IMG/VR virus record: IMGVR_UViG_2645727852_000004
Source: an uncultured virus (IMG/VR IMGVR_UViG_2645727852_000004)
Lineage: Duplodnaviria; Heunggongvirae; Uroviricota; Caudoviricetes
Direction: 5' to 3' (one strand)
Length of the DNA: 64,000 nt
Part shown: one piece after another, positions 1 to 64,000 of the stretch
Numbering within the stretch: position 1 is the first letter of the stretch
Layout of the letters: each line of letters starts with the position of its first letter
Notes under the pieces: generated by a model
Told to the model about the DNA's origin: nothing
Seen by the model: the letters and a program-made list of their open reading frames with translations, nothing else
The model's database searches: none
Program-made: the position numbers and the translations under genes

Positions 1-1083
1 TTACATATTAACCGAAGCAAATGGATGGCGCTCGATAGCTCTCTTCAAATGTTCGTCGAACAACTTCAAATATACAGCAGTAGAATTTATTGAATCATGG
101 CCCAGGAGTTTACTGAGTGTATAAATATCAATACCTTCTTCAAGAGCATACACAGCGAAGCAGTGGCGAAAAGTATGGGTGCTGTAGCGCTTTTTCTGGT
201 CTTCTGGAATGGATTTTGTCTGCTTAATGAGTTTGGTAATCATATGTTGAACGGTTCGTCTTTGAATGGCTGTTTGACCATTATCGTTGGAAAAAACGTA
301 TAGCTTACTAAATTCCGCTTCCGTTAATTCTTCTTTGAGACAAGCATACTTAAAGTAGATATACTCTAAGAGGATGAATAGTGCATGTTGATTGATCATT
401 CGCTCTCTTTTGGTGCTTTTTCCCTTAGCTATAACCTTTATGGTTTGGCGTACGGGTTCTATATCTCCGATTTGCAGATTACATAGCTCATTGAGCCGAA
501 TTCCAGAACCAAGAAAAGTCCAAATGATAACATGATCTCTCTGACCAGTTCGCTGCAATTGAGAACGCTTGATTAATTCTCCTAATTGTTCACGCGTAAA
601 TGCTCGTGGTAGATAATCTTCAGACCAAGTAATCTTCAAAATACCTTTTAAGTCAGTGATATCCATCATCCAGAAGTGACGAAAAGTAGTTTTGAAAAAT
701 GTTCGGAGAAATGCACTCTTTTTTGATCGAGTGTTTGAATTTTGGCATGCAGAAAGATATTCAACAAGCAGCGAAGGTTCAGCTGTCTGTTCTAGCATAG
801 AGTCTTTCCCGAGCTTTGCAAAAATAAAGTTTTGAAACAAGCCGAGTTCATATAAATAAGTTTCTTGAGAAGTTTTGCTTAGACCAAGAAACTTTGAACA
901 TGTGATAAAAAATTCGCAGGCTTGCTCAAACGCTATCTCTTCTTTTTGAGATTCCAGAGTAGGAGATGAGAGACCAGCTTCTTTCAAGGCTTTTTCAAGA
1001 AGCTCTGGTCCATATGTTGCTATGATAGATTGAATATCAGCGTGTAATGATTGAAGTGGAGACTGACTTTTGGTAATAGGCAT
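1..1083 (-). CDS. Tyrosine recombinase (XerC/D-like)
   Basis: Catalytic motifs GIRLNEL, KGK, HTFRH, LGHDSINSTAVY; start overlaps the stop of the upstream recombinase at 1083. Confidence 0.9.
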   Translation of the reverse strand: MPITKSQSPLQSLHADIQSIIATYGPELLEKALKEAGLSSPTLESQKEEIAFEQACEFFITCSKFLGLSKTSQETYLYELGLFQNFIFAKLGKDSMLEQTAEPSLLVEYLSACQNSNTRSKKSAFLRTFFKTTFRHFWMMDITDLKGILKITWSEDYLPRAFTREQLGELIKRSQLQRTGQRDHVIIWTFLGSGIRLNELCNLQIGDIEPVRQTIKVIAKGKSTKRERMINQHALFILLEYIYFKYACLKEELTEAEFSKLYVFSNDNGQTAIQRRTVQHMITKLIKQTKSIPEDQKKRYSTHTFRHCFAVYALEEGIDIYTLSKLLGHDSINSTAVYLKLFDEHLKRAIERHPFASVNM

Positions 1084-2588
1084 TATTTTTCCTCCCTGGT
1101 TTTAAAATATAATTGGTTGATGGCCATTCGAAGAACTTTTTCTTCTCTGTGAATATACAAACTGGTGCTTTCAGGACGTTCGTGGCGAGCTAAATACATA
1201 ATGACCTGTGGGGTATATTGATTCTGCTCTGATAGTCGGGTGATAAAAGTATGACGAAACAGATACAGACCTCCAGGATATTCATTCCAGCTTGCTATAA
1301 GCTTAAACAGTGTATAAAAATCAAGAAGTTTATTTTTGAAGTTTTTTGGATTCGAATGGAAAACGAACCCCTTTTGATCTGTAGGAGTTAACTCTTTAAA
1401 TTGTGCTGTGAGAACCGCAGGAAGAGGTAGAAGAGTAGCTTTCCCTTTTCCTAAAACAGAAATTTTTTGAGTTTCTAAGTTTATGTCTTTCCACTTCAGC
1501 TCACTCATTTCTTGAGGTCGAAAGCCTAAAAATAGCATCAGGGAGAATGCAAGCCTATACAATTTTGGATTTGGTGAGTATATATCGGATATTTCTAGCA
1601 AATGACTGATTTCCATGTCAGATGGAATTTTACGATATACATACTTGTCAAATTCAATGCCATTTACTTGCTCGGCAATGTCGTGAATTGTGAGCTTCAT
1701 TTGATGCATTCGCGCAAAAAGTGCACGTACGGTATAAAATACATCACTTGCATAGCGCTGAGAGATTTCTTCTCTTTGAACTTTCCGAATAAGATGATGT
1801 CGAAATTCTACTAAATGCTCGGAAGTAATTTTAAATAGAGGTAGAAAATTTAAGTTATAGTCACTGAATTCTGTAAAAGTGTTTTTTAACCATATCAAGA
1901 ACTTTGTATAATGACGATTGTTTTTGAGCATAGTAGACTCGGTAATACCATATTTCTTTGCTGACTTATTGCATGCTGTGATCGTCGGGTGATCTATTAC
2001 AAAGTTTTTGGTAGAATGGGAGCAATGTATAAAATCAGACAGCTCTAACTTTGGAAAAAATAAGGTGAACATTTTGCTGAGCAGTTTAAACTTTTTTGGA
2101 GTAATATGGGTCTGTTTAGCAAAGGAAATGAATGTTTCTTTTTGAGTTAACATTTCCTTTTGAATTTGCTGAATACTAACATGAGACATAAGTGCGACAT
2201 ACTGTAAAAACTTTATGATAAACTTATAGTTATCATAAAACCCAAAAGGATGCTTGTTCTTTTGTGAAGCCAAGAAGGCATAGAGTTCTTTGACAGTTAT
2301 TTTTTCTTTTGCAAGATTGTCAAGAATCCATTCGTTGATGGCTTGTGGTCCTTTATATTCTTGTATATTACTGCTGTTTATGTTGAACAAAGTACTCACA
2401 TGTTTCACCAAACTTTCCAGAGTAACTGTTTTAATGTCAAAAGTGTAACCAGTTTGAGGCGGTGCTATACAATTTGCGGAAAAATATGTCACAGAAGAAG
2501 CATTCTGTGTAATTTTTTTCCTGTTTTCTGTCGAGCTGTTTCCGTCAACTGTATTAAGCTTTTGGATAGAAGAGGAACGTTTTTTCAT
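1083..2588 (-). CDS. Tyrosine recombinase with long N-terminal extension
   Basis: GFRPQEM, GKG, YLFRH, LARHERPESTSLY; degenerate HxxR/LGH motifs. Confidence 0.8.
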   Translation of the reverse strand: MKKRSSSIQKLNTVDGNSSTENRKKITQNASSVTYFSANCIAPPQTGYTFDIKTVTLESLVKHVSTLFNINSSNIQEYKGPQAINEWILDNLAKEKITVKELYAFLASQKNKHPFGFYDNYKFIIKFLQYVALMSHVSIQQIQKEMLTQKETFISFAKQTHITPKKFKLLSKMFTLFFPKLELSDFIHCSHSTKNFVIDHPTITACNKSAKKYGITESTMLKNNRHYTKFLIWLKNTFTEFSDYNLNFLPLFKITSEHLVEFRHHLIRKVQREEISQRYASDVFYTVRALFARMHQMKLTIHDIAEQVNGIEFDKYVYRKIPSDMEISHLLEISDIYSPNPKLYRLAFSLMLFLGFRPQEMSELKWKDINLETQKISVLGKGKATLLPLPAVLTAQFKELTPTDQKGFVFHSNPKNFKNKLLDFYTLFKLIASWNEYPGGLYLFRHTFITRLSEQNQYTPQVIMYLARHERPESTSLYIHREEKVLRMAINQLYFKTREEK

Positions 2589-2646
2589 TGTCTTCTCCTT
2601 TTTAGTTCAGGATTTAATCCATATTGTTGAGTGAGTTAGGTCTATA

Positions 2647-2666
2647 TCTTCGTACTAGTACGAAGA
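2647..2666. repeat. Perfect 20-bp palindrome within a longer hairpin
   Basis: TCTTCGTACTAGTACGAAGA, with imperfect outer arms and a T-run downstream. Confidence 0.8.
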
Positions 2667-2845
2667 ATATAGGCCTTTTTTATGTATTCATTATTCTGTT
2701 CTTGTTTTGCTGTACATTATAAAAAATCCTATATGTTGTATTAATAAATAGCCATTTATAAGCATTTTTCAAGAAAAAAACAAGAAAACCCCTACATATA
2801 GGATTTTCAAGAAAAAAACAAATGAGTTTTTTAAAATTAAAATAG

Positions 2846-3715
2846 GTGATCTGTATGTTCGATATAACTGACTTACTTCAAAATGATGAAGATCCTGGAC
2901 AAGACATCATGATCAAACTGAGGTGGGCCAGAGAATGGGCCCTAAATAGAAATTTAAAGATAGAGGATTTTAATAAGAACCATGGGTGGAACTTAAATGA
3001 ATGGAGGGAGGCTAAGTATATCAGTCGGGATATTATTTTTAAAGACAGTTTGTTAATACGTATTCCGGCTTTATATAGAAGAAACTTCTTAGCATATGAT
3101 CATGGGTTTACGAAAAAAGAGTTAGCCAATGTAATAGACGAATCGGAAAATAAAATAGGAGATTTGCTCAATATAAAAAGAGAACGTACACCGAGGGATG
3201 GAACATTTGAGAAGATGGCCATTGCTTTAGATGTTCCGTTGCCGTATTTAAAAATTGATAATTATGATAGACTTGAAAACGATGAATTCATAGAATATGA
3301 GCATGTAGCTGAAAGAAAAAAACTTGAGCAGTTGAGTTCTATCTTTCATGATAAGTTGGAAGGAAGGAATGTTAGGGGATTTGTTATAATTAACGAATCA
3401 AACTACATGATTAATGAAGAAAGGCTATATGCTCGTTTCGAAACAAATGATGTATATTACAGGTTGGAATTTTTTGTGAGGAGAAATTGTGGTATTCATG
3501 ATGCCATGAATCTTCGGAAGCAATTTAAGCAGAGAGTAGATTACATGATTTTTACTCCCGCAACATTGCGTAAAAATTACTTAAAGTTAATTTTTACAGG
3601 CTCTTACACGAAGGATGCGAAAAAGTTCCAAAAATATATTGATGAGATGAAGAAAAGAAAGTATACACGGGTAGTGGATACAACGGGAGAATATATAAGA
3701 GCATTTAATCAATAA
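2846..3715 (+). CDS. XRE-family HTH protein
   Basis: Central GFTKKELANVI...FEKMAIALDVPLPYL HTH; divergent from the recombinase pair. Confidence 0.65.
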   Translation: MICMFDITDLLQNDEDPGQDIMIKLRWAREWALNRNLKIEDFNKNHGWNLNEWREAKYISRDIIFKDSLLIRIPALYRRNFLAYDHGFTKKELANVIDESENKIGDLLNIKRERTPRDGTFEKMAIALDVPLPYLKIDNYDRLENDEFIEYEHVAERKKLEQLSSIFHDKLEGRNVRGFVIINESNYMINEERLYARFETNDVYYRLEFFVRRNCGIHDAMNLRKQFKQRVDYMIFTPATLRKNYLKLIFTGSYTKDAKKFQKYIDEMKKRKYTRVVDTTGEYIRAFNQ

Positions 3716-3861
3716 ATCCTACAACTTATGGGATTTCTGAAATAACATAATAACGATTGTAAACCCTCCTTATTAAATCTGGAGGGTTTATTTTTTTGTG
3801 TACCTTAGCTAATAGGACATAGTTTGCGGTGAATAAGTATGTATCAAAGGAGGGGAAGCAT

Positions 3862-4020
3862 ATGAAAAAAAATCATTCTTTTACATTTACATATGTTTTC
3901 CTTGAACCCGATAAACAGGTTGTTAGTGATAAGCCGGTAGCGCTTGATGCTAAGCAGGCTGTAATCGACTACATTATTAAAAAGATTATTCTGGAAGGTG
4001 AGTCTAAACGTTTGCGCTAG
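3862..4020 (+). CDS. Small protein upstream of serine recombinase 1 (candidate directionality factor)
   Basis: RBS AAAGGAGG then ATG 3862; 52 aa; function inferred from position only. Confidence 0.55.
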   Translation: MKKNHSFTFTYVFLEPDKQVVSDKPVALDAKQAVIDYIIKKIILEGESKRLR

Positions 4021-4042
4021 TTCAAACCTGTCAATAATTAAT

Positions 4043-4060
4043 CAAGAACAAATGTTCTTG
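4043..4060. promoter_or_regulatory. LexA/DinR (SOS) box
   Basis: CAAGAAC-AAAT-GTTCTTG matches GAAC-N4-GTTC, just upstream of the recombinase RBS. Confidence 0.7.
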
Positions 4061-4074
4061 TTATATATGGAGGG

Positions 4075-5721
4075 ATGAACATGTATACAGCGATTTATAT
4101 ACGTGTGTCAACAGGAATGCAGGCGACGGAAGGAACCGGTTTAGAAGGGCAGTATGAAGCGTGCCTGAAAAAAGCACAGGAATTCTTGGTGTCTGCATCA
4201 GCCATTAAGTTATATAAAGAAGATGGGTTTACCGGTGAAGATATTAGTCGGCCAGCGATGAATGAACTACGGAGCGATGTAAGTGCGGGTAGAATTGAGC
4301 GTGTCATTATCACTCACCCTGACCGGCTTACCCGTGATTTAACAGATAAGCTCATCTTGTGTCGGGAGTTTGAAAAAAGCAATGTTGAGCTTGTTTTTGT
4401 GGATACGGAATATCGAAACACGCCAGAAGGACAGTTGTTCTTTAATCTGATGAGTTCGATTGCGCAGTATGAATTATCATTAATTAAAAAACGTACTGTG
4501 CGTGGGCGACTGAAAGCTGTGGAGAAAGATAAGAAAATCATGCCAATGCGGGTAGCTCCATACGGTTTTAACATGGTGAACAATAAGCTTCTAGTTAACG
4601 AAGAAGAAGCGGAGTTTGTCAAAAAGGTATATCACTGGTATGTGTATGAAGGGCTGACGCTGCGGGAAATTGGAGAGAGACTGTTTACGCTTGGAGCTGA
4701 ACCGAAGCGGGCGGAAAGTAGGAACTGGGGTGCAAGCTCAATCCGAAGGATATTGACATCAGAAATATATATTGGAAAGTACTATTACAACCGACGTCAG
4801 ACTAGCAAGGTAAAGGGGGAGAAAACGAAGTCCGGATCTCCCCGGAAAACATACAGCTTCCGAGATAAAAGTGAATGGATTATGCTGGATGTTCCGCCAA
4901 TTATCGATGAGCAGCTTTTTGAATTGGCGCAGCGGCAGAGAGAAGTGAATACGAAGAAATCAGGAAATGTAAAATACGAGTATTTATTGAAATCGCTTAT
5001 TCGCTGCGGCCATTGCGGACGGATGTGGCAGTCGACTACGTATTCGGGTCGTGTGGATAAACAGACAGGTAAGCGAATGAAATATATGTGCTATCGATGT
5101 CCGAACCTTTTTCCGAAAAAGTATGGTGAGGGTGTGGAGAAGTGTTGTACAAAATCACTTCGAGCGGAAGAACTGGATCGGTATATATGGGGCCTTATTC
5201 TTGAAACGATTTCGAATCCGGATGACTATATTCAGCGTATAACTAGACAGTCAGGAGATATTCTGGAGAATTTGCTCAGTACGGCATCGCTTCTGCAAAA
5301 GCAGGTAGAGCAGAAGGAGAAGGAAAAAGAGAAGATCAAAACGATGTTTAAGCGAGAAGTCATTGACGAAAAAGAAATGGTGGATGAAATGCAGAAAATA
5401 AACACCGCTATGAGAACGATACAGGCTGAGTTGGAGAAGTATGAGGAGCAGGTGGTTCTTCATAAAGAGAAGGAAATGTCAGCTGACAGAATAAAGGAAA
5501 TTGCCCAGCTAATTAATCAATTTGTTGATAATGAGGGTAGAGATCTTACTTTTGATGAGAAACGTACAATTGTGGAAGCACTTGTAGATGAGATCATAAT
5601 TCGATTTAATGATAACAGTGTTGAGGTTACAGCAGTAGGGGCGCTGGATGAATTAAAGCGTCAACGACTGCTTCAGCATTGCCATGACGTCGGTTCGGGT
5701 TTATATCACCAAGAAATTTGA
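4075..5721 (+). CDS. Large serine recombinase 1 (sigK element 1)
   Basis: YIRVST, DRLTR, recombinase domain, LIRCGHCG zinc ribbon, coiled coil. Likely start ATG 4081. Stop lies inside the sigK fragment. Confidence 0.93.
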
Positions 5722-5850
5722 AAACACCGGAGAAGATAGCGAAGATCTCATATCCATCGGGACCATCGGTTTGATTAAAGCGATCGAGAGCTACAAGAAA
5801 AACAAAGGGACTAAGTTGGCTACATATGCCGCTCGGTGCATAGAAAATGA
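5703..5850 (+). CDS. sigK: Internal fragment A of split sigK (sigma region 2)
   Basis: [49 protein letters not shown]; homology stops after ENE. Confidence 0.93.
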
Positions 5851-5887
5851 GACTCTAATGTCAACAGTAGTGCATAGAAAGGTGTGG

Positions 5888-5973
5888 TTATCCACAGTCT
5901 TTTTTATTATACACATATTAAATAATTAATTATTGTGAATAGTGTGAATAAAATGTTAATAACTTGTGTATAA
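5888..5973. promoter_or_regulatory. DnaA-box cluster
   Basis: Four TTATNCACA matches (5888, 5907, 5943 rev, 5965 rev) plus two one-mismatch boxes (5934, 5954). Confidence 0.7.
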
Positions 5974-6674
5974 GTGCAGAGCATATCTTAGTGTGGGATA
6001 AATTCTTTATGTGCGTTTAAACAAAAATAATTAATTTACTCCAATTTATATGTTTACACATCCTGAAATCTTTTCTAAAATAAAAATGTTAATATATAGA
6101 AAATAAGGGAGTGGATTGTATTATATTAACATCCTTAAATATCTCTGCTTTAGTTATTTTCGCCATGAGATTTTTTGAGATTGACACAGAACTGAAGTTT
6201 AATAGAATCGTACTATATAAATTATACTTGATATTTTGATATAGTAGTATGATTGGAAGTAGGCGATTCAAAAAAAAGAGGTTGGATGCGCCCTGCGCTC
6301 CAGCAGAAGAAAGGAAAACGTGTCTTTTTCCGCCCGCCCACCGCCCTTCCTTCTGTTCTTACCTCTCACCACAAGAGTTTGTCGATTTATCAAATCAGAT
6401 ATATATATATTTCAGTAGTTTTTACTATTGCTCTAGTAAATAAAAGCAAAAAGGTGTAAAACATTATGAAAATGAAGCTGTAGAGTAACCATCTATTCTT
6501 TTAAGCACTTCTTTATATAAGTGAAGGCTTCTAGCTAAAAATAAAACGAAGCTAGGGAATAGTAGACACTTTACAGTACATAAATGATAATTTTAATCTT
6601 TTTGTAACCTTATTTACTAAAAAGCAGTTTATGATAGAAAATGAATCAATTTCTATAGAGAGAAGGAAGTAAGG

Positions 6675-7625
6675 TTGCAAAAATCAAGATTACAGGAAGC
6701 AAGGTTGCGGAAAGCCAGAAGGAAAAGCATTTTAATTTGGTCTGCCATTGTATGTTTAGGGATTATTATTTTAGTTAATCTCATCTTTCATCCATTGGAT
6801 AAATATTTAGCACACGCTAATGAACCTGATATTACTGTAGGAAAAGAAAAGCCAGCGCAGGAAAAAGAAAAGCAGACACAACAACCGGCTAATTCTTTAC
6901 AAGGTGACACAAATAAACAACAGCAGCAAATTCAGCAACAAACACAGGAGGGAACAACACAGATCCAAGAGCAAGTATCCCAGGAAGGCCCTCATCCGTT
7001 ACCTCTTGGGAAGCTCATTAATAACATTCCAACAAAGGATAACAAGACTATTTATTTAACTTTTGATGATGGACCTAATGAACATACAGCGGAAATCGTT
7101 TCTATTCTTGAAAAAAATAAGATTAACGCTTCTTTCTTTTGGATCGGTGATAAAGTAACAGATAAAATGGGTGAATTTGGCCATCAGATGATAGAAAAAG
7201 GAAATGTGATTGGTTCACATACTATGCATCATGATGCACTTGGTAAAGAAAGCGGAGCTAAGCAAAAAAATGATTTAAAACAAGCAGCTAGCCTGATTGG
7301 AGATAAAGTTGGACATAAGGTTACTTATATGCGTCCGCCTTACGGATCGGTAAATGCGGAAACTAGAAAGATTACGAAAGAACTTGGTCAGTATATTATG
7401 TTTTGGGAAGTAGATAGCCTGGATTGGAGTCTAGCTCATAAACCAGAACAAATTCTAACAAACATTAAAAATGGAAAAGTAAAGCCAGGTTCGATTATTC
7501 TAATGCACGAGCGTAAGCAGACGGTTGAAATGCTTCCAAAGGTTATTGAGTATTTACGAAGCCAAGGCTATAATTTTGCAGCATTACCTGCTTCTCCTGT
7601 ACCAGAAGAAGCAAAAACGAAATAG
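6675..7625 (+). CDS. Membrane-anchored polysaccharide/peptidoglycan deacetylase (NodB/CE4)
   Basis: TFDDGP, HTMHH, RPPYG, DSLDW, LMHE; N-terminal TM helix and Gln-rich linker. Confidence 0.92.
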   Translation: MQKSRLQEARLRKARRKSILIWSAIVCLGIIILVNLIFHPLDKYLAHANEPDITVGKEKPAQEKEKQTQQPANSLQGDTNKQQQQIQQQTQEGTTQIQEQVSQEGPHPLPLGKLINNIPTKDNKTIYLTFDDGPNEHTAEIVSILEKNKINASFFWIGDKVTDKMGEFGHQMIEKGNVIGSHTMHHDALGKESGAKQKNDLKQAASLIGDKVGHKVTYMRPPYGSVNAETRKITKELGQYIMFWEVDSLDWSLAHKPEQILTNIKNGKVKPGSIILMHERKQTVEMLPKVIEYLRSQGYNFAALPASPVPEEAKTK

Positions 7626-7805
7626 TATTTTTAGATGAGTGGCTATTAAATGTTTTAACTTACGAGAGTTTATACAAAGAAAATAGATCAATTTCTGAAG
7701 TCGTCTACTATAGACGGCTTTTTTCTTTTACTGGAAATTGCTGTTTTTATAAACACTCCTAAAGAGAGTTATAATGGAATATAGATAAAATGAGGAGTGT
7801 AGGTT

Positions 7806-8006
7806 ATGAAAAATATTTATATAGTTGCTTTTATTTTAATTGTAATTGTTGCTTTTATTTTATTCTTTCGTTTCTGGAAATCAAGAAAAAAACAAGATGT
7901 AAAACTCCAAAAAGAACTAAAGAAAAATGCAGAACGTATTCGTCACCGACAAAAACAGGTGGATAAATTATCAGCCAAACTTCAGGAGAGGCTAGATAAA
8001 AAGTAA
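7806..8006 (+). CDS. Small single-TM basic protein
   Basis: RBS GAGGAG; hydrophobic N-terminus and Lys-rich tail. Confidence 0.6.
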   Translation: MKNIYIVAFILIVIVAFILFFRFWKSRKKQDVKLQKELKKNAERIRHRQKQVDKLSAKLQERLDKK

Positions 8007-8241
8007 TCATTCTCTGTATGGCTCTGTTAGCAAAGGAACGCTGCAAACCACTATGTTTGTTGAGGATGACATATACGATCATACGTTTAGAGGAAAGTGA
8101 TAATGACACAGCCCTGCTGTCCGTATGGATAACAGGGCTGTGTACTATGTATAATATTTAGCTTTTTGAAGCTGGATTAATTATATACACATGTAAACAA
8201 GCGGCATCTGCATAGCCTTCATTAATAGGAGGGGTACGCAG

Positions 8242-8409
8242 ATGCATAGTAAGATTATCAAGGGAAGTTTTGCTGATAAAAATTTGCTTGCCTGCTATAT
8301 GTATCTCAAAGAGAAGTATAGGAGGGAAAAGCTGCGTGATCGGAATCTATGCACGAGTGAGCACAGAGGAACAAGCGAAGAGCGGCTTCAGCCTGAAAGA
8401 TCAGATTAG
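8242..8409 (+). CDS. 55-aa ORF overlapping the recombinase 2 start (candidate directionality factor)
   Basis: RBS AGGAGGGG, ATG 8242, MHSKIIKGSFADKNLLACYMYLKEKYRREKL...; not in the ORF track. Confidence 0.5.
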   Translation: MHSKIIKGSFADKNLLACYMYLKEKYRREKLRDRNLCTSEHRGTSEERLQPERSD

Positions 8410-9844
8410 GGAGTGTCAGAAGAAGGCTGGAACAGATAACTATAAGCAATATATAGATCAAGGAATTTCTGGCGAATTCTTAGACCGGCCGGCATTATCA
8501 CAGCTTCGTCAGGATGTTCGGGACGGATTGATTACGAAGGTGGTTTGCTTAGACCCTGACCGTTTATCACGTAAGCTTATGCATCAGCTTCTTATTACCG
8601 AAGAGTTCGATCAAAAAGGTATTCAGTTGATTTTCGTAAATGGTGAGTATGCCCGAACGCCAGAAGGTCAGCTATTTTACAGTATGCGTGGTGCGATTGC
8701 GGAGTTTGAAAAAGCGAAAATCAATGAACGGATGAGCCGTGGTCGGCGGGAGAAAGCACGGCAGGGAAGAGTACTTCGTGATTTTCAAGTGTATGGTTAC
8801 AACTACGATAAAGAGAACGAGCAGATGGTTATTAATGAAGAGGAGGCTGCGATCGTTCGTCTCATATTTGATTTGTTTACGAAACCATGGAAGGTACAGG
8901 GGATGAACGGGATTGCTCTTTACCTTACAAAAGAAGGAATCCCTACAAAAAGAGGAAAAGGCGTATGGCACCGTCAGGTAGTACGTCAAATTCTGATGAA
9001 TGAAGCCTACATAGGCGAGTTTTATCAGAATCGATGGAACACAGAAGGGATGTTAGGGAATAAACATAAAAGCAAAGAAGAACACGTTCCGATGAAAGAA
9101 CGTCCAAGGGAGGAATGGATTCTTATTCCTTGTCCTTCTATCATTGAGCAGGAACAATTTGAATATGCTCAGAAGTTACTACAGGACTCCCGAAGAAGGT
9201 GGGCTAAAACAGGATTGCATGAGTATCTTTTGAGTGGATTGCTGCGTTGTGCTAATTGTGGAAATACGATGACCGGCCGTCGTGCAAAAAATTGGGGAAA
9301 GTATGTATATGAATATACAGATAGAAAAAATACAGCTGGTACTCAGCATAAAGGCTGTGGAAGAACGATAAAAGCTGAAAACTTGGATAATGAAGTGTGG
9401 GAAGCAATCAGGAGTTGGCTAAAGCACCCGAATGAAGTAGCGGCAGCAACCGAGATAGATAAGGAACAACAGGAGAAATTTTCCGTCGAACTAATAGAGA
9501 TTGGGCGTTTGCAGAAGGAAATCGAAAAAGTAAAAATAGGCCGGAAAAGACTTTTTACGTTATTTGTTGATGGAATGGATATAAAAGAAAAAGAGATACG
9601 TGAACAAATACATTTTTTGAAGGAGAAAGAAGAAAAAGCGACGAAGAAATTAGAAAAATTGAAAGCAAGGGTTAGGGAAGCGAAGGAAGCGCAGTTTAAT
9701 CAGCACCTGTTGAGCGAGGCAGCAGAATATTATTTGACCAGGCAGCATGATAAATTAACATTAGAGGATAGGAAGCAGTTAATTCGTCAGTTAGTGCGTG
9801 AGATTATCGTGTATGAGGAACGAATAGAGATATTTACGTACTAA
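8336..9844 (+). CDS. spoIVCA: Large serine recombinase 2, SpoIVCA-like
   Basis: GTG 8336 after [38 protein letters not shown] and [13 protein letters not shown] closely resemble B. subtilis SpoIVCA as I recall it; ends ~24 bp before the att site. Confidence 0.88.
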
Positions 9845-9867
9845 GCAATACGATTGACTTTAGAATC

Positions 9868-9957
9868 GAGATTTTAATGCATTTGCGTTCATTAAAGAAA
9901 ACGAAAAAGGACGTTTCGCTGCATGATCCGATTGGAACAGATAAGGAAGGAAATGAA
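9868..9957 (+). CDS. sigK: Internal fragment B of split sigK
   Basis: [30 protein letters not shown], hand-translated and absent from the ORF track; homology is lost after GNE. Confidence 0.93.
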
Positions 9958-10008
9958 TTTAGGCTAACAGGATGTACGTTGTGGATAACTAAGAAGAGGA
10001 GAGGCGAA

Positions 10009-11556
10009 TCACTCCGGCAGGTAAATCTCAATTTCTAAATCGAAGTTATCGCCACGTTGATGTTTTTCTTTTCTATATGTTACTTTTTCGATGACCTGTT
10101 TCAGTAGGTCATTTTTCTTTTCCGGATCTTCTGTTTGATGATACGCTTCGATTACATGTTTAATACGCGGTAATAAGCTTTCCTTGGCAGTTTCCTGTTC
10201 GCGTACACGGCTAGCTTCTTCAGCTACCCTTTTAATTGCTTCTTTCGTTTCACTTATACGGCCCATGATGTTCTGATTACGTTCTAAGTAGGTGTCTATA
10301 TCATAGACGCCACGTTCCAGCAAATCATGCAACTTATTTTTTTGTTTTTCCAATTCGTCTAGCTGCTTCTCCATGTCGCTTATGATAGTCTCTGGTGTAA
10401 AAGAGGTTGACTCTGCCTCTGTTTCGGCAGCTACTTCCCTTTCTATTTCCTCCATATTTACTTCGAAATCATTCAACCATTGTTGTAATTGATTTAGTAC
10501 AGCACGTTCTACATATTCAAAGCGGGTGCTTTTGTTCTTGCAGTTCACATTGCTGCAGCGAATGTGTGGAGCCTGCTTTGTGTACGGACGTTTAATCATA
10601 GCAGCACTACATAAGTCACAGCGAACTAGGCCAGCTAATGGATTAGTAATTTTCAAGTTGGCCCGATTAGGTACTCGTGTTTTCTGTTTCAGTGTTTGTT
10701 GAGCCTTCTTGAAAAGTTCAGTAGAAACAAGTGAATCATGTTTGCCTTCTACATCAATCCATTCATCACGAGGGCGCCACTCCTCGATCCCTTTCTTCTT
10801 ATTGGTGTACTTCTTGCGCCATTGCATACGACCAATATAAACCTCATTCCTCAAAATTGATATGACAGAATAGGGGGACCACAATCCTTTACCTGAAGGA
10901 GTAGATATTTTCATTTCATTGAGCCGGCGGGAAATACGTGATGTACCAACTTTTTCATTTACATACCAATGAAAGATAAGACGAACAATTTCAGCTTCTT
11001 TCTCATTTGGCACAAGAATAAGATCGTCGCCTTTACTGTAGCCAAACGGAGCTTTCGTACCAATAAAACGCCCTTCCTTTACAGAAGCAACACGGCCGCG
11101 CTGAAGACGTTTGTTGATTAGCTTTAGCTCACGACGCGCCATGAATGCCTCAAATTCAGAGTATTCCTCGTCAAATTCATCTTCGAGGTCATAGCTTTTT
11201 TGAGGTGTGATAATCAGTGTTTTTGACTCTTTGAATGCAGCAATAATAGCACCCTGGTCGCGCATATCACCACGGCCTAATCGGTCAATATCCATACAGA
11301 GAACAGCATCATACATACCGTCTTCGACTTCATTCAATAGCCTGATTACTTCAGGGCGATCAGCAATGCGCTCACCAGATACGATTTCTTCATAGATTTT
11401 TATAATGTTGTATTCGTTCCGGTGTGCCAGCTCCAGCAGAGCTTTCTTATGTTTAGATAATGTTTCACCTTCGCCACGCATTTCTGCTTCGATATCAGCG
11501 CGGGATTTACGTAGATACATGACGACTCGATTCAGACCTTTTGGAAATTCACGCAT
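10009..11556 (-). CDS. Large serine recombinase 3 (prophage integrase)
   Basis: YLRKSR, DIDRLGR, LVRCDLC; 3' end ~50 bp from the sigK junction. Confidence 0.93.
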
Positions 11557-11690
11557 GGTTTACCTCCTGTATACTGATATGATTTTATGCTGAATAGATA
11601 AGGATAATTTGTATTGCTATAAAAAACCACAAAAGTGGCAATTGAGAATAACGTGGATATTTTGAGAACAAATTATACATAATGGAATAG

Positions 11691-11702
11691 GAATGTATGT
11701 TC
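11691..11702. promoter_or_regulatory. LexA-like box upstream of the integrase
   Basis: GAATGTATGTTC, one mismatch to GAAC-N4-GTTC. Confidence 0.5.
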
Positions 11703-12160
11703 TGTTTTATAATTAAAAAGAAGAGCCTGAGAAAGGCTTCAGAATTCAGATATTAATAATAGTACATAGAGGAGAGTTATTCACAACCCTCTCTTTATTT
11801 TAGCGTATCATTGTTCATTATCGTTATGAATAGTCGAAGGAAGGTTTGTTCTTGGTTGCAAGTGAAAAGAAAAGCGGAAAGGATAATTTTACCTACCCCC
11901 ATTAATAATCAAATGCATACCATTTGACAAATGATAAAAGAACACTGTTTATGGGCTCTTTTAAATTATATAGCATATATATTTTATTTTAAGGCAATAA
12001 AGCTAAAGCTACATATAATAAAAAAGAACGCGGCTTAAGCAGAAATTTTTCTGGAACTATATACGAGAAGAAGCAAACAAAAGTTCTTTTTTTAGGCTAT
12101 AAGTGTTATAATTTAACATGATAATCGATTAGATGAATAACAAATATATCCAAGTGGGAG

Positions 12161-13168
12161 GTGATTCAAATGGCAAAAGGGGCACATTTGAAAAAGCTTT
12201 TTCAGAGTTATAGGGATGGTAATGATGAGTTATTTAAGGATGTTGCTCAGTTAATTATTGAAGATGAACAGAAGAAAAATCATTTGCAATTAGCAGAGGA
12301 ACTGCAGCGAATCATTAATTCAACTGTAACTCGTCGAAAAGCTGAAACAAATTTCCAGCAGAATTATTTTCATCTTTTGCCTAAAGATAAAGATTCCAAC
12401 TACCCATTAATGGATATAAAACAATCAAAAAAGGTTTTAGCTGATTTGATCTTGGCTGAAGAAATGAAAAATTTGATTATTGAATTCATCCAGGAGTTTG
12501 AACAGGCTGATATTTTAGCATCTTACGGGTTAACAGCAAGAAATAGATTTTTGTTTTGTGGACCACCAGGATGTGGAAAAACAGTTACAGCTGAAGCAAT
12601 AGCAGGAGAACTAAGTCTGCCTCTTTTATATATTCGATTTGACAGTGTGGTCTCTTCTTATCTTGGTGAGACGGCCTCGAATTTACGTAAGGTTTTTGAT
12701 TTTGCTACTAAAGGAACATGGGTTTTATTTTTTGATGAGTTCGATGCTATTGCTAAAAGTCGAGATAATTCAGATGAGCATGGGGAACTGAAAAGGGTAG
12801 TCAATAGCTTTCTGCAGCTGCTGGATAATTATCATGGAAATAGTATTGTGATTGCAGCTACAAATCATCAACAATTATTAGATTCAGCTATTTGGAGAAG
12901 GTTTGATGATGTACTCTTTTTTGAAAAGCCTAATGTTACTGAAATTAAAGGGCTTTTAACAAAACATCTAAAAAGATTTCCGTATGAAGCTATTGATGTA
13001 AATAAATTGGCTGTTAGTATGAATGGATTTTCACATGCTGATATTGAGCGTGTGTGTCTAACAACAATCAAACGGGCAATCATTCATGGTGAAAAGATGA
13101 TTACACATGATGATTTAAAACATCAGATAGAGCTATATCAAAAAAGAAATCGAGTATACAATAATTGA
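12161..13168 (+). CDS. AAA+ ATPase (IetA-like)
   Basis: Walker A GPPGCGKT, Walker B FFDEFD, AATNH, AIWRRFD; adjacent to an S8 peptidase. Confidence 0.9.
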   Translation: MIQMAKGAHLKKLFQSYRDGNDELFKDVAQLIIEDEQKKNHLQLAEELQRIINSTVTRRKAETNFQQNYFHLLPKDKDSNYPLMDIKQSKKVLADLILAEEMKNLIIEFIQEFEQADILASYGLTARNRFLFCGPPGCGKTVTAEAIAGELSLPLLYIRFDSVVSSYLGETASNLRKVFDFATKGTWVLFFDEFDAIAKSRDNSDEHGELKRVVNSFLQLLDNYHGNSIVIAATNHQQLLDSAIWRRFDDVLFFEKPNVTEIKGLLTKHLKRFPYEAIDVNKLAVSMNGFSHADIERVCLTTIKRAIIHGEKMITHDDLKHQIELYQKRNRVYNN

Positions 13169-13169
13169 T

Positions 13170-13195
13170 AAAAGGACGAGTGACCTCGTCCTTTT
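13170..13195. terminator. Bidirectional terminator
   Basis: AAAAGGACGAG-tgac-CTCGTCCTTTT between convergent genes. Confidence 0.8.
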
Positions 13196-15585
13196 TATTT
13201 TAATCTTCCTCGTGTTCTTTGAGGAATTCTTTGGTTTATTCTGTTAGAAACTGAGTCGTATAACTTTGCCTCAACATTTTCATGTTCGAGTGATACTACA
13301 ATTGCATAGTTTTGCTTTTCATTACCTTCATACCACCTCTTCGCACATTTAACCACAAGATAATAAGTATCTCCATAGTCCTCTCGGGACCTCTTGGAGG
13401 CTGCTATAGTATGTGTTGCCTTTAGGAGAGTTCCACGCTGTACCTCTGTCATAGAAGGAGACAAATTACATTTGCACCTTTTCTTCTCAGTAGGAAGTGA
13501 GTCTTTTTCAAATTCATCATCATCTGGTTTGCAGGTGTACCTTTTAATTTCATCTAGAGAGAGACCCCGATACAGGGTAAACGACATTTTAGTACCTACA
13601 TAATCAATTCGGCTATCACGGCAAGGGGGATTATACGCCAGTGAAATATGAATTTTTGTCTTTCCTTTTTTATTATATACTTCATCCGGAATAGGGATTT
13701 CAAATACACTTACCTTATCAACTTCAATTTGTCCTTCATGATACATAGTTACATAGTGATCATAAGAGTTAGTAAGAATCTGCTCTCTAACTTCTCCATA
13801 ACCAGATAGCCTAGTTTGATAAGTTTTTAATTCTGATGGTTTTGAAATAGTATTAGAAAATTTTTCTGCTACTGCTTTTATAGCTTGTGTTTCAATAGTA
13901 GCTGTATTAATAAGTAATGCTCGGAGTAAATTTCCTTTTGCAGTAGGAATCTCACGTTTAATTCTTCCTAATAAATGGGCAATATACGGTGCAGCAAAAC
14001 TCGTACCTGAACGAACTTCAAACCATGAATCATTGCCATCAAATATACTAGTAGAAAATATACCGAGATTCCTATCGGAAAAATTTATTTGCTTTACTTG
14101 TGTATTCAGGGAGAAATTTCCCCCGTATGAAATTGTTTCTGGTTTAATTGAATTAGCATATCCGTATCCCGAGCGACTAAAAGGAGATATATGTTCCTTT
14201 TTAGCAATAGCACGATATTGAAGCTTTCTTCTAGAGTATGGTGAAATATAAGGGACTTCTTCCTTAGCCTTAGAGCCCACTGTTAGACCACTTATAGCAA
14301 TCGCAGGAGGAATTACGGATGCTTCAGGATCATGTAGAAGATATTCCATATACTTTTCTAAAACCTCTTCTCCTCCTTCAGGAAAATAGTTTCCACTAGA
14401 AATGACGACCGCAATATTGTACTTATGATTTAGGGAGTCGATAATATAACTCCAAGGATCCATTTTTGTTTGTTGTTGATATGGAATCCGTGTATCGCCA
14501 AGAGAAATGTTAAATATTTTACAATTATAGTTATCACTGGCGAAGTATTCTATAGCTTCTTTTACAACTGAAGCGAGTATTTTTTCGTCTGAGAATTCAT
14601 TGTTTTCATTAGTGACACGACCATTAAGTAAGCGAAATTGAGGCATAAGCGGACTGGGCTGTTGAAGGGTTGCGTAGACGTCTCCATACTGAGTAATACC
14701 AGCTACCATTGTTCCATGTCCGTTTTTATCAGCAGGGTCATCTAAACCGCCAAATGCTGCAGAATCATAAACAGTTCCTTTAAGAAGTGGGTGAGAAGAA
14801 AGTACACCGCTATCAATAATAGCGATAAAGGGCCCATCCTCAGGAGCAGGAATAACTTCTGGCAATTCATCGACTCCTATGTTTCTAACACTCTCGTAAT
14901 CATGAGTTGATTGTTGAGGAAGATCGATGGTATATACATTATGATGCTCTAAAAGAGCATGAATATTTTTTCCTAAAATCGAAATTCTAATTAAGGCCAA
15001 ATTTGATAATATACAATCATCTATAAATGATACCTCTAACTCTCTCAAGAAATCCCTAAAAAGGTTCACTTTATTATAGATTTCATGAAGTGAATCGTTC
15101 CCTGTATACAACTGCACATCAATAGTATATAATTCGTTTGTTTTTATATCTTCATGTTTAATAAGAGGTCCTTTTTTTTCTTCAGGAGTTAGAAAAACAA
15201 ATTCATTAAGATTAGCAAATTCTGAGTAGTTAAGAGCTCGCTTCTTAGCAATCTTATTAGCAGTAAAATCAGAGAGGTGAGAGTTAAAAGTTTGACTGTT
15301 TTTTACGCGAACAATTACCTTGGTATCAGAAGGCACAGCTAATAATTCAAGTCCTAACTTTGAATATTTAATATGCTTACTGTTATCTTTTACAATGCAA
15401 AAAATAAAATCTTCACCAATTTTTTTTGCTTTTTTAAATTCGCTTTCTCTTTCTTGAAATCCTTTTTTTAACATTGCTCCATGAGCAGGAGGATAAACAA
15501 TTCTATCACCTCGACTGTCTGGTTTTCCTTGACGAGTAAGATTAATATTCTCCTGAACAAGTGGTAGGTGTTGATACGGGTTCAT
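13195..15585 (-). CDS. Cytoplasmic S8 serine peptidase (IetS-like)
   Basis: IIDSG, HGTMVAG, SSGN, SGTSFAAP; no signal peptide. Confidence 0.9.
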   Translation of the reverse strand: MNPYQHLPLVQENINLTRQGKPDSRGDRIVYPPAHGAMLKKGFQERESEFKKAKKIGEDFIFCIVKDNSKHIKYSKLGLELLAVPSDTKVIVRVKNSQTFNSHLSDFTANKIAKKRALNYSEFANLNEFVFLTPEEKKGPLIKHEDIKTNELYTIDVQLYTGNDSLHEIYNKVNLFRDFLRELEVSFIDDCILSNLALIRISILGKNIHALLEHHNVYTIDLPQQSTHDYESVRNIGVDELPEVIPAPEDGPFIAIIDSGVLSSHPLLKGTVYDSAAFGGLDDPADKNGHGTMVAGITQYGDVYATLQQPSPLMPQFRLLNGRVTNENNEFSDEKILASVVKEAIEYFASDNYNCKIFNISLGDTRIPYQQQTKMDPWSYIIDSLNHKYNIAVVISSGNYFPEGGEEVLEKYMEYLLHDPEASVIPPAIAISGLTVGSKAKEEVPYISPYSRRKLQYRAIAKKEHISPFSRSGYGYANSIKPETISYGGNFSLNTQVKQINFSDRNLGIFSTSIFDGNDSWFEVRSGTSFAAPYIAHLLGRIKREIPTAKGNLLRALLINTATIETQAIKAVAEKFSNTISKPSELKTYQTRLSGYGEVREQILTNSYDHYVTMYHEGQIEVDKVSVFEIPIPDEVYNKKGKTKIHISLAYNPPCRDSRIDYVGTKMSFTLYRGLSLDEIKRYTCKPDDDEFEKDSLPTEKKRCKCNLSPSMTEVQRGTLLKATHTIAASKRSREDYGDTYYLVVKCAKRWYEGNEKQNYAIVVSLEHENVEAKLYDSVSNRINQRIPQRTRGRLK

Positions 15586-15874
15586 TTTTTCACCCCTGAT
15601 ATAGTAGAAAATGTTTAGAAATAAGAAGAGTATATTGGGTATACGTTCCCTCTCTTAACGGGCTATTTGACTTATACATACTGTTATTAAAGTTGTGTTT
15701 GATATAGTATCTATGATACCACATTTTACCTAGTTGATGAATTACTCAAGCTTTACATCTCGTAAATGTACATTGTAATATAAGAAAGCACCGAAGATAT
15801 AGAATGGTAAATATTTTTAAAAAAAACTGAAAAGGATTTTTCGGATTAATGTACATTGCAATTAAAATTCTTAC

Positions 15875-16702
15875 TTAAAAATCATCATAAAAACTATCAA
15901 ACCCATTCGTTTTTGAACTTTTAATAAGCAAAAATCCAATAATTCCAAACAAAAACATAGCTAAAAGTTCATTAAATGAGATTAGTTTGCTTGGGTTAAG
16001 AAAGGCACTAATAATATTTATAATGATCATAAATGTATCTAGAAGGATCAGAAACACCCCCATAATACCGTAAAGGGTCCGATCAATTTTGCGTTCATGT
16101 TTAATCCAGAAATTAATAAACCTACTGAAAAGAGTATCTTTTGATACAGCCTTTCTTGCCCAAGCCGAAAGAAAAGAGCCATTTTTTATTTCACCACCAC
16201 CTTTTACTTTTCCCTCAACTTTAATATGAACTGATGAAGGTGCAGTATGAAACAGTTGTATAGTGGCTCCATCATTTTTATCAAGATAATCAAAATCAAT
16301 AAGAAGATGGGACTTATCTGGGGCTTCCCTGATTGTAAAATTATTGACGGGATCCTTTTCAAAAATTTTAGTGTGAACTAATATTTCAAAACCATCAGAT
16401 ATGTTTATTCTCAAGGGGGCTTTTTCGGTTATATCGCTTTTATCAATTGTTTGGTTACCTTTATTCCATATCATAATTTTAGTTACAGTCAGGTTAGAAA
16501 CTGGTTCACCTTTACATGTGATTTCAAGTTCCTCAATACCCTTTTGATAATCACGGATGATATTTTTGCCAGTTATCAAGTATCGTGGTTTTTTTTGAGG
16601 ACGTGCTTTGACTGTTAGAATCAAACTGATTATACCAGCTACTGCAGTAGCTAAAGCGAAATATGGATTGGCGACAACCCAAGCCAAAAACTGCTCAAGC
16701 AA
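15875..16702 (-). CDS. Hypothetical membrane protein
   Basis: One N-terminal and two C-terminal TM segments; AT-rich. Confidence 0.65.
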   Translation of the reverse strand: MLEQFLAWVVANPYFALATAVAGIISLILTVKARPQKKPRYLITGKNIIRDYQKGIEELEITCKGEPVSNLTVTKIMIWNKGNQTIDKSDITEKAPLRINISDGFEILVHTKIFEKDPVNNFTIREAPDKSHLLIDFDYLDKNDGATIQLFHTAPSSVHIKVEGKVKGGGEIKNGSFLSAWARKAVSKDTLFSRFINFWIKHERKIDRTLYGIMGVFLILLDTFMIIINIISAFLNPSKLISFNELLAMFLFGIIGFLLIKSSKTNGFDSFYDDF

Positions 16703-16964
16703 TGAAATTCTCTCCTTTTTTACAACAATGTCTATGTTTCATAACTATTTTTGCGAAGCAAATCACTGTGAGTTCTATATATAAATAGATTAAAATTCAA
16801 ATAAAATTTTCTCGTTTAATTCCAGAACTTTTTTTCGCCTTTTTTTCAAAAGTCACTGAGAAATCAATAATAGTAATCTTCTTTTCCGTATCTAACGTTT
16901 CAATAACTTCTCGCGCACCTTTGCTACCATAATATATCTAGAAGCGGTAGGGACAGGTTGAGTC

Positions 16965-17296
16965 TAATATTTTCTTTAATGATTTCGTACGGATAGCAGA
17001 ATCAATCCCAAATACAGCAATCAGCTGCCGAGCAGCAGCTATGCTCCACTAGGCGATATCAATCCGATCCGGTCGACCATGTTCTCTCTTGTTTGGTACA
17101 GGATGTTTTTTTTTCCATATCAGCAGAAGATAGGGGCTAGATCAAGTAACTTCTTCTGCAATGCAAAATGAAACTCTGTCTTATTCACATGTTTTTTCTT
17201 CTGGCTGTGGGTGGGTTCACGCACGACTTCCTCTACAAGATGCAATACGACTTCACGCAACTTCTCAGCATCAATGATAAGAGTGATTTGCTGCAT
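16965..17296 (-). pseudogene. Degraded ORF
   Basis: RBS GAGGTG then MQQITLIIDAEKLREVV...; broken by stops and frameshifts; later segment reads RIDIA*W...IAVFGIDS. Confidence 0.35.
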
Positions 17297-17419
17297 ATCC
17301 CATCACCTCAGAATTTTATAGTGAATAAAACTCTATAAAAGGACAGAACGACACCAATGACTATATCGTCCAGATGTCGTTTGTTGTTTATAATTTGTGT
17401 ATGATCTTTAACTGACCTT

Positions 17420-18097
17420 TTATTTCTTTGCCCAAAGTCCTTTTTCAGCATCTCGTGCCTGCTTTTGGAGCTTCACAAAGCTATCTGTATACTTCACATT
17501 CGGTGGGAACGTAGCGACCTGGGCATACCCTTCTTTCACAAGCGTCTGATTCAGCATTTCAGCTTTTGGATTCTTCGCATTACCTAACCATACGTAAGCC
17601 AGTAGACGGCCATATTTATCACGCTGTTGAACATCAAATTCAAGCGTAACTGTTTGACCATCTAAGCGTTTCTTTGTGTAAGCAGAGGCTTCTGGACCAT
17701 ATGGCTGTACCGGTTTGTTTGGATGAACTGTCTCTGGCGTATCGATACCAATCAAACGAATGCTTTCTTCCTTGCCATTGATCTTTGCTTTAAACGTATC
17801 TCCATCGACAACTTTCGTAACCGTAACTTTCAGGGTACCAGGAAGTTTGTTTTGAGCAGGCTTAGTTGTAGCCGGCTTTGTAGGAGCTGGTTGTGTTGCT
17901 TTGGTGGTAGGGGCAGACGTTGTTTTTGTACTTCCCCCATTATGATAGTGATATTCTCCGTCTTTTAATCCCCATTTAGCACAGTTTGTCCGACAAGTGT
18001 GACCTCCGTTTGCGTCAGTCCGACCAGGGTGAGCAGAAGCGGATAGTGGAGCTGCTACCAGTCCTAGCATGATCATGAGTGCAAGTATCTTTTTCAT
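17420..18097 (-). CDS. Secreted thermonuclease with N-terminal YHYH domain
   Basis: Signal peptide; HPGRTDANGGH...EYHYHN; VVDGDT, RLIGIDTPE, DKYGRLLAY. Confidence 0.9.
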   Translation of the reverse strand: MKKILALMIMLGLVAAPLSASAHPGRTDANGGHTCRTNCAKWGLKDGEYHYHNGGSTKTTSAPTTKATQPAPTKPATTKPAQNKLPGTLKVTVTKVVDGDTFKAKINGKEESIRLIGIDTPETVHPNKPVQPYGPEASAYTKKRLDGQTVTLEFDVQQRDKYGRLLAYVWLGNAKNPKAEMLNQTLVKEGYAQVATFPPNVKYTDSFVKLQKQARDAEKGLWAKK

Positions 18098-18410
18098 AAA
18101 GTCCTCCTTAAGATGATTGTTGAGTTAATTTCTTTTGTAAAAAAAGCCCCCTTACATGGGAGCCTAAGTAATGGTTTTATTCACGGGTAATGTTATGTTT
18201 TCACACCTTGAATTTTCTTTTTCAGGAAATCAACTCCATTTTATTGTAACTCAGGGATGATAAATGTACTAGGTCTAAAGATTAGACAAGTTTCGACAAA
18301 ATGATACAAATGATATACCTTACTTTCACAGGTGGTGCATTTTTTGCACTTTATTCCAATTAATGGATGATTTAGTATGGAATCAAGAAAATGAAGGTGA
18401 GGGGATAGCA

Positions 18411-18651
18411 ATGAAAGCAACAGGTGTTGTTCGTAAAATGGACGAGTTAGGGCGAATAGTATTGCCAGTTGAATTACGTCGTACGTTAGGGATTGCTGAA
18501 AAGGACGGATTGGAGATTTTTGTAGACGGTGGTAATTCTGCGCAAGTATCAGCCGGCATGTTCATTCTGTAATTCAATGGATGATGTGAAAGAGTTTAAA
18601 GGAAAGTTGATCTGCGGAAATTGCCAAGAAGAGATAGCTAAATGCAAATAA
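18411..18651 (+). pseudogene. abrB: AbrB-family regulator, frameshifted
   Basis: MKATGVVRKMDELGRIVLPVELRRTL...FVDG continues in the +1 frame as VILRKYQPACSFC...KGKLICGNC. Confidence 0.85.
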
Positions 18652-18731
18652 GAAAAAAAGCTACCAGGTGAGTAAAGCCAGGTAGCTTTTTCTGTGTTTA
18701 TCTTTTGCTGATACATATTGTAATTTACTTA

Positions 18732-20246
18732 CTATTTATTGTATTCCATTACTTCAAAATCAGATATTTGATCGAAAACAATATGATCTTTTCTGCTGGA
18801 GAATGGACCGATATTATAGTTTTTGTTAATGACATAATATTTTAAGCCAGAACCGTTTGTGCGTCCATTATACCAGTTGATAAAGGCTTTTATCTCGTCA
18901 GCAGACATATCATATTCTTTACGGTTTGCATTTGTCATCGTAATAACTAGTAAAGCACGATTGCCCTTTATATCAGGATCAGGTCCTGTTGAACCACCTG
19001 CTGTCGGTGTCGCAGATGCTTCGTTAGAAGTCTTAGTTTCTGTACCGTTTTCCAGTGCAGTTACTACATAGTAGTATGTTGTTCCGTTCTGCACTTTGTT
19101 ATCTACATATGATTTATCTGTTACGTTATTAGCAATTACTTCATATGGTCCACCAGGAGTTGTTGATCTTTTTACAACATAGCCTGAGGCATTAATATCT
19201 GTTTCCCAGTTCAGGTTTACTACAGAGTTACCAGCAGATGCTGTTAGGTTAATTTCCACAGTATCTGGAGTTGTTACAGGTGGCGTAAAAACTTCTGTTG
19301 ATTTTAAATAACTAACTGAGCCGCTTCCGGTTTTAGCACCAGCAACAGCATAGATTTTATCGTTTAATACCGTTGCACTATGGTTATATCTAGCTACATT
19401 CAAGCTTTTAACTGTTCTCCAAGTATCGCTTGAAGGGGTGTATTCCTCTACGGTACTTGTAGAATCAGAATATGAGTTAGAACCACGAGAAATAACAAAT
19501 CCTCCAATAACATAGATTTTATCGTGGATTGCAACGGCAGGAGCACCTTTTGCGATAGGCATGTCAGTTTTCTTAGTCCAAGTATCAGTAAGTGGATCAT
19601 ATTCTTCTACTGTTTTTAAAGGAACGTTATATGAGCCGTTTGTATTAGCACCACCAATCATATAAATTTTTTGGTTGAATGTTACGGCGCTTCCTGATCT
19701 AGCAGAAGGCATGTCAGCCTTTTTAGTCCAAGTATCAGTAAGTGGATCGTATTCTTCTACAGTGTTGAAAAAGTTACGACCGTTCTGACCTCCTATAACA
19801 TAAATTTTATTATCTACTACAGCTACACCCATTCCATACTTTGCAGTAGACATATCAGCTTTTTTACTCCAGCTATTAGTTACAGGGTCGTATTCTTCTA
19901 CCGTTTTTACAGGAGTACCGTTTTCTAAACCTCCAAAAATATAAATTTTATGATTTACAGAAGCAATACCCATGATAGCTCTTGGTTTAGGTAGATTAGA
20001 TTTTACTATCCATTTATCAGTTGAAGGATCGTATTCATCGACGTTACTTGCATATTTAACACCATTATTATGATAATATCCACCTATATTATAAATCTTA
20101 CCGTTTTCTGAAATGGTAGCATTTCCATATCTCGCAATAGAAATATCAGCTCTGAACTCCCAGTTTCCTAAATCTTCAGCGTAAACAGGACTAGTAAATA
20201 AAAAAATAAAACATAGTAGTAAGGAAAATACATTTTTCTTCTTCAC
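18732..20246 (-). CDS. Secreted Kelch-repeat plus FN3 protein
   Basis: Signal peptide, six KIYxxGG...EEYDPxTDxW repeats, FN3-like domain. Confidence 0.88.
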   Translation of the reverse strand: MKKKNVFSLLLCFIFLFTSPVYAEDLGNWEFRADISIARYGNATISENGKIYNIGGYYHNNGVKYASNVDEYDPSTDKWIVKSNLPKPRAIMGIASVNHKIYIFGGLENGTPVKTVEEYDPVTNSWSKKADMSTAKYGMGVAVVDNKIYVIGGQNGRNFFNTVEEYDPLTDTWTKKADMPSARSGSAVTFNQKIYMIGGANTNGSYNVPLKTVEEYDPLTDTWTKKTDMPIAKGAPAVAIHDKIYVIGGFVISRGSNSYSDSTSTVEEYTPSSDTWRTVKSLNVARYNHSATVLNDKIYAVAGAKTGSGSVSYLKSTEVFTPPVTTPDTVEINLTASAGNSVVNLNWETDINASGYVVKRSTTPGGPYEVIANNVTDKSYVDNKVQNGTTYYYVVTALENGTETKTSNEASATPTAGGSTGPDPDIKGNRALLVITMTNANRKEYDMSADEIKAFINWYNGRTNGSGLKYYVINKNYNIGPFSSRKDHIVFDQISDFEVMEYNK

Positions 20247-20607
20247 TTTTCTTAAGCTCCCCTAGTATAAAAAATTGTTTTCTTGCATTACGTAGTTAGT
20301 AAAGCTATTAATTTTTCTTTGAACATAAATTCTCTCCTTTTATGTAAGTTGTTTGGAATAAAATATACTTTTTTAGTTATATATCCCATGAGTAAAATAT
20401 ACCATGATTCGTTACTAAAGATATGGTTTTCTTGCTAAAAGTGTAGACATACCATTCCGAAATAGGTATTTAGATTGTGATACAAACGAGATATCTAGAA
20501 TTTTAAATTAGTTAGTTGATATGTGTACCTCATGCTATTCTTGTTTGATATAAGAATGTTTGTTCTGTTTTGTGGTTAAAAAGAAGAGCCCAGGAAGGGC
20601 TTTTCAA

Positions 20608-21471
20608 TTATTCGCAAGCAACACCATCTCCATCACGGTCTAGCTTTCGGCTGTACCCTGGTTCGCCTTCATGAATTGGTGTTACTCCAGCTGCTCTCGC
20701 TTCTGTACAATTCTTATACTGTATATTAGAAGAAGATGCAGTTGGTTTTTGAGTTTCTGCTACAGGCTTTTCAGATTGTTGCTTTGTAGGTTCTGCCTTT
20801 TTTGTAGCAGCTTCCTTGGGGTGAAAACCGTCCTCTTGTGCATAGTTCTCAATCGACCAGATGCCAACGCCTGCTGTTTGGGCTTTCTTTTGAATAGCAC
20901 GGAACTGGTCCACATATTTTATATTTGGTGGATAGACATATGCTACACGTGCTAAGCCTTTCTCTAGTAGCATTTCATTGAACATCTTTCCGTCCACCCA
21001 TAGATACGCAAGTAGGCGGCCGTATTTGTCTCTCTCAGATACATCGATCTCAATCTGAACCTCTTTGCCTTCTTTCAGTATTTGTTTTGCGAAGGCAGAG
21101 GCCTCCGGTCCGAATGGCTGTACCGGTTTGCTTGGGTGCTTCGTTTCTGGCGTATCCACTAGTAGCAGACGGACCGTTTCTTTCTTTCCGTTTAACTCAA
21201 CCTTCATCGTATCGCCATCTGTAACGGATACAATTTTGGCTGGTATAAGTTTACCGGTTGCTGTCTGCTGAGGCGCAGGAGCTGATTGCTTTGGTGCTGT
21301 TGTTGCCTGAGTTGCAGTTGCTGCAGCTGGTGGAGCTGCTGCTGTAACTTTAGTTGCCTGTTGTTGAGAGTTAGTCTGGACGTCAGGCTGTTTAGCTGTA
21401 TTTGTTGAACAAGCAGTAAGAGCCATTAACAGTACTATTAATCCTGTTAGTAAAGGTGTTTTCTTTTTCAT
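20608..21471 (-). CDS. Thermonuclease lipoprotein with Excalibur domain
   Basis: Lipobox LTAC; DGDT, RLLLVDTPE; C-terminal KLDRDGDGVACE. Confidence 0.9.
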   Translation of the reverse strand: MKKKTPLLTGLIVLLMALTACSTNTAKQPDVQTNSQQQATKVTAAAPPAAATATQATTAPKQSAPAPQQTATGKLIPAKIVSVTDGDTMKVELNGKKETVRLLLVDTPETKHPSKPVQPFGPEASAFAKQILKEGKEVQIEIDVSERDKYGRLLAYLWVDGKMFNEMLLEKGLARVAYVYPPNIKYVDQFRAIQKKAQTAGVGIWSIENYAQEDGFHPKEAATKKAEPTKQQSEKPVAETQKPTASSSNIQYKNCTEARAAGVTPIHEGEPGYSRKLDRDGDGVACE

Positions 21472-21544
21472 AATGAATCTCCTCTTTTAATATATTTTCG
21501 ACTATTCTTCTAGAATTCCGTGATGAATATAGAAATGTTCTGTT

Positions 21545-22123
21545 TTAACGATAAAAAAATTTATTGTATTCTTTCTTGAATCCTACAAAAGCTTGCTCTT
21601 TTATCTTTAAATAAGATTTAATTCTCTCATCGAATACCCCTCGGAAGATACGTCTTTTAATTTGTTCCCAGCGTTGGTATGCAAAAAGGTAAGTTGTGTT
21701 GAACGTTTGCGCAAGCAACCCAGCGATTTGTGTATCTCTGCTTGGTAGTTCTAGTTGTTCAACCATAAAGAAGGGGATGGTTGCATAGGGTTGAAAATTC
21801 CTTGCTTGTTCTTCCTGAAGCTCAATAAGCCCTTGGAATATCGGATGCCGATTTCGTTGGTCTACTACATGACGAAGCGGATGACAAAGCTCATGAAAAA
21901 ATGCTTCTTTTTGTTCCTGCAATGATAAATTTTGATTTAAATATACGATGATTAATTCTTCATCCCATACCACACTACAAATGCCTTCTGTGTATTCAAT
22001 CTCTATACAAAACTCTGTACATATCTTTTCTATTGTTAAATCATTTGGAGATAAAATGCCTTTTTGTTTGTATTGTTCCTCGATCCAGGTCTCAAGCATA
22101 GTTTTTGTATAGTATTTCAGCAT
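21545..22123 (-). CDS. ImmA/IrrE metallopeptidase
   Basis: FFHELCH zinc motif and EEQA; downstream of the repressor. Confidence 0.85.
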   Translation of the reverse strand: MLKYYTKTMLETWIEEQYKQKGILSPNDLTIEKICTEFCIEIEYTEGICSVVWDEELIIVYLNQNLSLQEQKEAFFHELCHPLRHVVDQRNRHPIFQGLIELQEEQARNFQPYATIPFFMVEQLELPSRDTQIAGLLAQTFNTTYLFAYQRWEQIKRRIFRGVFDERIKSYLKIKEQAFVGFKKEYNKFFYR

Positions 22124-22250
22124 AGTACCTCTCCCTTAACAGTACATATGTTTGTGTTTTGGTGTAAAAAAAGAGCCAGAGGATGGCTTATCCCTCGGCA
22201 GTAACTTCGGTTGATTCCCCCTAGTATTTCTGTTTAGAAGGGGAGAAGAT

Positions 22251-22823
22251 TTACTTAAAAATATCCTTTAGTGCCTTTTCGTATCTCTTGGCTTGATCAG
22301 GTGTAAACTCTTTTGAAACACGAATTAGTACTTTCCCCTCAAGATAATCATATTCTGAAAACGGACCACCCATTTTCTTTGCGATACCGGAAATATAGTC
22401 ATATCGATTCTTAGCATCTTCTTCATTATCAAACATTTCAACAGATCCGCCGTTTGTAACTTCTATTGAATTGATTACATCGGTTTTAATGCTAGTATCA
22501 ACAAAGTTTACCTTACTTGTGTATTGACCAGGACGGCCAAGCAAGTTGTTAGGGTCGTTGGATGCTGTATAAGTTTCTGTTTTTCCGATGTGTAGCCCTG
22601 ATTCTTTCATTGATTTAACCACCTCACTGGCGTTAGCGGGCTTTGGTTTTTCGATTGGAGCAGGTTGACTTTGCTGCGCTGTAGAATTAGATGGTTTTTC
22701 GGTTGGAGCAGTTTGACTTTGCTGCGTTGCAGAATTAGATGGTTTTTCTTCAGTACTGCAAGCAGATAGCGATAATGCCAATCCTATGGTTAATGCTGTT
22801 GCTAGAACTTTTTTCATTTCCAT
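22251..22823 (-). CDS. Lipoprotein in immunity region
   Basis: Lipobox LSAC; 16-aa tandem repeat beginning EKPSNS. Confidence 0.7.
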   Translation of the reverse strand: MEMKKVLATALTIGLALSLSACSTEEKPSNSATQQSQTAPTEKPSNSTAQQSQPAPIEKPKPANASEVVKSMKESGLHIGKTETYTASNDPNNLLGRPGQYTSKVNFVDTSIKTDVINSIEVTNGGSVEMFDNEEDAKNRYDYISGIAKKMGGPFSEYDYLEGKVLIRVSKEFTPDQAKRYEKALKDIFK

Positions 22824-22912
22824 TTCTCCCTTTTTATATACCTTTATATTTATGTAATAATTTTCTCTGATGTCTATAATAATGCCCTGCTTGTCCAGTT
22901 GGTCAGGCAGGG

Positions 22913-23305
22913 TTATTTCTTTTTCTTTGCTTTTAATTCCGCTTTTCTCTTTTTAAATCGAGCTACAGTATCCTCAACCATATCCAAAATAAATTGTCGC
23001 TCATCCGGTTCTAAATCATCAAGGTCTTTCAATCCATTATAAAAAGCAACGTTGATATTTGAATCGTCTTCATTATTTTTAGAAGATGGATTATCAGTAC
23101 GACCAAGAAGATAATCAGTTGAAACCTCAAAGAAATCAGCGATTTTTTTAATGGTGTCAGGATCGGGATTTCGATCCCCTGTTTCGTAGCGGGAAAGTTG
23201 AACATTGGTGATACCAAGTGATTCTGCTAATCGTTTTTGTGAGAAGTTATTTTTTTCTCTTAGATATTTAATTCTCTTTCCTAAGACACTCATTATATGT
23301 ATCAC
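22913..23305 (-). CDS. CI/ImmR-like repressor
   Basis: XRE HTH, FEVSTDYLLGR. Confidence 0.9.
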   Translation of the reverse strand: MIHIMSVLGKRIKYLREKNNFSQKRLAESLGITNVQLSRYETGDRNPDPDTIKKIADFFEVSTDYLLGRTDNPSSKNNEDDSNINVAFYNGLKDLDDLEPDERQFILDMVEDTVARFKKRKAELKAKKKK

Positions 23306-23339
23306 CAGACTTTTAGTTTAATTATCCTGATTGTACCAT

Positions 23340-23441
23340 TTACCGAATCGGTAAAAAACAAATTTGCCAAAAAGGTAAAATTGATGTTGACATTACCAAA
23401 ATGGCAATATATTATTAAATCAATAGTTACCGAATTGGCAA
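23340..23441. promoter_or_regulatory. Genetic switch: four 15-bp operators plus sigmaA promoter
   Basis: TTRCCRAAWNGGYAA at 23340, 23364, 23393, 23427; TTGACA(23387)-17-TATTAT(23410). Confidence 0.85.
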
Positions 23442-23447
23442 AAGGAG

Positions 23448-23708
23448 GTGGTATCAATGCTATCTAAACCCAAAAAAGTTAACCTGGAAAAAATAAAATC
23501 TCTTCGAAAAGAAAAGGGCATATCCTTAGATGAAATGGCGAAAATGCTTGGATATGAAAGCCCAAATGGCTATTATTACCTTGAGATAGGAAGAGGGAAG
23601 TTCCCTGCTGAAACGTTAGCAAGAGTTGCTGATATACTTCAAGTGTCTATCACAGAGCTTTTTTTTGAAAAAGATATTGCCAAAATGGCAAATTTAAATT
23701 TAGCCTAA
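23448..23708 (+). CDS. Cro-like HTH protein
   Basis: XRE HTH divergent from the repressor. Confidence 0.85.
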   Translation: MVSMLSKPKKVNLEKIKSLRKEKGISLDEMAKMLGYESPNGYYYLEIGRGKFPAETLARVADILQVSITELFFEKDIAKMANLNLA

Positions 23709-23739
23709 CTACACTTACAAAAATGAAAGGAGTAAACCC

Positions 23740-24480
23740 ATGAATCAACTTCAAATTATTCAACACAAAGGACAGCGTGTGTTAACAACAGCTCAATTAG
23801 CAGAAGCTTACGGAACTGATAATCGTCGTGTATCTGAAAACTTCAACGCTAATAAAGAAAGGTACACAGAAGGTAAGCATTTTTTCTTACTGCAAGGCGA
23901 TGACCTAAAAGAGTTTGGCGACCAGTACGGAAATTCCGTATCAGTCAACAGAGTAAGCAAAATGTATCTCTGGACGGAAAAAGGTGCTTGGATGCATGCC
24001 AAATCACTCAACACCGACAAAGCTTGGGAAGCTTATGAAATGCTTGTCGATGATTACTACCAAGTTAAAAAGAGCAACAATGTTGTTCCTCTTTCAAAAG
24101 ACCAAGCACTTGTGACACTTCTTCGTACAACGGCTGACCTTGTAGAGAACCAGGAACAAATCATTCAACGCATTGATGAAGTAGAACGCAAGGTAGACGA
24201 ACAAATTACTCTGCACAGTGGTGAACAGCGCAAGGTGCAAAAGGAAATCGCAAAGCGTGTGTACGAACTAGCTGAACAAGTCGTATACAAGCAACTTGGT
24301 TTTGATGGTGGCGAAGTGATTGTACCGGACCTTGAAAAGGAACGTAAACGATTGTTTTCAGAAATCCATAGGACAATTAAAGACTGCTTTGCTGTCGCTA
24401 GCTATAAAGATGTACGTCGCTCAGAGTTCAACCAACTATTGCTTTTCATTCAAGCGTGGCGACCTAAGTTAGTAGCCTAA
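23740..24480 (+). CDS. ORF6N/ORF6C antirepressor-type protein
   Basis: RVLTTAQLAEAYG, LWTEKGAWMHAKSL; C-terminal FAVASYKDV. Confidence 0.85.
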   Translation: MNQLQIIQHKGQRVLTTAQLAEAYGTDNRRVSENFNANKERYTEGKHFFLLQGDDLKEFGDQYGNSVSVNRVSKMYLWTEKGAWMHAKSLNTDKAWEAYEMLVDDYYQVKKSNNVVPLSKDQALVTLLRTTADLVENQEQIIQRIDEVERKVDEQITLHSGEQRKVQKEIAKRVYELAEQVVYKQLGFDGGEVIVPDLEKERKRLFSEIHRTIKDCFAVASYKDVRRSEFNQLLLFIQAWRPKLVA

Positions 24481-24602
24481 TTTTTTTTTACACATCTTGA
24501 TTACCAAAAACAACCTCAGATGGAAAGGAGGTTAACCTCTTGAAAAATCAGAATGTTGTCCGCTCTGTCCACTCGCATATAGATGTACCGGGTGATGTGG
24601 GG

Positions 24603-24764
24603 ATGGATAAAACTAAGTCAGAACGTAAGCCAGATTACGAGGGCAAGGACGGAAACACCAATGTGAAAGTATTCTTACATCGGATTCCAGAAAAGGAATT
24701 CCGAGCGCGTGTAAATCCAGCAATCGCAAGATGTTTACAAGATTCAAAGCAGGATGGCTCCTGA
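24603..24764 (+). CDS. Small early protein
   Basis: ATG 24603 after a purine-rich RBS. Confidence 0.5.
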   Translation: MDKTKSERKPDYEGKDGNTNVKVFLHRIPEKEFRARVNPAIARCLQDSKQDGS

Positions 24765-24817
24765 AAGGGAGCTACATGTTAGGACAAGCTGCAAAAAACT
24801 GAATAGGAGGAAACGTC

Positions 24818-24997
24818 ATGACCCCTCAACAAGCTGAATCACTTCGCAAAGAGAGCGAAGAGCTAAAGCAAGGTGTTGATCAGGCACTAAGTCAGCGTAC
24901 ACCAGAGCAGAAACAACGTGACCTAGATGCATTGTTAGAAGCTGCTCAACGTGTACACAAACGAGTCCGGCAAGCGAAGGGAGGTGAGTCGGTATGA
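24818..24997 (+). CDS. Hypothetical 59-aa protein
   Basis: RBS AGGAGG; MTPQQAESLRKESEEL...; below the track cutoff. Confidence 0.6.
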   Translation: MTPQQAESLRKESEELKQGVDQALSQRTPEQKQRDLDALLEAAQRVHKRVRQAKGGESV

Positions 24998-25126
24998 GCG
25001 ATTACTTTAGTCCTCCTGAATCCTTGAAAAATAAATAAGGCTCGCTTTCAACACCTTCTATTTTCATCATATATCGCTTTAAAAATATCGTCTGTTCCAA
25101 TTTAGAACGAAAGGGGGATAGTCGAG

Positions 25127-25375
25127 ATGAAATTCGGAGCCATACTCCAAGCATGTCGGGAACGTGCTGGCTTGTCACAAGAAGAAATCGCAGAAAAGCT
25201 TCATCGTTCCCGAAGCTGCATATCGAAATTAGAAAACGACAAGAAGGCGCTGGATGCACAAACACTCATTGAATGGGCTAAGGCTACACAAGCAAACGAG
25301 GTCGTCGTCGCGTTTTTATATGGGATGGACGGACTTGGGATGATACAAAACATTATGAGTTTGTTGGGCGGATAA
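25127..25375 (+). CDS. XRE HTH protein
   Basis: AGLSQEEIAEKLHRSRSCISKLEN. Confidence 0.85.
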   Translation: MKFGAILQACRERAGLSQEEIAEKLHRSRSCISKLENDKKALDAQTLIEWAKATQANEVVVAFLYGMDGLGMIQNIMSLLGG

Positions 25376-25393
25376 GAAAGGAGCTGTCTTTAA

Positions 25394-25708
25394 ATGAACT
25401 GGAACATGCGTATGCAGGAAGTGTTAGAACGGACAGCAGGCTACGATATGAGCTTGATGGATGCCGAACAGAACGAAGCTTATCAATATCGTCTGGAACT
25501 GAATCGAATCGAACTGGAGATGAAAGAGGCAAAGCAGGAAGCCAAGGAGTACGAAGAGTTGGCTGAAGCGTACAAGGCGGCTGGGGAAGAGAAAGGCTAT
25601 CAGGCAGCATGGTCCTATCACAAACTGAGTTTACAACGCTACCACGAATTATCACATTTTCTTGCAAAGAAAAAAGCCGCGATGTGCGGGAACACATTCA
25701 CGGCCTAG
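25394..25708 (+). CDS. Hypothetical phage protein
   Basis: RBS AAGGAG; operon context. Confidence 0.6.
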   Translation: MNWNMRMQEVLERTAGYDMSLMDAEQNEAYQYRLELNRIELEMKEAKQEAKEYEELAEAYKAAGEEKGYQAAWSYHKLSLQRYHELSHFLAKKKAAMCGNTFTA

Positions 25709-25874
25709 ACGCTAATCAAATNACTTAGAGTGCATAGAAAGTGAGGTGTCTTATGAATAGTTGTCAGTGTTGCGGATGGCACGAACTCGAATACATCGAT
25801 GAATTGATGGAGTTTGTATGCGCTAAGTGCGACAGCGTGCAAGACGATGATAACGATTTGTAAGGGGTGAAAGC

Positions 25875-26231
25875 ATGGAGAAAGTGAAGTTGACGAAAAA
25901 ACAGGCCGAAATCATTGAGTCTATCAAGGACGGTACAGATGATATCGCTAATTTTTTGACACACTGGCATACGGCACAAGATAAGGCAATGGTCGCTACA
26001 AGAGAGAATTTCACACCTTCTTTACTTATGAAGGCTTGGGAATACGGTTATGAAATCGAAAAAACTCCAGAAGAAAGGGCACTGGATTATTATGAAACGC
26101 TAGAACATTTGATGAATGAAGCTGCGGCTAAAGACAACAGAGGTAAAGCAGTGGCACTTTCAAATGAACGAGTAGGTGCAAGAAACATCCTAATTATGCT
26201 CGGTATCAAGATTGAAGGGATAAACGCATGA
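25875..26231 (+). CDS. Hypothetical phage protein
   Basis: RBS GGGGTG; operon context. Confidence 0.65.
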   Translation: MEKVKLTKKQAEIIESIKDGTDDIANFLTHWHTAQDKAMVATRENFTPSLLMKAWEYGYEIEKTPEERALDYYETLEHLMNEAAAKDNRGKAVALSNERVGARNILIMLGIKIEGINA

Positions 26232-26518
26232 TGCAGACAGCAAGCCTAAACACCGTCATCGACGCTGTAGTTGATACACTCCTAGTCAGGCAGAAACTTG
26301 GCCGTCGTTTGGATGAGGATATGGTGGAACGAATCTTGATTGATGAGGTCGGCTGGGAAAAGGCTGAGGAGCTGCTAGATAGGATTCTGATTGAACCAAT
26401 CATTCAGGAAACTATCGAAGTGGACAACATGGACTTTTCGGAGCCTAACGATAACGTGGGCAACTATTGGTGTGACAGACCAGCAGACTATGAATCTTAT
26501 AAACGGGCTGTCATTTGA
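26228..26518 (+). CDS. Hypothetical phage protein
   Basis: ATGA overlap with the upstream gene. Confidence 0.6.
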   Translation: MMQTASLNTVIDAVVDTLLVRQKLGRRLDEDMVERILIDEVGWEKAEELLDRILIEPIIQETIEVDNMDFSEPNDNVGNYWCDRPADYESYKRAVI

Positions 26519-26533
26519 GAGGAGGTGAAGAAA

Positions 26534-26695
26534 ATGCTCGGAACAGCAAATGAAATCAGAGTTTATCACGTATCCGGAAATATTGAAAAGCATATCAATC
26601 ACTGGTTAGCGGCGAATCCTACTGCTGCAATCATTGATATCAAATTCGGTTGTAATGCTGATGAAGCACTTATTATCTACAAACCAGGACAATAA
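26534..26695 (+). CDS. Cse60-like small protein
   Basis: RBS GGAGGTG; IEKHINHWL...IIDIKF...ALIIYK. Confidence 0.5.
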   Translation: MLGTANEIRVYHVSGNIEKHINHWLAANPTAAIIDIKFGCNADEALIIYKPGQ

Positions 26696-26796
26696 AAATA
26701 GCCCGCGAGCAGGCGGGCCATGAGTAAAGGAAACTTGGTAAAAGTTCACTTTTAGAATAGCACTGACCCTATCAAAAATCAATCGGAGGGATAACG

Positions 26797-27015
26797 ATGG
26801 AAAACAAGCGAGTTATTGATTCTATTGAAGTTCTTTATAACGAAGGGTGCTACCACCATATAAAAGTAGGAAAAGATGGTGTAACTGAAATCAGAAATAC
26901 CGGAGCAGATGATGACGAAGGAGTTTTTTACACCGAATATACAGCTTTCGATTCTGATAATCAGCCTATTTGCAGGGTTGGTGGGAATGCTGCAATCCTT
27001 GTTTTTTATAAATAG
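26797..27015 (+). CDS. Hypothetical phage protein
   Basis: RBS GGAGGG. Confidence 0.6.
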   Translation: MENKRVIDSIEVLYNEGCYHHIKVGKDGVTEIRNTGADDDEGVFYTEYTAFDSDNQPICRVGGNAAILVFYK

Positions 27016-27090
27016 TCGAAACCAGCGCCCATTGTGGCGCCCGGTCTAGCAGGAATAGCCTCCTGCTACTGATGAGACAGGCTGGAAGGG

Positions 27091-27318
27091 ATGGTGAGAG
27101 TAGTGAAAGCTATTGAGGAAGTCCTTGATGATCAACTGGAAAAGGCACTTAAGAAAGTCGAAAACGCAAAGTCTCTTATAGAACATGCGAAAAGCATGAA
27201 ATGGAGTGAGGAAGAATTTTTCGAAGCTATCCAAACCATTTCTGCTACGAGAAATATTCATGCAAGAAGTGAAAGCAGAATGGTGACAACATGTGAACCA
27301 AGGCAACAAAAGAAATAA
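27091..27318 (+). CDS. Hypothetical phage protein
   Basis: Co-oriented ORF in the early operon. Confidence 0.5.
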   Translation: MVRVVKAIEEVLDDQLEKALKKVENAKSLIEHAKSMKWSEEEFFEAIQTISATRNIHARSESRMVTTCEPRQQKK

Positions 27319-27400
27319 AAAATGACCTGCGCTAACAGGTCACTTAACAAACACTTTTTATCAATGTACCACGATTGAACCTTGAAAATCAAATAGGAGG

Positions 27401-28408
27401 TTGACTATGAGTAACGTAGCTTACGCGACGGACGGCCAACAACGCCGGATTGAGCTAGGAACGCACGCTATTCGGCTAGTCAATACGTTGGACATGCCTC
27501 AAGAAGAATGGCTGCAATGGCGACGTAAAGGCATCACAGGCAGTGATGTTGCTGGTATTTGCGAAGAAACAAAATGGAGTTCGCCAATGAAAGTATACCT
27601 CGACAAACTCGGTCAGTTAGCACCTCAAGAAGATAACGAATCGATGTATTGGGGCCGGATTAACGAGGATACGGTTGCCAGAGAATACGCCAAACGGACC
27701 GGGCTTAAGGTACAACGATGCAATGCCATGCTTCAGCACCCAGAGAATGAATGGGCGCTTGCGAATATCGATCGATTCATCATCGATAAAGAGCGCGGTA
27801 AGGGTGTGCTGGAATGCAAGACAACAAATGAGTACCAAAAGGACCTTTGGGAAGATGAAAACGTCCCAGAAGCCTATCAGCTTCAGTTGCAATGGTATCT
27901 GTACGTTACTGGCTTGGATTGGGGTGCATTTGCAGTCTTAATTGGCGGAAACAAGTATAGGCAGTTTCCGGTTGTGTATCGAAATGAGCAAATCATAGAG
28001 GCCATTGTAAAAATTTGCGGCAACTTCTGGCATCAGCATGTATTAACTAAAATCCCACCCATGATGGACGGATCGGATGCATCGAGTAATTTACTAAGCA
28101 CGATGTATCCCGATGCGAAGCCAAAGAGTGAGACAGAGCTGCCGGAAGAGGCTAACCAGTTGATTATTGACTGGCAACAGGCTGATGAGGAAATGAAGGC
28201 TGCTAAAGCTAAAAAGCAAAAGGCAGAGAATCAGCTTAAATCATTAATCGGTGAATATGAAAAGGGAATAGCTTCAGAACACATTGTTTCCTGGAAGCCA
28301 GTCACACGCAATACGGTGGATAGCAAGGCACTGAAAGAAGCCCACCCAGATATCTATGAACAATTCCTGAAGTCAAGTACGTCGCGTAGATTCTTAATTA
28401 CTCAATAA
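27401..28408 (+). CDS. YqaJ-like recombination exonuclease
   Basis: WLQWRRKGITGSD, ANIDR, LECKT, YQLQLQWYL. Confidence 0.92.
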   Translation: MTMSNVAYATDGQQRRIELGTHAIRLVNTLDMPQEEWLQWRRKGITGSDVAGICEETKWSSPMKVYLDKLGQLAPQEDNESMYWGRINEDTVAREYAKRTGLKVQRCNAMLQHPENEWALANIDRFIIDKERGKGVLECKTTNEYQKDLWEDENVPEAYQLQLQWYLYVTGLDWGAFAVLIGGNKYRQFPVVYRNEQIIEAIVKICGNFWHQHVLTKIPPMMDGSDASSNLLSTMYPDAKPKSETELPEEANQLIIDWQQADEEMKAAKAKKQKAENQLKSLIGEYEKGIASEHIVSWKPVTRNTVDSKALKEAHPDIYEQFLKSSTSRRFLITQ

Positions 28409-28422
28409 CTGGAGGCATACTT

Positions 28423-29304
28423 ATGGCAGTGAAAAACGAAGGTAAATTAACTTCCAAATTACAAGATAAAGCGAAGGGAACGAATGTAGCTCCTCCGACG
28501 CCAGCACAAACGATTGGTGCTTATCTTCAAAAGATGGCTCCTGAAATCGAAAAGGCACTACCCAAGCATATGGATGTAGATAGGCTTACTCGTATTTCTC
28601 TCACGACTATTCGCACCAATCCGGCCTTGATGAATTGCAGTATGCCTTCTTTACTCGGCGCTGTTATGCAGGCTGCACAACTTGGCTTGGAGCCGGGACT
28701 ATTAGGACATTGCTACATCATTCCATATGGTAAGGAAGCAACCTTCATCATTGGTTATAAAGGCATGATTGATCTAGCACGTCGGTCTGGAAATATCAAA
28801 AGCATTTACGCTCATCCTGTATATGAGAATGATGAGTTTTCTTACAAATATGGCCTTAATCCTGATTTGCAGCACACACCGGCCATGAAAGAACGTGGTG
28901 AATTTATCGGAGCATACGCGGTCGCCCACTTCAATGACGGTGGCTACCAGTTCGAATTTATGCCAAAGGAAGAAATCGAAAAGCGGAAGCTTCGTTCTAA
29001 ATCTTACAGTAAGGGCCCTTGGCAAACAGATTATGAAGAAATGGCTATGAAAACAGTCGTTCGTCATATGTTCAAGTTCTTACCTATCAGCATAGAAGTC
29101 ATGCAAAGCATGGCGCAGGACGAAACAGTGCGTAAAGATATTACCAGCGAGCCGAAAAGTGTCTACAGCGACGAGATAGAGGCCGAGGGAGTCTTTGCAG
29201 AAGATATTCGGATGGACGAGCCTGCACCAGCGGGGAAGCAGCCAGAAGGTGAAGAAGACGAGCTGGCAAAGGTAGCAAAAGAATTCGATGAAGGAAAGCT
29301 GTAG
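28423..29304 (+). CDS. recT: RecT recombinase
   Basis: AAQLGLEP, IGYKGMIDLARRSG, EMAMKTV. Confidence 0.93.
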   Translation: MAVKNEGKLTSKLQDKAKGTNVAPPTPAQTIGAYLQKMAPEIEKALPKHMDVDRLTRISLTTIRTNPALMNCSMPSLLGAVMQAAQLGLEPGLLGHCYIIPYGKEATFIIGYKGMIDLARRSGNIKSIYAHPVYENDEFSYKYGLNPDLQHTPAMKERGEFIGAYAVAHFNDGGYQFEFMPKEEIEKRKLRSKSYSKGPWQTDYEEMAMKTVVRHMFKFLPISIEVMQSMAQDETVRKDITSEPKSVYSDEIEAEGVFAEDIRMDEPAPAGKQPEGEEDELAKVAKEFDEGKL

Positions 29305-29313
29305 GAGGTCAAT

Positions 29314-29919
29314 ATGCCATTTCAAAATACAACCATTTTCGATTTTGAAACAACGGGCCTGAGTCCAACAGAAGATACCATCATTGAGATTGCAGCTATT
29401 CGGATTCGAAATGGAAAGCAGGTCGGAACCTTTTCTCTACTGATTGACCCAGAGCGCGAAGTTCCTGAGTTCATTACAAACCTAACAGGCATCACGGATG
29501 AGGAAGTAAAGGGACAACCTACTTTATGGGAAGCACTCCCGTTTTTTAAACAGTTTTTTGGTGATAGTCTTTTGGTTGCCCATAATGCAGCGTTTGACCT
29601 GGCTTTCTTGTTAGAAAAATGCCGGGAATATGGATATGCAGAGCCAACAAACGAATTTATTGATACAAGGGCGCTCTGCATTGAGCATTTCCCGTATCAG
29701 TCACACAAGTTGGTAGATATGTGCGAGAAGCTTGAAATTAGGCTAGACGGGGCGCACAGGGCGTTAAACGATGTACGGGCAACCGGAAATCTGCTGCACA
29801 AGTTGAACAAGGAATATGGCGATGCCATGGGCTTTAAAAACAAACTATATTATTTCACAAAGTATGGACCACCAAAGGGTGTTCCAGTACATGCTGAGTT
29901 GGTAGCTATAGGGAAGTAA
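29314..29919 (+). CDS. DnaQ-like DEDDh 3'-5' exonuclease
   Basis: FDFETTG, VAHNAAFD, HRALND. Confidence 0.92.
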   Translation: MPFQNTTIFDFETTGLSPTEDTIIEIAAIRIRNGKQVGTFSLLIDPEREVPEFITNLTGITDEEVKGQPTLWEALPFFKQFFGDSLLVAHNAAFDLAFLLEKCREYGYAEPTNEFIDTRALCIEHFPYQSHKLVDMCEKLEIRLDGAHRALNDVRATGNLLHKLNKEYGDAMGFKNKLYYFTKYGPPKGVPVHAELVAIGK

Positions 29920-29967
29920 GAAGGGGCGCTTAGCGCTCCTCTCTATCAAATATGAGGGGGAAACTCT

Positions 29968-30114
29968 ATGAAGAATGGAAAGAGGCCGACGCGAAAACAG
30001 AAGCTGGAAAGCTGTACGACTGAACCCGGAGAACTGGCTTGTCACCAAAAATCTGCCGGGCAAGCTTCACTTGGTACATCGGGAAACCAACAGGGAACGG
30101 ATTATACCGGCATA
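29968..30114 (+). pseudogene. Small phage protein, frameshifted (spuriously fused to the next gene in the track)
   Basis: MKNGKRPTRKQKL continues in the +1 frame as KAVRLNPENWLVTKNLPGKLHLVHRE...*. Confidence 0.6.
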
Positions 30115-30126
30115 GGGGCGTTCTTT

Positions 30127-30948
30127 ATGAATGGATGGATAAAACTTCACAGGAAAGTCATCGAAAGCCCTGTCTATCAGGATCCTTTTCTTTTTCGCTT
30201 ATGGACAATTTGCTTGATGAAAGCTGCTCATAAATCTACGAAACAACTGGTCGATAAAACGGAAATTCAACTGCTACCAGGACAATTTATCACCGGAAGA
30301 TTTGCCTTGGAAGAAGAGTACAATCGAGGACTAAAGCCGAAACAAAAGGTGCCTGGGACCACTTTATGGTCTTGGTTAAAGCGCTTAGAAACATGGGGAA
30401 ATCTTAACATAGAATCTAACAACAAATTTTCGGTTGTAACCCTTACGAATTGGGACTTTTACCAAGGTAAGGAAGAAGAACCTGACAACAACTTTGACAG
30501 CTCTTTGACAGCAACTTGTCAGCAACTTGTCACAAACAAGAATTTAAGAATTAAAGAATTTAATAATAATACTACTCCTACTCATACAGAGGCGCACGTA
30601 AAAGAAAATCCAATTGCTGTTTATGAACAGGAGATAGGGAGATTCACAGACACCATTCGAGACAAGATGATTGACTGGTTAGATAATGACTACTTCGACG
30701 AACCGGAAGCGATTATGATAGCTGCCATTCAAGAAGCTGCTATTTACGAGAAACGCTCTTGGGCCTATCTGGAAAGAATCCTTCAGGAGTGCTTAAACAA
30801 AAACATACGTACTGTTGAACAGTTCCGACAAAAGAAAGCGGAAGCAGCTGCGGAAAAAGAGAAAAAGCTAGTTCGATTACCGAAGGAGGAACGGGATGAA
30901 AAGCGTGAGGGAATTCCTTCAGAAACCAAATATGATTATGGATTCTAA
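30127..30948 (+). CDS. Replication initiator with DnaD domain
   Basis: MNGWIKLHRK N-terminus; C-terminal WAYLERIL...IRTVEQ. Confidence 0.85.
   Translation: MNGWIKLHRKVIESPVYQDPFLFRLWTICLMKAAHKSTKQLVDKTEIQLLPGQFITGRFALEEEYNRGLKPKQKVPGTTLWSWLKRLETWGNLNIESNNKFSVVTLTNWDFYQGKEEEPDNNFDSSLTATCQQLVTNKNLRIKEFNNNTTPTHTEAHVKENPIAVYEQEIGRFTDTIRDKMIDWLDNDYFDEPEAIMIAAIQEAAIYEKRSWAYLERILQECLNKNIRTVEQFRQKKAEAAAEKEKKLVRLPKEERDEKREGIPSETKYDYGF
30481..30570. repeat. Putative phage origin iterons
   Basis: TTTGACAGC x2 and CAGCAACTTGTCA x2, then an AT-rich tract, inside the initiator gene. Confidence 0.6.
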
Positions 30949-31627
30949 GGCGCTGGAAGACTTCAGACGGCAACGCGAAGAAGAAGACCGGGCACTGGTA
31001 CAACAAATCTTAAAAGACAATGCGGCAGCCAAACGGGCGAAGCTACAACGTATTTTTGATGAAAACAGCCTGATACCCAAAAAACTATTACCGGCCACTT
31101 TCGATAACTACCGACCAGGAAATAAAAGTCAAGTATGGGCTAAGCAGAAGTGCTGGGAATATGCGGATTTCTTTGACCCAGAAGAATCAAGCAACTTGCT
31201 TATGACTGGACCTTATGGTGTCGGAAAATCGCATCTAGCAAAGTCTATTCAGAATCGGTTGATTGAAAACGGATATACCTGCATTTACATCTCGACACCG
31301 AAGCTGCTCACAAAAATCAGGTCCACGTACAACCGTGAAAGCGAGTATAGCGAGTTGGAATTGTTGGAAGTAATCGAGCAAGTAGATTGCTTGGTGCTAG
31401 ACGATATCGGTGCAGAGAATGGCACAGATTGGACAGAATCCAAGGTGTTTGAAGTGGTGGAAAGCCGACTTGGGAAACACACGATTTACACCACGAACCT
31501 GAGTGGTAAGCAGCTTGAAAAACAAATTGGTGAGCGAAACATGTCGCGCTTGATGCAGGACACAGAAACACTTCAGGTAATCGGTGAAGATTATCGACGC
31601 CGTGGACTGAGGAGGGCAGGCGAATGA
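30896..31627 (+). CDS. DnaC/IstB-like helicase loader
   Basis: GPYGVGKS, LVLDDIG, YTTNL. Confidence 0.9.
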   Translation: MKSVREFLQKPNMIMDSKALEDFRRQREEEDRALVQQILKDNAAAKRAKLQRIFDENSLIPKKLLPATFDNYRPGNKSQVWAKQKCWEYADFFDPEESSNLLMTGPYGVGKSHLAKSIQNRLIENGYTCIYISTPKLLTKIRSTYNRESEYSELELLEVIEQVDCLVLDDIGAENGTDWTESKVFEVVESRLGKHTIYTTNLSGKQLEKQIGERNMSRLMQDTETLQVIGEDYRRRGLRRAGE

Positions 31628-33033
31628 GTGATGTAAATCAAGACACTTCCCTTCTTGTCGAACCGGAAGCTGAGGAACAGGTCCTCGCCCGGATGCTGAG
31701 CGACGATCAGGCCATTGAAGAAGTAGCCGGATTTCTGCTCCCATGCCATTTCTACACCAGTAAATACCGGAAGCTGTACAAGGAGGCACTAAGACGCTGG
31801 GAAGGTGGCGAAGAGCCTGCGAACCTAGCAAACATGTTGCCGATGATGGAAAAGCTCGGTGTCGATGTGATGAAGCTTACAAACATGGCAATCGATATCG
31901 CTATCTGGGAAATGAAGCCACTGGCTGAGCGTCTAGTGCAGGCAGACGGTGTACGTAAGGCCATGAAAGCAGGATATGAGCTTATTCAGATGGCAAACAT
32001 GAGCCGGATGCTGGACTCTGATGAAATCCAGCGCACGATTACCAAGGCCACAGAAACGCTCGCCGAAATTGGCGAGAGTCAAGCGAAAAACACTATGCGC
32101 TCGGTACATGACATTCTGATGGAGCATACGGACGAGCTCGAACAAACCATCTGGGGTGACGAAGAAAGCGAAGTCGTGGGACCTAGCATCATGACAGGTA
32201 TGCCTGATTTAGNCCATCTGACGAAGAAAGCGAAGTCGTGGGACCTAGCATCATGACAGGTATGCCTGATTTAGACGAACTGACAAACGGCTATAAGGCG
32301 CCTGAATTAATCGTCATTGCAGCACGACCATCTGTAGGAAAAACGGCTTTTGCTAACCAGCAGGCACTTAATATCGCTGAGAAGTACGCAGAAAAAGGCC
32401 CTGTTGCTCTCTTCTCACTGGAGATGGCTGCTGAGGAGCTGGTAACCCGGATGCTTGGTAACCTGGCTCACTTGGAGGGATTAGGTAACCGAAAGCTGAC
32501 CGACGAGGAATACAACAAATACACCATGGCTGTTGGTCTTCTGGCAAACCATAACATCATGATTGATGATGAGCCGAAACAGACTGTCTCCAAAATCAGA
32601 GCAAAGGCTCGGCGGTTACAGAAAGAGCAAGGTTTATCAGCTATCTTTATNTTCATCACCTGTGAAGGGCATGAACCGAGCTGACGTTGTTAGTGAGAAT
32701 ACGAAGGCACTAAAGAACATGGCGAAGGAGCTCGGCGTACCCGTTATCGCACTTGCCCAGGTAGGCAGACAGGTCGAACAGAGAGCCGACAAACGCCCGA
32801 TGATGTCAGACCTTCGAGAGTCTGGGGAAATTGAGCAGACGGCCGACAAAATTATGTTTCTGTACCGGGATGAATACTACAACCGGGATACAGAGAAGAA
32901 AAGCATCCTAGAGGTCGACTTGGCAAAGAATCGGAACGGAGCCACTGGAAAACGCGAGCTTTGCTTTATCAAGGAGTATGGGAAAATTCGGAGCTTGGAG
33001 GTACAACATGCTGAGCAGTTGGCAATTGTTTAA
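31624..33033 (+). CDS. dnaB: DnaB-like replicative helicase, split by assembly gaps
   Basis: AARPSVGKT, FSLEM, SDLRESGEIEQTAD, AKNRNG; breaks coincide with N at 32213 and 32651. Confidence 0.88.
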
Positions 33034-33357
33034 CGAGGTGGGGATGGCGTAATGATATGCCGGGTGTTGTTTCCTGAAAAAGCACGGGCCATTGATTTAT
33101 CAGTTTCCCTGGCAAGCTTAGCAACACAGCTCATGAAGGCAGAAACCCACCAGCGACGCGTAACAGGGATACGGTTTAACAAGCAGGATAAAGCCATTGA
33201 GGTTGAACTGGAGGAGATACCGGATGGAAAAGAAACGTCGGAAGCCACAACCTAGCTCACGGCCAGTATTGTTGCCAAGGAAAGTCACGGATTGGATTCA
33301 AAACAATAGCACAATCGGCAGAACGAACGAGAATGCACTCGGCGGTGGCCGGCTGGC

Positions 33358-33669
33358 ATGGAACGGGAGGAAGTAAACATGAACAAAAAGCAAATGCGCG
33401 ACACAAACGCACTTTTAAAGCTTGAAAATATCGCACTGAAAGAGCAGTTAGCTGAATGGCAAGCCAAGTATGAGCGAGTTTTTCGGGAGTCTGCTCGAAA
33501 AGAGATTCAGCTTTCTAGGCAAATCTATTTCCTTGAGGAAGAGCTACGAAAGGCCAGCGGAGCCACAACGGAGCAAAGCGGCCTAGTTGATGCATATCGA
33601 AAAGTGTTGAGCAATGAGTTAGGCCAACAACAGCCGACGCCAGTACACATTCTCTGGACGGGGGTTTAG
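33358..33669 (+). CDS. Hypothetical coiled-coil protein
   Basis: Co-oriented ORF in the operon. Confidence 0.55.
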   Translation: MEREEVNMNKKQMRDTNALLKLENIALKEQLAEWQAKYERVFRESARKEIQLSRQIYFLEEELRKASGATTEQSGLVDAYRKVLSNELGQQQPTPVHILWTGV

Positions 33670-33672
33670 CAG

Positions 33673-34203
33673 GTGACACGCTATGTTGGCATTGACCCGA
33701 GTACCAAAACCGGAATCGTTGCTCTCTCGCCTTCAGGGAGGACGCTAGACGCTCGGGAGATAGAGGGGAAGGGCGAAGACCCACGGCGTATGTACAGCAT
33801 CATACAGGCTGTTTCCCGGGCCATTCAGCCAGACGATATTATCTGCATTGAGGGATTCGGATTTGCTTCACAGTCAGGCTTTTTGCTCGGTGGCATCGGT
33901 TGGGGAGTTCGGATGGAGTTGTATCGCCGCGGTATCCCTTATCAAGAAGTATCGCCAAACGGACTGAAGAAATTCACGGGAGCTGGGGGAACGGCTAGCA
34001 AAGCCGAGGTTGCTGTAGAGACATTCAAGCGCTGGGGTTTTCAGTGCAAAAGCGACAACGTGACAGATGCTTACGTACTTGCCCAGATAGCTAGGGCGAT
34101 GCATAAAGATATAAAAATCACCAAGTTTCAGCAGGAAGTTATTAACGTGATTCGCAATCCACAAACAAAATCTAAGAAGAAAAAGGAGAATAAAACAAGA
34201 TGA
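33673..34203 (+). CDS. RuvC-like Holliday junction resolvase
   Basis: VGIDPS, IEG, LKKFTG, DNVTDA. Confidence 0.8.
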   Translation: MTRYVGIDPSTKTGIVALSPSGRTLDAREIEGKGEDPRRMYSIIQAVSRAIQPDDIICIEGFGFASQSGFLLGGIGWGVRMELYRRGIPYQEVSPNGLKKFTGAGGTASKAEVAVETFKRWGFQCKSDNVTDAYVLAQIARAMHKDIKITKFQQEVINVIRNPQTKSKKKKENKTR

Positions 34204-34811
34204 ATAGTGAATTTCGTGCACATGTAGCTGGTTTGAATACAACGGACAAGAAAATAAAGTTAACGCTGGAACTAGATGCGGAGATTAACCCAAACGCTCT
34301 TTTCTCGGTTCACCAAATGGTAGGCGAGAAGGTAATTGTTAACATGGGAAGCCCTCAAATGTCAATGAACTTCGATGAGCCTGAGAATGAAGAGATGCAT
34401 CTTGAACAGCCAGCGGGAATCAAGTATGAAACGGACTCTTCTGGGGTTGTAGTGAATATGTTCCCGTTACCGGAGCCAACTCAGGAAGAAAAACAGGAGC
34501 CAGCGGCAGAGGGTGAGACAGTTATCGAGGGCGAGTTTACCGTGGTTACAGAAGACAAAGAAAAAAAAGAACAAGAGCGGGACAACACCGAACAAGGGCC
34601 GACAGAGGAGGAAGTCGAGGAGTACATACTCAGCGGCAAGGCTCCGATTTATGAGGATATTCCGTTCGACTTTCCGGAACTGCTCCACAAGAAAAGAAGC
34701 GGTACGACCTGGACGAAGATGGCGATGCAACTGGACACTTCGCTTGGTAAGCTGACACGCAGTTTCAAGGAATATAAGGACCGTGTAGCAAAGGAAATGC
34801 CAACGGCTTAA
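34200..34811 (+). CDS. Hypothetical acidic phage protein
   Basis: ATGA overlap; 203 aa. Confidence 0.7.
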   Translation: MNSEFRAHVAGLNTTDKKIKLTLELDAEINPNALFSVHQMVGEKVIVNMGSPQMSMNFDEPENEEMHLEQPAGIKYETDSSGVVVNMFPLPEPTQEEKQEPAAEGETVIEGEFTVVTEDKEKKEQERDNTEQGPTEEEVEEYILSGKAPIYEDIPFDFPELLHKKRSGTTWTKMAMQLDTSLGKLTRSFKEYKDRVAKEMPTA

Positions 34812-34864
34812 TAATCGGTTGCCCGCCGGGGAGACTCGGTGGGTGGCCTAAGGAGGAAGAAGCA

Positions 34865-35965
34865 ATGAGAATGCTTGACCTTTTCTCTGGCATCGGTGGC
34901 ATTTCTCTTGCTGCTGATTGGGCTGGGATAGAAACAGTTGCTTTTTGCGAAATTGAGCCATTTCCTCAGAAGGTACTACGGAAGAATTGGCCAGAGGTCC
35001 CTATTTTCGAAGATGTAACGAAACTATCAAAGCAAACACTAACGGAAGCCGGGGTGATAGATAATGACCACTCAATTGACATTATTTGCGGAGGATACCC
35101 TTGTCAGCCTTTCAGTAATGCCGGGAAGCGACAAGGCCAGGCAGACGACCGCCATCTCTGGCCGGAAATGTTTAGACTTGTGCGGGAACTCCGGCCCACT
35201 TGGGTTGTTGGAGAAAATGTTGCTGGACACATCAGCTTGGGCCTCGATGATGTACTTGCTGACTTGGAAAGCGAAGGCTACCAAGCAAGGGCGTTTGTAC
35301 TTCCAGCTGCAGCCGTCCAAGCCCCTCATCGAAGAGATAGAGTATTCGTTGTGGGCTACTCCGAATGCAAGCGATTCAGTAGGCAGCCACGGAGGAGGGC
35401 AGGGCAAGTCACTAAGAACGGACATTCACAATTTAAAGAAAGGGATATGGCCTACCCCAACAAACAGTATGATGACGATGGGAGATGTACAGCAAGCGAG
35501 ATATTCAGGGAACGACAAGCGCAGACCATCTTATCAGGAAGCAAACAAAGCATGGCCAACTCCGACAGTGAACGGAAATCACAATCGGAAAGGTATATCG
35601 AAGACTTCGGGAGACGGATTATCGACAGCGGTCAAGGCATGGCCTACACCAGCGGCACAGGATGGGAAGAACAGCACGCTTCCTCCGAGTCAAATCGATC
35701 GAGATACAGTTCCGGGAGCATTAATGAGAGAAGGACAACAAGGACAACTCAATCCGGAATGGGTGGAGCGCCTGATGGGCTTTCCGATTGGTTGGACGGA
35801 TATAAGTGGCCTGCAGGATATGGACAAGAGCAATATGGATGGGAGCCTCCTCGAGTAGCTATAGGGGTTAAAGACAGAGTTGGAAGATTGAAAGGGCTTG
35901 GTAATGCGGTTGTTCCACATCAGATATATCCGATATTCGCGGCGATTGTTGCGATAGAGTCGTAG
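34865..35965 (+). CDS. C5 cytosine methyltransferase, alpha chain
   Basis: DLFSGIGG, GGYPCQPFS, ENV, HRRDRVF, LGNAV; motif IX not evident in this frame. Confidence 0.92.
   Translation: MRMLDLFSGIGGISLAADWAGIETVAFCEIEPFPQKVLRKNWPEVPIFEDVTKLSKQTLTEAGVIDNDHSIDIICGGYPCQPFSNAGKRQGQADDRHLWPEMFRLVRELRPTWVVGENVAGHISLGLDDVLADLESEGYQARAFVLPAAAVQAPHRRDRVFVVGYSECKRFSRQPRRRAGQVTKNGHSQFKERDMAYPNKQYDDDGRCTASEIFRERQAQTILSGSKQSMANSDSERKSQSERYIEDFGRRIIDSGQGMAYTSGTGWEEQHASSESNRSRYSSGSINERRTTRTTQSGMGGAPDGLSDWLDGYKWPAGYGQEQYGWEPPRVAIGVKDRVGRLKGLGNAVVPHQIYPIFAAIVAIES
35064..35858 (+). CDS. Overprinted methyltransferase beta chain
   Basis: Own RBS GGGGTG; four W(P/A)TP units and LNPEWVERLMGFPIGWT. Confidence 0.75.
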   Translation: MTTQLTLFAEDTLVSLSVMPGSDKARQTTAISGRKCLDLCGNSGPLGLLEKMLLDTSAWASMMYLLTWKAKATKQGRLYFQLQPSKPLIEEIEYSLWATPNASDSVGSHGGGQGKSLRTDIHNLKKGIWPTPTNSMMTMGDVQQARYSGNDKRRPSYQEANKAWPTPTVNGNHNRKGISKTSGDGLSTAVKAWPTPAAQDGKNSTLPPSQIDRDTVPGALMREGQQGQLNPEWVERLMGFPIGWTDISGLQDMDKSNMDGSLLE

Positions 35966-35983
35966 TTACGATAAGGAGGGCAA

Positions 35984-36259
35984 ATGATGAGCGGAGATAA
36001 GCGTGAAAAGAAACCAGGCGAAGCTTACATGCAAAAAGAAAGAAAAAACATCTATATGGCTTGTGAAGATTATGACTTCTGCTGGGGAAGAGATGAAGTC
36101 AAACAGTTTCGGAAGATGTGGGAAGCAGGAGAATCCTTGATAGACATATCTAAAGTACTTGGTAGGCATGTAAATGAAGTAGCCATATTGGTGATTGATC
36201 AGGCTGAGAAAAAGAAAATTAAAGTGCACGGCAGTAAGGGATACGGACAAGCTGTATAG
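35984..36259 (+). CDS. Small HTH-like phage protein
   Basis: RBS AAGGAGG; MWEAGESLIDISKVLGR. Confidence 0.65.
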   Translation: MMSGDKREKKPGEAYMQKERKNIYMACEDYDFCWGRDEVKQFRKMWEAGESLIDISKVLGRHVNEVAILVIDQAEKKKIKVHGSKGYGQAV

Positions 36260-36289
36260 CGCACTACGGCCATATTACGAAATGGGGTA

Positions 36290-36574
36290 ATGACATTGGG
36301 ATACAGCTTGATTCTTCAAGAAGTAGAGCGTCTATATAAGGAACGTCACTACGAATACGGAAATATCATCTCGTTACAGCACGTATCCGAAAAATTGAAA
36401 ATGAAATGTGGAATGAGTGATAAAGGGATTCGGGAGTTTTGGGAGCAGCTATTTAAGGACTCCGACATGAAATATAAGTATACCTTTGTTACCTTACCTA
36501 AGTGGTCTGGAAATCATACTTATTTCCAAATATGTAACCAGCCTTTCTCGCATTTCATAATTCAGTTTGAGTAA
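36290..36574 (+). CDS. Hypothetical protein
   Basis: Co-oriented ORF. Confidence 0.5.
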   Translation: MTLGYSLILQEVERLYKERHYEYGNIISLQHVSEKLKMKCGMSDKGIREFWEQLFKDSDMKYKYTFVTLPKWSGNHTYFQICNQPFSHFIIQFE

Positions 36575-36874
36575 TACAATTTCGCAAAACAGCACATATT
36601 GCGCAATAAAAAAGGCCGACACGGGTCGGCAATTGGAGATGGTTTGTGGGAAAAAATTCACATCTTCAATATACCATATTCAGGAAAATGGGTAAATAAG
36701 GAAATTGATAGGAAGACATAAAAAAGAGCCAGTCTAAATGACTGGCCAAATAAAAAAATCTATGAAGTATGCTGAGGACTTGGGGGGTGAACGTCAAGTC
36801 TCATAAGGAATATAGCACAAGCCTATGAACGGATGAAATAGAACATATGGAAATGTAAGAAGAATGTAAGGAGG

Positions 36875-37075
36875 ATGAATCACATGCCTAAATACGAGTT
36901 TCGAGTCAGCACAGGATATGTCGGTTGCAAAAGAACTGAAATCGTGGAAATTGATGAAGATGACCTGACGGGTAAGACGGAAGAAGAAATAGAGGAGTAT
37001 GTTGAAAAGGAATGGGCTCAGTGGGTCTGGGAAAACATCGATGGCGGATTTTCGAAGGTGGAGGATGAGGAGTAA
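36875..37075 (+). CDS. Hypothetical acidic phage protein
   Basis: RBS AAGGAGG. Confidence 0.6.
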   Translation: MNHMPKYEFRVSTGYVGCKRTEIVEIDEDDLTGKTEEEIEEYVEKEWAQWVWENIDGGFSKVEDEE

Positions 37076-37248
37076 TGAAGCTTGCTTTGAAAGAGGATTT
37101 ACAGCAACAAATGATTGCTATAGCAGTTCTGGATATGCTGGAACAAGGCGAAAAGGTACATGACATTGCTGACGTAACACAAAAAATTGTTGGTGAAGTT
37201 TGGTACGGATATATAGCACAACAAAACGAAAAGAAGGGGTGAGAGGAA

Positions 37249-37614
37249 ATGAAAGCAGGCCGTGAATTAGATATTGTTGTTGCTGAGAAGGTTATGGGTT
37301 GGGTTGTTGATGGAGACATTATCGAAAACGCAGACTTTGACGAACAGGGAAGATGTACTTTCCCCTCTGGCGATTACCTAATGAATAAAGAAACGAGAGA
37401 ACCTTTACCTAACTACTCAACCAATATAGCAGATGCTTGGGAAGTAGTTGAGCAGTTAAACGACACAGAAAGTTATCTAGATATTAAAATCCAAAGTTGC
37501 ATTGATGGCTGGTTCGTAGACTATTGCAACGAACGAACTGTTGCAGAAACAGCACCACATGCTATATGCCTTGCAGCATTAAAAGCTGTTGGATGGGAGG
37601 GTGAGGGGAAATGA
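37249..37614 (+). CDS. Phage ABA-sandwich-type protein
   Basis: VAEKVMGW...YSTNIADAWEVVE...AICLAALK. Confidence 0.7.
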   Translation: MKAGRELDIVVAEKVMGWVVDGDIIENADFDEQGRCTFPSGDYLMNKETREPLPNYSTNIADAWEVVEQLNDTESYLDIKIQSCIDGWFVDYCNERTVAETAPHAICLAALKAVGWEGEGK

Positions 37615-38069
37615 AAGTCATATCTATCATTCAGCCGTGGGCCACGTTAATTGCTCTGGGTGAGAAGAAGTTTGAAACAAGGTCATGGAGCACCAAATAT
37701 CGTGGAGAGCTGGCAATTCATTCGAGTAAAAAGGTAGACAAAGAGGCATGCAGATTCGAACCGATTCGTTCTGTGCTTACTAAACATGGCTATGATGAAT
37801 CAAACCTACCAACGGGGGTTATTCTTGCAACATGTCAGTTATCAAATTGTTTCAAAGTATTTGCTGATAAAGGCACATCAGCTGCATTAGAGGCTGGACG
37901 CATGGGACGTATTGTTGAGGGCGATGAGTATAAATTCGGTGATTATAGCGAAGGACGATTTGCTTGGGAGCTGCGGGACGTAAACGCTCTGTATGAACCT
38001 ATTCCGGCAAAAGGAAAACTAAATTTGTGGGAGCATCCTCTCACAGAAATGGTAGGTGAGACGCAATGA
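37611..38069 (+). CDS. ASCH domain protein
   Basis: ISIIQPWATLIALGEKKFETRSW. Confidence 0.88.
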   Translation: MKVISIIQPWATLIALGEKKFETRSWSTKYRGELAIHSSKKVDKEACRFEPIRSVLTKHGYDESNLPTGVILATCQLSNCFKVFADKGTSAALEAGRMGRIVEGDEYKFGDYSEGRFAWELRDVNALYEPIPAKGKLNLWEHPLTEMVGETQ

Positions 38070-38632
38070 AAACACACGAGCTGAAAACTGAACCTCCATA
38101 CTTTCAGGCGGTGCTAGACGGACGTAAACGGTTCGAGATTCGACACAATTATAGGGATTTTGAAGAAGGAGACAAGCTGTTGCTGAAAGAGTATGACGCT
38201 GACGTACATGTCTTTACAGGGCGTAAAGTAAAAGTGACGGTCACGTATATAACTGAATACGCACAGCAACCTGGATATGTAGTATTGAGCATCCGCAAGA
38301 ACGGCGGAATGAACGACGTGGAGTTAAGTGATATCGAGGAACGGTTGAATGAGACTACACAGGGTGAATGGTTTCGGTATCACGATGAAGGGGCTCCGAT
38401 GAACATTATCGGTACTTTCGTAGATGGCGAGGAAAAAGGCATTGGTGAGTTTTATCATGATGAGGATGTCGATTTCATTGTAAATGCACCAAACGATATG
38501 CGCCGACTGCTGGATGAGGTTGAACGGTTGAGAAAGGAAAATGCCATACTTAAATCCCAAAAAGTGAGACAGTTAACAAACGATATATGCGATAGGAATA
38601 ACAAAGGGATGCAAAAATTATCTTCCGAATAA
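38066..38632 (+). CDS. ASCH/PUA (DUF3850-like) fusion protein
   Basis: HELKTEPPYFQAVLDGRKRFEIR. Confidence 0.75.
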   Translation: MKTHELKTEPPYFQAVLDGRKRFEIRHNYRDFEEGDKLLLKEYDADVHVFTGRKVKVTVTYITEYAQQPGYVVLSIRKNGGMNDVELSDIEERLNETTQGEWFRYHDEGAPMNIIGTFVDGEEKGIGEFYHDEDVDFIVNAPNDMRRLLDEVERLRKENAILKSQKVRQLTNDICDRNNKGMQKLSSE

Positions 38633-38731
38633 AAAACACCCTCTCTGGATTCGCGGTCCGGGGAGGGAGTCTCTGCTTTGGTAGCAATATTACTGGTTAT
38701 CAATATTCTACCATGAGCAGGGGGAGTCGTC

Positions 38732-39389
38732 ATGAATAAACATGTGTTTTTGGAAGAAGTATGCGCTAAGTGTCCAGGTTCACAGTGGGGAAAGTCAGCC
38801 ATGTGCCGTATTCATGACATGCATATCGGCAAAGTACAGCCCCCAGTGGGAAGGGCATCAGGTGGCACAAGAGGAAGCATACCAGGAGCAACTTGCGTGG
38901 TGTGAATTAGAACCTGCCTTGGAAGCTATCCAACGCGTAGAACAGGATCTGCGTGATTACCACTGGATGGCGAAAGAGATTCAGGATATACAGCATTGGG
39001 ATAAGCATCAAAAGCAATATCCGAGAGAGGTATGGGAGAGTCTGGTGGGAGCTGGTACGGCACAGTATGGTATTGAGGCATCGTTACCGAAGGCGAAAGG
39101 CGTAAATTCGGACGCAACATATAGAGAGGCACAAAAGCTCCTACGGAAATGGGAGCGCATGAAACGGTATGAGCGCAAGGTGAAGAAACTAGAGGCTTCT
39201 GTGGCTACGTTACAGGACGAGAGAGAGCGAGCAGTAGCCGAGGGAATACTAGACGGCTTGAAGATGTATGAAATTGCTCAGCAGCTTGATGTGACCCGTC
39301 AGACGGTCGATAGGATTCGTCGGTCGATGATTCGCAATTTGGCGTGGGATATGTATGAAGATGAAGTAAGGAAAGGCCTGTCGGCATAG
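38732..39389 (+). CDS. Putative late transcription activator (frameshift near 38830)
   Basis: C-terminal sigma4/LuxR-like HTH; last early gene; RBS GGGGGAG before ATG 38732; Cys-rich N-terminus lies in another frame. Confidence 0.7.
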
Positions 39390-39392
39390 CGG

Positions 39393-39511
39393 CGGGCTTT
39401 TTGTGTTACATATGTTACATTGTGAGTCATATGAAACTTTATGTTACACGTGTTACGATTTTTGTGGGAGAGGATTAGAGCGTGTTATGCTGGACGCAGG
39501 GAAAGATAAGC
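39393..39511 (+). promoter_or_regulatory. Late promoter module A, copy 1
   Basis: Tandem TGTTACA repeats then extended -10 TGTTATGCT; near-duplicate at 44208-44325. Confidence 0.65.
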
Positions 39512-39595
39512 AAAGTACTTGTTTCTGAGAAGTGACCTATATTTATAAAAAATAATATTCACCTGTTTATTCCTATATAGATCTTGTTTAAGCCA

Positions 39596-40123
39596 TTAAC
39601 TTATACATCCAATTCGTTTTAAAACACGTTCATGATTAGCGTGCATAAATAGAAGAAACTTTTGTACTGCTTGTTCAATCTCCGATTGATTTTTATGAAA
39701 TACATTGGAAATGATAGAGTCCTTTAGCCAACGCCAGAGTTTCTCAATCGGATTTAGCTGCGGTGAGTACGGTGGTAAAAACAACAAGTATAGTTGGTGG
39801 CGGTGCTCTTCTAAAAAAGCACGAAGTAATTTAGCCCGATGGATGCGTGCATTATCCATGATCATAATGACAAATTTACCTGCATACCGAGTGACCACTT
39901 TCTTTAAAAACAGTAAAAAGGAAGCCGCATCACAGGAAGAAGCTGTTGTACAAAAGACATCACCGCTATGAATATCAACCGTTCCAAACAAGGTAACCTG
40001 AGCGTGATGGCCATAGGTAGGGATTTGTTTTTGTTGTCCCTTTTCCGACCATGTAGCCCGTAGGGCTTGATACGAACGGATATGTGTTTCATCCTGTGCA
40101 AGCAGCACTGTGTTTTTGTCCAT
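39596..40123 (-). CDS. IS630 transposase, DDE part
   Basis: QDET, MDNARIH, LPPYSPQLNPIE. Confidence 0.9.
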   Translation of the reverse strand: MDKNTVLLAQDETHIRSYQALRATWSEKGQQKQIPTYGHHAQVTLFGTVDIHSGDVFCTTASSCDAASFLLFLKKVVTRYAGKFVIMIMDNARIHRAKLLRAFLEEHRHQLYLLFLPPYSPQLNPIEKLWRWLKDSIISNVFHKNQSEIEQAVQKFLLFMHANHERVLKRIGCIS

Positions 40124-40653
40124 TAAGTTTTTTTTATTGTCTCTAATTGATGAAGAAATGCTTGTTGTTTTTCTGGATTCGCCTTAGCTAATACATACGT
40201 AGTTCGCTTCCAGCGGAACCCCATACGGATAAGCATATCTCGAATTCCCGGACGAGACATGGTGATGGAGAAACGTTTCTCTATCCATTTTTGAAGTAAA
40301 CGGGTATCCCAAGATTCAACCGGTTCAATCCCTTCTCTTGCAGGTGTGCTTTCTTGCATAACATGCTTCACTTCTTCTTGCTCATGTGGAGACAAAAGAG
40401 GACGGTTTCCCGGAGGGAAATCTCGATGAAGAAGAGTAGAAAGCCCACCTTCTTGAAACAATTTGACATAGGTAGAGACGGATTGACGACAAATCCCTAC
40501 TATCTGAGCGATTTCAATCGCTTGATATCCTTCCATTACCAGCCGAACGGCTGTAACACGTTGTTTTAAGAATACATCTTTCATCTTTTGCTCTTCTTTG
40601 AGAAGGCTTTCAGCTGTGAAACCATGTGTATTTGTAATTGTAAGTTTTCTCAT
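40123..40653 (-). CDS. IS630 transposase, HTH part
   Basis: Winged HTH; ends in an A-run followed by a TAATG junction. Confidence 0.88.
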   Translation of the reverse strand: MRKLTITNTHGFTAESLLKEEQKMKDVFLKQRVTAVRLVMEGYQAIEIAQIVGICRQSVSTYVKLFQEGGLSTLLHRDFPPGNRPLLSPHEQEEVKHVMQESTPAREGIEPVESWDTRLLQKWIEKRFSITMSRPGIRDMLIRMGFRWKRTTYVLAKANPEKQQAFLHQLETIKKT

Positions 40654-40901
40654 CTAATACCGCTCCTTTTTTATGTTCGTAGGAGTCAGTATTGCCAAAA
40701 AATCATTATGTTAAAACTTTAGTCAATGCCTATATAATATTTGTTGATTATAACTTTAAATGAAAATGCTAGACCTAAAGGAGTATTTTACAATAAAGAC
40801 ATCAAATGTAAGTATTTTACTTCATTTGTTAATTGATGGATATTTGTGTGTTTGATAGAATCTGGATGTGTTAGTCAATTAACTATTTAAGGAGGAAAAG
40901 T

Positions 40902-41348
40902 ATGAAAAAGGTAATTTATGCTCTGTTAGGTGCAACTTTGGTTACTGGTATATCAACAAGCGCATTTGCAGAAGAGGCAAACAAAAACCTTCAAGAACTT
41001 ACTCCTGTTGTAAAGCCTATGGCAACTTTTTATGATCGTGAACCAAACAACACTGAAGCAACTGCTAATCCTTTCATTCTTGGACATGAAATTGAAGGAA
41101 CCTTAGATGACGGTGATTACCACGACTATTATAAGTTTGTTCCTTCAGAAAATGTTACATACACTTTACAGTTATCAGCACGAGGTGGCACAGATATTAG
41201 AATGTTTGTTTCTGGCAATGAATGGAGTTTTACAGGATGGCCGGGAGAGGAACTTACACTGCAGTTTAAGAAGGGACAAACCTATTACATTGACGTTTAT
41301 AAGAATAGTACTGATGAAGCTATAGATTATAGTGTTTTTACCTATTAA
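40902..41348 (+). CDS. Secreted PPC-like protein
   Basis: Signal peptide AFA; EPNNT...GTL...DYYKF. Confidence 0.7.
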   Translation: MKKVIYALLGATLVTGISTSAFAEEANKNLQELTPVVKPMATFYDREPNNTEATANPFILGHEIEGTLDDGDYHDYYKFVPSENVTYTLQLSARGGTDIRMFVSGNEWSFTGWPGEELTLQFKKGQTYYIDVYKNSTDEAIDYSVFTY

Positions 41349-41554
41349 AAATTAGTGAAGAAAGCTACTCTTTGGAGTGGCTTTTTCTTTTGCGTAACGT
41401 TACAAACGAGCTAGTAGAAATACTGAACAATTCGATAATTTTAGGGGGCGGGTCAATTTGACCCTACCTAGTGGCCGTTCCGAGGGAGCGGTCCTTTTTG
41501 TTGCAGGAAAATATCTCCTTTCGTCGAATGGTGTTGATGGGAGGTGGTAAAGCT

Positions 41555-41671
41555 ATGCCGGATCTTAGTCTTGAGCAAGTAGGTCAGCTAATGGACATAG
41601 TGAAAGGGTGTCTAACCTTGTTGGCGCCTGTAACAGCGGTAGCTATTCTCGTTAATTTAAAATGGCGATAA
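41555..41671 (+). CDS. 38-aa hydrophobic peptide
   Basis: RBS GGAGGTG; followed by a terminator. Confidence 0.5.
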   Translation: MPDLSLEQVGQLMDIVKGCLTLLAPVTAVAILVNLKWR

Positions 41672-41888
41672 GTCACTCTCCAGAGTGGCTTTTTTATTAT
41701 CCATTTCCGTTATTGTTTATCCAAAAAACGTACTTTGATATCCATTTTCCGTACTTTAGTAGCCAAAAAGCGTACAATTCAGTGCAGTACTTGTGAATGG
41801 TGTTCGGAAAATACCTTTAGCAGGATATAAAAAAGAGGGGTGTGTTATGCTGGGCGCAGGGAAAGATAAGCGAGGCCGTTCCAAGGGA
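41671..41888 (+). repeat. Terminator plus late promoter module B, copy 1
   Basis: Near-identical to 45677-45935. Confidence 0.85.
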
Positions 41889-42038
41889 GTGGTCTTTCGT
41901 TATGTACTTTGATTTCATCAACGCTGCAATCATGAAAAAAAAGGAATATAAAAACCCGAATAATAGACTTGATTAAATGTCTATCACTCGGGTTGTAAAA
42001 TTCAATAGTGAGCTAGTAATCGAGTATAAAGAACGCTT

Positions 42039-42350
42039 TTATTTTTTTGCTTTTGAATAAACCGGCATACCATCATCATCCGCATATAAAAGCATGTAAC
42101 CACCAGCTACATTTTGCAACTCTGTTTCGTCTAATTCATACTCATTTCCTTTTAAGTCTGGAAGTACAACAGTTAAATGTGCACCAGCATTATCAACTAC
42201 CTGTAGTTTGAACCCTTCAGGTAAATCTACGCCAATTACTTGTTTAACAGCACTTGATGGACTCTCTAACGCGATCTTACGAAACTCTGCATCCGTAGAT
42301 GCTTTATCTTGAAATTGTTTTATTGCCTGATTTAATTTTTCGTTATTCCA
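42039..42350 (-). pseudogene. NHLP-leader RiPP precursor lacking an in-frame start codon
   Basis: KASTDAEFRKIALESP...VVLP...ELDETELQNVAGG plus a 19-aa core; RBS GAGGAGG upstream. Confidence 0.8.
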
Positions 42351-42823
42351 TTTTTATATTCCTCCTCTTACTATTTGGAATTTATACATTGATTGTAATG
42401 GGAAGATGTATATGGAACTGTAATTCAAACTACATAATTATTCATTTTTTATTAAGATCATATTTTGTTAATATACGTTAGCTTAATCAAGCCACTCCAC
42501 AAAGTGGCTTTTTCTTTTGCGTAACGTTACAAACGAGCTAGCGAAACAGTGTAACAAAACAGTTGCCTCATCTAATGCCGTTTCGCTAGCTGGCTTGTAA
42601 TGTTAAAACTTTGCGTTACAGACGTAACAGAATAGAGCATAAATAGCTAAACACAGGAACATTCTAAGGTGGATTTTTTAAATTGAAGTAAATGTATTTA
42701 AAACAATTAAATTAAATATATTTACATTTTTGTAATATTTTAATATATTTTTCTGTTGAAGTTTATCATTTGTTGGTATATTGTGGGTTTTGTAGGAAAA
42801 ATTATGAAATGGAGGTTTGTAAG

Positions 42824-43318
42824 ATGAAAAAAAGCTTCGTACTCAAAAAAGGCGCTATTGTTTTATCTACATTAGCAGTTACTGCTGGAATAACGGTACC
42901 TTCAGCAGCATTTGCAAATGAAGTACAACCTCAACAATTATCAGCAGTAGTAGAACCTGCAGCGGTAACCTCTAGTGAATATAATTATACGTACGATTGG
43001 CAGGAAAGAGATGCTTCGAGACGCCCGAGCTTTCCTTTTAGCACCTATAGGGATGGGGTTGTTAAATTTGCAATAAAACAGCTTAGTAGCGAGCAGTATT
43101 ACACAGATGTATCATATAGGATTCTAAAGGATGGACAAGAAGTTACTCATTTTGATGTAATAGGAAATTACTCTGGTGATAGAACATATTACAACGATAT
43201 TTACTTAGACTATGGCCACTATGAAATACAAGTAATTAATTTCTCAAGAAAAGGCGGACCTGGTGAAGGAGATCCTGCTCTTACTGATGGACTAATCCAG
43301 ATTAAAACACAACAATAG
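42824..43318 (+). CDS. Secreted hypothetical protein
   Basis: RBS GGAGG; signal peptide AFA. Confidence 0.7.
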   Translation: MKKSFVLKKGAIVLSTLAVTAGITVPSAAFANEVQPQQLSAVVEPAAVTSSEYNYTYDWQERDASRRPSFPFSTYRDGVVKFAIKQLSSEQYYTDVSYRILKDGQEVTHFDVIGNYSGDRTYYNDIYLDYGHYEIQVINFSRKGGPGEGDPALTDGLIQIKTQQ

Positions 43319-43590
43319 TAAAGCAGCCTTTATAGTTTATTGTAATGGAAACAGAAAAAATATTGAAAAACGAAGCATCCCAATTCGGGGTGCTTTTTAT
43401 TTTGCCTCGGAGGTGGGTGGTGATGTAGATGGCAAAAGGTAATCGAAGTGGCCGTTCCGAGGGAGCGGTCCTTTTTGATTAACTTCATAAATTTGTATAT
43501 GTAGAAAAAATTTATATTATTATATAAAAATATGGAATTAAATTCCGATAACAGAAAGTGGAAACAAATCTAATACAGGGAGTGGTTTTT

Positions 43591-44082
43591 GTGAAAATAT
43601 TCAAAAGAGCAGCTTTAGCTTCTACTTTATCTGTACTAGCATTAGTCTCACCTGCACAAACATTTGCAAGTGAGCAACAAACTACCCAGCCAGCAATGAT
43701 AAAAGAATCCGATGTAAAGCAATCGGTACAGCAGATTACTCCAAGTAGTATTTATGATAATGCAATAGAATTTAAAGAAGGTTTAGAGGGAGTGAAAGGT
43801 TATATTCGTAATAAATACGAAACTCCTCAGTTTTTTAAAGTGAAATTTGATGCAGATGGGATAAAAGATGGACTGAAGTTCTTCAGCATTAGCGGAGATG
43901 AAAATCATCGATACAAAATTTTTGTTTATGATGAAAAATATTTAAGTGTAGGCGATAGAGAAAGCGATCAGGACATAGTTCTTTTTAATACAAAAGCTGA
44001 TCAATGGTACTATGTAGAAGTCCGTCAAATACCAGGATATTCATATAGTAGTAAACCGTTTACAGTAATGGCTGCACGTTAA
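43591..44082 (+). CDS. Secreted hypothetical protein (PPC-like)
   Basis: GTG start; signal peptide TFA; WYYVEV. Confidence 0.7.
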   Translation: MKIFKRAALASTLSVLALVSPAQTFASEQQTTQPAMIKESDVKQSVQQITPSSIYDNAIEFKEGLEGVKGYIRNKYETPQFFKVKFDADGIKDGLKFFSISGDENHRYKIFVYDEKYLSVGDRESDQDIVLFNTKADQWYYVEVRQIPGYSYSSKPFTVMAAR

Positions 44083-44207
44083 GTTTTAGGCAAGGTCGTA
44101 ATGACCTTGCTTTTTCTTTTGCTTTAAAAATTCGGTAATAAAAAAAGAGGGGCATACACCCCTATGCTTCCTTCGCTATATTCTTTTCTATGTAGCAATG
44201 TGGGCAA

Positions 44208-44325
44208 CGGGCTTTTGTGTTACATATGTTACATTGTGAGTCATATGTAACTTTGTGTTACACGTATTACGATTTTTGCGGGAGAAGATCGAGGCGTGTT
44301 ATGCTGGACGCAGGGAAAGATAAGC
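44208..44325 (+). repeat. Late promoter module A, copy 2
   Basis: Near-identical to 39393-39511. Confidence 0.85.
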
Positions 44326-44413
44326 GAGGCCGTTCCAAAGGGGAGGTCTTGTTGATAAGATTAGTAAGAATTTTGCTTTTCCTTCCGATAATTAGGATAA
44401 AAGGAGGGATATA

Positions 44414-44995
44414 ATGGGTTACATTTTGATTATTATAGTGATTGTTGTTTTTATAATAAGTGCTTTTTCTATAGATAAAATTTTAGAAAATACTATAGCC
44501 ATACAAATTAAAGAGAAAAATGAGGAGTTTATTAATAATTTCTGGGAAAAATACTATAAGAAAGACAAAGCTAGTATTCGTAAAGATTTACTAAGAGCAT
44601 ATAGTAAAATAGATAATGAACTTACAGGTAGCATCAAGGATAAAAAATTGACTTTGGATGATTTAAACAAGATGCAAACTTTAGCGGTTGTTCTTATAGA
44701 ATCTAATAAGTCAGTAATGACTATTGCTTCTATAGGTATAACATTATTAGCAGCTTTTTTAGGTACTATAATTGCTGCTTCATTTCAAGGGTCAGAAACG
44801 AAACCCTTTGATCATCAAGTTAATGGTGTAATCATTTGGGTTGTGTATATTATAGCTGTAATGGTGTTTTTTATAAGAGCGCTTAATAAAAATAAAGCAA
44901 AAATAGAGCGTGCTACTTTAATCCAACAATTAGTCGAAGAAAAAATTAAAACATATCACCTAAATCAAAAGCACGTAGTTGATAAAAAGTTATAG
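44414..44995 (+). CDS. AT-rich three-TM membrane protein
   Basis: RBS AAGGAGG; three hydrophobic segments. Confidence 0.7.
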   Translation: MGYILIIIVIVVFIISAFSIDKILENTIAIQIKEKNEEFINNFWEKYYKKDKASIRKDLLRAYSKIDNELTGSIKDKKLTLDDLNKMQTLAVVLIESNKSVMTIASIGITLLAAFLGTIIAASFQGSETKPFDHQVNGVIIWVVYIIAVMVFFIRALNKNKAKIERATLIQQLVEEKIKTYHLNQKHVVDKKL

Positions 44996-45323
44996 GTATG
45001 TTTTTTATTGCAAAAATTTGGCGTAATTTTGGCATGAAAATGGCGTGAGATTGACACGCAATTTGGTGATAGGGGTGTTATGATGATAGTGTCAGAAGAT
45101 AAGCGAAGGGGTCGTTCCGGGAGAGCGGTCCTTTTTTATGACCATAGTTAAAAATGATGATGGTATAAATGCTCATATGGAAAATTACAGGTTTGTAGTT
45201 TGGGTAACAGTTTTATCCTGCTTACCTTGTTAGAATAACTTCATCAAGATTCAAGGAACAATACTTATAACTTTTAAGTCGTGCTTGAATTTTGATGAAT
45301 ATAACCGAATGATATAAAAGGAG

Positions 45324-45656
45324 TTGCTAATGATGAAAAAGAAACTTATTGGCGGACTTATGATTGCCACCATGGCATTTTCTAGCGCTGGAGCTGTATC
45401 TGCTGCAAATATTGGAAATTTAAATGGGATGGATTTAAGTAATATGGATATGGATACAGCTTTAAAGTTTGTCCAATCACAACGAGAGCAGCTGTCAGGT
45501 TCTCAATTACAAAATCAAATAAACAACGCTCAGCAAATGGATATGTCCAGGTTTCAAAGTTTTCCGAGTAAGCGTAACGAAGCATTTGATGTGATGGTGA
45601 ATTTTATTAAAAGAATGGAGGATAGTAGAAATTCAATTATCGGTAATATGCGCTAA
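45324..45656 (+). CDS. Secreted protein with Bsp22-like termini
   Basis: Signal peptide; QMDMSRFQS...KRNEAFDVMVNFIKRMEDSRNSIIGNMR. Confidence 0.6.
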   Translation: MLMMKKKLIGGLMIATMAFSSAGAVSAANIGNLNGMDLSNMDMDTALKFVQSQREQLSGSQLQNQINNAQQMDMSRFQSFPSKRNEAFDVMVNFIKRMEDSRNSIIGNMR

Positions 45657-45676
45657 TGTAATTTGAAAGCAAATAT

Positions 45677-45935
45677 AGTCACTCTCCAGAGTGGCTTTTT
45701 TGTTGTCTATTTTCGTTATTGTTTATCCAAAAAACGTACTTTGATATCTATTTTCGTTATTGTTTATCCAAAAAACGTACTTTGATATCCATTTTCCGTA
45801 CTTTAGTAGCCAAAAAGCGTACAATTCAGTGCAGTACTTGTGAATGGTGTTCGGAAAATACCTTTAGCAGGATATAAAAAAGAGGGGTGTGTTATGCTGG
45901 GCGCAGGGAAAGATAAGCGAGGCCGTTCCAAGGGA
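45677..45935 (+). repeat. Module B, copy 2, with internal ~41-bp tandem duplication
   Basis: Matches 41671-41888. Confidence 0.85.
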
Positions 45936-46310
45936 AGTAGCCTTTTTTGTATTAAAGTAAGCCAGAATATGAATTAAAGGAGCGGAGCCGTAAAGCTGTG
46001 CTTTTTTCGTTGGTAGAAAACAAGGGAGGCGGACACGTTTGGAATTTAAAGATGCGGTTATAGCAATCATTTCACTGGTTGATCTAAATACATTAAGGAA
46101 GAAGCAAGGTAAAGCGGTAGCTAGAAGGTAGCGGCTCCCTTAATAATACATACATGGTGTAAGGATGGAGTTTCCTTTGCGCTTTAAAAGTTAGTTTACA
46201 AAATAGGTATTGCTTTACATTCTTGACATTTAAAGCGGTGTGAATTAGCGGATGCTATATTTGGATCAGTAATTTGAATAAAAAAGATATAGAAAAAAGG
46301 AGTGTAAAAA

Positions 46311-46565
46311 ATGAATCAAACAGTAATTAAGTATCATGGAAGTCAGGCTGTAGAAACAAGCGTGGCGAATCAGGAACTTGTTCCAGCAGGATACCAATTT
46401 ACAAAAATGTCATTGGAAGTAGACCAAGACTGCCATGTGCGTGTAAATGGCCAATCCCTCTTCATTCGTGCGGGCCGTGTATTTAACACTGAACCAACTG
46501 ATCCGGCAATCACAAGTTTTGTTGTTGTGGATGAGGGTATTACATTTACTTGGATTGCAGTTTAG
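46311..46565 (+). CDS. Hypothetical beta-rich protein
   Basis: RBS AAGGAG. Confidence 0.7.
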   Translation: MNQTVIKYHGSQAVETSVANQELVPAGYQFTKMSLEVDQDCHVRVNGQSLFIRAGRVFNTEPTDPAITSFVVVDEGITFTWIAV

Positions 46566-46581
46566 GAAGGAGGAATTAACT

Positions 46582-47049
46582 ATGGGTTTTATTGAAAATA
46601 CTAAGGGTGGTTCTAGTGTTCCTGTTGGAGCTGTAATGCACTTTACAACTAAAAATCCTCCCAAAGGATGGTTGAAAGCAAATGGGGAGGCTGTTTCCCG
46701 TACTCAATATGCAGATTTGTTTACTGTAATCGGCACAACCTTTGGTAATGGTGACGGTTCTACTACATTTAATCTTCCGGATCTTCGCGGGGAGTTTATC
46801 CGTGGATTTGATGATGAGCGTGGAGTTGACAAAGAGCGTATATTTGGAAGTTGGCAAGAAGATGAGTTAAAATCACATAATCATAACCTTGCTTATCGAC
46901 TTCGTAGCGGAGAACAAGGGCCTCTTAATCAATGGGTTGCTGAGTCCTTTAATGGATCAGGGTATTATGACAAAAATAAAATAACACAAACTGGTGGATA
47001 TGAAACACGTCCACGAAACGTTTCACTTCTAGCATGTATTAAATACTAG
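46582..47049 (+). CDS. Tail-collar domain / fibre-tip protein
   Basis: PVGAV...GWLKANG...FNLPDLRGEFIRG...HNH...ETRPRN; RBS AAGGAGG. Confidence 0.88.
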   Translation: MGFIENTKGGSSVPVGAVMHFTTKNPPKGWLKANGEAVSRTQYADLFTVIGTTFGNGDGSTTFNLPDLRGEFIRGFDDERGVDKERIFGSWQEDELKSHNHNLAYRLRSGEQGPLNQWVAESFNGSGYYDKNKITQTGGYETRPRNVSLLACIKY

Positions 47050-47185
47050 GTTAAAAAACATATTTATTAGAGAACTGAGTAAATTTAACTTACTACCTAA
47101 CACGGAATAGGTTTAGGAGTTGTAACTACTCTATAGCACCCATGTGGTGCTTTTTTATTTTGCTTTGGAGGTGAGGTGATATGTA

Positions 47186-48106
47186 ATGGCAAGAGCAAGA
47201 AGCCCAAACAGAGATAAAGCGTATAAGATGTGGAAGGACAGTGGCGGAGAAATGAAGCTAAAAGATATCGCTGATAAATTAGGCGTTTCTGCTTCTCAAA
47301 TCCGCAAATGGAAGAATGAAGATGAATGGGAAAAAGGATTAAATCCCAATAGTAACGTTACTAATGCGAAAGGTAACGTTACTAAACAAAAGCAACAAAA
47401 AGAACGTACTCCAAAGCAAGACGTAATTGAGGCGGATGAAAGCGAGGAGCTCACTGAGAAACAAAGGCTTTTCTGTCTTTATTACGTCAAAACGTTCAAT
47501 GCTACTCAATCAGCTATCAAAGCAGGTTATGCGGCGGATAGTGCTCATGTAGAGGGTAGCAGGTTGTTAAGAAATGCTAAGGTTTCAGCACATGTCCGAA
47601 ACCTAAAAGCAACATTAACAGGCGAAATATTCCTTGAGGCGTTGGACGTTCTTAAAAAGTATGTAGCGATTGCTTTTGCTGATATTACAGACTTTGTTAC
47701 GTTTGGTCAAAAGGAAAGGGAAGTCATGGGGATGTTTGGCCCTGTTGTAGATAAAGAAGGAAACCCTGTAACAGAGATCGTTAATTATGTAGACTTTAAA
47801 GATTCATCTATGGTCGATGGGACGATTATTACCGAGGTTAAGCAGGGCAAAGATGGCATATCTGTAAAGCTTGCCGATAAGATGAAGGCGCTTGATAAGC
47901 TGTCCCTGTATTTTGATTTGTTCCCAGATCAATTCAAACGGCAAATTGAACAGGAGAGACTACAAATCGAAAAGGAGCGGCTTGAGGTATACCGGCAACA
48001 AAATGCACCATCTAAAGCGAATAAAGCTACTGAGAACTGGGTGGATTCACTTCATCAAATTGCCGCTCGCCGCCGCAAGCTAAAAGAAGGTGGCGGCAAT
48101 GAGTAA
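47186..48106 (+). CDS. Terminase small subunit
   Basis: MARARSPNRDKA, LTEKQRLFC, NATQSAIKAGY. Confidence 0.92.
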   Translation: MARARSPNRDKAYKMWKDSGGEMKLKDIADKLGVSASQIRKWKNEDEWEKGLNPNSNVTNAKGNVTKQKQQKERTPKQDVIEADESEELTEKQRLFCLYYVKTFNATQSAIKAGYAADSAHVEGSRLLRNAKVSAHVRNLKATLTGEIFLEALDVLKKYVAIAFADITDFVTFGQKEREVMGMFGPVVDKEGNPVTEIVNYVDFKDSSMVDGTIITEVKQGKDGISVKLADKMKALDKLSLYFDLFPDQFKRQIEQERLQIEKERLEVYRQQNAPSKANKATENWVDSLHQIAARRRKLKEGGGNE

Positions 48107-49508
48107 CCGACCGTATAACGTACTGGTTGATATTATCGATGTGTACTGGGATGACCCGGTAGCATTCGCAGAGGATATGCTCGACTTTTATCCGGATGAG
48201 TGGCAACGAAATGTATTAATGGACTTGGCCAATCATCCGAAAGTGAGCGTCCGGTCCGGTCAGGGTGTTGGTAAGACCGGCCTTGAAGCAGTAGCTTGCA
48301 TATGGTTCCTTTGCTGTCGTCCGAATCCAAAGGTTGTATGTACTGCACCATCTAAGGAACAGCTTTTCACCGTTTTATGGGCGGAAATAGCGAAGTGGCT
48401 TGAATCCTCCAAGGTGAAAAACCTTTTGAAATGGACGAAAACTCGTGTCTACATGATGGGACATGAGGAACGATGGTTTGCTACAGCTCGTACCGCTACA
48501 CGCCCAGAGAACATGCAAGGCTTCCATGAAGATTACATGCTGTTCATTGTGGATGAGGCGTCAGGTGTAGCCGATCCGATTATGGAAGCTATTCTCGGTA
48601 CGTTAACCGGTGCTGAAAATAAGCTTCTTTTATGTGGAAACCCAACGAAAACAAGTGGTACTTTCTACGATTCACATAACCGTGACCGGGAACTCTATAA
48701 AACGCATAAAGTATCAAGCCTGGACAGCCCACGTACAAGCAAAGAAAACATTCAAATGCTCAAGCGGAAGTATAACGAAGGAAGCGACCCTTGGCGTGTA
48801 CGTGTGCTTGGGGAATTTCCGAAGGCGGAGGCAGATGCTTTTATTCCGCTTGAATTTGCGGAGGAAGCAAAGGCTTCTGGGGTAACGCCAACCGGGAATA
48901 CATTGCATATTGGGGTAGACGTAGCCCGTTATGGGGATGATGAAACGGTCATTGCTCCACGTATTGGCGGAAAGGTATTCGAATTACAGTGTTATCACAA
49001 ACAAGGGACCACGGTAACCACTGGCTGGGTGTTGGCCACCGCCCGCGAGTACATGAAAATGTATCCTCAAATTCGAAAAGTATTTATTAAAGTCGATGAT
49101 AGCGGAGTTGGTGGCGGTGTAACTGATGAATTAGAAGAAGCTGTCTATGAGCAGGAACTTCCGTATACGATTGTCCCAATTAATAACGGTTCAACAGCAG
49201 ACGACAATGAACACTATGAGAACAAGGGTACAGAGTGTTGGGGTATCCTTCGTGAAGAATTAGAAAGCTCGTTCTCTAAGAAAATACGTGGTGAATCGGT
49301 TGATATCGAACTTCCAGACGATGAAAAGCTAATTAAACAGCTAACATCAAGGAGGTATCGAATGACGTCTAAAGGTCGAATTATGCTTGAGCGTAAGGAA
49401 GATATGAAACGACGCGGCCTTGAATCTCCGGACCGTGCCGATGCTGTAGTATTATCGCTTGCTACCGTTGAAGAAACAGGATTTTACGTCATCGATCGCC
49501 CGATATAG
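48099..49508 (+). CDS. Terminase large subunit
   Basis: RSGQGVGKT, IVDEA, GVDVAR, SPDRADA. Confidence 0.93.
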   Translation: MSNRPYNVLVDIIDVYWDDPVAFAEDMLDFYPDEWQRNVLMDLANHPKVSVRSGQGVGKTGLEAVACIWFLCCRPNPKVVCTAPSKEQLFTVLWAEIAKWLESSKVKNLLKWTKTRVYMMGHEERWFATARTATRPENMQGFHEDYMLFIVDEASGVADPIMEAILGTLTGAENKLLLCGNPTKTSGTFYDSHNRDRELYKTHKVSSLDSPRTSKENIQMLKRKYNEGSDPWRVRVLGEFPKAEADAFIPLEFAEEAKASGVTPTGNTLHIGVDVARYGDDETVIAPRIGGKVFELQCYHKQGTTVTTGWVLATAREYMKMYPQIRKVFIKVDDSGVGGGVTDELEEAVYEQELPYTIVPINNGSTADDNEHYENKGTECWGILREELESSFSKKIRGESVDIELPDDEKLIKQLTSRRYRMTSKGRIMLERKEDMKRRGLESPDRADAVVLSLATVEETGFYVIDRPI

Positions 49509-49518
49509 GAGGGGTGTT

Positions 49519-51102
49519 ATGTTCCAGAAAGTATGGGGCTGGATTAAAGGCTTATTCAGCCGTAGGAAAGGAGGGGATGTAGAAGTGGGGACTAAATGGG
49601 ATGAAAAGACCGAAATCTTAGCTAAAGATGAATGGGACAAGCTGAAAAAGATTCTATCTGAGCACCGTGTTTTATTAAATGAAGTGGAGAAAGCACAGGA
49701 ATATCATGACGGGGAATTCAAGATACTGAAGCGTAAGCCAAAGAGGAAGGATGACCCGAATCATCGTTTAGCACCAAACTATGCCAGCTTAATCATCGGC
49801 ATGAAGTCAAGTTATATGTTGGGTATTCCTATTGCGTATGATGTTCCAAAAGGGATTCTCATGCAGAAAAAACGAAATGAAGATGTTCCAGAAGAAGTGT
49901 TCGAACAATATAAAGAAGAGTTTATGGAAGTGACAGAGGAAAATGACGACCATGCTGTAACAATGGAAGCCATGAACGATGGACTGATTGCCGGCGCTGC
50001 AACGGTCCTTTTTTATTTCAATGATAATTGGGACATCAAGTATCAAGTATACACGTTCAACGAATGTATTCCCGTTGTTGAAGGCAGGGAATTAAAACAG
50101 GCCATCCGCACCTATAAAAATGAGGACGGAATAGAATGCATCGAAATTTATGACTCACAAGCGGTTACCTATCTTATCAAGGATGAAGAGCAATACAAGA
50201 AGGACCCGTCCAAAAAAGTGAATCCTGCAGCTCATCATCTTCCTGTTGTTCCTGCGGCTGTATTCATTAATGGTAAGAAGGCAAAGCCACACTTCTCCCG
50301 TATCGCACAAGGGGTATCCGAGTTAGGTCCGGATGTTCGCTCCATACTGGATGAATACAGTCGTATTGTAAGTGACAATGCAAATCGTATGGATGTATTC
50401 TGCGACCCATACTTAAAGCTCATTGGTGCGCTACCCAGTACTGATGATGTAGATGAAATGCGTCGAAGACGGGTAATCGCTATGAAGGCCAAACAGGGGG
50501 ATCAAGCAGATATCGGATACATTGAGTATTCTCAAGAAAGCGGTGGGATTGAGGCGCATGCTACTCGTATTCTTGATGACTTGTTTCAAACAACCAGTAC
50601 ACCAAAGATATTCAAGTCAGAAGCGGTCGGCAATCTTTCTTCTGTAGCTATCAGGCAGCTATACACGCCGCTGGATAACGAAGCGAACGAGAAAGAAACC
50701 TGGTTAAACAAATTCATTCGCCAAAAAGTCATTGTCATTACGATGATGCTGAATGTGCGTAATGCTGTACAAGCCGGTATAGACCCGGCCACACTTTTTT
50801 CTAGCGAGAAACCACCTGATATGCCTATCTATGATTGGCGGTGGATGTATTGGGATGTGAAACGCAACCTTCCGCAGAATGATAAAGAGCTGGCGGAAAC
50901 TCTTATCAAGTACAAAGGCACACTAAGTGAGCGCACTCTTCTAAAGCAGATTTCTTATGTAGAGGATGTAGATGAAGAGATGGCACAAAAACGACAAGAA
51001 GCATTAGACCAACCAAGGGTACCGCTCAATAACATTGATGGATACCTGGATAACTTAGATGCTAAGATAGCCGGTCGGAGTATGGACGACGATGAAACGT
51101 AG
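49519..51102 (+). CDS. Portal protein (SPP1-like)
   Basis: Position; GNLSSVAI, RNLPQND, SERTLL. Confidence 0.88.
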   Translation: MFQKVWGWIKGLFSRRKGGDVEVGTKWDEKTEILAKDEWDKLKKILSEHRVLLNEVEKAQEYHDGEFKILKRKPKRKDDPNHRLAPNYASLIIGMKSSYMLGIPIAYDVPKGILMQKKRNEDVPEEVFEQYKEEFMEVTEENDDHAVTMEAMNDGLIAGAATVLFYFNDNWDIKYQVYTFNECIPVVEGRELKQAIRTYKNEDGIECIEIYDSQAVTYLIKDEEQYKKDPSKKVNPAAHHLPVVPAAVFINGKKAKPHFSRIAQGVSELGPDVRSILDEYSRIVSDNANRMDVFCDPYLKLIGALPSTDDVDEMRRRRVIAMKAKQGDQADIGYIEYSQESGGIEAHATRILDDLFQTTSTPKIFKSEAVGNLSSVAIRQLYTPLDNEANEKETWLNKFIRQKVIVITMMLNVRNAVQAGIDPATLFSSEKPPDMPIYDWRWMYWDVKRNLPQNDKELAETLIKYKGTLSERTLLKQISYVEDVDEEMAQKRQEALDQPRVPLNNIDGYLDNLDAKIAGRSMDDDET

Positions 51103-51110
51103 GTGATGAT

Positions 51111-52037
51111 ATGGACTTCGCTACCCTTGAGAAATTAGTTATCGACCAGCGAAAGAAGCTTATCGCCTATAAAGATAGCCAAGTGCGGCCTTTGCTTCAG
51201 TCCTATGCAGCTTTATTAAAGCAACTAGAACAAGATATCGTCACCTTGTTCATCGATACAAACGTGCAAGGTGTATGGGATTGGGAAACAATCGCACGAA
51301 CACAGCGCTTGGAAGCATTGTTTTTCCAAATAGAGGCGGAATTGCAGAAATTGGCTTACACGACCGAGCAAGGCTTACAAATCAGTATGAGTCGTGCTAT
51401 CTCAGTTGATTATGCCTTTGCTGGTTATATCATGGCACGTGTATTAGATGGTGTTACACTTATTCCGCCTATCATCCCGCAACGTGCTATTGATGAAATA
51501 CTACAGCATCCCTGGAGCGGGGATCATTTCAGTGGTCGTATATGGCACAACAAAGATTTATTGCGTACTACCTTACGCCGGGAGCTCACTCAAAGCATGG
51601 TACTTGGCGAGAGTGTACAGAAAACCACACGCCGCCTCCAGGATAAGCTTGAGACAGAAGCATACAAAGCGGAGCGATTAGTACGTAGTGAGATTATGGC
51701 AGCGGCAAACAGAGCAAATAAAGCCTATTACAAGCGATTTGATGAAGAGTACGGTGATTACAATGTACTTGAAGCCATCCGGATCATCGAAACACTCGAC
51801 CGTAAAACATGCCGGAAGTGCCGTGAAATGGATGGGAGAGAAGTTCCTGTTTCTGAAGTAGATAGCATATCAGATATTGAACATCCGAACTGCCGCAGAA
51901 CGCTTGTGCCAGTTGTAGGTGGCTTCTCACGCAATATTCAACGGGCCGCACGGGATGAGAACGGGAAGTATGTTCGTACGAATGCGAAAACATTTGATGA
52001 GTACGCACAAGAATACAACGTTCCTTCAAAATATTAA
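51111..52037 (+). CDS. Minor head morphogenesis protein (gp7-like)
   Basis: WSGDHFSGRIW, RLVRSE, HPNCR. Confidence 0.88.
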   Translation: MDFATLEKLVIDQRKKLIAYKDSQVRPLLQSYAALLKQLEQDIVTLFIDTNVQGVWDWETIARTQRLEALFFQIEAELQKLAYTTEQGLQISMSRAISVDYAFAGYIMARVLDGVTLIPPIIPQRAIDEILQHPWSGDHFSGRIWHNKDLLRTTLRRELTQSMVLGESVQKTTRRLQDKLETEAYKAERLVRSEIMAAANRANKAYYKRFDEEYGDYNVLEAIRIIETLDRKTCRKCREMDGREVPVSEVDSISDIEHPNCRRTLVPVVGGFSRNIQRAARDENGKYVRTNAKTFDEYAQEYNVPSKY

Positions 52038-52061
52038 AACCTAATATATAAGGGGGTAATT

Positions 52062-52379
52062 ATGATGAATGAAAGAGCATCTATATTAAAAGTTAGTGAT
52101 TCAGCATGCGCTCCGCATAAAGTAGGAGAGCCAGTTGGGGAACCAAGCTCGATGACAATGATTAAAGCCGCAATGGAAACGGAAATGATTGTAGAGCGTT
52201 TGAATTCAAAAGTGAGGAGAATAGGTAATATTCTTTTTGGTTCAAGCGATTTAACTAATGGTAGAGGAGATAGCGGAAATGCCACATCTGTTATAGGAAC
52301 TATTCATCAAACTATATACACAGCGTGCGAAACCGAGGATATGCTTGATAAAATATTGGATGCATTAGGGGATGAATAA
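52062..52379 (+). CDS. Hypothetical protein
   Basis: Co-oriented ORF. Confidence 0.55.
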   Translation: MMNERASILKVSDSACAPHKVGEPVGEPSSMTMIKAAMETEMIVERLNSKVRRIGNILFGSSDLTNGRGDSGNATSVIGTIHQTIYTACETEDMLDKILDALGDE

Positions 52380-52761
52380 TTTGAAAACCTGTATCCACGC
52401 ACGAGTAGTGCCGTTAGCTCACAATGTTTTTGAGGTTATCAAGAACCACCTCGATCTTGATTTTGAAAATGTTATACAGTGTAGCTTCAATTTAGATTAT
52501 CAACGATCTGTGTTTTTGACTAAAATCGAATGCATTTTAACTGATAATACAGTTAAAAACATCAGCTTAGACGAAAAGCAGTCTCGTGATTTATGGTGTG
52601 AATTGGCGACAGCCTTTAACTTACCTAGTTATTCTGTCAAAAGCGCTAGGTTTGTATTGAAATCTGATGAACTGCCCGAATTTCAAATAAGTCTTTACCC
52701 ATATGTATCTAATCCGGAAAAATTATCGAGCAATGGATTATTTTCTAAAGTGATTGGTTAA
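52372..52761 (+). CDS. Hypothetical protein
   Basis: Overlaps the upstream gene. Confidence 0.55.
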   Translation: MNNLKTCIHARVVPLAHNVFEVIKNHLDLDFENVIQCSFNLDYQRSVFLTKIECILTDNTVKNISLDEKQSRDLWCELATAFNLPSYSVKSARFVLKSDELPEFQISLYPYVSNPEKLSSNGLFSKVIG

Positions 52762-52821
52762 AAACTTCCGTTGAAAAGTAACATGGTGAGTTTGTATCAA
52801 AGAAAGAGGAGGACTGAAAAG

Positions 52822-53535
52822 ATGAAAAAGCTTGAAAAAACTAAGAAACGACTGTACATGCCAATGAACCTACAGCATTTTGGCGGTGAGCCGCCGGGAG
52901 CAGGAGATCCACCACCTAATCCACCTGCAGATCCGCCACCAAATGAACCACCAGCTCCGCCAGAGACATTCACCGCTGAACAAGTAGAGGCGGCGCGAAA
53001 TGCTGCGGTAAAAGATGCGAAAGTATCCATGTATAAAACATTAGGGGTTGCATCATTCAAGGACCTACAAGAGCGTGTAGGCGCTCAGGATAAGTTGTTT
53101 GAAGAGCTTGGCGTCAAGTCCGTTGATGAAATCAAAGACCTCCTACAAACAGCAGAGGGCAAGGCACAAACTGATGCCACATTAAAAACAGAGAATCAAC
53201 AACTGAATAGCCGTGTGAAAGATTTGGAGATCGAAAATGCGTTTATCAAGAGTGCCACAGAGCACAAGCCGCATGACTACGATCTCCTTTTTGCTGCCAT
53301 CAAACTACACTTGACCACGGACCCAGACACTGGAGCGGTCGATAACATGGCAGAGGTAATCCAGAAGGTAAAAGAGGAAAAACCGTTCCTATTTTCTACT
53401 GAAGGAGGTGATAACGGAAATACGCCGCCAACACCACCACCGCCACCGGGACAAGGAAATCCACCAGGGTCTTTAAAAGGAGTAGACCTTGGCAAAAGCA
53501 TCGCGCAGCAGCGCAACCAACAAGGAGGGAAATAA
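52822..53535 (+). CDS. Capsid scaffolding protein
   Basis: PMNLQHF cleavage-type motif, coiled coil, KPFLF. Confidence 0.85.
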   Translation: MKKLEKTKKRLYMPMNLQHFGGEPPGAGDPPPNPPADPPPNEPPAPPETFTAEQVEAARNAAVKDAKVSMYKTLGVASFKDLQERVGAQDKLFEELGVKSVDEIKDLLQTAEGKAQTDATLKTENQQLNSRVKDLEIENAFIKSATEHKPHDYDLLFAAIKLHLTTDPDTGAVDNMAEVIQKVKEEKPFLFSTEGGDNGNTPPTPPPPPGQGNPPGSLKGVDLGKSIAQQRNQQGGK

Positions 53536-53538
53536 GGT

Positions 53539-53871
53539 ATGAATCTGAACAGACGAGAAACAGTTTATAGCTCTGGCAAGGAATACCTATATACTACTGC
53601 TGGAGCAATTATGGACGCAGTGACGCTTGATGCAACCAAGTTTAATGGACAAGTTAAAGCGGGTACTGCTCTATCCATTCAAGCAAATGGTAAGGCAAAA
53701 CCTTGGGAAGATGCCGATACAGGTCGAGCTATTATTCTGGACCGTACAGAAAGAGTAAATGGTCAAGATATCTCATCTACTTGCTTAATCGCTGGCATTG
53801 TTCGAGAGTCGAAATGCACCGGCCTAACAGATGCGTTCAAAGAAAAAACTAAAAACATTGACTACATGTAA
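53539..53871 (+). CDS. Head decoration protein
   Basis: VKAGT motif; precedes the capsid gene. Confidence 0.7.
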   Translation: MNLNRRETVYSSGKEYLYTTAGAIMDAVTLDATKFNGQVKAGTALSIQANGKAKPWEDADTGRAIILDRTERVNGQDISSTCLIAGIVRESKCTGLTDAFKEKTKNIDYM

Positions 53872-53879
53872 GGAGGACA

Positions 53880-54893
53880 TTGAACATGGGTATTCTTTCA
53901 ATTGATGAATTTAAGCGTGAGGCGTTGCTTGGTTATATCCAAGAACGCCAGTATCCTGTGATAGATGCGTTGATTCCATATATGCCGAAAGATGAGCAGG
54001 CATTTGACCTTGATTTTGCCTATGACATGATCGGAACAGCTAAAAACCCAGCGGCGGCCATTCGTCCATTTGGTGCAGTTGCTCCGCTTCGTGAAGGAGG
54101 GGAAATCAAACGAGTTGTACAAGAAGTAGCAAAACTTCAACATGCTCGTCGTATTGATGAACGTGACCAAATTCGTTTTATGAATCCGCGAAGCGATGCA
54201 GAACGTTCCCAAACAATCAAAAAGGTGTACGACATCGTGGATGACCTTGTACAAGGTACAAACCGCATGGAAGCATTTATGCGTGCTGCAGCTGTCTATG
54301 TTGGTAGATTGGTATATAAACAAAACAATATGCCTCTGGATATTGATTTTGGCATTCCGGCAACAAATAAAGTAGCTTTGACAGGTACAGACCTATTTGG
54401 TGACCATGCAAATGCGAAACCACTCGAAGTACTTATTGAATACGCTCGTATGTTCGCAGATAAAAATGGGGGCCTAATGCCAGCCGCCATTCACGTATCT
54501 CGGGATGTTCTTTGGGATATTACCAAGTGCAAAAACACGATTGATAACATTAAGGGAATCAATCAGGGTGCAGTAACCATTGATGAAGTAAATCAATTCT
54601 TAAATCGCTTCGGTCTACCTAGTCTTGCGTTGGATGATTACACGGTTTACTTTGAAGAAACGGATACAACCGAACGTTTACTTCCTGTTCGTCGTGTTGC
54701 TTTTATCGGAGTACAGAACGCACCAGCCGTCGGCTCATTGGTTGAAGGACCTACTGCCAAAAACAAATTTCAGCCTGGACGATACATTGACCCGAGAACA
54801 GATGATGACACGGAAAACGAAACGATTGAAGTAGGCGAAGCGGTGTTCCCGGCACTTAAATATCCATCTGCAATTTTCCATCTAGACGTATAG
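53880..54893 (+). CDS. Major capsid protein (E-like)
   Basis: IDFGIPA motif; size and position. Confidence 0.88.
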   Translation: MNMGILSIDEFKREALLGYIQERQYPVIDALIPYMPKDEQAFDLDFAYDMIGTAKNPAAAIRPFGAVAPLREGGEIKRVVQEVAKLQHARRIDERDQIRFMNPRSDAERSQTIKKVYDIVDDLVQGTNRMEAFMRAAAVYVGRLVYKQNNMPLDIDFGIPATNKVALTGTDLFGDHANAKPLEVLIEYARMFADKNGGLMPAAIHVSRDVLWDITKCKNTIDNIKGINQGAVTIDEVNQFLNRFGLPSLALDDYTVYFEETDTTERLLPVRRVAFIGVQNAPAVGSLVEGPTAKNKFQPGRYIDPRTDDDTENETIEVGEAVFPALKYPSAIFHLDV

Positions 54894-54903
54894 GAGGACT
54901 ATT

Positions 54904-55101
54904 ATGTCAAAGCAAAATATGAAAACCATTCAGGCGTTAATTAACATCCGCTACGACGGAAAAAATCATGCACCTTCTTCTATTCTCGAAGTAGATGAAC
55001 AGACTGCTAACGAGTTGATTGAGAAAGAACAAGCAGTGGAGGTGGAAGCTGTCAATGAGAAGCCTCGTACTCGAAACAGAAGCCACGACCCTGTTTCCTA
55101 A
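54904..55101 (+). CDS. Small head-associated protein
   Basis: RBS AGGAGG; position. Confidence 0.6.
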   Translation: MSKQNMKTIQALINIRYDGKNHAPSSILEVDEQTANELIEKEQAVEVEAVNEKPRTRNRSHDPVS

Positions 55102-55390
55102 TCTCACTGGAATGGATAACTTAGGCGCCGCGCTATTACAGGCGTCTATTTTTGTCCTTTCGTCTTGTTCTCTTCCGATTCCTGAACCTACACCTGATGA
55201 TGTAAAGCTGGTTGTTTGTCTACTTGTTCAAGTCATGCAGCCGGTCACACAGGTTAAAAGCGTGGAACGCTCCGATTTCAAACAAACGTTCGATACAAAG
55301 GACACGCGATGGCCTATGATTGAGCGGATGCTGAAGAAATACGGATATGATACAGGGGATCTGGAGGATAGTGTGGTGAGGTTCTATTGA
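55055..55390 (+). CDS. Head-tail connector
   Basis: Position; RBS GGAGGTGG. Confidence 0.6.
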   Translation: MRSLVLETEATTLFPNLTGMDNLGAALLQASIFVLSSCSLPIPEPTPDDVKLVVCLLVQVMQPVTQVKSVERSDFKQTFDTKDTRWPMIERMLKKYGYDTGDLEDSVVRFY

Positions 55391-55767
55391 TAGACGGCTT
55401 AATCAATGGAATGGACCCTTATGATTACACGTTATTCCAACGGGCTAAAATTGAGCGTCGAGTAAAAGGGGACGACAAGTACAACCCTAAGTCAAAGATT
55501 GAAAAAATCGCTGAGGACGTTCCGTGCGGCATCGGGAACAAGACAGGAACAGCAACGGCTATACGAGATGGAATCGGCAATGTTGAAGTGCAACAACTTT
55601 ATCTCATGCATACACGCTTCCCAGACATTAAGGCAGGAGATATTATCACTGTAACCGGTGGCGGCGTAGTATTTGGTAAGTACCGTGCCGCCCCACCTTA
55701 CCCGGTTATGGATGAAAAGGGAGTCCATCATTATGAAATTACACTGGAAGTGACAAATGACGCTTAG
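55387..55767 (+). CDS. Head closure/adaptor protein
   Basis: DIKAGDII...HHYEI; position. Confidence 0.65.
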   Translation: MIDGLINGMDPYDYTLFQRAKIERRVKGDDKYNPKSKIEKIAEDVPCGIGNKTGTATAIRDGIGNVEVQQLYLMHTRFPDIKAGDIITVTGGGVVFGKYRAAPPYPVMDEKGVHHYEITLEVTNDA

Positions 55768-55835
55768 TTTATCGGAAACAATTTCTATTATCTCCGTATT
55801 TTTGATAGAATAGCAAAAAAGGGGGAGATAATAGT

Positions 55836-56156
55836 ATGAAAAAAGTATGGTTTGCTCTTATTCTTGTTTTCGGGTTACTACCAGGCGTAGCTTCAGCTCA
55901 ACTTTCAGTAGAAGAAACAAAGATCCAAAGTGTGTACTATGATCCAGACTATAAAGCCTACTACATGGTAACGGCAGAAGATAAGTATGGATCTACTTGG
56001 GATTTATGGCTTGTTGATTCAAAGAAAGAAAATCCGAAATTAACAAAATCCTTGAATCAATCTTTCCTCAATCAAAAAGTGGAAGTGCTATATGAGGATT
56101 ATAATACTGAGGACTATACTCAGTGGGAATTACTTGACTACACTCTAACAAATTAA
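55836..56156 (+). CDS. Secreted moron protein
   Basis: Own TG-TAGAAT -10, signal peptide and terminator. Confidence 0.65.
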   Translation: MKKVWFALILVFGLLPGVASAQLSVEETKIQSVYYDPDYKAYYMVTAEDKYGSTWDLWLVDSKKENPKLTKSLNQSFLNQKVEVLYEDYNTEDYTQWELLDYTLTN

Positions 56157-56215
56157 ACAGGAGGGAGGCTGTACATACAGTCTCCTTTTTCTATGGCAAG
56201 AAACGGGGTGAATAC

Positions 56216-56659
56216 ATGTCAGATGGCTTTGTCATTGAAGGATTAGACCAGTTTCACCGTCAACTGCTCGCATTCACAAAGAACAAATTCCCACGAGCGG
56301 TAGAAGCGTGGTGTGAAGGGTTAGCGATGCGTCTTATGGAGCGGGTTGCAGACTTAGCTCCAGTTCGTGAAGATCCGGGAGGCGGACGTCTACGAAACTC
56401 ATATGTTACCGCCTCAATGGGGCAATCAGATGAGGATGCTTATTTCGAGAGAATTGGCCGTGGTGGAAACATTACTGTTCTTGTTGGATCGAATGTAGAA
56501 TATGCCGACTACGTGAATACTGGTCACAAACTACGAAATGGGGCGTGGTGGGAAGGCTATCATTATTTCGATGATGCTTGGGATGAATTTGAGGTAGAGG
56601 CTGCTGATTGGTTAGCCGATCGATTGGAGGAATTATTCAGTGAGTCAGGCCTTAGCTAA
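56216..56659 (+). CDS. HK97 gp10-family protein
   Basis: APV..GRLRNS, SNVEYADYVNTGH. Confidence 0.85.
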   Translation: MSDGFVIEGLDQFHRQLLAFTKNKFPRAVEAWCEGLAMRLMERVADLAPVREDPGGGRLRNSYVTASMGQSDEDAYFERIGRGGNITVLVGSNVEYADYVNTGHKLRNGAWWEGYHYFDDAWDEFEVEAADWLADRLEELFSESGLS

Positions 56660-57146
56660 ATACGACTTGAATGGGGCCTTAAAGTATTTTCAAGATAAGA
56701 CGGGTATTGCCGGCTTTGACCATCAACAAGCCCAAAACGCCAAGCGACCCTATTTCTACTTTGAGCCGCCCCGACCTGGAAAGGTAGTAGCCGCCAGCGG
56801 CTTCTTTCAGCACCGTGTTACTTTACACGGTGTTTTGTTTTGTCCACCGGAAGGGGAAGCAAATGACCAGAACGAGATGCAGGACGTTATGGCTGCGCTT
56901 GACCACTGGATTGCAGCTGACCGCTTCCGGATACAGTGTGCAGATGAGAACTACAACGCCTATCCTGCCTGGATGGAAGAGGTACAACTCAGTTATCAGA
57001 GAGTGGATGTGGATGTGATTGCTTTTCAGTTACGCGGAGAACGTTTTGTTAACTATCCGCAAGAAGAGCAAACATTGACCAGTAAGGTGTATAACAACAA
57101 TGCCATTGAGAGAGGTGGGAGCGTATGGCAAAGAGAGCGGAAGTAA
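56640..57146 (+). CDS. Tail terminator-like protein
   Basis: Position before the sheath gene. Confidence 0.6.
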   Translation: MSQALAKYDLNGALKYFQDKTGIAGFDHQQAQNAKRPYFYFEPPRPGKVVAASGFFQHRVTLHGVLFCPPEGEANDQNEMQDVMAALDHWIAADRFRIQCADENYNAYPAWMEEVQLSYQRVDVDVIAFQLRGERFVNYPQEEQTLTSKVYNNNAIERGGSVWQRERK

Positions 57147-57349
57147 AAGAAGAAACGACGCAGGAACAAAACGAGAGCTTACTACAGGCCGTAACAGCCT
57201 CATACAAGCGCGAGGAACTTATCAGGCATGCTGAGTCAGCGCTAGGTGTTCCGGGCTATGTGGCAGCAGGAGTATTGACAGAAGACGAGTACACCGTAGC
57301 CGCAGCGAAAAAAGCGATTGAGGCATTCAAGGGAAAGGAAGTGAAGTAG
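57125..57349 (+). CDS. Small tail-associated protein
   Basis: Overlapping operon gene. Confidence 0.6.
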   Translation: MAKRAEVKEETTQEQNESLLQAVTASYKREELIRHAESALGVPGYVAAGVLTEDEYTVAAAKKAIEAFKGKEVK

Positions 57350-57350
57350 T

Positions 57351-58742
57351 TTGAAACCATTTGTTGAAGGAAGACATGAAGCACAAGCAGGCGTCTTCTC
57401 TCGTTTTGATATGGTGGTGCAAAATGCCGTGGCTGAAGGAGCCCGCGGTATTATTGCCATGCCGTTTAAGTCTGATTGGGGTCCAGTAAAAGAGTTTGTG
57501 GAGCTCACCGCTTTTTCAGACGCAAAAGAAATATTTGGGGAAGGACAGACAGCTCGCTTGCTCCGTGTAGCGTTCTGGGGCAATCCACTGGCTGTTAAAG
57601 CCTATCGTATTGCTTCAAGCAAACTGGCAAAGGCAAAGCTTGCCCTCGATACAATCGAGATTGAAGCGCTCTATGCGGGTACACGCGGGAATAAGTTTCA
57701 AATAACTATCCGCCCAACGCTTGCGGACCCTGCTAAGAAAGAGCTGATTTTGACAGAAGATGCACTTCAGTTAGAATCCATCATCTTCGGTAGCATTTCC
57801 GAGTTGATAGAGATAGCAAATGACAGCGCCTATATCCGCGTGAAGAAAACAGGCGAAGAGATGCCAGTCGATGCGAGTGGTCAGGCGCTTACAGGCGGCC
57901 ATTCCGGTGAAGATGTAACCACCACGGAATACTCTGAGTTTCTGAATGCGCTGGCGGCTGAATACGCAAACCGCTTTGTTCTGGATGGTGTAAAGGACGA
58001 GGCTATCAAACAGATGTGCATCCAATACGAAAAGGAACAGCGACAAACAGGGAAGCTCATTAAGTTCGATACAGGTGGTATGGATGCCCTCACCATCGAC
58101 TATTACGGCGTAACAAACATAAAACAATGGGCCAAGAAAGACGGGATTAAATACGAACCGGAAGAGGTTGCGGTATATGCAAGCGCAGCAGCTGCATCTT
58201 GCCCGTTGAATGAATCGTTGGCACAGAAGGTCACACCGTTTGATGAAGTACAGAAGCTTGATAATGTGGCATTAAATAAGGCTATCAAGGAAGGGAACCT
58301 TTGCTTTATTCAAGAAGGCCGAACAGTGAAATTCTCCACACCGGTAAATACCATGACGACAATTAAAAACCTAGACTCGGTGATTACGTTGGATCCGGAA
58401 GCGGATGTAGATGCAGTTATCCGCACATTGCAGAAGATTAAAATCATTGAGGCAGCGGACTACATCTTTGAAGCACAAGACAAGCTATTCCAGAAGCCGA
58501 TTAGTAAGGCGAATACGGAAGCAAGACGACTTGCAACGGCGCAGGAAATGAAGGACAAGCTACTTGCTCCCCTGGCCGCACAGGAAGTCATTGAGGGCGG
58601 TTCGTATAGTTGCTATCCGAATCCGGATTACCATGGGCCAGAACCAAAGAAAAATACTCACAAGGATGAGCAATACTATATCACCGCGTTCACGCTAATC
58701 GATGCGGCCGAGAAAATCTATAACCAAAACAAAGCGTCCTAA
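57351..58742 (+). CDS. Tail sheath protein (XkdK-like)
   Basis: RGIIAMP..DWGP, ALYAGTRGN, LTGG. Confidence 0.88.
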   Translation: MKPFVEGRHEAQAGVFSRFDMVVQNAVAEGARGIIAMPFKSDWGPVKEFVELTAFSDAKEIFGEGQTARLLRVAFWGNPLAVKAYRIASSKLAKAKLALDTIEIEALYAGTRGNKFQITIRPTLADPAKKELILTEDALQLESIIFGSISELIEIANDSAYIRVKKTGEEMPVDASGQALTGGHSGEDVTTTEYSEFLNALAAEYANRFVLDGVKDEAIKQMCIQYEKEQRQTGKLIKFDTGGMDALTIDYYGVTNIKQWAKKDGIKYEPEEVAVYASAAAASCPLNESLAQKVTPFDEVQKLDNVALNKAIKEGNLCFIQEGRTVKFSTPVNTMTTIKNLDSVITLDPEADVDAVIRTLQKIKIIEAADYIFEAQDKLFQKPISKANTEARRLATAQEMKDKLLAPLAAQEVIEGGSYSCYPNPDYHGPEPKKNTHKDEQYYITAFTLIDAAEKIYNQNKAS

Positions 58743-58755
58743 GGAGGTGTAATGA

Positions 58756-59193
58756 GTGGGAGCATATGACAGAGGATTGCCATACATGAAACCACGGGAA
58801 GTTGCCCGGGGGATGTATGGGCACGTTTATGATGACGGCGAATTTATGGATAACGTTACAGAGTTTGAAGCACGAATTAAATTTAAGAAGAAAGAAGTAG
58901 AGCGTGCTAATGCCTTTATGGATGGGAATCGCATCATGGGTGGTAAAGGTGAAGGGAAAATAAAACTTCATCTTACCAATGCGGAGTTCATGAAGCGGTT
59001 ATCAGAGGACCCAGACCGTGAATATACCTTCATTGGTGATGTTGATGACCCAGATCCGATGACTGCGTCAGCAAACTATAAAGTGGTTATCAATGGCGTA
59101 AACTTTGACGAAGTACCTATTCATCAATTCAAGGTTGGAGAAACTATTGAAATCGACATATCTTTCACGTTTGACGACTGGGAGTGGCTATAG
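58756..59193 (+). CDS. Tail tube protein (XkdM-like)
   Basis: GMYGHVY..., DDPD, FTFDDWE. Confidence 0.88.
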   Translation: MGAYDRGLPYMKPREVARGMYGHVYDDGEFMDNVTEFEARIKFKKKEVERANAFMDGNRIMGGKGEGKIKLHLTNAEFMKRLSEDPDREYTFIGDVDDPDPMTASANYKVVINGVNFDEVPIHQFKVGETIEIDISFTFDDWEWL

Positions 59194-59241
59194 GCCGCTC
59201 CTTTTCTCGTAGCTTTCTAAAACTAAGGAGGAATATATATT

Positions 59242-59664
59242 ATGGCAGAAAACATTGAATTCATTTCATTAGAGGAAATCCTTTCAGAAGACTTGAATGT
59301 TGTGACAGAAGAGGTTCCCGTTCAACTTATTAACGGAAAGTACCTAAAACTTGAAATCAAATCAATTACACAAGAAGTAGAAGCGAAAATCAGGAAGCGC
59401 TGCACGAGGTATGAGGGAAGTAAAAAGAGTGCCCGCACCCCAGTTCTCGATGATGCATTGTATAGCTCCTTGCTCATCGCAGAAGCAACCAATGTAGATT
59501 GGGGGATGTTTGCGGAAAAAGTAGGGGCCAAGGTACCAGCTCCAGAATTCATCATTCCAAAGGTTCTCAGTTTGGGTGGAATTGTACAAGCAACTCAAGG
59601 AATCACGCGTATTTCCGGTCTGGATGAAGAGATGGAGGACTTGATAGCAGCAGCAAAAAACTAA
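59242..59664 (+). CDS. Tail assembly chaperone (XkdN-like)
   Basis: Ends AKN with the slippery site A AAA AAC; -1 frame open to 59822. Confidence 0.85.
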   Translation: MAENIEFISLEEILSEDLNVVTEEVPVQLINGKYLKLEIKSITQEVEAKIRKRCTRYEGSKKSARTPVLDDALYSSLLIAEATNVDWGMFAEKVGAKVPAPEFIIPKVLSLGGIVQATQGITRISGLDEEMEDLIAAAKN

Positions 59665-59847
59665 TTGAAAGCGATGGGGATGCGTCCTGGTGGCATGTTA
59701 TGTTTCAAGAAAAAGGAATTGACCCGGACGATTGGAATGAAATGCGACCGCGTAAAAAGGCACTGCTCATCGCTTCAATGGAGATAGAGTCTGAAAAGAG
59801 AAAGAAAGAAGCAAATGGATAGTAGCTTGCAGCTACATTGTGATTAT

Positions 59848-60013
59848 TGATATAATGAATGTAAGCTATAAGTAATGAATATACTAAAAAAGACCGCTCG
59901 GTGCTACCAACACCAAACGGTCCTGTACAATAGACGCTCTCACGAGGAGCGGCTCAGGTTTTGTCTAAGAAATAGATCGGTGACCTTGTCGGGGGCGGTC
60001 TATTTCTTTTTTG
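59848..60013 (+). ncRNA. Putative type I antitoxin RNA
   Basis: TG-a-TATAAT promoter; terminator AAGAAATAGA...TCTATTTCTTTTTT overlaps the toxin 3' end. Confidence 0.55.
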
Positions 60014-60110
60014 TTAAAAGAAGTGTCACAATGGCTACGATTACACCAACAAATGTTAGTGTGTATATGCCGAAGTTTAATGCAAGATTTGCTGCATCGT
60101 ATGACACCAT
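60000..60110 (-). CDS. Type I holin-like toxin peptide (36 aa)
   Basis: MVSYDAANLALNFGIYTLTFVGVIVAIVTLLLTKKK; RBS GGGGGTG; TG-t-TATAAT at ~60189-60197. Confidence 0.75.
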   Translation of the reverse strand: MVSYDAANLALNFGIYTLTFVGVIVAIVTLLLTKKK

Positions 60111-60295
60111 GTTCTCACCCCCTTCCATCAAGAAGATGGATAGTGCAGGAGTGAGCCGCCCCCGGAGCCTTGTCTATGTACAAGGAAAATTATAACACAC
60201 AAAGCACTCTTAGACGAAAATGCTTTCTATTTTGGAAAAACCACTCCTTATCCTCCAAAAAGTAAGGTAAAATGTGAGGAAAAGGGGGAGATTGG

Positions 60296-60580
60296 ATGGC
60301 TCTTTTTGGTAAGAAAGAGAAGCAAGAGGAAGTACAACAAGAGCTTGATATGTTGGTTACAACTACGGAGAACATCGGAAGGCCATATGAAGTACTCGGA
60401 CTTGTTACTGCGAAAACGCGAAAAACAATCGATTTTGATTATGAGACTACAACAAACGAATTGGTACAAAGAGCAATGCGAATCGAGGCAGATGCCATAG
60501 TAGGTTTTAAATATGAAATATCAAATACAGGCAGTATAACTGACATAATAGCTTACGGAACAGCAGTCAAATTCAAATAG
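60296..60580 (+). CDS. YbjQ/UPF0145-like protein
   Basis: VTTTEN, ADAIVGF, AYGTAVK. Confidence 0.75.
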   Translation: MALFGKKEKQEEVQQELDMLVTTTENIGRPYEVLGLVTAKTRKTIDFDYETTTNELVQRAMRIEADAIVGFKYEISNTGSITDIIAYGTAVKFK

Positions 60581-60645
60581 TTAGCATTAACAAAGTCACT
60601 CAAATTGAGTGGCTTTTTATTTTGTCTTAAAAAAGAGGTGGGCAA

Positions 60646-63552
60646 ATGTCCGAGAAACGATTAGGCGCAAGGATCAGTCTTGCAGATCGCATGACCTCTC
60701 CCATGATGAAAATTGTTGGAATCATAACAAGAACACAAAGCGTTGCCCAAAAGTTAAATCAAAGCACGCAGAGAATGGGACAAACCATGAGTTCTGCCGC
60801 GAATCAGGCGGCAAGTGGAATGTCTCGTATGAGCACTGCGGCAAATACCACGGCCAATAGCGCTACAAAAGTCGGGAGTGCAGCAAGAAAAGCAGCTGAC
60901 GCCGCAGAACGTTCTGGAAGTGCCGCAGAAAAAGCAGCTCAAAAGTGGAAGAAGCTTGGCGAACAATACGGTACTACAAGCAAAAAAGCCACAATGATGA
61001 TGAGTAACCTTGACCATGCATCGGGTGCGCTCCAAAATACCGGAGCTGTAGGACTGGCAATGGGCGGAGGAATCGCATACGGAATGACCAATGCGGTCAA
61101 AACGGTTTCTCAGTTTGATGATTCTATGTCATCCGTAAGAGCGAAGACTGGGGCAACAGGTGAAGCGTTTGAATCTCTGCGAAATAAAGCACTTGAACTA
61201 GGACGAACCACAGTTTTTACAAGTTCGCAGTCGGCTGATGCAATGGACAAGCTCGCCATGGCTGGATGGTCAACAGATAAAATTCTGGCTGGAACGGGAC
61301 ATATGCTTAACTTAGCATCTGCCGGGGCGATGGATTTAGCTACAACAGCGGATATCGCATCCGATATCATGACAGCCTTTCAGATTGGGGCAGGTGAAGC
61401 CGGAAGAGTAGGGGATGTATTAGCGAAGGCCGCCACTTCTGCGAACACAAGTGTTGAACAGCTTGGATATACGATGAAATATACAGCTCCTATCGCTCAA
61501 ACATTTGGTATGTCGCTTGAAGAAACAACAGCGATTGGTGCTAAGATGGCCGATGCCGGTATCAAAAGTGAAATGGCTGGTACCGCCATGCGGGCTGGTC
61601 TTACACGCCTTGCTGCGCCGCCAAAACCAGCCGCAGATATGCTAGATCATCTAGGTATTCAAACGAATATCAAAGGGAAGATGCGACCCATATTTGACAT
61701 ATTGACTGATATTGAGGCTAAATTCAAAACAATGTCTCAAGCAGAACGGATAGATGCTGCGAAGGATCTGTTTGGTCAAGAAGCAATGAGTGGGTGGCTA
61801 TCCATTTTAACATCAGGAACCAATAATCTAAAGCAATATAATGAACAGTTGATGAATAGTGGTGGGGCATCCGCTGAAATGGCTCGTATTATGAATGATA
61901 ATATCGGCGGTGCATTCCGTGAACTCAATTCAGCGGTCGAAGGTGCAGTTATTTCAATAGGCGATCAATTGAAAGAACCTGTGCGGAAAGTTGCTGAGTT
62001 TCTAACTGCTTTAATTGGTAAGTTCAACTCTCTAGATCCGACAACGAAAAAGATTATTGCTTTTGTTACTGCAATAGTATCTGCATTTTTATTACTTGCA
62101 GGACCATTGATGATTTTATTGGCGTTGATACCTAGTATCGTAACTGGTTTTGGTCAAATTGCTAGTCTTTTCGGAATGACTGGGGCAGCTCTTCTAGGCA
62201 CAATCGCTCCTTTTCTCCTGGTTATCGGGGCAATTACAGCAGTCGGAATTGCATTCGTTATACTCTACAAAAAATCAGAAACGTTTCGTAATGGTGTAAA
62301 CAAGATCAAAGATACATTTGTCTCTGTGTTTCATTCCATTATGAATACGGTCAACAGAGGAAAAACGATTATCTCTGGTATTTTTGATTTGTTCAAAGGA
62401 GACAGCGGAGGAATAACTAAACTGATTGGAGCTGGAGTAGGCACGGAAATGATTGGCAAAATCACTTCCGTAGTAGCGAAAATCAAATCTGTATTTCAAA
62501 GTGTAGTTACATTCTTTGTCCAGGTATTCAATCGAATCGCCGGGTACTTCCAAAGTATATGGCCGTTAATTAAAAAACTTTTCAATGATATCCGAGCATT
62601 CGTCGCCTTTATTTGGCCTGCTATTGCTGGTTACATCTCAATTCAATGGGAGATTATAAAAAATGTAGTAATTGTAGCTGCTACGGCTATATGGAGCGTG
62701 ATTAAGACCGCATTTTTCACAGTGTGGGAAATAGTGAAAACAGTAATGCAATACATCTGGAACATAATCAATATTGTTTTCACTGTGATAGGCGGCATTG
62801 TAAAAGCCGGTCTTCAGGTTCTTACTGGAGACTTTAGTGGCGCTTGGGAAACGATTAAGCAAATGTCAGTTTCTGTGTTCGAACAAGTAAAAAAGACAAT
62901 TGCTGACTTTATAACAGGGGCTATCAATATCGGAAAAACGTTTCTACAGAATATAGCACAGGGCTTCTTAGACAACATGTCAACCGTGCTAGAAGCAGCT
63001 AAAAGTGTATGGGAAAGAATAAAAAGTGTCTTTACTGGTGAACAAATCAATGTTTCTCCTAATGTCCAATATAATCAACCGGCTGGACCGCCAATTCCAC
63101 CAGGATACCGCGCGTATGCGAGCGGGGGATTAATTGACCGCCCACACCTGGGTTTAGTAGGTGAAGCAGGACCAGAGATGATTGTACCGCTCTCAGCTTC
63201 ACGGCGTGGCCGTGGGCTTGAGTTATGGCAGCAGGCCGGGAAAATGCTGGGGGCTATTCCGTATGCGAATGGTGGCCTTGTTGGGGCGCGCAATGTTCCC
63301 GAACGTCAAAAACCTTCTAAACCACCATCAGGAATGAGAGGTGCGGGAGGAAAAGGAAATGGCGGCCGCGGTGCTGGTCCGATACAGAATATATTTCATA
63401 TTTCTATTACCGGCGATCAAGTTTCCGCTATGGGTGAAGATAAGGGATATATGCGAAAAGTTGCTAGGGAAATAGCAGAGGAATTACTGGAGGAACTTAT
63501 GGAGGCCGCTGACAATTACACAATCGATAACCTTGGGACGATGATGGAGTAA
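60646..63552 (+). CDS. Tape measure protein (TP901 family)
   Basis: LGRTTVFTS, AGTAMR, periodic W/F repeats, GEAGPE. Confidence 0.93.
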   Translation: MSEKRLGARISLADRMTSPMMKIVGIITRTQSVAQKLNQSTQRMGQTMSSAANQAASGMSRMSTAANTTANSATKVGSAARKAADAAERSGSAAEKAAQKWKKLGEQYGTTSKKATMMMSNLDHASGALQNTGAVGLAMGGGIAYGMTNAVKTVSQFDDSMSSVRAKTGATGEAFESLRNKALELGRTTVFTSSQSADAMDKLAMAGWSTDKILAGTGHMLNLASAGAMDLATTADIASDIMTAFQIGAGEAGRVGDVLAKAATSANTSVEQLGYTMKYTAPIAQTFGMSLEETTAIGAKMADAGIKSEMAGTAMRAGLTRLAAPPKPAADMLDHLGIQTNIKGKMRPIFDILTDIEAKFKTMSQAERIDAAKDLFGQEAMSGWLSILTSGTNNLKQYNEQLMNSGGASAEMARIMNDNIGGAFRELNSAVEGAVISIGDQLKEPVRKVAEFLTALIGKFNSLDPTTKKIIAFVTAIVSAFLLLAGPLMILLALIPSIVTGFGQIASLFGMTGAALLGTIAPFLLVIGAITAVGIAFVILYKKSETFRNGVNKIKDTFVSVFHSIMNTVNRGKTIISGIFDLFKGDSGGITKLIGAGVGTEMIGKITSVVAKIKSVFQSVVTFFVQVFNRIAGYFQSIWPLIKKLFNDIRAFVAFIWPAIAGYISIQWEIIKNVVIVAATAIWSVIKTAFFTVWEIVKTVMQYIWNIINIVFTVIGGIVKAGLQVLTGDFSGAWETIKQMSVSVFEQVKKTIADFITGAINIGKTFLQNIAQGFLDNMSTVLEAAKSVWERIKSVFTGEQINVSPNVQYNQPAGPPIPPGYRAYASGGLIDRPHLGLVGEAGPEMIVPLSASRRGRGLELWQQAGKMLGAIPYANGGLVGARNVPERQKPSKPPSGMRGAGGKGNGGRGAGPIQNIFHISITGDQVSAMGEDKGYMRKVAREIAEELLEELMEAADNYTIDNLGTMME

Positions 63553-63632
63553 ATACGTTAGATGTTGACTCGATGTTGCCAAAAGCGAGGTAAATTGCAA
63601 TACAGTGACATTGAGTCAACATCCTTAAATTT

Positions 63633-63962
63633 TTAATTTTTATTAGCTAAGGCACGAACCTTTACCAAGCGTTCTTTGAACTTATTAAGTTTCGGAATGC
63701 GATCCACTCTTTTGTGACAGACAATATTCTCGTAAACAAAGACAGCCCTCTCCAAGACCCGTATTTCGTCTTTAAATTGTTTTTGTTTACGATAGATAAT
63801 AGCTAATCTTTGGTATGGATGAGGCCCATCATATCCAACTTCGATGAGATGTTCATAAATTTCAATAGCCTTTTGCATATCACCAACCCTTTCAAGGGAA
63901 ATAGCTTCATTATCTTTTTGATAGCCATACGTTGTTAATTCAGCATCAAATACATTGCTCAT
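63633..63962 (-). CDS. TPR-like protein
   Basis: KAIEIYE...PYQRLAIIYRK...EIRVLERA. Confidence 0.7.
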   Translation of the reverse strand: MSNVFDAELTTYGYQKDNEAISLERVGDMQKAIEIYEHLIEVGYDGPHPYQRLAIIYRKQKQFKDEIRVLERAVFVYENIVCHKRVDRIPKLNKFKERLVKVRALANKN

Positions 63963-64000
63963 ATCTTCTCCTCCTTTCTGATTAACCTTGGAAGAAGTCG

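Follow-up and report, generated by a model that had tools for sequence, protein, structure and literature searches.

A sigK gene in four colinear pieces, separated by three elements that each carry their own large serine recombinase

Introduction

How can a cell make sigma-K from a gene that lies in several pieces? The question is raised by a 64,000-nucleotide stretch recorded as the DNA of an uncultured virus (hereafter the window), in which fragments of sigK lie between genes for large serine recombinases (LSRs). A simpler case is known from B. subtilis, where the prophage-like skin element interrupts sigK, carries the LSR SpoIVCA at its edge, and leaves the gene joined in frame in the mother cell. 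Where the skin system has one element and two gene parts, the present sigK has three elements and four parts. The best explanation, and one that we regard as probable, is that sigK is a four-exon-like gene with three attachment (att) sites, occupied by three independent integrative elements that are excised in the mother cell. Literature searches returned no description of a multiply split sigK; insertions in this gene are known singly from other bacteria, namely B. cereus biovar anthracis and the phages MMB025 and PhiS63.

The pieces of sigK and the rebuilt frame

The preliminary description of the window spoke of at least four sigK pieces. The 6.35-Mb assembly was scanned with TIGR02846, the NCBIfam SigK equivalog profile (cut-off 298.65 bits), and exactly four were found, colinear on the plus strand of one contig, with lengths of 202, 138, 86 and 288 nt. 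Pieces 2 and 3 are the two fragments first described; they lie where they had been placed and join in frame, ending in KEGNE. The missing 5' and 3' pieces were also located on this contig (C27), 9.8 kb upstream and 14 kb downstream of the window, respectively. The scan placed the pieces as follows.

C27:968634-968837, plus strand: sigK piece 1, profile positions 2-70
Window 5715-5852 (5711-5852 with the core), plus strand: sigK piece 2, 138 nt, KFENTGED...ARCIENE, profile positions 63-122
Window 9872-9957 (9868-9957 with the core), plus strand: sigK piece 3, 86 nt, profile positions 112-145
C27:1056598-1056861, plus strand: sigK piece 4, profile positions 140-227

Each part is single-copy in the assembly, as seen when an intact sigK from a congener was used as a DNA query. 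An intact sigK elsewhere would have spoken against the proposal, and neither the TIGR02846 scan nor NCBIfam annotation found one anywhere in the 6.35 Mb. The sole full-length sigK-like match (262 bits, below the cut-off) was rejected, as NCBIfam identifies it as SigE (413.5 bits, cut-off 339). This SigE gene adjoins sigG.

When the pieces are joined at the short cores AAGA, GAGA and AATGAA, they give a stop-free open frame of 714 nt, encoding 237 amino acids. The product aligns without gaps to the intact SigK of the congener G003, with 95.8% identity, and is 93.2% identical to that of G005; the G003 protein itself scores 374.8 bits against the cut-off of 298.65. The pN/pS of the joined gene against G003 is 0.044. 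Piece 2 shows no amino-acid difference from G003, while 27 of 28 synonymous sites have changed, and piece 3 also has no amino-acid difference. A -10-like box, CATA[CG], is conserved upstream of sigK itself and resembles the block ahead of the small open reading frame (ORF) of element B, described below.

The three homology breaks that had been noticed were borne out by comparison with intact congeneric sigK, homology ending at HIVK/KFENTG, ENE/ILM and GNE/ISLID. All three inserts interrupt the coding frame. The need for three separate precise excisions to obtain sigma-K, as first proposed, is thus supported by sequence logic, since the frame of the 237-residue SigK is restored by removal of the inserts, and the three LSRs are distinct.

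Attachment cores and recombinases

A short identical core is present at both junctions of each of the three elements, and the inferred attP of each contains an imperfect inverted repeat centred on the core. Four of the six att sites fall in the window.

Window 5711..5714, plus strand: attR of element A, 4-nt core AAGA, shared with attL at C27:968823-968826
Window 5849..5852, plus strand: attL of element B, core GAGA, from junction comparison
Window 9868..9871, plus strand: attR of element B, core GAGA, from junction comparison
Window 9952..9957, plus strand: attL of element C, core AATGAA, shared with attR at C27:1056598-1056603

As the preliminary description had it, the 3' end of a different LSR gene lies at each break. 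These genes, each at the edge of its own element, encode proteins of 548 (LSR A), 501 (LSR B) and 515 residues (LSR C) with the full Pfam set of Resolvase (PF00239), Recombinase (PF07508) and Zn_ribbon_recom (PF13408) domains. The motifs YIRVS, YARVS and YLRKS can be read near their N-termini, and the serine of the N-terminal resolvase domain is the catalytic residue in this family. All three match the XisF model of NCBIfam, although well below its cut-off. Their pairwise identity is only 25-30%. An LSR att half-site spans about 25 bp, and the cores lie 138 and 86 nt apart. The three reactions can therefore be independent, because the recombinases are so dissimilar and the half-sites do not overlap.

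Among the relatives, each sigK site is associated with one clade of LSR. The A type is found at site 1 in G004, G008, G380 and G317, the B type at site 2 in seven relatives as well as in G380 and G317, and the C type at site 3 in G001, G002, G006, G011, G380 and G317. At least two sigK elements are present in five of the seven species of the genus, and in G380 and G317, which belong to another family, sigK is again in four pieces. Elements B and C are mobile, as sigK is intact in G003 and G005 and occupancy differs among species.

Could the arrangement be an artefact, in which pieces and elements were mis-joined through repeats or mixed strains? The assembly does consist of 28 contigs with an estimated contamination of 4.4%, and element B contains a high-copy repeat. 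Yet all pieces lie on one contig of 4.9 Mb, and the same architecture recurs in other species. In addition, 24 sequencing runs were compared in the form of assembled contigs, which drop rare variants. The stretch from piece 2 through element B to piece 3 had 0.97-0.98 of its words in five runs, which are possible source runs, and 0.73-0.89 in another nine, drawn from six studies; contigs from independent runs extend from attR1 through piece 2 and element B into piece 3. An assembly error is thus extremely improbable.

Element B, a mini-element

Element B, the shortest of the three, lies entirely within the window, and no phage genes were found in it by Pfam.

Window 5853..9867: element B, 4,019 bp core to core (core positions; content from Pfam)
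Window 6212..6412: copy of a dispersed repeat of about 200 bp, with 339 blastn matches in the assembly
Window 6675..7625, plus strand: polysaccharide deacetylase gene (PF01522), the one cargo gene
Window 8189..8218, plus strand: promoter-like block, ACATGTA, 15 nt, then CATAGCCT, aligned in all eight site-2 elements
Window 8242..8409, plus strand: small ORF, 55 aa, conserved in relatives, a candidate recombination directionality factor
Window 8339..9844, plus strand: LSR B, 501 aa from a conserved GTG start set by alignment (domains from Pfam)

Blastn coverage at the repeat is about 260-285 over 6200-6420. Depth there in the contigs of the other runs is in the thousands. The deacetylase is PdaB/PdaA-like, under the NCBIfam cut-offs. 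The longest ORF of LSR B begins at a TTG at 8270, and the gene stops 24 nt ahead of the site-2 core. Its orthologues in the seven relatives, at the same site, are 53-87% identical. Element B is retained in the contigs of all four other runs that were compared over this region.

The promoter-like block resembles what we take to be the sigma-E consensus. It is followed by the small ORF, which at its 3' end runs, in a different frame, into the start of LSR B. This ORF is open and conserved in all seven related site-2 elements, at 64-67 aa; the copy in element B is 9-12 residues shorter. The combination of the block with an ORF of 55-67 aa overlapping the recombinase start holds for all eight site-2 elements and for MMB025. 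The layout (501-aa LSR B, 55-67-aa ORF, overlap of 98-107 nt in the relatives) is like that of skr and spoIVCA, in which skr, of 64 aa, is described as overlapping the spoIVCA 5' end by 101 nt in another frame (PMC6957869).

Element A, a restriction-modification island

Element A begins 9.6 kb upstream of the window. Neither Pfam nor PADLOC found phage structural genes in it.

C27:968823-984164, with window 1..5710 as its right-hand 5.7 kb: element A, 15,341 bp core to core (core positions)
Window 1-1083 and 1083-2588, minus strand: two tyrosine recombinase genes (PF00589)
Window 4075..5721, plus strand: LSR A, 548 aa (Pfam Resolvase, Recombinase and Zn_ribbon_recom)

By Pfam and PADLOC, its cargo consists of a DUF4238 protein, an MCP-domain protein, a C5 cytosine methylase, a type II restriction enzyme (PADLOC PDLC03504, 1110 bits), an NgoFVII-C-like protein, an EndoIII-like nicking enzyme, three tandem tyrosine recombinases and LSR A. 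The third tyrosine recombinase gene lies just upstream of the window, and PF00589 is matched by all three. The last four codons and the stop of LSR A span the site-1 core, so that the stop falls within sigK piece 2. Orthologues at the same sigK site are 56% (G004), 49% (G008), 54% (G380) and 52% (G317) identical.

The empty site of this element was seen in all four other runs compared, the contigs of which skip 15,341-15,342 bp at the core. Those of X10 (an isolate) and of X7 and X12 (metagenomes) join position 263 of L044 to 15605, skipping 15,341 bp with four shared letters, and those of X6 (an isolate) make the same skip with one extra letter. The joined site is not an excision product: other strains of this species do not have element A and carry the joined form as their main allele.

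If LSR A is unexpressed in the mother cell, the strain would be asporogenous. It may be asked whether this sigK is dead, with a recent element A or a decayed unit blocking its rebuilding, B and C being tolerated, no mature spores being formed, and the four pieces being an evolutionary dead end. The absence of element A from all four runs does make it recent and strain-specific, leaving little time for a test by selection. Element A, like element C, yielded neither a candidate directionality factor nor a convincing sporulation promoter, and in element B the small ORF is truncated by comparison with its orthologues. On the other side, the four pieces, the six att sites and the three LSR genes have all remained intact. 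A-type elements at the same site in four other species, two of them with sigK in four pieces, argue for adaptation of the A family to sigK, and a non-phage island of B. cereus biovar anthracis, at nt 195 of sigK, is described as excising in sporulation (PMC10745906). A dead gene is hence an unlikely reading.

Element C, a prophage

Element C extends 14 kb beyond the window and is, by its predicted gene content, a myovirus-like prophage.

Window 9958..64000, the left 54 kb: element C, 68,193 bp core to core (Pfam)
Window 10009..11556, minus strand: LSR C, 515 aa, convergent with sigK piece 3 (Pfam)
Window 12161-13168, plus strand, and 13195-15585, minus strand: IetA/IetS-like defence pair adjoining LSR C (PADLOC, IetA 351 bits, IetS 415 bits)

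All the modules of a temperate tailed phage (lysogeny, replication, packaging, head, contractile tail and lysis) were matched, the Pfam hits being repressor/Cro/antirepressor, YqaJ/RecT, DnaB/DnaC-like, terminase, portal, scaffold, capsid, sheath, tube, tape measure, baseplate, holin and GH25 lysin. The stop of LSR C lies about 50 nt after the site-3 core, and orthologues at the same site are 77% (G001) or 47-49% (G002, G006, G011, G380 and G317) identical. The defence pair also matches the NCBIfam IteA/IteS models, below their cut-offs. The prophage may be decaying, since it carries an IS630-like insertion, and its DnaB-like gene is split in two ORFs by Pfam. The LSR and both att sites are intact.

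The phage character of element C bears on a further possibility, that the elements answer to different triggers (C, for instance, to SOS and A to transfer), so that a full sigK would arise only in rare cells that have lost all three or in cured lineages. The lysogeny and lytic gene set of element C looks complete. Elements also come and go, as there are strains without A, and in two metagenomes (X7 and X12) the contigs part from the sequence precisely where the site-3 core ends. Under such a scheme, however, spore formation would be very inefficient, yet five of seven species keep at least two sigK elements. Moreover, SPbeta and skin are described as taking both routes by means of a single recombinase, together with a directionality factor specific to sporulation (PMC4191935, PMC6957869). 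Unlinked triggers are therefore improbable, more so than a dead gene.

Mechanism and known systems

Under the preferred reading, excision in the mother cell, sigK would be dead in the germ line, that is, in the vegetative cell and the forespore. In the mother cell, attL and attR of each element would be recombined by its LSR, presumably aided by a directionality factor of its own, so that a circle is released and the short core stays behind. The three reactions, in any order, would yield the 714-nt sigK encoding pro-sigma-K. That all three take place in the mother cell of this strain we infer by analogy, because published single elements, at matching sites or close by, do excise, and because a sigma-E-like promoter and a Skr-like ORF precede LSR B.

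For site 1, the nearest published case is island IV of B. cereus biovar anthracis, described as a non-phage island with a restriction-modification system (PMC10745906), at nt 195, near this position. Its recombinase adjoins the 5' part and runs in the opposite direction, whereas LSR A adjoins the 3' part and runs in the same direction.

For site 2, the AATGA core given for skin (PMC10745906) overlaps the GAGA core in the string AATGAGA. Skin would thus appear to occupy site 2, given this core and a skin region that differs from the nt-427 site (PMC3442830). In the published description, spoIVCA and the 5' part are convergent (PMC10745906), while LSR B is co-directional and adjoins the 3' part. 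The Alicyclobacillus phage MMB025 integrates into sigK through the 4-nt core TCTC, which reads GAGA along the strand of its integrase gene and lies a short way beyond the stop codon of that gene (PMC13141910). Between this integrase and LSR B there is 55% identity, and a small overlapping ORF again precedes the gene; the attP arms of the phage are unlike the inferred arms of element B. MMB025 and element B likely share the same sigK position.

For site 3, the prophages of AH820, J7 and J62, described at sigK nt 423 with an AATGA core, are in the corresponding position (PMC10745906). The sigK insertions of the B. cereus group, the excision of which in sporulation was shown by PCR and Southern blot, are described as one in each strain, against three here (PMC10745906). 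Clostridium phage PhiS63 integrates at nt 427 with the core GTAATGAAAT (PMC3442830), and LSR C is 40.6% identical to its integrase and 42% to C. tetani prophage integrases. Both PhiS63 and MMB025 are single insertions, in other genera.

Two further systems may be compared. In the gin element of gerE in B. cereus ATCC 10987, a serine recombinase and the small factor GirX are described as carrying out excision (PMC5595907). Like element A, gin is a non-phage gene-intervening element with a restriction-modification system; it is one element with three recombinase genes at one site, as against three elements and sites with one LSR each. The heterocyst excision elements (Anabaena xisA/xisF; Calothrix NIES-4101) offer a likeness in that several elements, with their own recombinases, must all be removed from a gene that only a terminal cell uses, and multiple insertions are described for each of nifH1, nifD and nifB in NIES-4101 (PMC11249958). 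The cyanobacterial nif elements differ in phylum, cell type and genes, and some involve inversions or tyrosine recombinases.

Why did the elements pile up here? Most likely, sigK serves as a safe harbour, a gene with a highly conserved sequence that only a terminal cell requires. We do not regard the arrangement as a designed logic gate, and gating beyond what three independent parasites would impose is conjecture.

sigK Lies in Four Pieces

The 6.35-Mb assembly containing the window (G000, 28 contigs) was scanned with the SigK equivalog model TIGR02846. Four partial matches were obtained, all of them colinear on contig C27, where the window occupies 978454-1042453.

Pieces of sigK in assembly G000 (coordinates, strand, model positions, place)
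C27:968634-968837, plus strand: piece 1, TIGR02846 positions 2-70, 9.8 kb upstream of the window
C27:984155-984334, plus strand: piece 2, positions 63-122, within the window
C27:988321-988422, plus strand: piece 3, positions 112-145, within the window
C27:1056598-1056861, plus strand: piece 4, positions 140-227, 14 kb downstream of the window

The preliminary description had placed two sigK-like fragments inside the window, and both were found there in the ORF list and the raw sequence, with three long ORFs beside them. The 5' and 3' pieces, which it had proposed to seek, lie on the same contig and strand in colinear order. The sole full-length match to the SigK model (262 bits, below the cut-off of 298.65) was rejected, being SigE by NCBIfam (413.5 bits against a cut-off of 339); its gene adjoins sigG. 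When the intact gene of the congener G003 served as a DNA query, each part of sigK was matched once. As every part has a single match and the full-length match is SigE, the assembly is without an intact sigK; neither the model scan nor the DNA search brought up such a copy elsewhere, which had been named as the finding that would speak against a split gene.

The pieces measure 202, 138, 86 and 288 nt and, joined by their coordinates, give 714 nt and 237 codons without an internal stop. The joined product is 95.8% identical, ungapped, to the SigK of G003 and 93.2% identical to that of G005, and its gene has a pN/pS of 0.044 against G003. In piece 2, 27 of 28 synonymous sites are changed relative to G003 with no amino-acid change; piece 3 has no amino-acid change either. 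Thus, with four colinear pieces, three inserts and an in-frame rejoining to 714 nt, the reading of a split sigK is supported.

Junctions and Attachment Sites

The breaks were placed by aligning each piece to the intact G003 gene and comparing the left (attL) and right (attR) junctions of each insert for a common core. Elements A, B and C occupy sites 1, 2 and 3.

Cores at the three sites
Site 1, AAGA: attL C27:968823-968826; attR C27:984164-984167 (window 5711-5714)
Site 2, GAGA: attL C27:984302-984305 (window 5849-5852); attR C27:988321-988324 (window 9868-9871)
Site 3, AATGAA: attL C27:988405-988410 (window 9952-9957); attR C27:1056598-1056603

From core to core, element A is 15,341 bp long, element B 4,019 bp and element C 68,193 bp. 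The attP deduced from the element ends is at every site an imperfect inverted repeat with the core at its centre (at site 3, CAACACGTACATCCTGTT ... AACAGGATGTACGTTGTGG), which is the typical look of sites for large serine recombinases (LSRs). At site 2, the symmetry appears to be centred on the first GA of GAGA; with the joint placed there, the joined gene would read ENEILMH, like its intact relatives.

The Three Elements and Their Recombinases

Recombinase genes (window coordinates)
4075-5721, plus strand: LSR A
8339-9844, plus strand: LSR B
10009-11556, minus strand: LSR C

All three proteins carry Resolvase, Recombinase and Zn_ribbon_recom domains and share only 25-30% identity with one another. 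The LSR A frame crosses the site-1 core, its last four codons and stop being supplied by sigK piece 2, and its orthologue in G004 overlaps the sigK piece there likewise. On the excised circle, the frame would continue through the element's left end, and the protein would gain a longer C-terminus.

Element A, with LSR A at its right edge, has no phage genes. Its cargo includes a C5 methylase with a type II restriction enzyme (PADLOC PDLC03504, 1110 bits), an NgoFVII-C-like protein, an EndoIII-like nicking enzyme, an MCP-domain protein and a DUF4238 protein. It also holds three tandem tyrosine recombinases on the minus strand (19036-19953 of locus L025 and window 1-2588), which look like a recombinase-in-trio element nested in the island.

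Besides LSR B, element B contains a polysaccharide deacetylase gene, two small ORFs (one of them a membrane ORF) and a single copy of a dispersed 200-bp repeat. The repeat (window 6212-6412) has ~280-340 copies of ~200 bp across the assembly at ~86-89% identity and looks like a MITE- or REP-like element. An Rfam scan of window 1-16000 gave no matches.

Element C is a myovirus-like prophage with genes for lysogeny, recombination, replication, packaging, head, contractile tail and lysis, as well as an IetA/IetS-like defence pair, two nucleases and an IS630-like insertion; LSR C lies at its left edge. The defence pair, an ATPase and a subtilase (window 12161-15585; PADLOC, 351 and 415 bits), directly adjoins LSR C and is followed, before the prophage repressor, by two secreted-nuclease-like genes and a Kelch-repeat protein gene. 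The gene for the DnaB-like helicase is divided between two ORFs, with the N-terminal domain at window 31624-32253 and the C-terminal domain at 32563-33030, and the IS630-type insertion is a transposase pair at window 39596-40650. The prophage may be defective. Four further LSR-like genes occur in the assembly, at C24:262071-263342, C25:287749-289278 (37% identical to LSR C), C27:796599-798008 and C27:1130546-1131310.

Other Strains of the Species

At least half of the words of the stretch from piece 2 through element B to piece 3 were found in 14 runs, five of which may be the source of the DNA; four runs recorded as RNA contained at most 0.22 of them. Contigs from two isolate runs (X6, X10) and two metagenome runs (X7, X12) were mapped to a 20-kb locus that spans piece 1 through the beginning of element C. 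These are assembled contigs (Logan), which reveal strain alleles and not rare excision products in a subpopulation.

In X10, X7 and X12, a contig joins locus position 263 to 15605, skipping 15,341 bp, with four letters fitting both sides; X6 has the same joint with one extra letter. The four-letter joint is just what had been predicted for an empty site 1. Since the contigs of other runs show the site empty, element A is a discrete, recent and strain-specific insertion with the deduced boundaries. Element B is covered by contigs in all four runs. The contigs of X6 and X10 extend into the left end of element C; those of X7 and X12 match up to 19851, where the site-3 core ends, and then run on for ~490 unlike letters. 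The joints 19851 to 16109, 1 to 16230 and 16142 to 16301 lie within the high-copy repeat and were discounted as artefacts; the ~200-bp repeat of element B gives spurious joints and very high contig depth.

Occupied Sites in Relatives

The closest homologues of LSR B carry names that point to Aneurinibacillus, a genus of which seven species genomes are in the comparison collection.

State of sigK in the genus (G000-G006) and beyond
G000: four pieces
G001, G002, G006: three pieces, sites 2 and 3 occupied
G004: three pieces, sites 1 and 2 occupied
G003: intact
G005: intact, with displaced extra fragments close by
G008 (wider family): sites 1 and 2 occupied
G010 (wider family): site 2 occupied
G007 (the window's own family): site 3 occupied, recombinase broken
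G011 (other family of the order): site 3 occupied
G027 (different family of the class): site 2 occupied

The nucleotides at which sigK is broken are identical in every species compared, and the recombinase adjoining a site is always of that site's clade.

Recombinase clades (identity to the G000 protein)
A-type, site 1: G004 56%, G008 49%
B-type, site 2: seven relatives, 53-87%
C-type, site 3: G001 77%; G002, G006 and G011 47-49%

When the 30-aa product of piece 3 was searched for in 401 genomes of the class, 261 had a match. Among the 150 matches listed of 324, at least 16 were open frames shorter than 100 aa, and in at least 13 genomes such a frame was the only copy, which implies that sites 2 and 3 are both occupied there. 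Eighteen genomes were re-scanned with the SigK model; they were chosen by their short piece-3 frame, and no frequency can be derived from them. A four-piece sigK was also found in G380 and G317, both from another family, and the gaps at these two loci contain the corresponding recombinases, A-type at 52-54% identity, B-type at 59-60% and C-type at 47-49%. The final piece of the G317 gene (model 138-227) runs on the opposite strand and adjoins a C-type recombinase (L048/L049, G317:C1:346000-378000); either the gene is restored by inversion, or it is dead, or the assembly is wrong. The site-2 insert of G317 carries a partial second copy of a B-type recombinase.

Known Single-Site Cases

Each of the three sites is already documented, singly. 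The counterpart at site 1 is an island of B. cereus biovar anthracis that carries a restriction-modification system, lies at sigK nt 195 and is reported to excise in sporulation (PMC10745906). Site 2 probably corresponds to that of phage MMB025, with a 4-nt core TCTC just beyond the integrase gene (PMC13141910). For site 3, prophages of B. cereus AH820, J7 and J62 are reported at nt 423 with AATGA (PMC10745906), and phage PhiS63 at nt 427 with the core GTAATGAAAT (PMC3442830). LSR C shares 40.6% identity with the PhiS63 integrase and ~42% with C. tetani prophage integrases, and LSR B shares 55% with the MMB025 integrase; no close phage relative of LSR A was found, the best being at 29.6%. The attP of MMB025 and that deduced for element B do not align beyond the GAGA core.

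The B. subtilis skin core is reported as AATGA (PMC10745906), and skin in a region different from the nt-427 site (PMC3442830). AATGA is present at site 2 too, inside AATGAGA. This motif, the different region and a Skr-like ORF make site 2 with LSR B the likely counterpart of skin with SpoIVCA. Among the best 120 LSR B homologues (at least 57% identity), no protein bears the name SpoIVCA.

A survey preprint by Galperin describes 15 genomes, all with sigK in two fragments. No report of a sigK split by more than one element was found in the literature covered, which did not include the main survey, Abe et al. 2013, and that survey could change this result. Several elements in one developmental gene, as in the split sigK here, are described for the nif genes of heterocysts (PMC11249958).

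Proposed Excision and Directionality

In the proposed mechanism, each LSR would excise its own element at its own attL/attR pair, and this would be the only route to an intact sigK. The three excisions could proceed in any order, as the cores, 138 and 86 nt apart, leave room for non-overlapping half-sites. Excision by LSRs requires a directionality factor, and such factors are therefore expected. This requirement is also described in the literature (PMC12286644).

The small ORF in front of LSR B has 55 aa here and 64-67 aa in seven relatives. It begins ~97 nt ahead of the recombinase's conserved start codon (GTG/ATG) and overlaps the recombinase gene in another frame (by 71 nt here, by 98-107 nt in the relatives). 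The layout is that published for skr and spoIVCA, where skr has 64 aa and a 101-nt overlap (PMC6957869). The same ORF precedes the integrase of the infectious phage MMB025, and by sequence it is a candidate directionality factor. Upstream of it, all eight elements keep a block (kCATnnn, 14-15 nt, CATA[CG]C[CT]T) which we take to resemble the sigma-E consensus; it is also like a CATA[CG] box that these genomes conserve ahead of sigK itself. For LSR A and LSR C, tblastn against relatives found no conserved small ORF upstream, and upstream alignments gave no clear shared promoter.

Significance of the Split Gene

sigK with skin is the textbook case of bacterial developmental DNA rearrangement, and to our knowledge it is always drawn as one element between two gene halves. 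The split sigK is a variation on this theme and not a separate category of system. What is new is that a single 714-nt gene holds three orthogonal recombination units, that two of its parts are micro-pieces of 138 and 86 nt, and that such splitting recurs in different genera. Three recombinase/att pairs are packed into 230 bp of sigK, and a gene with three occupied attachment sites is common in one genus and recurrent in another family.

By analogy, we infer that all three elements of this strain would be excised during development. The three excisions had also been read as a purposeful AND gate, for which the support goes as far as the logic of the structure. It seems to us rather unlikely that they form a coordinated developmental device beyond three independent parasites, with the units wired to the mother-cell sigma factors. 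Were it so, the slowest of three DNA reactions would set the timing and the all-or-none onset of sigma-K, lineages like this genus would retain multiple elements for a useful delay or noise filter, and the inverted last piece of G317 would add developmental inversion to the repertoire.

Several questions become testable: the efficiency and order of multiple excisions that sporulation needs, competition versus cooperation among sigK elements, and why the most conserved part of one sigma factor is the common target of three unrelated recombinase lineages. Orthogonal LSR sets are sought for genome engineering; here, a natural set of three LSRs, mutually orthogonal by sequence, comes with mapped attL/attR pairs, and LSR B comes as a 4-kb unit with a candidate directionality factor. 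As regards annotation, the sigK of spore-formers can be missed entirely because the pieces are too small to be called.

Displaced sigK Fragments

In G005 (L034/L035, G005:C1:1240000-1270000), three displaced 5' sigK fragments precede the intact gene and a displaced 3' fragment follows it. At least two of the 5' fragments end at the site-1 core and pass into a left end like that of element A. This layout suggests tandem elements that import their own partial sigK copy, so that insertion spares the gene. Four genomes of another genus (G032, G090, G257 and G266; family f17, genus g24; 6.4-6.9 Mb) carry, besides an intact sigK, the piece-3 peptide 4-8 times within ~90 kb, in open frames of 93-205 aa, which look like arrays of displaced sigK fragments from successive insertions.
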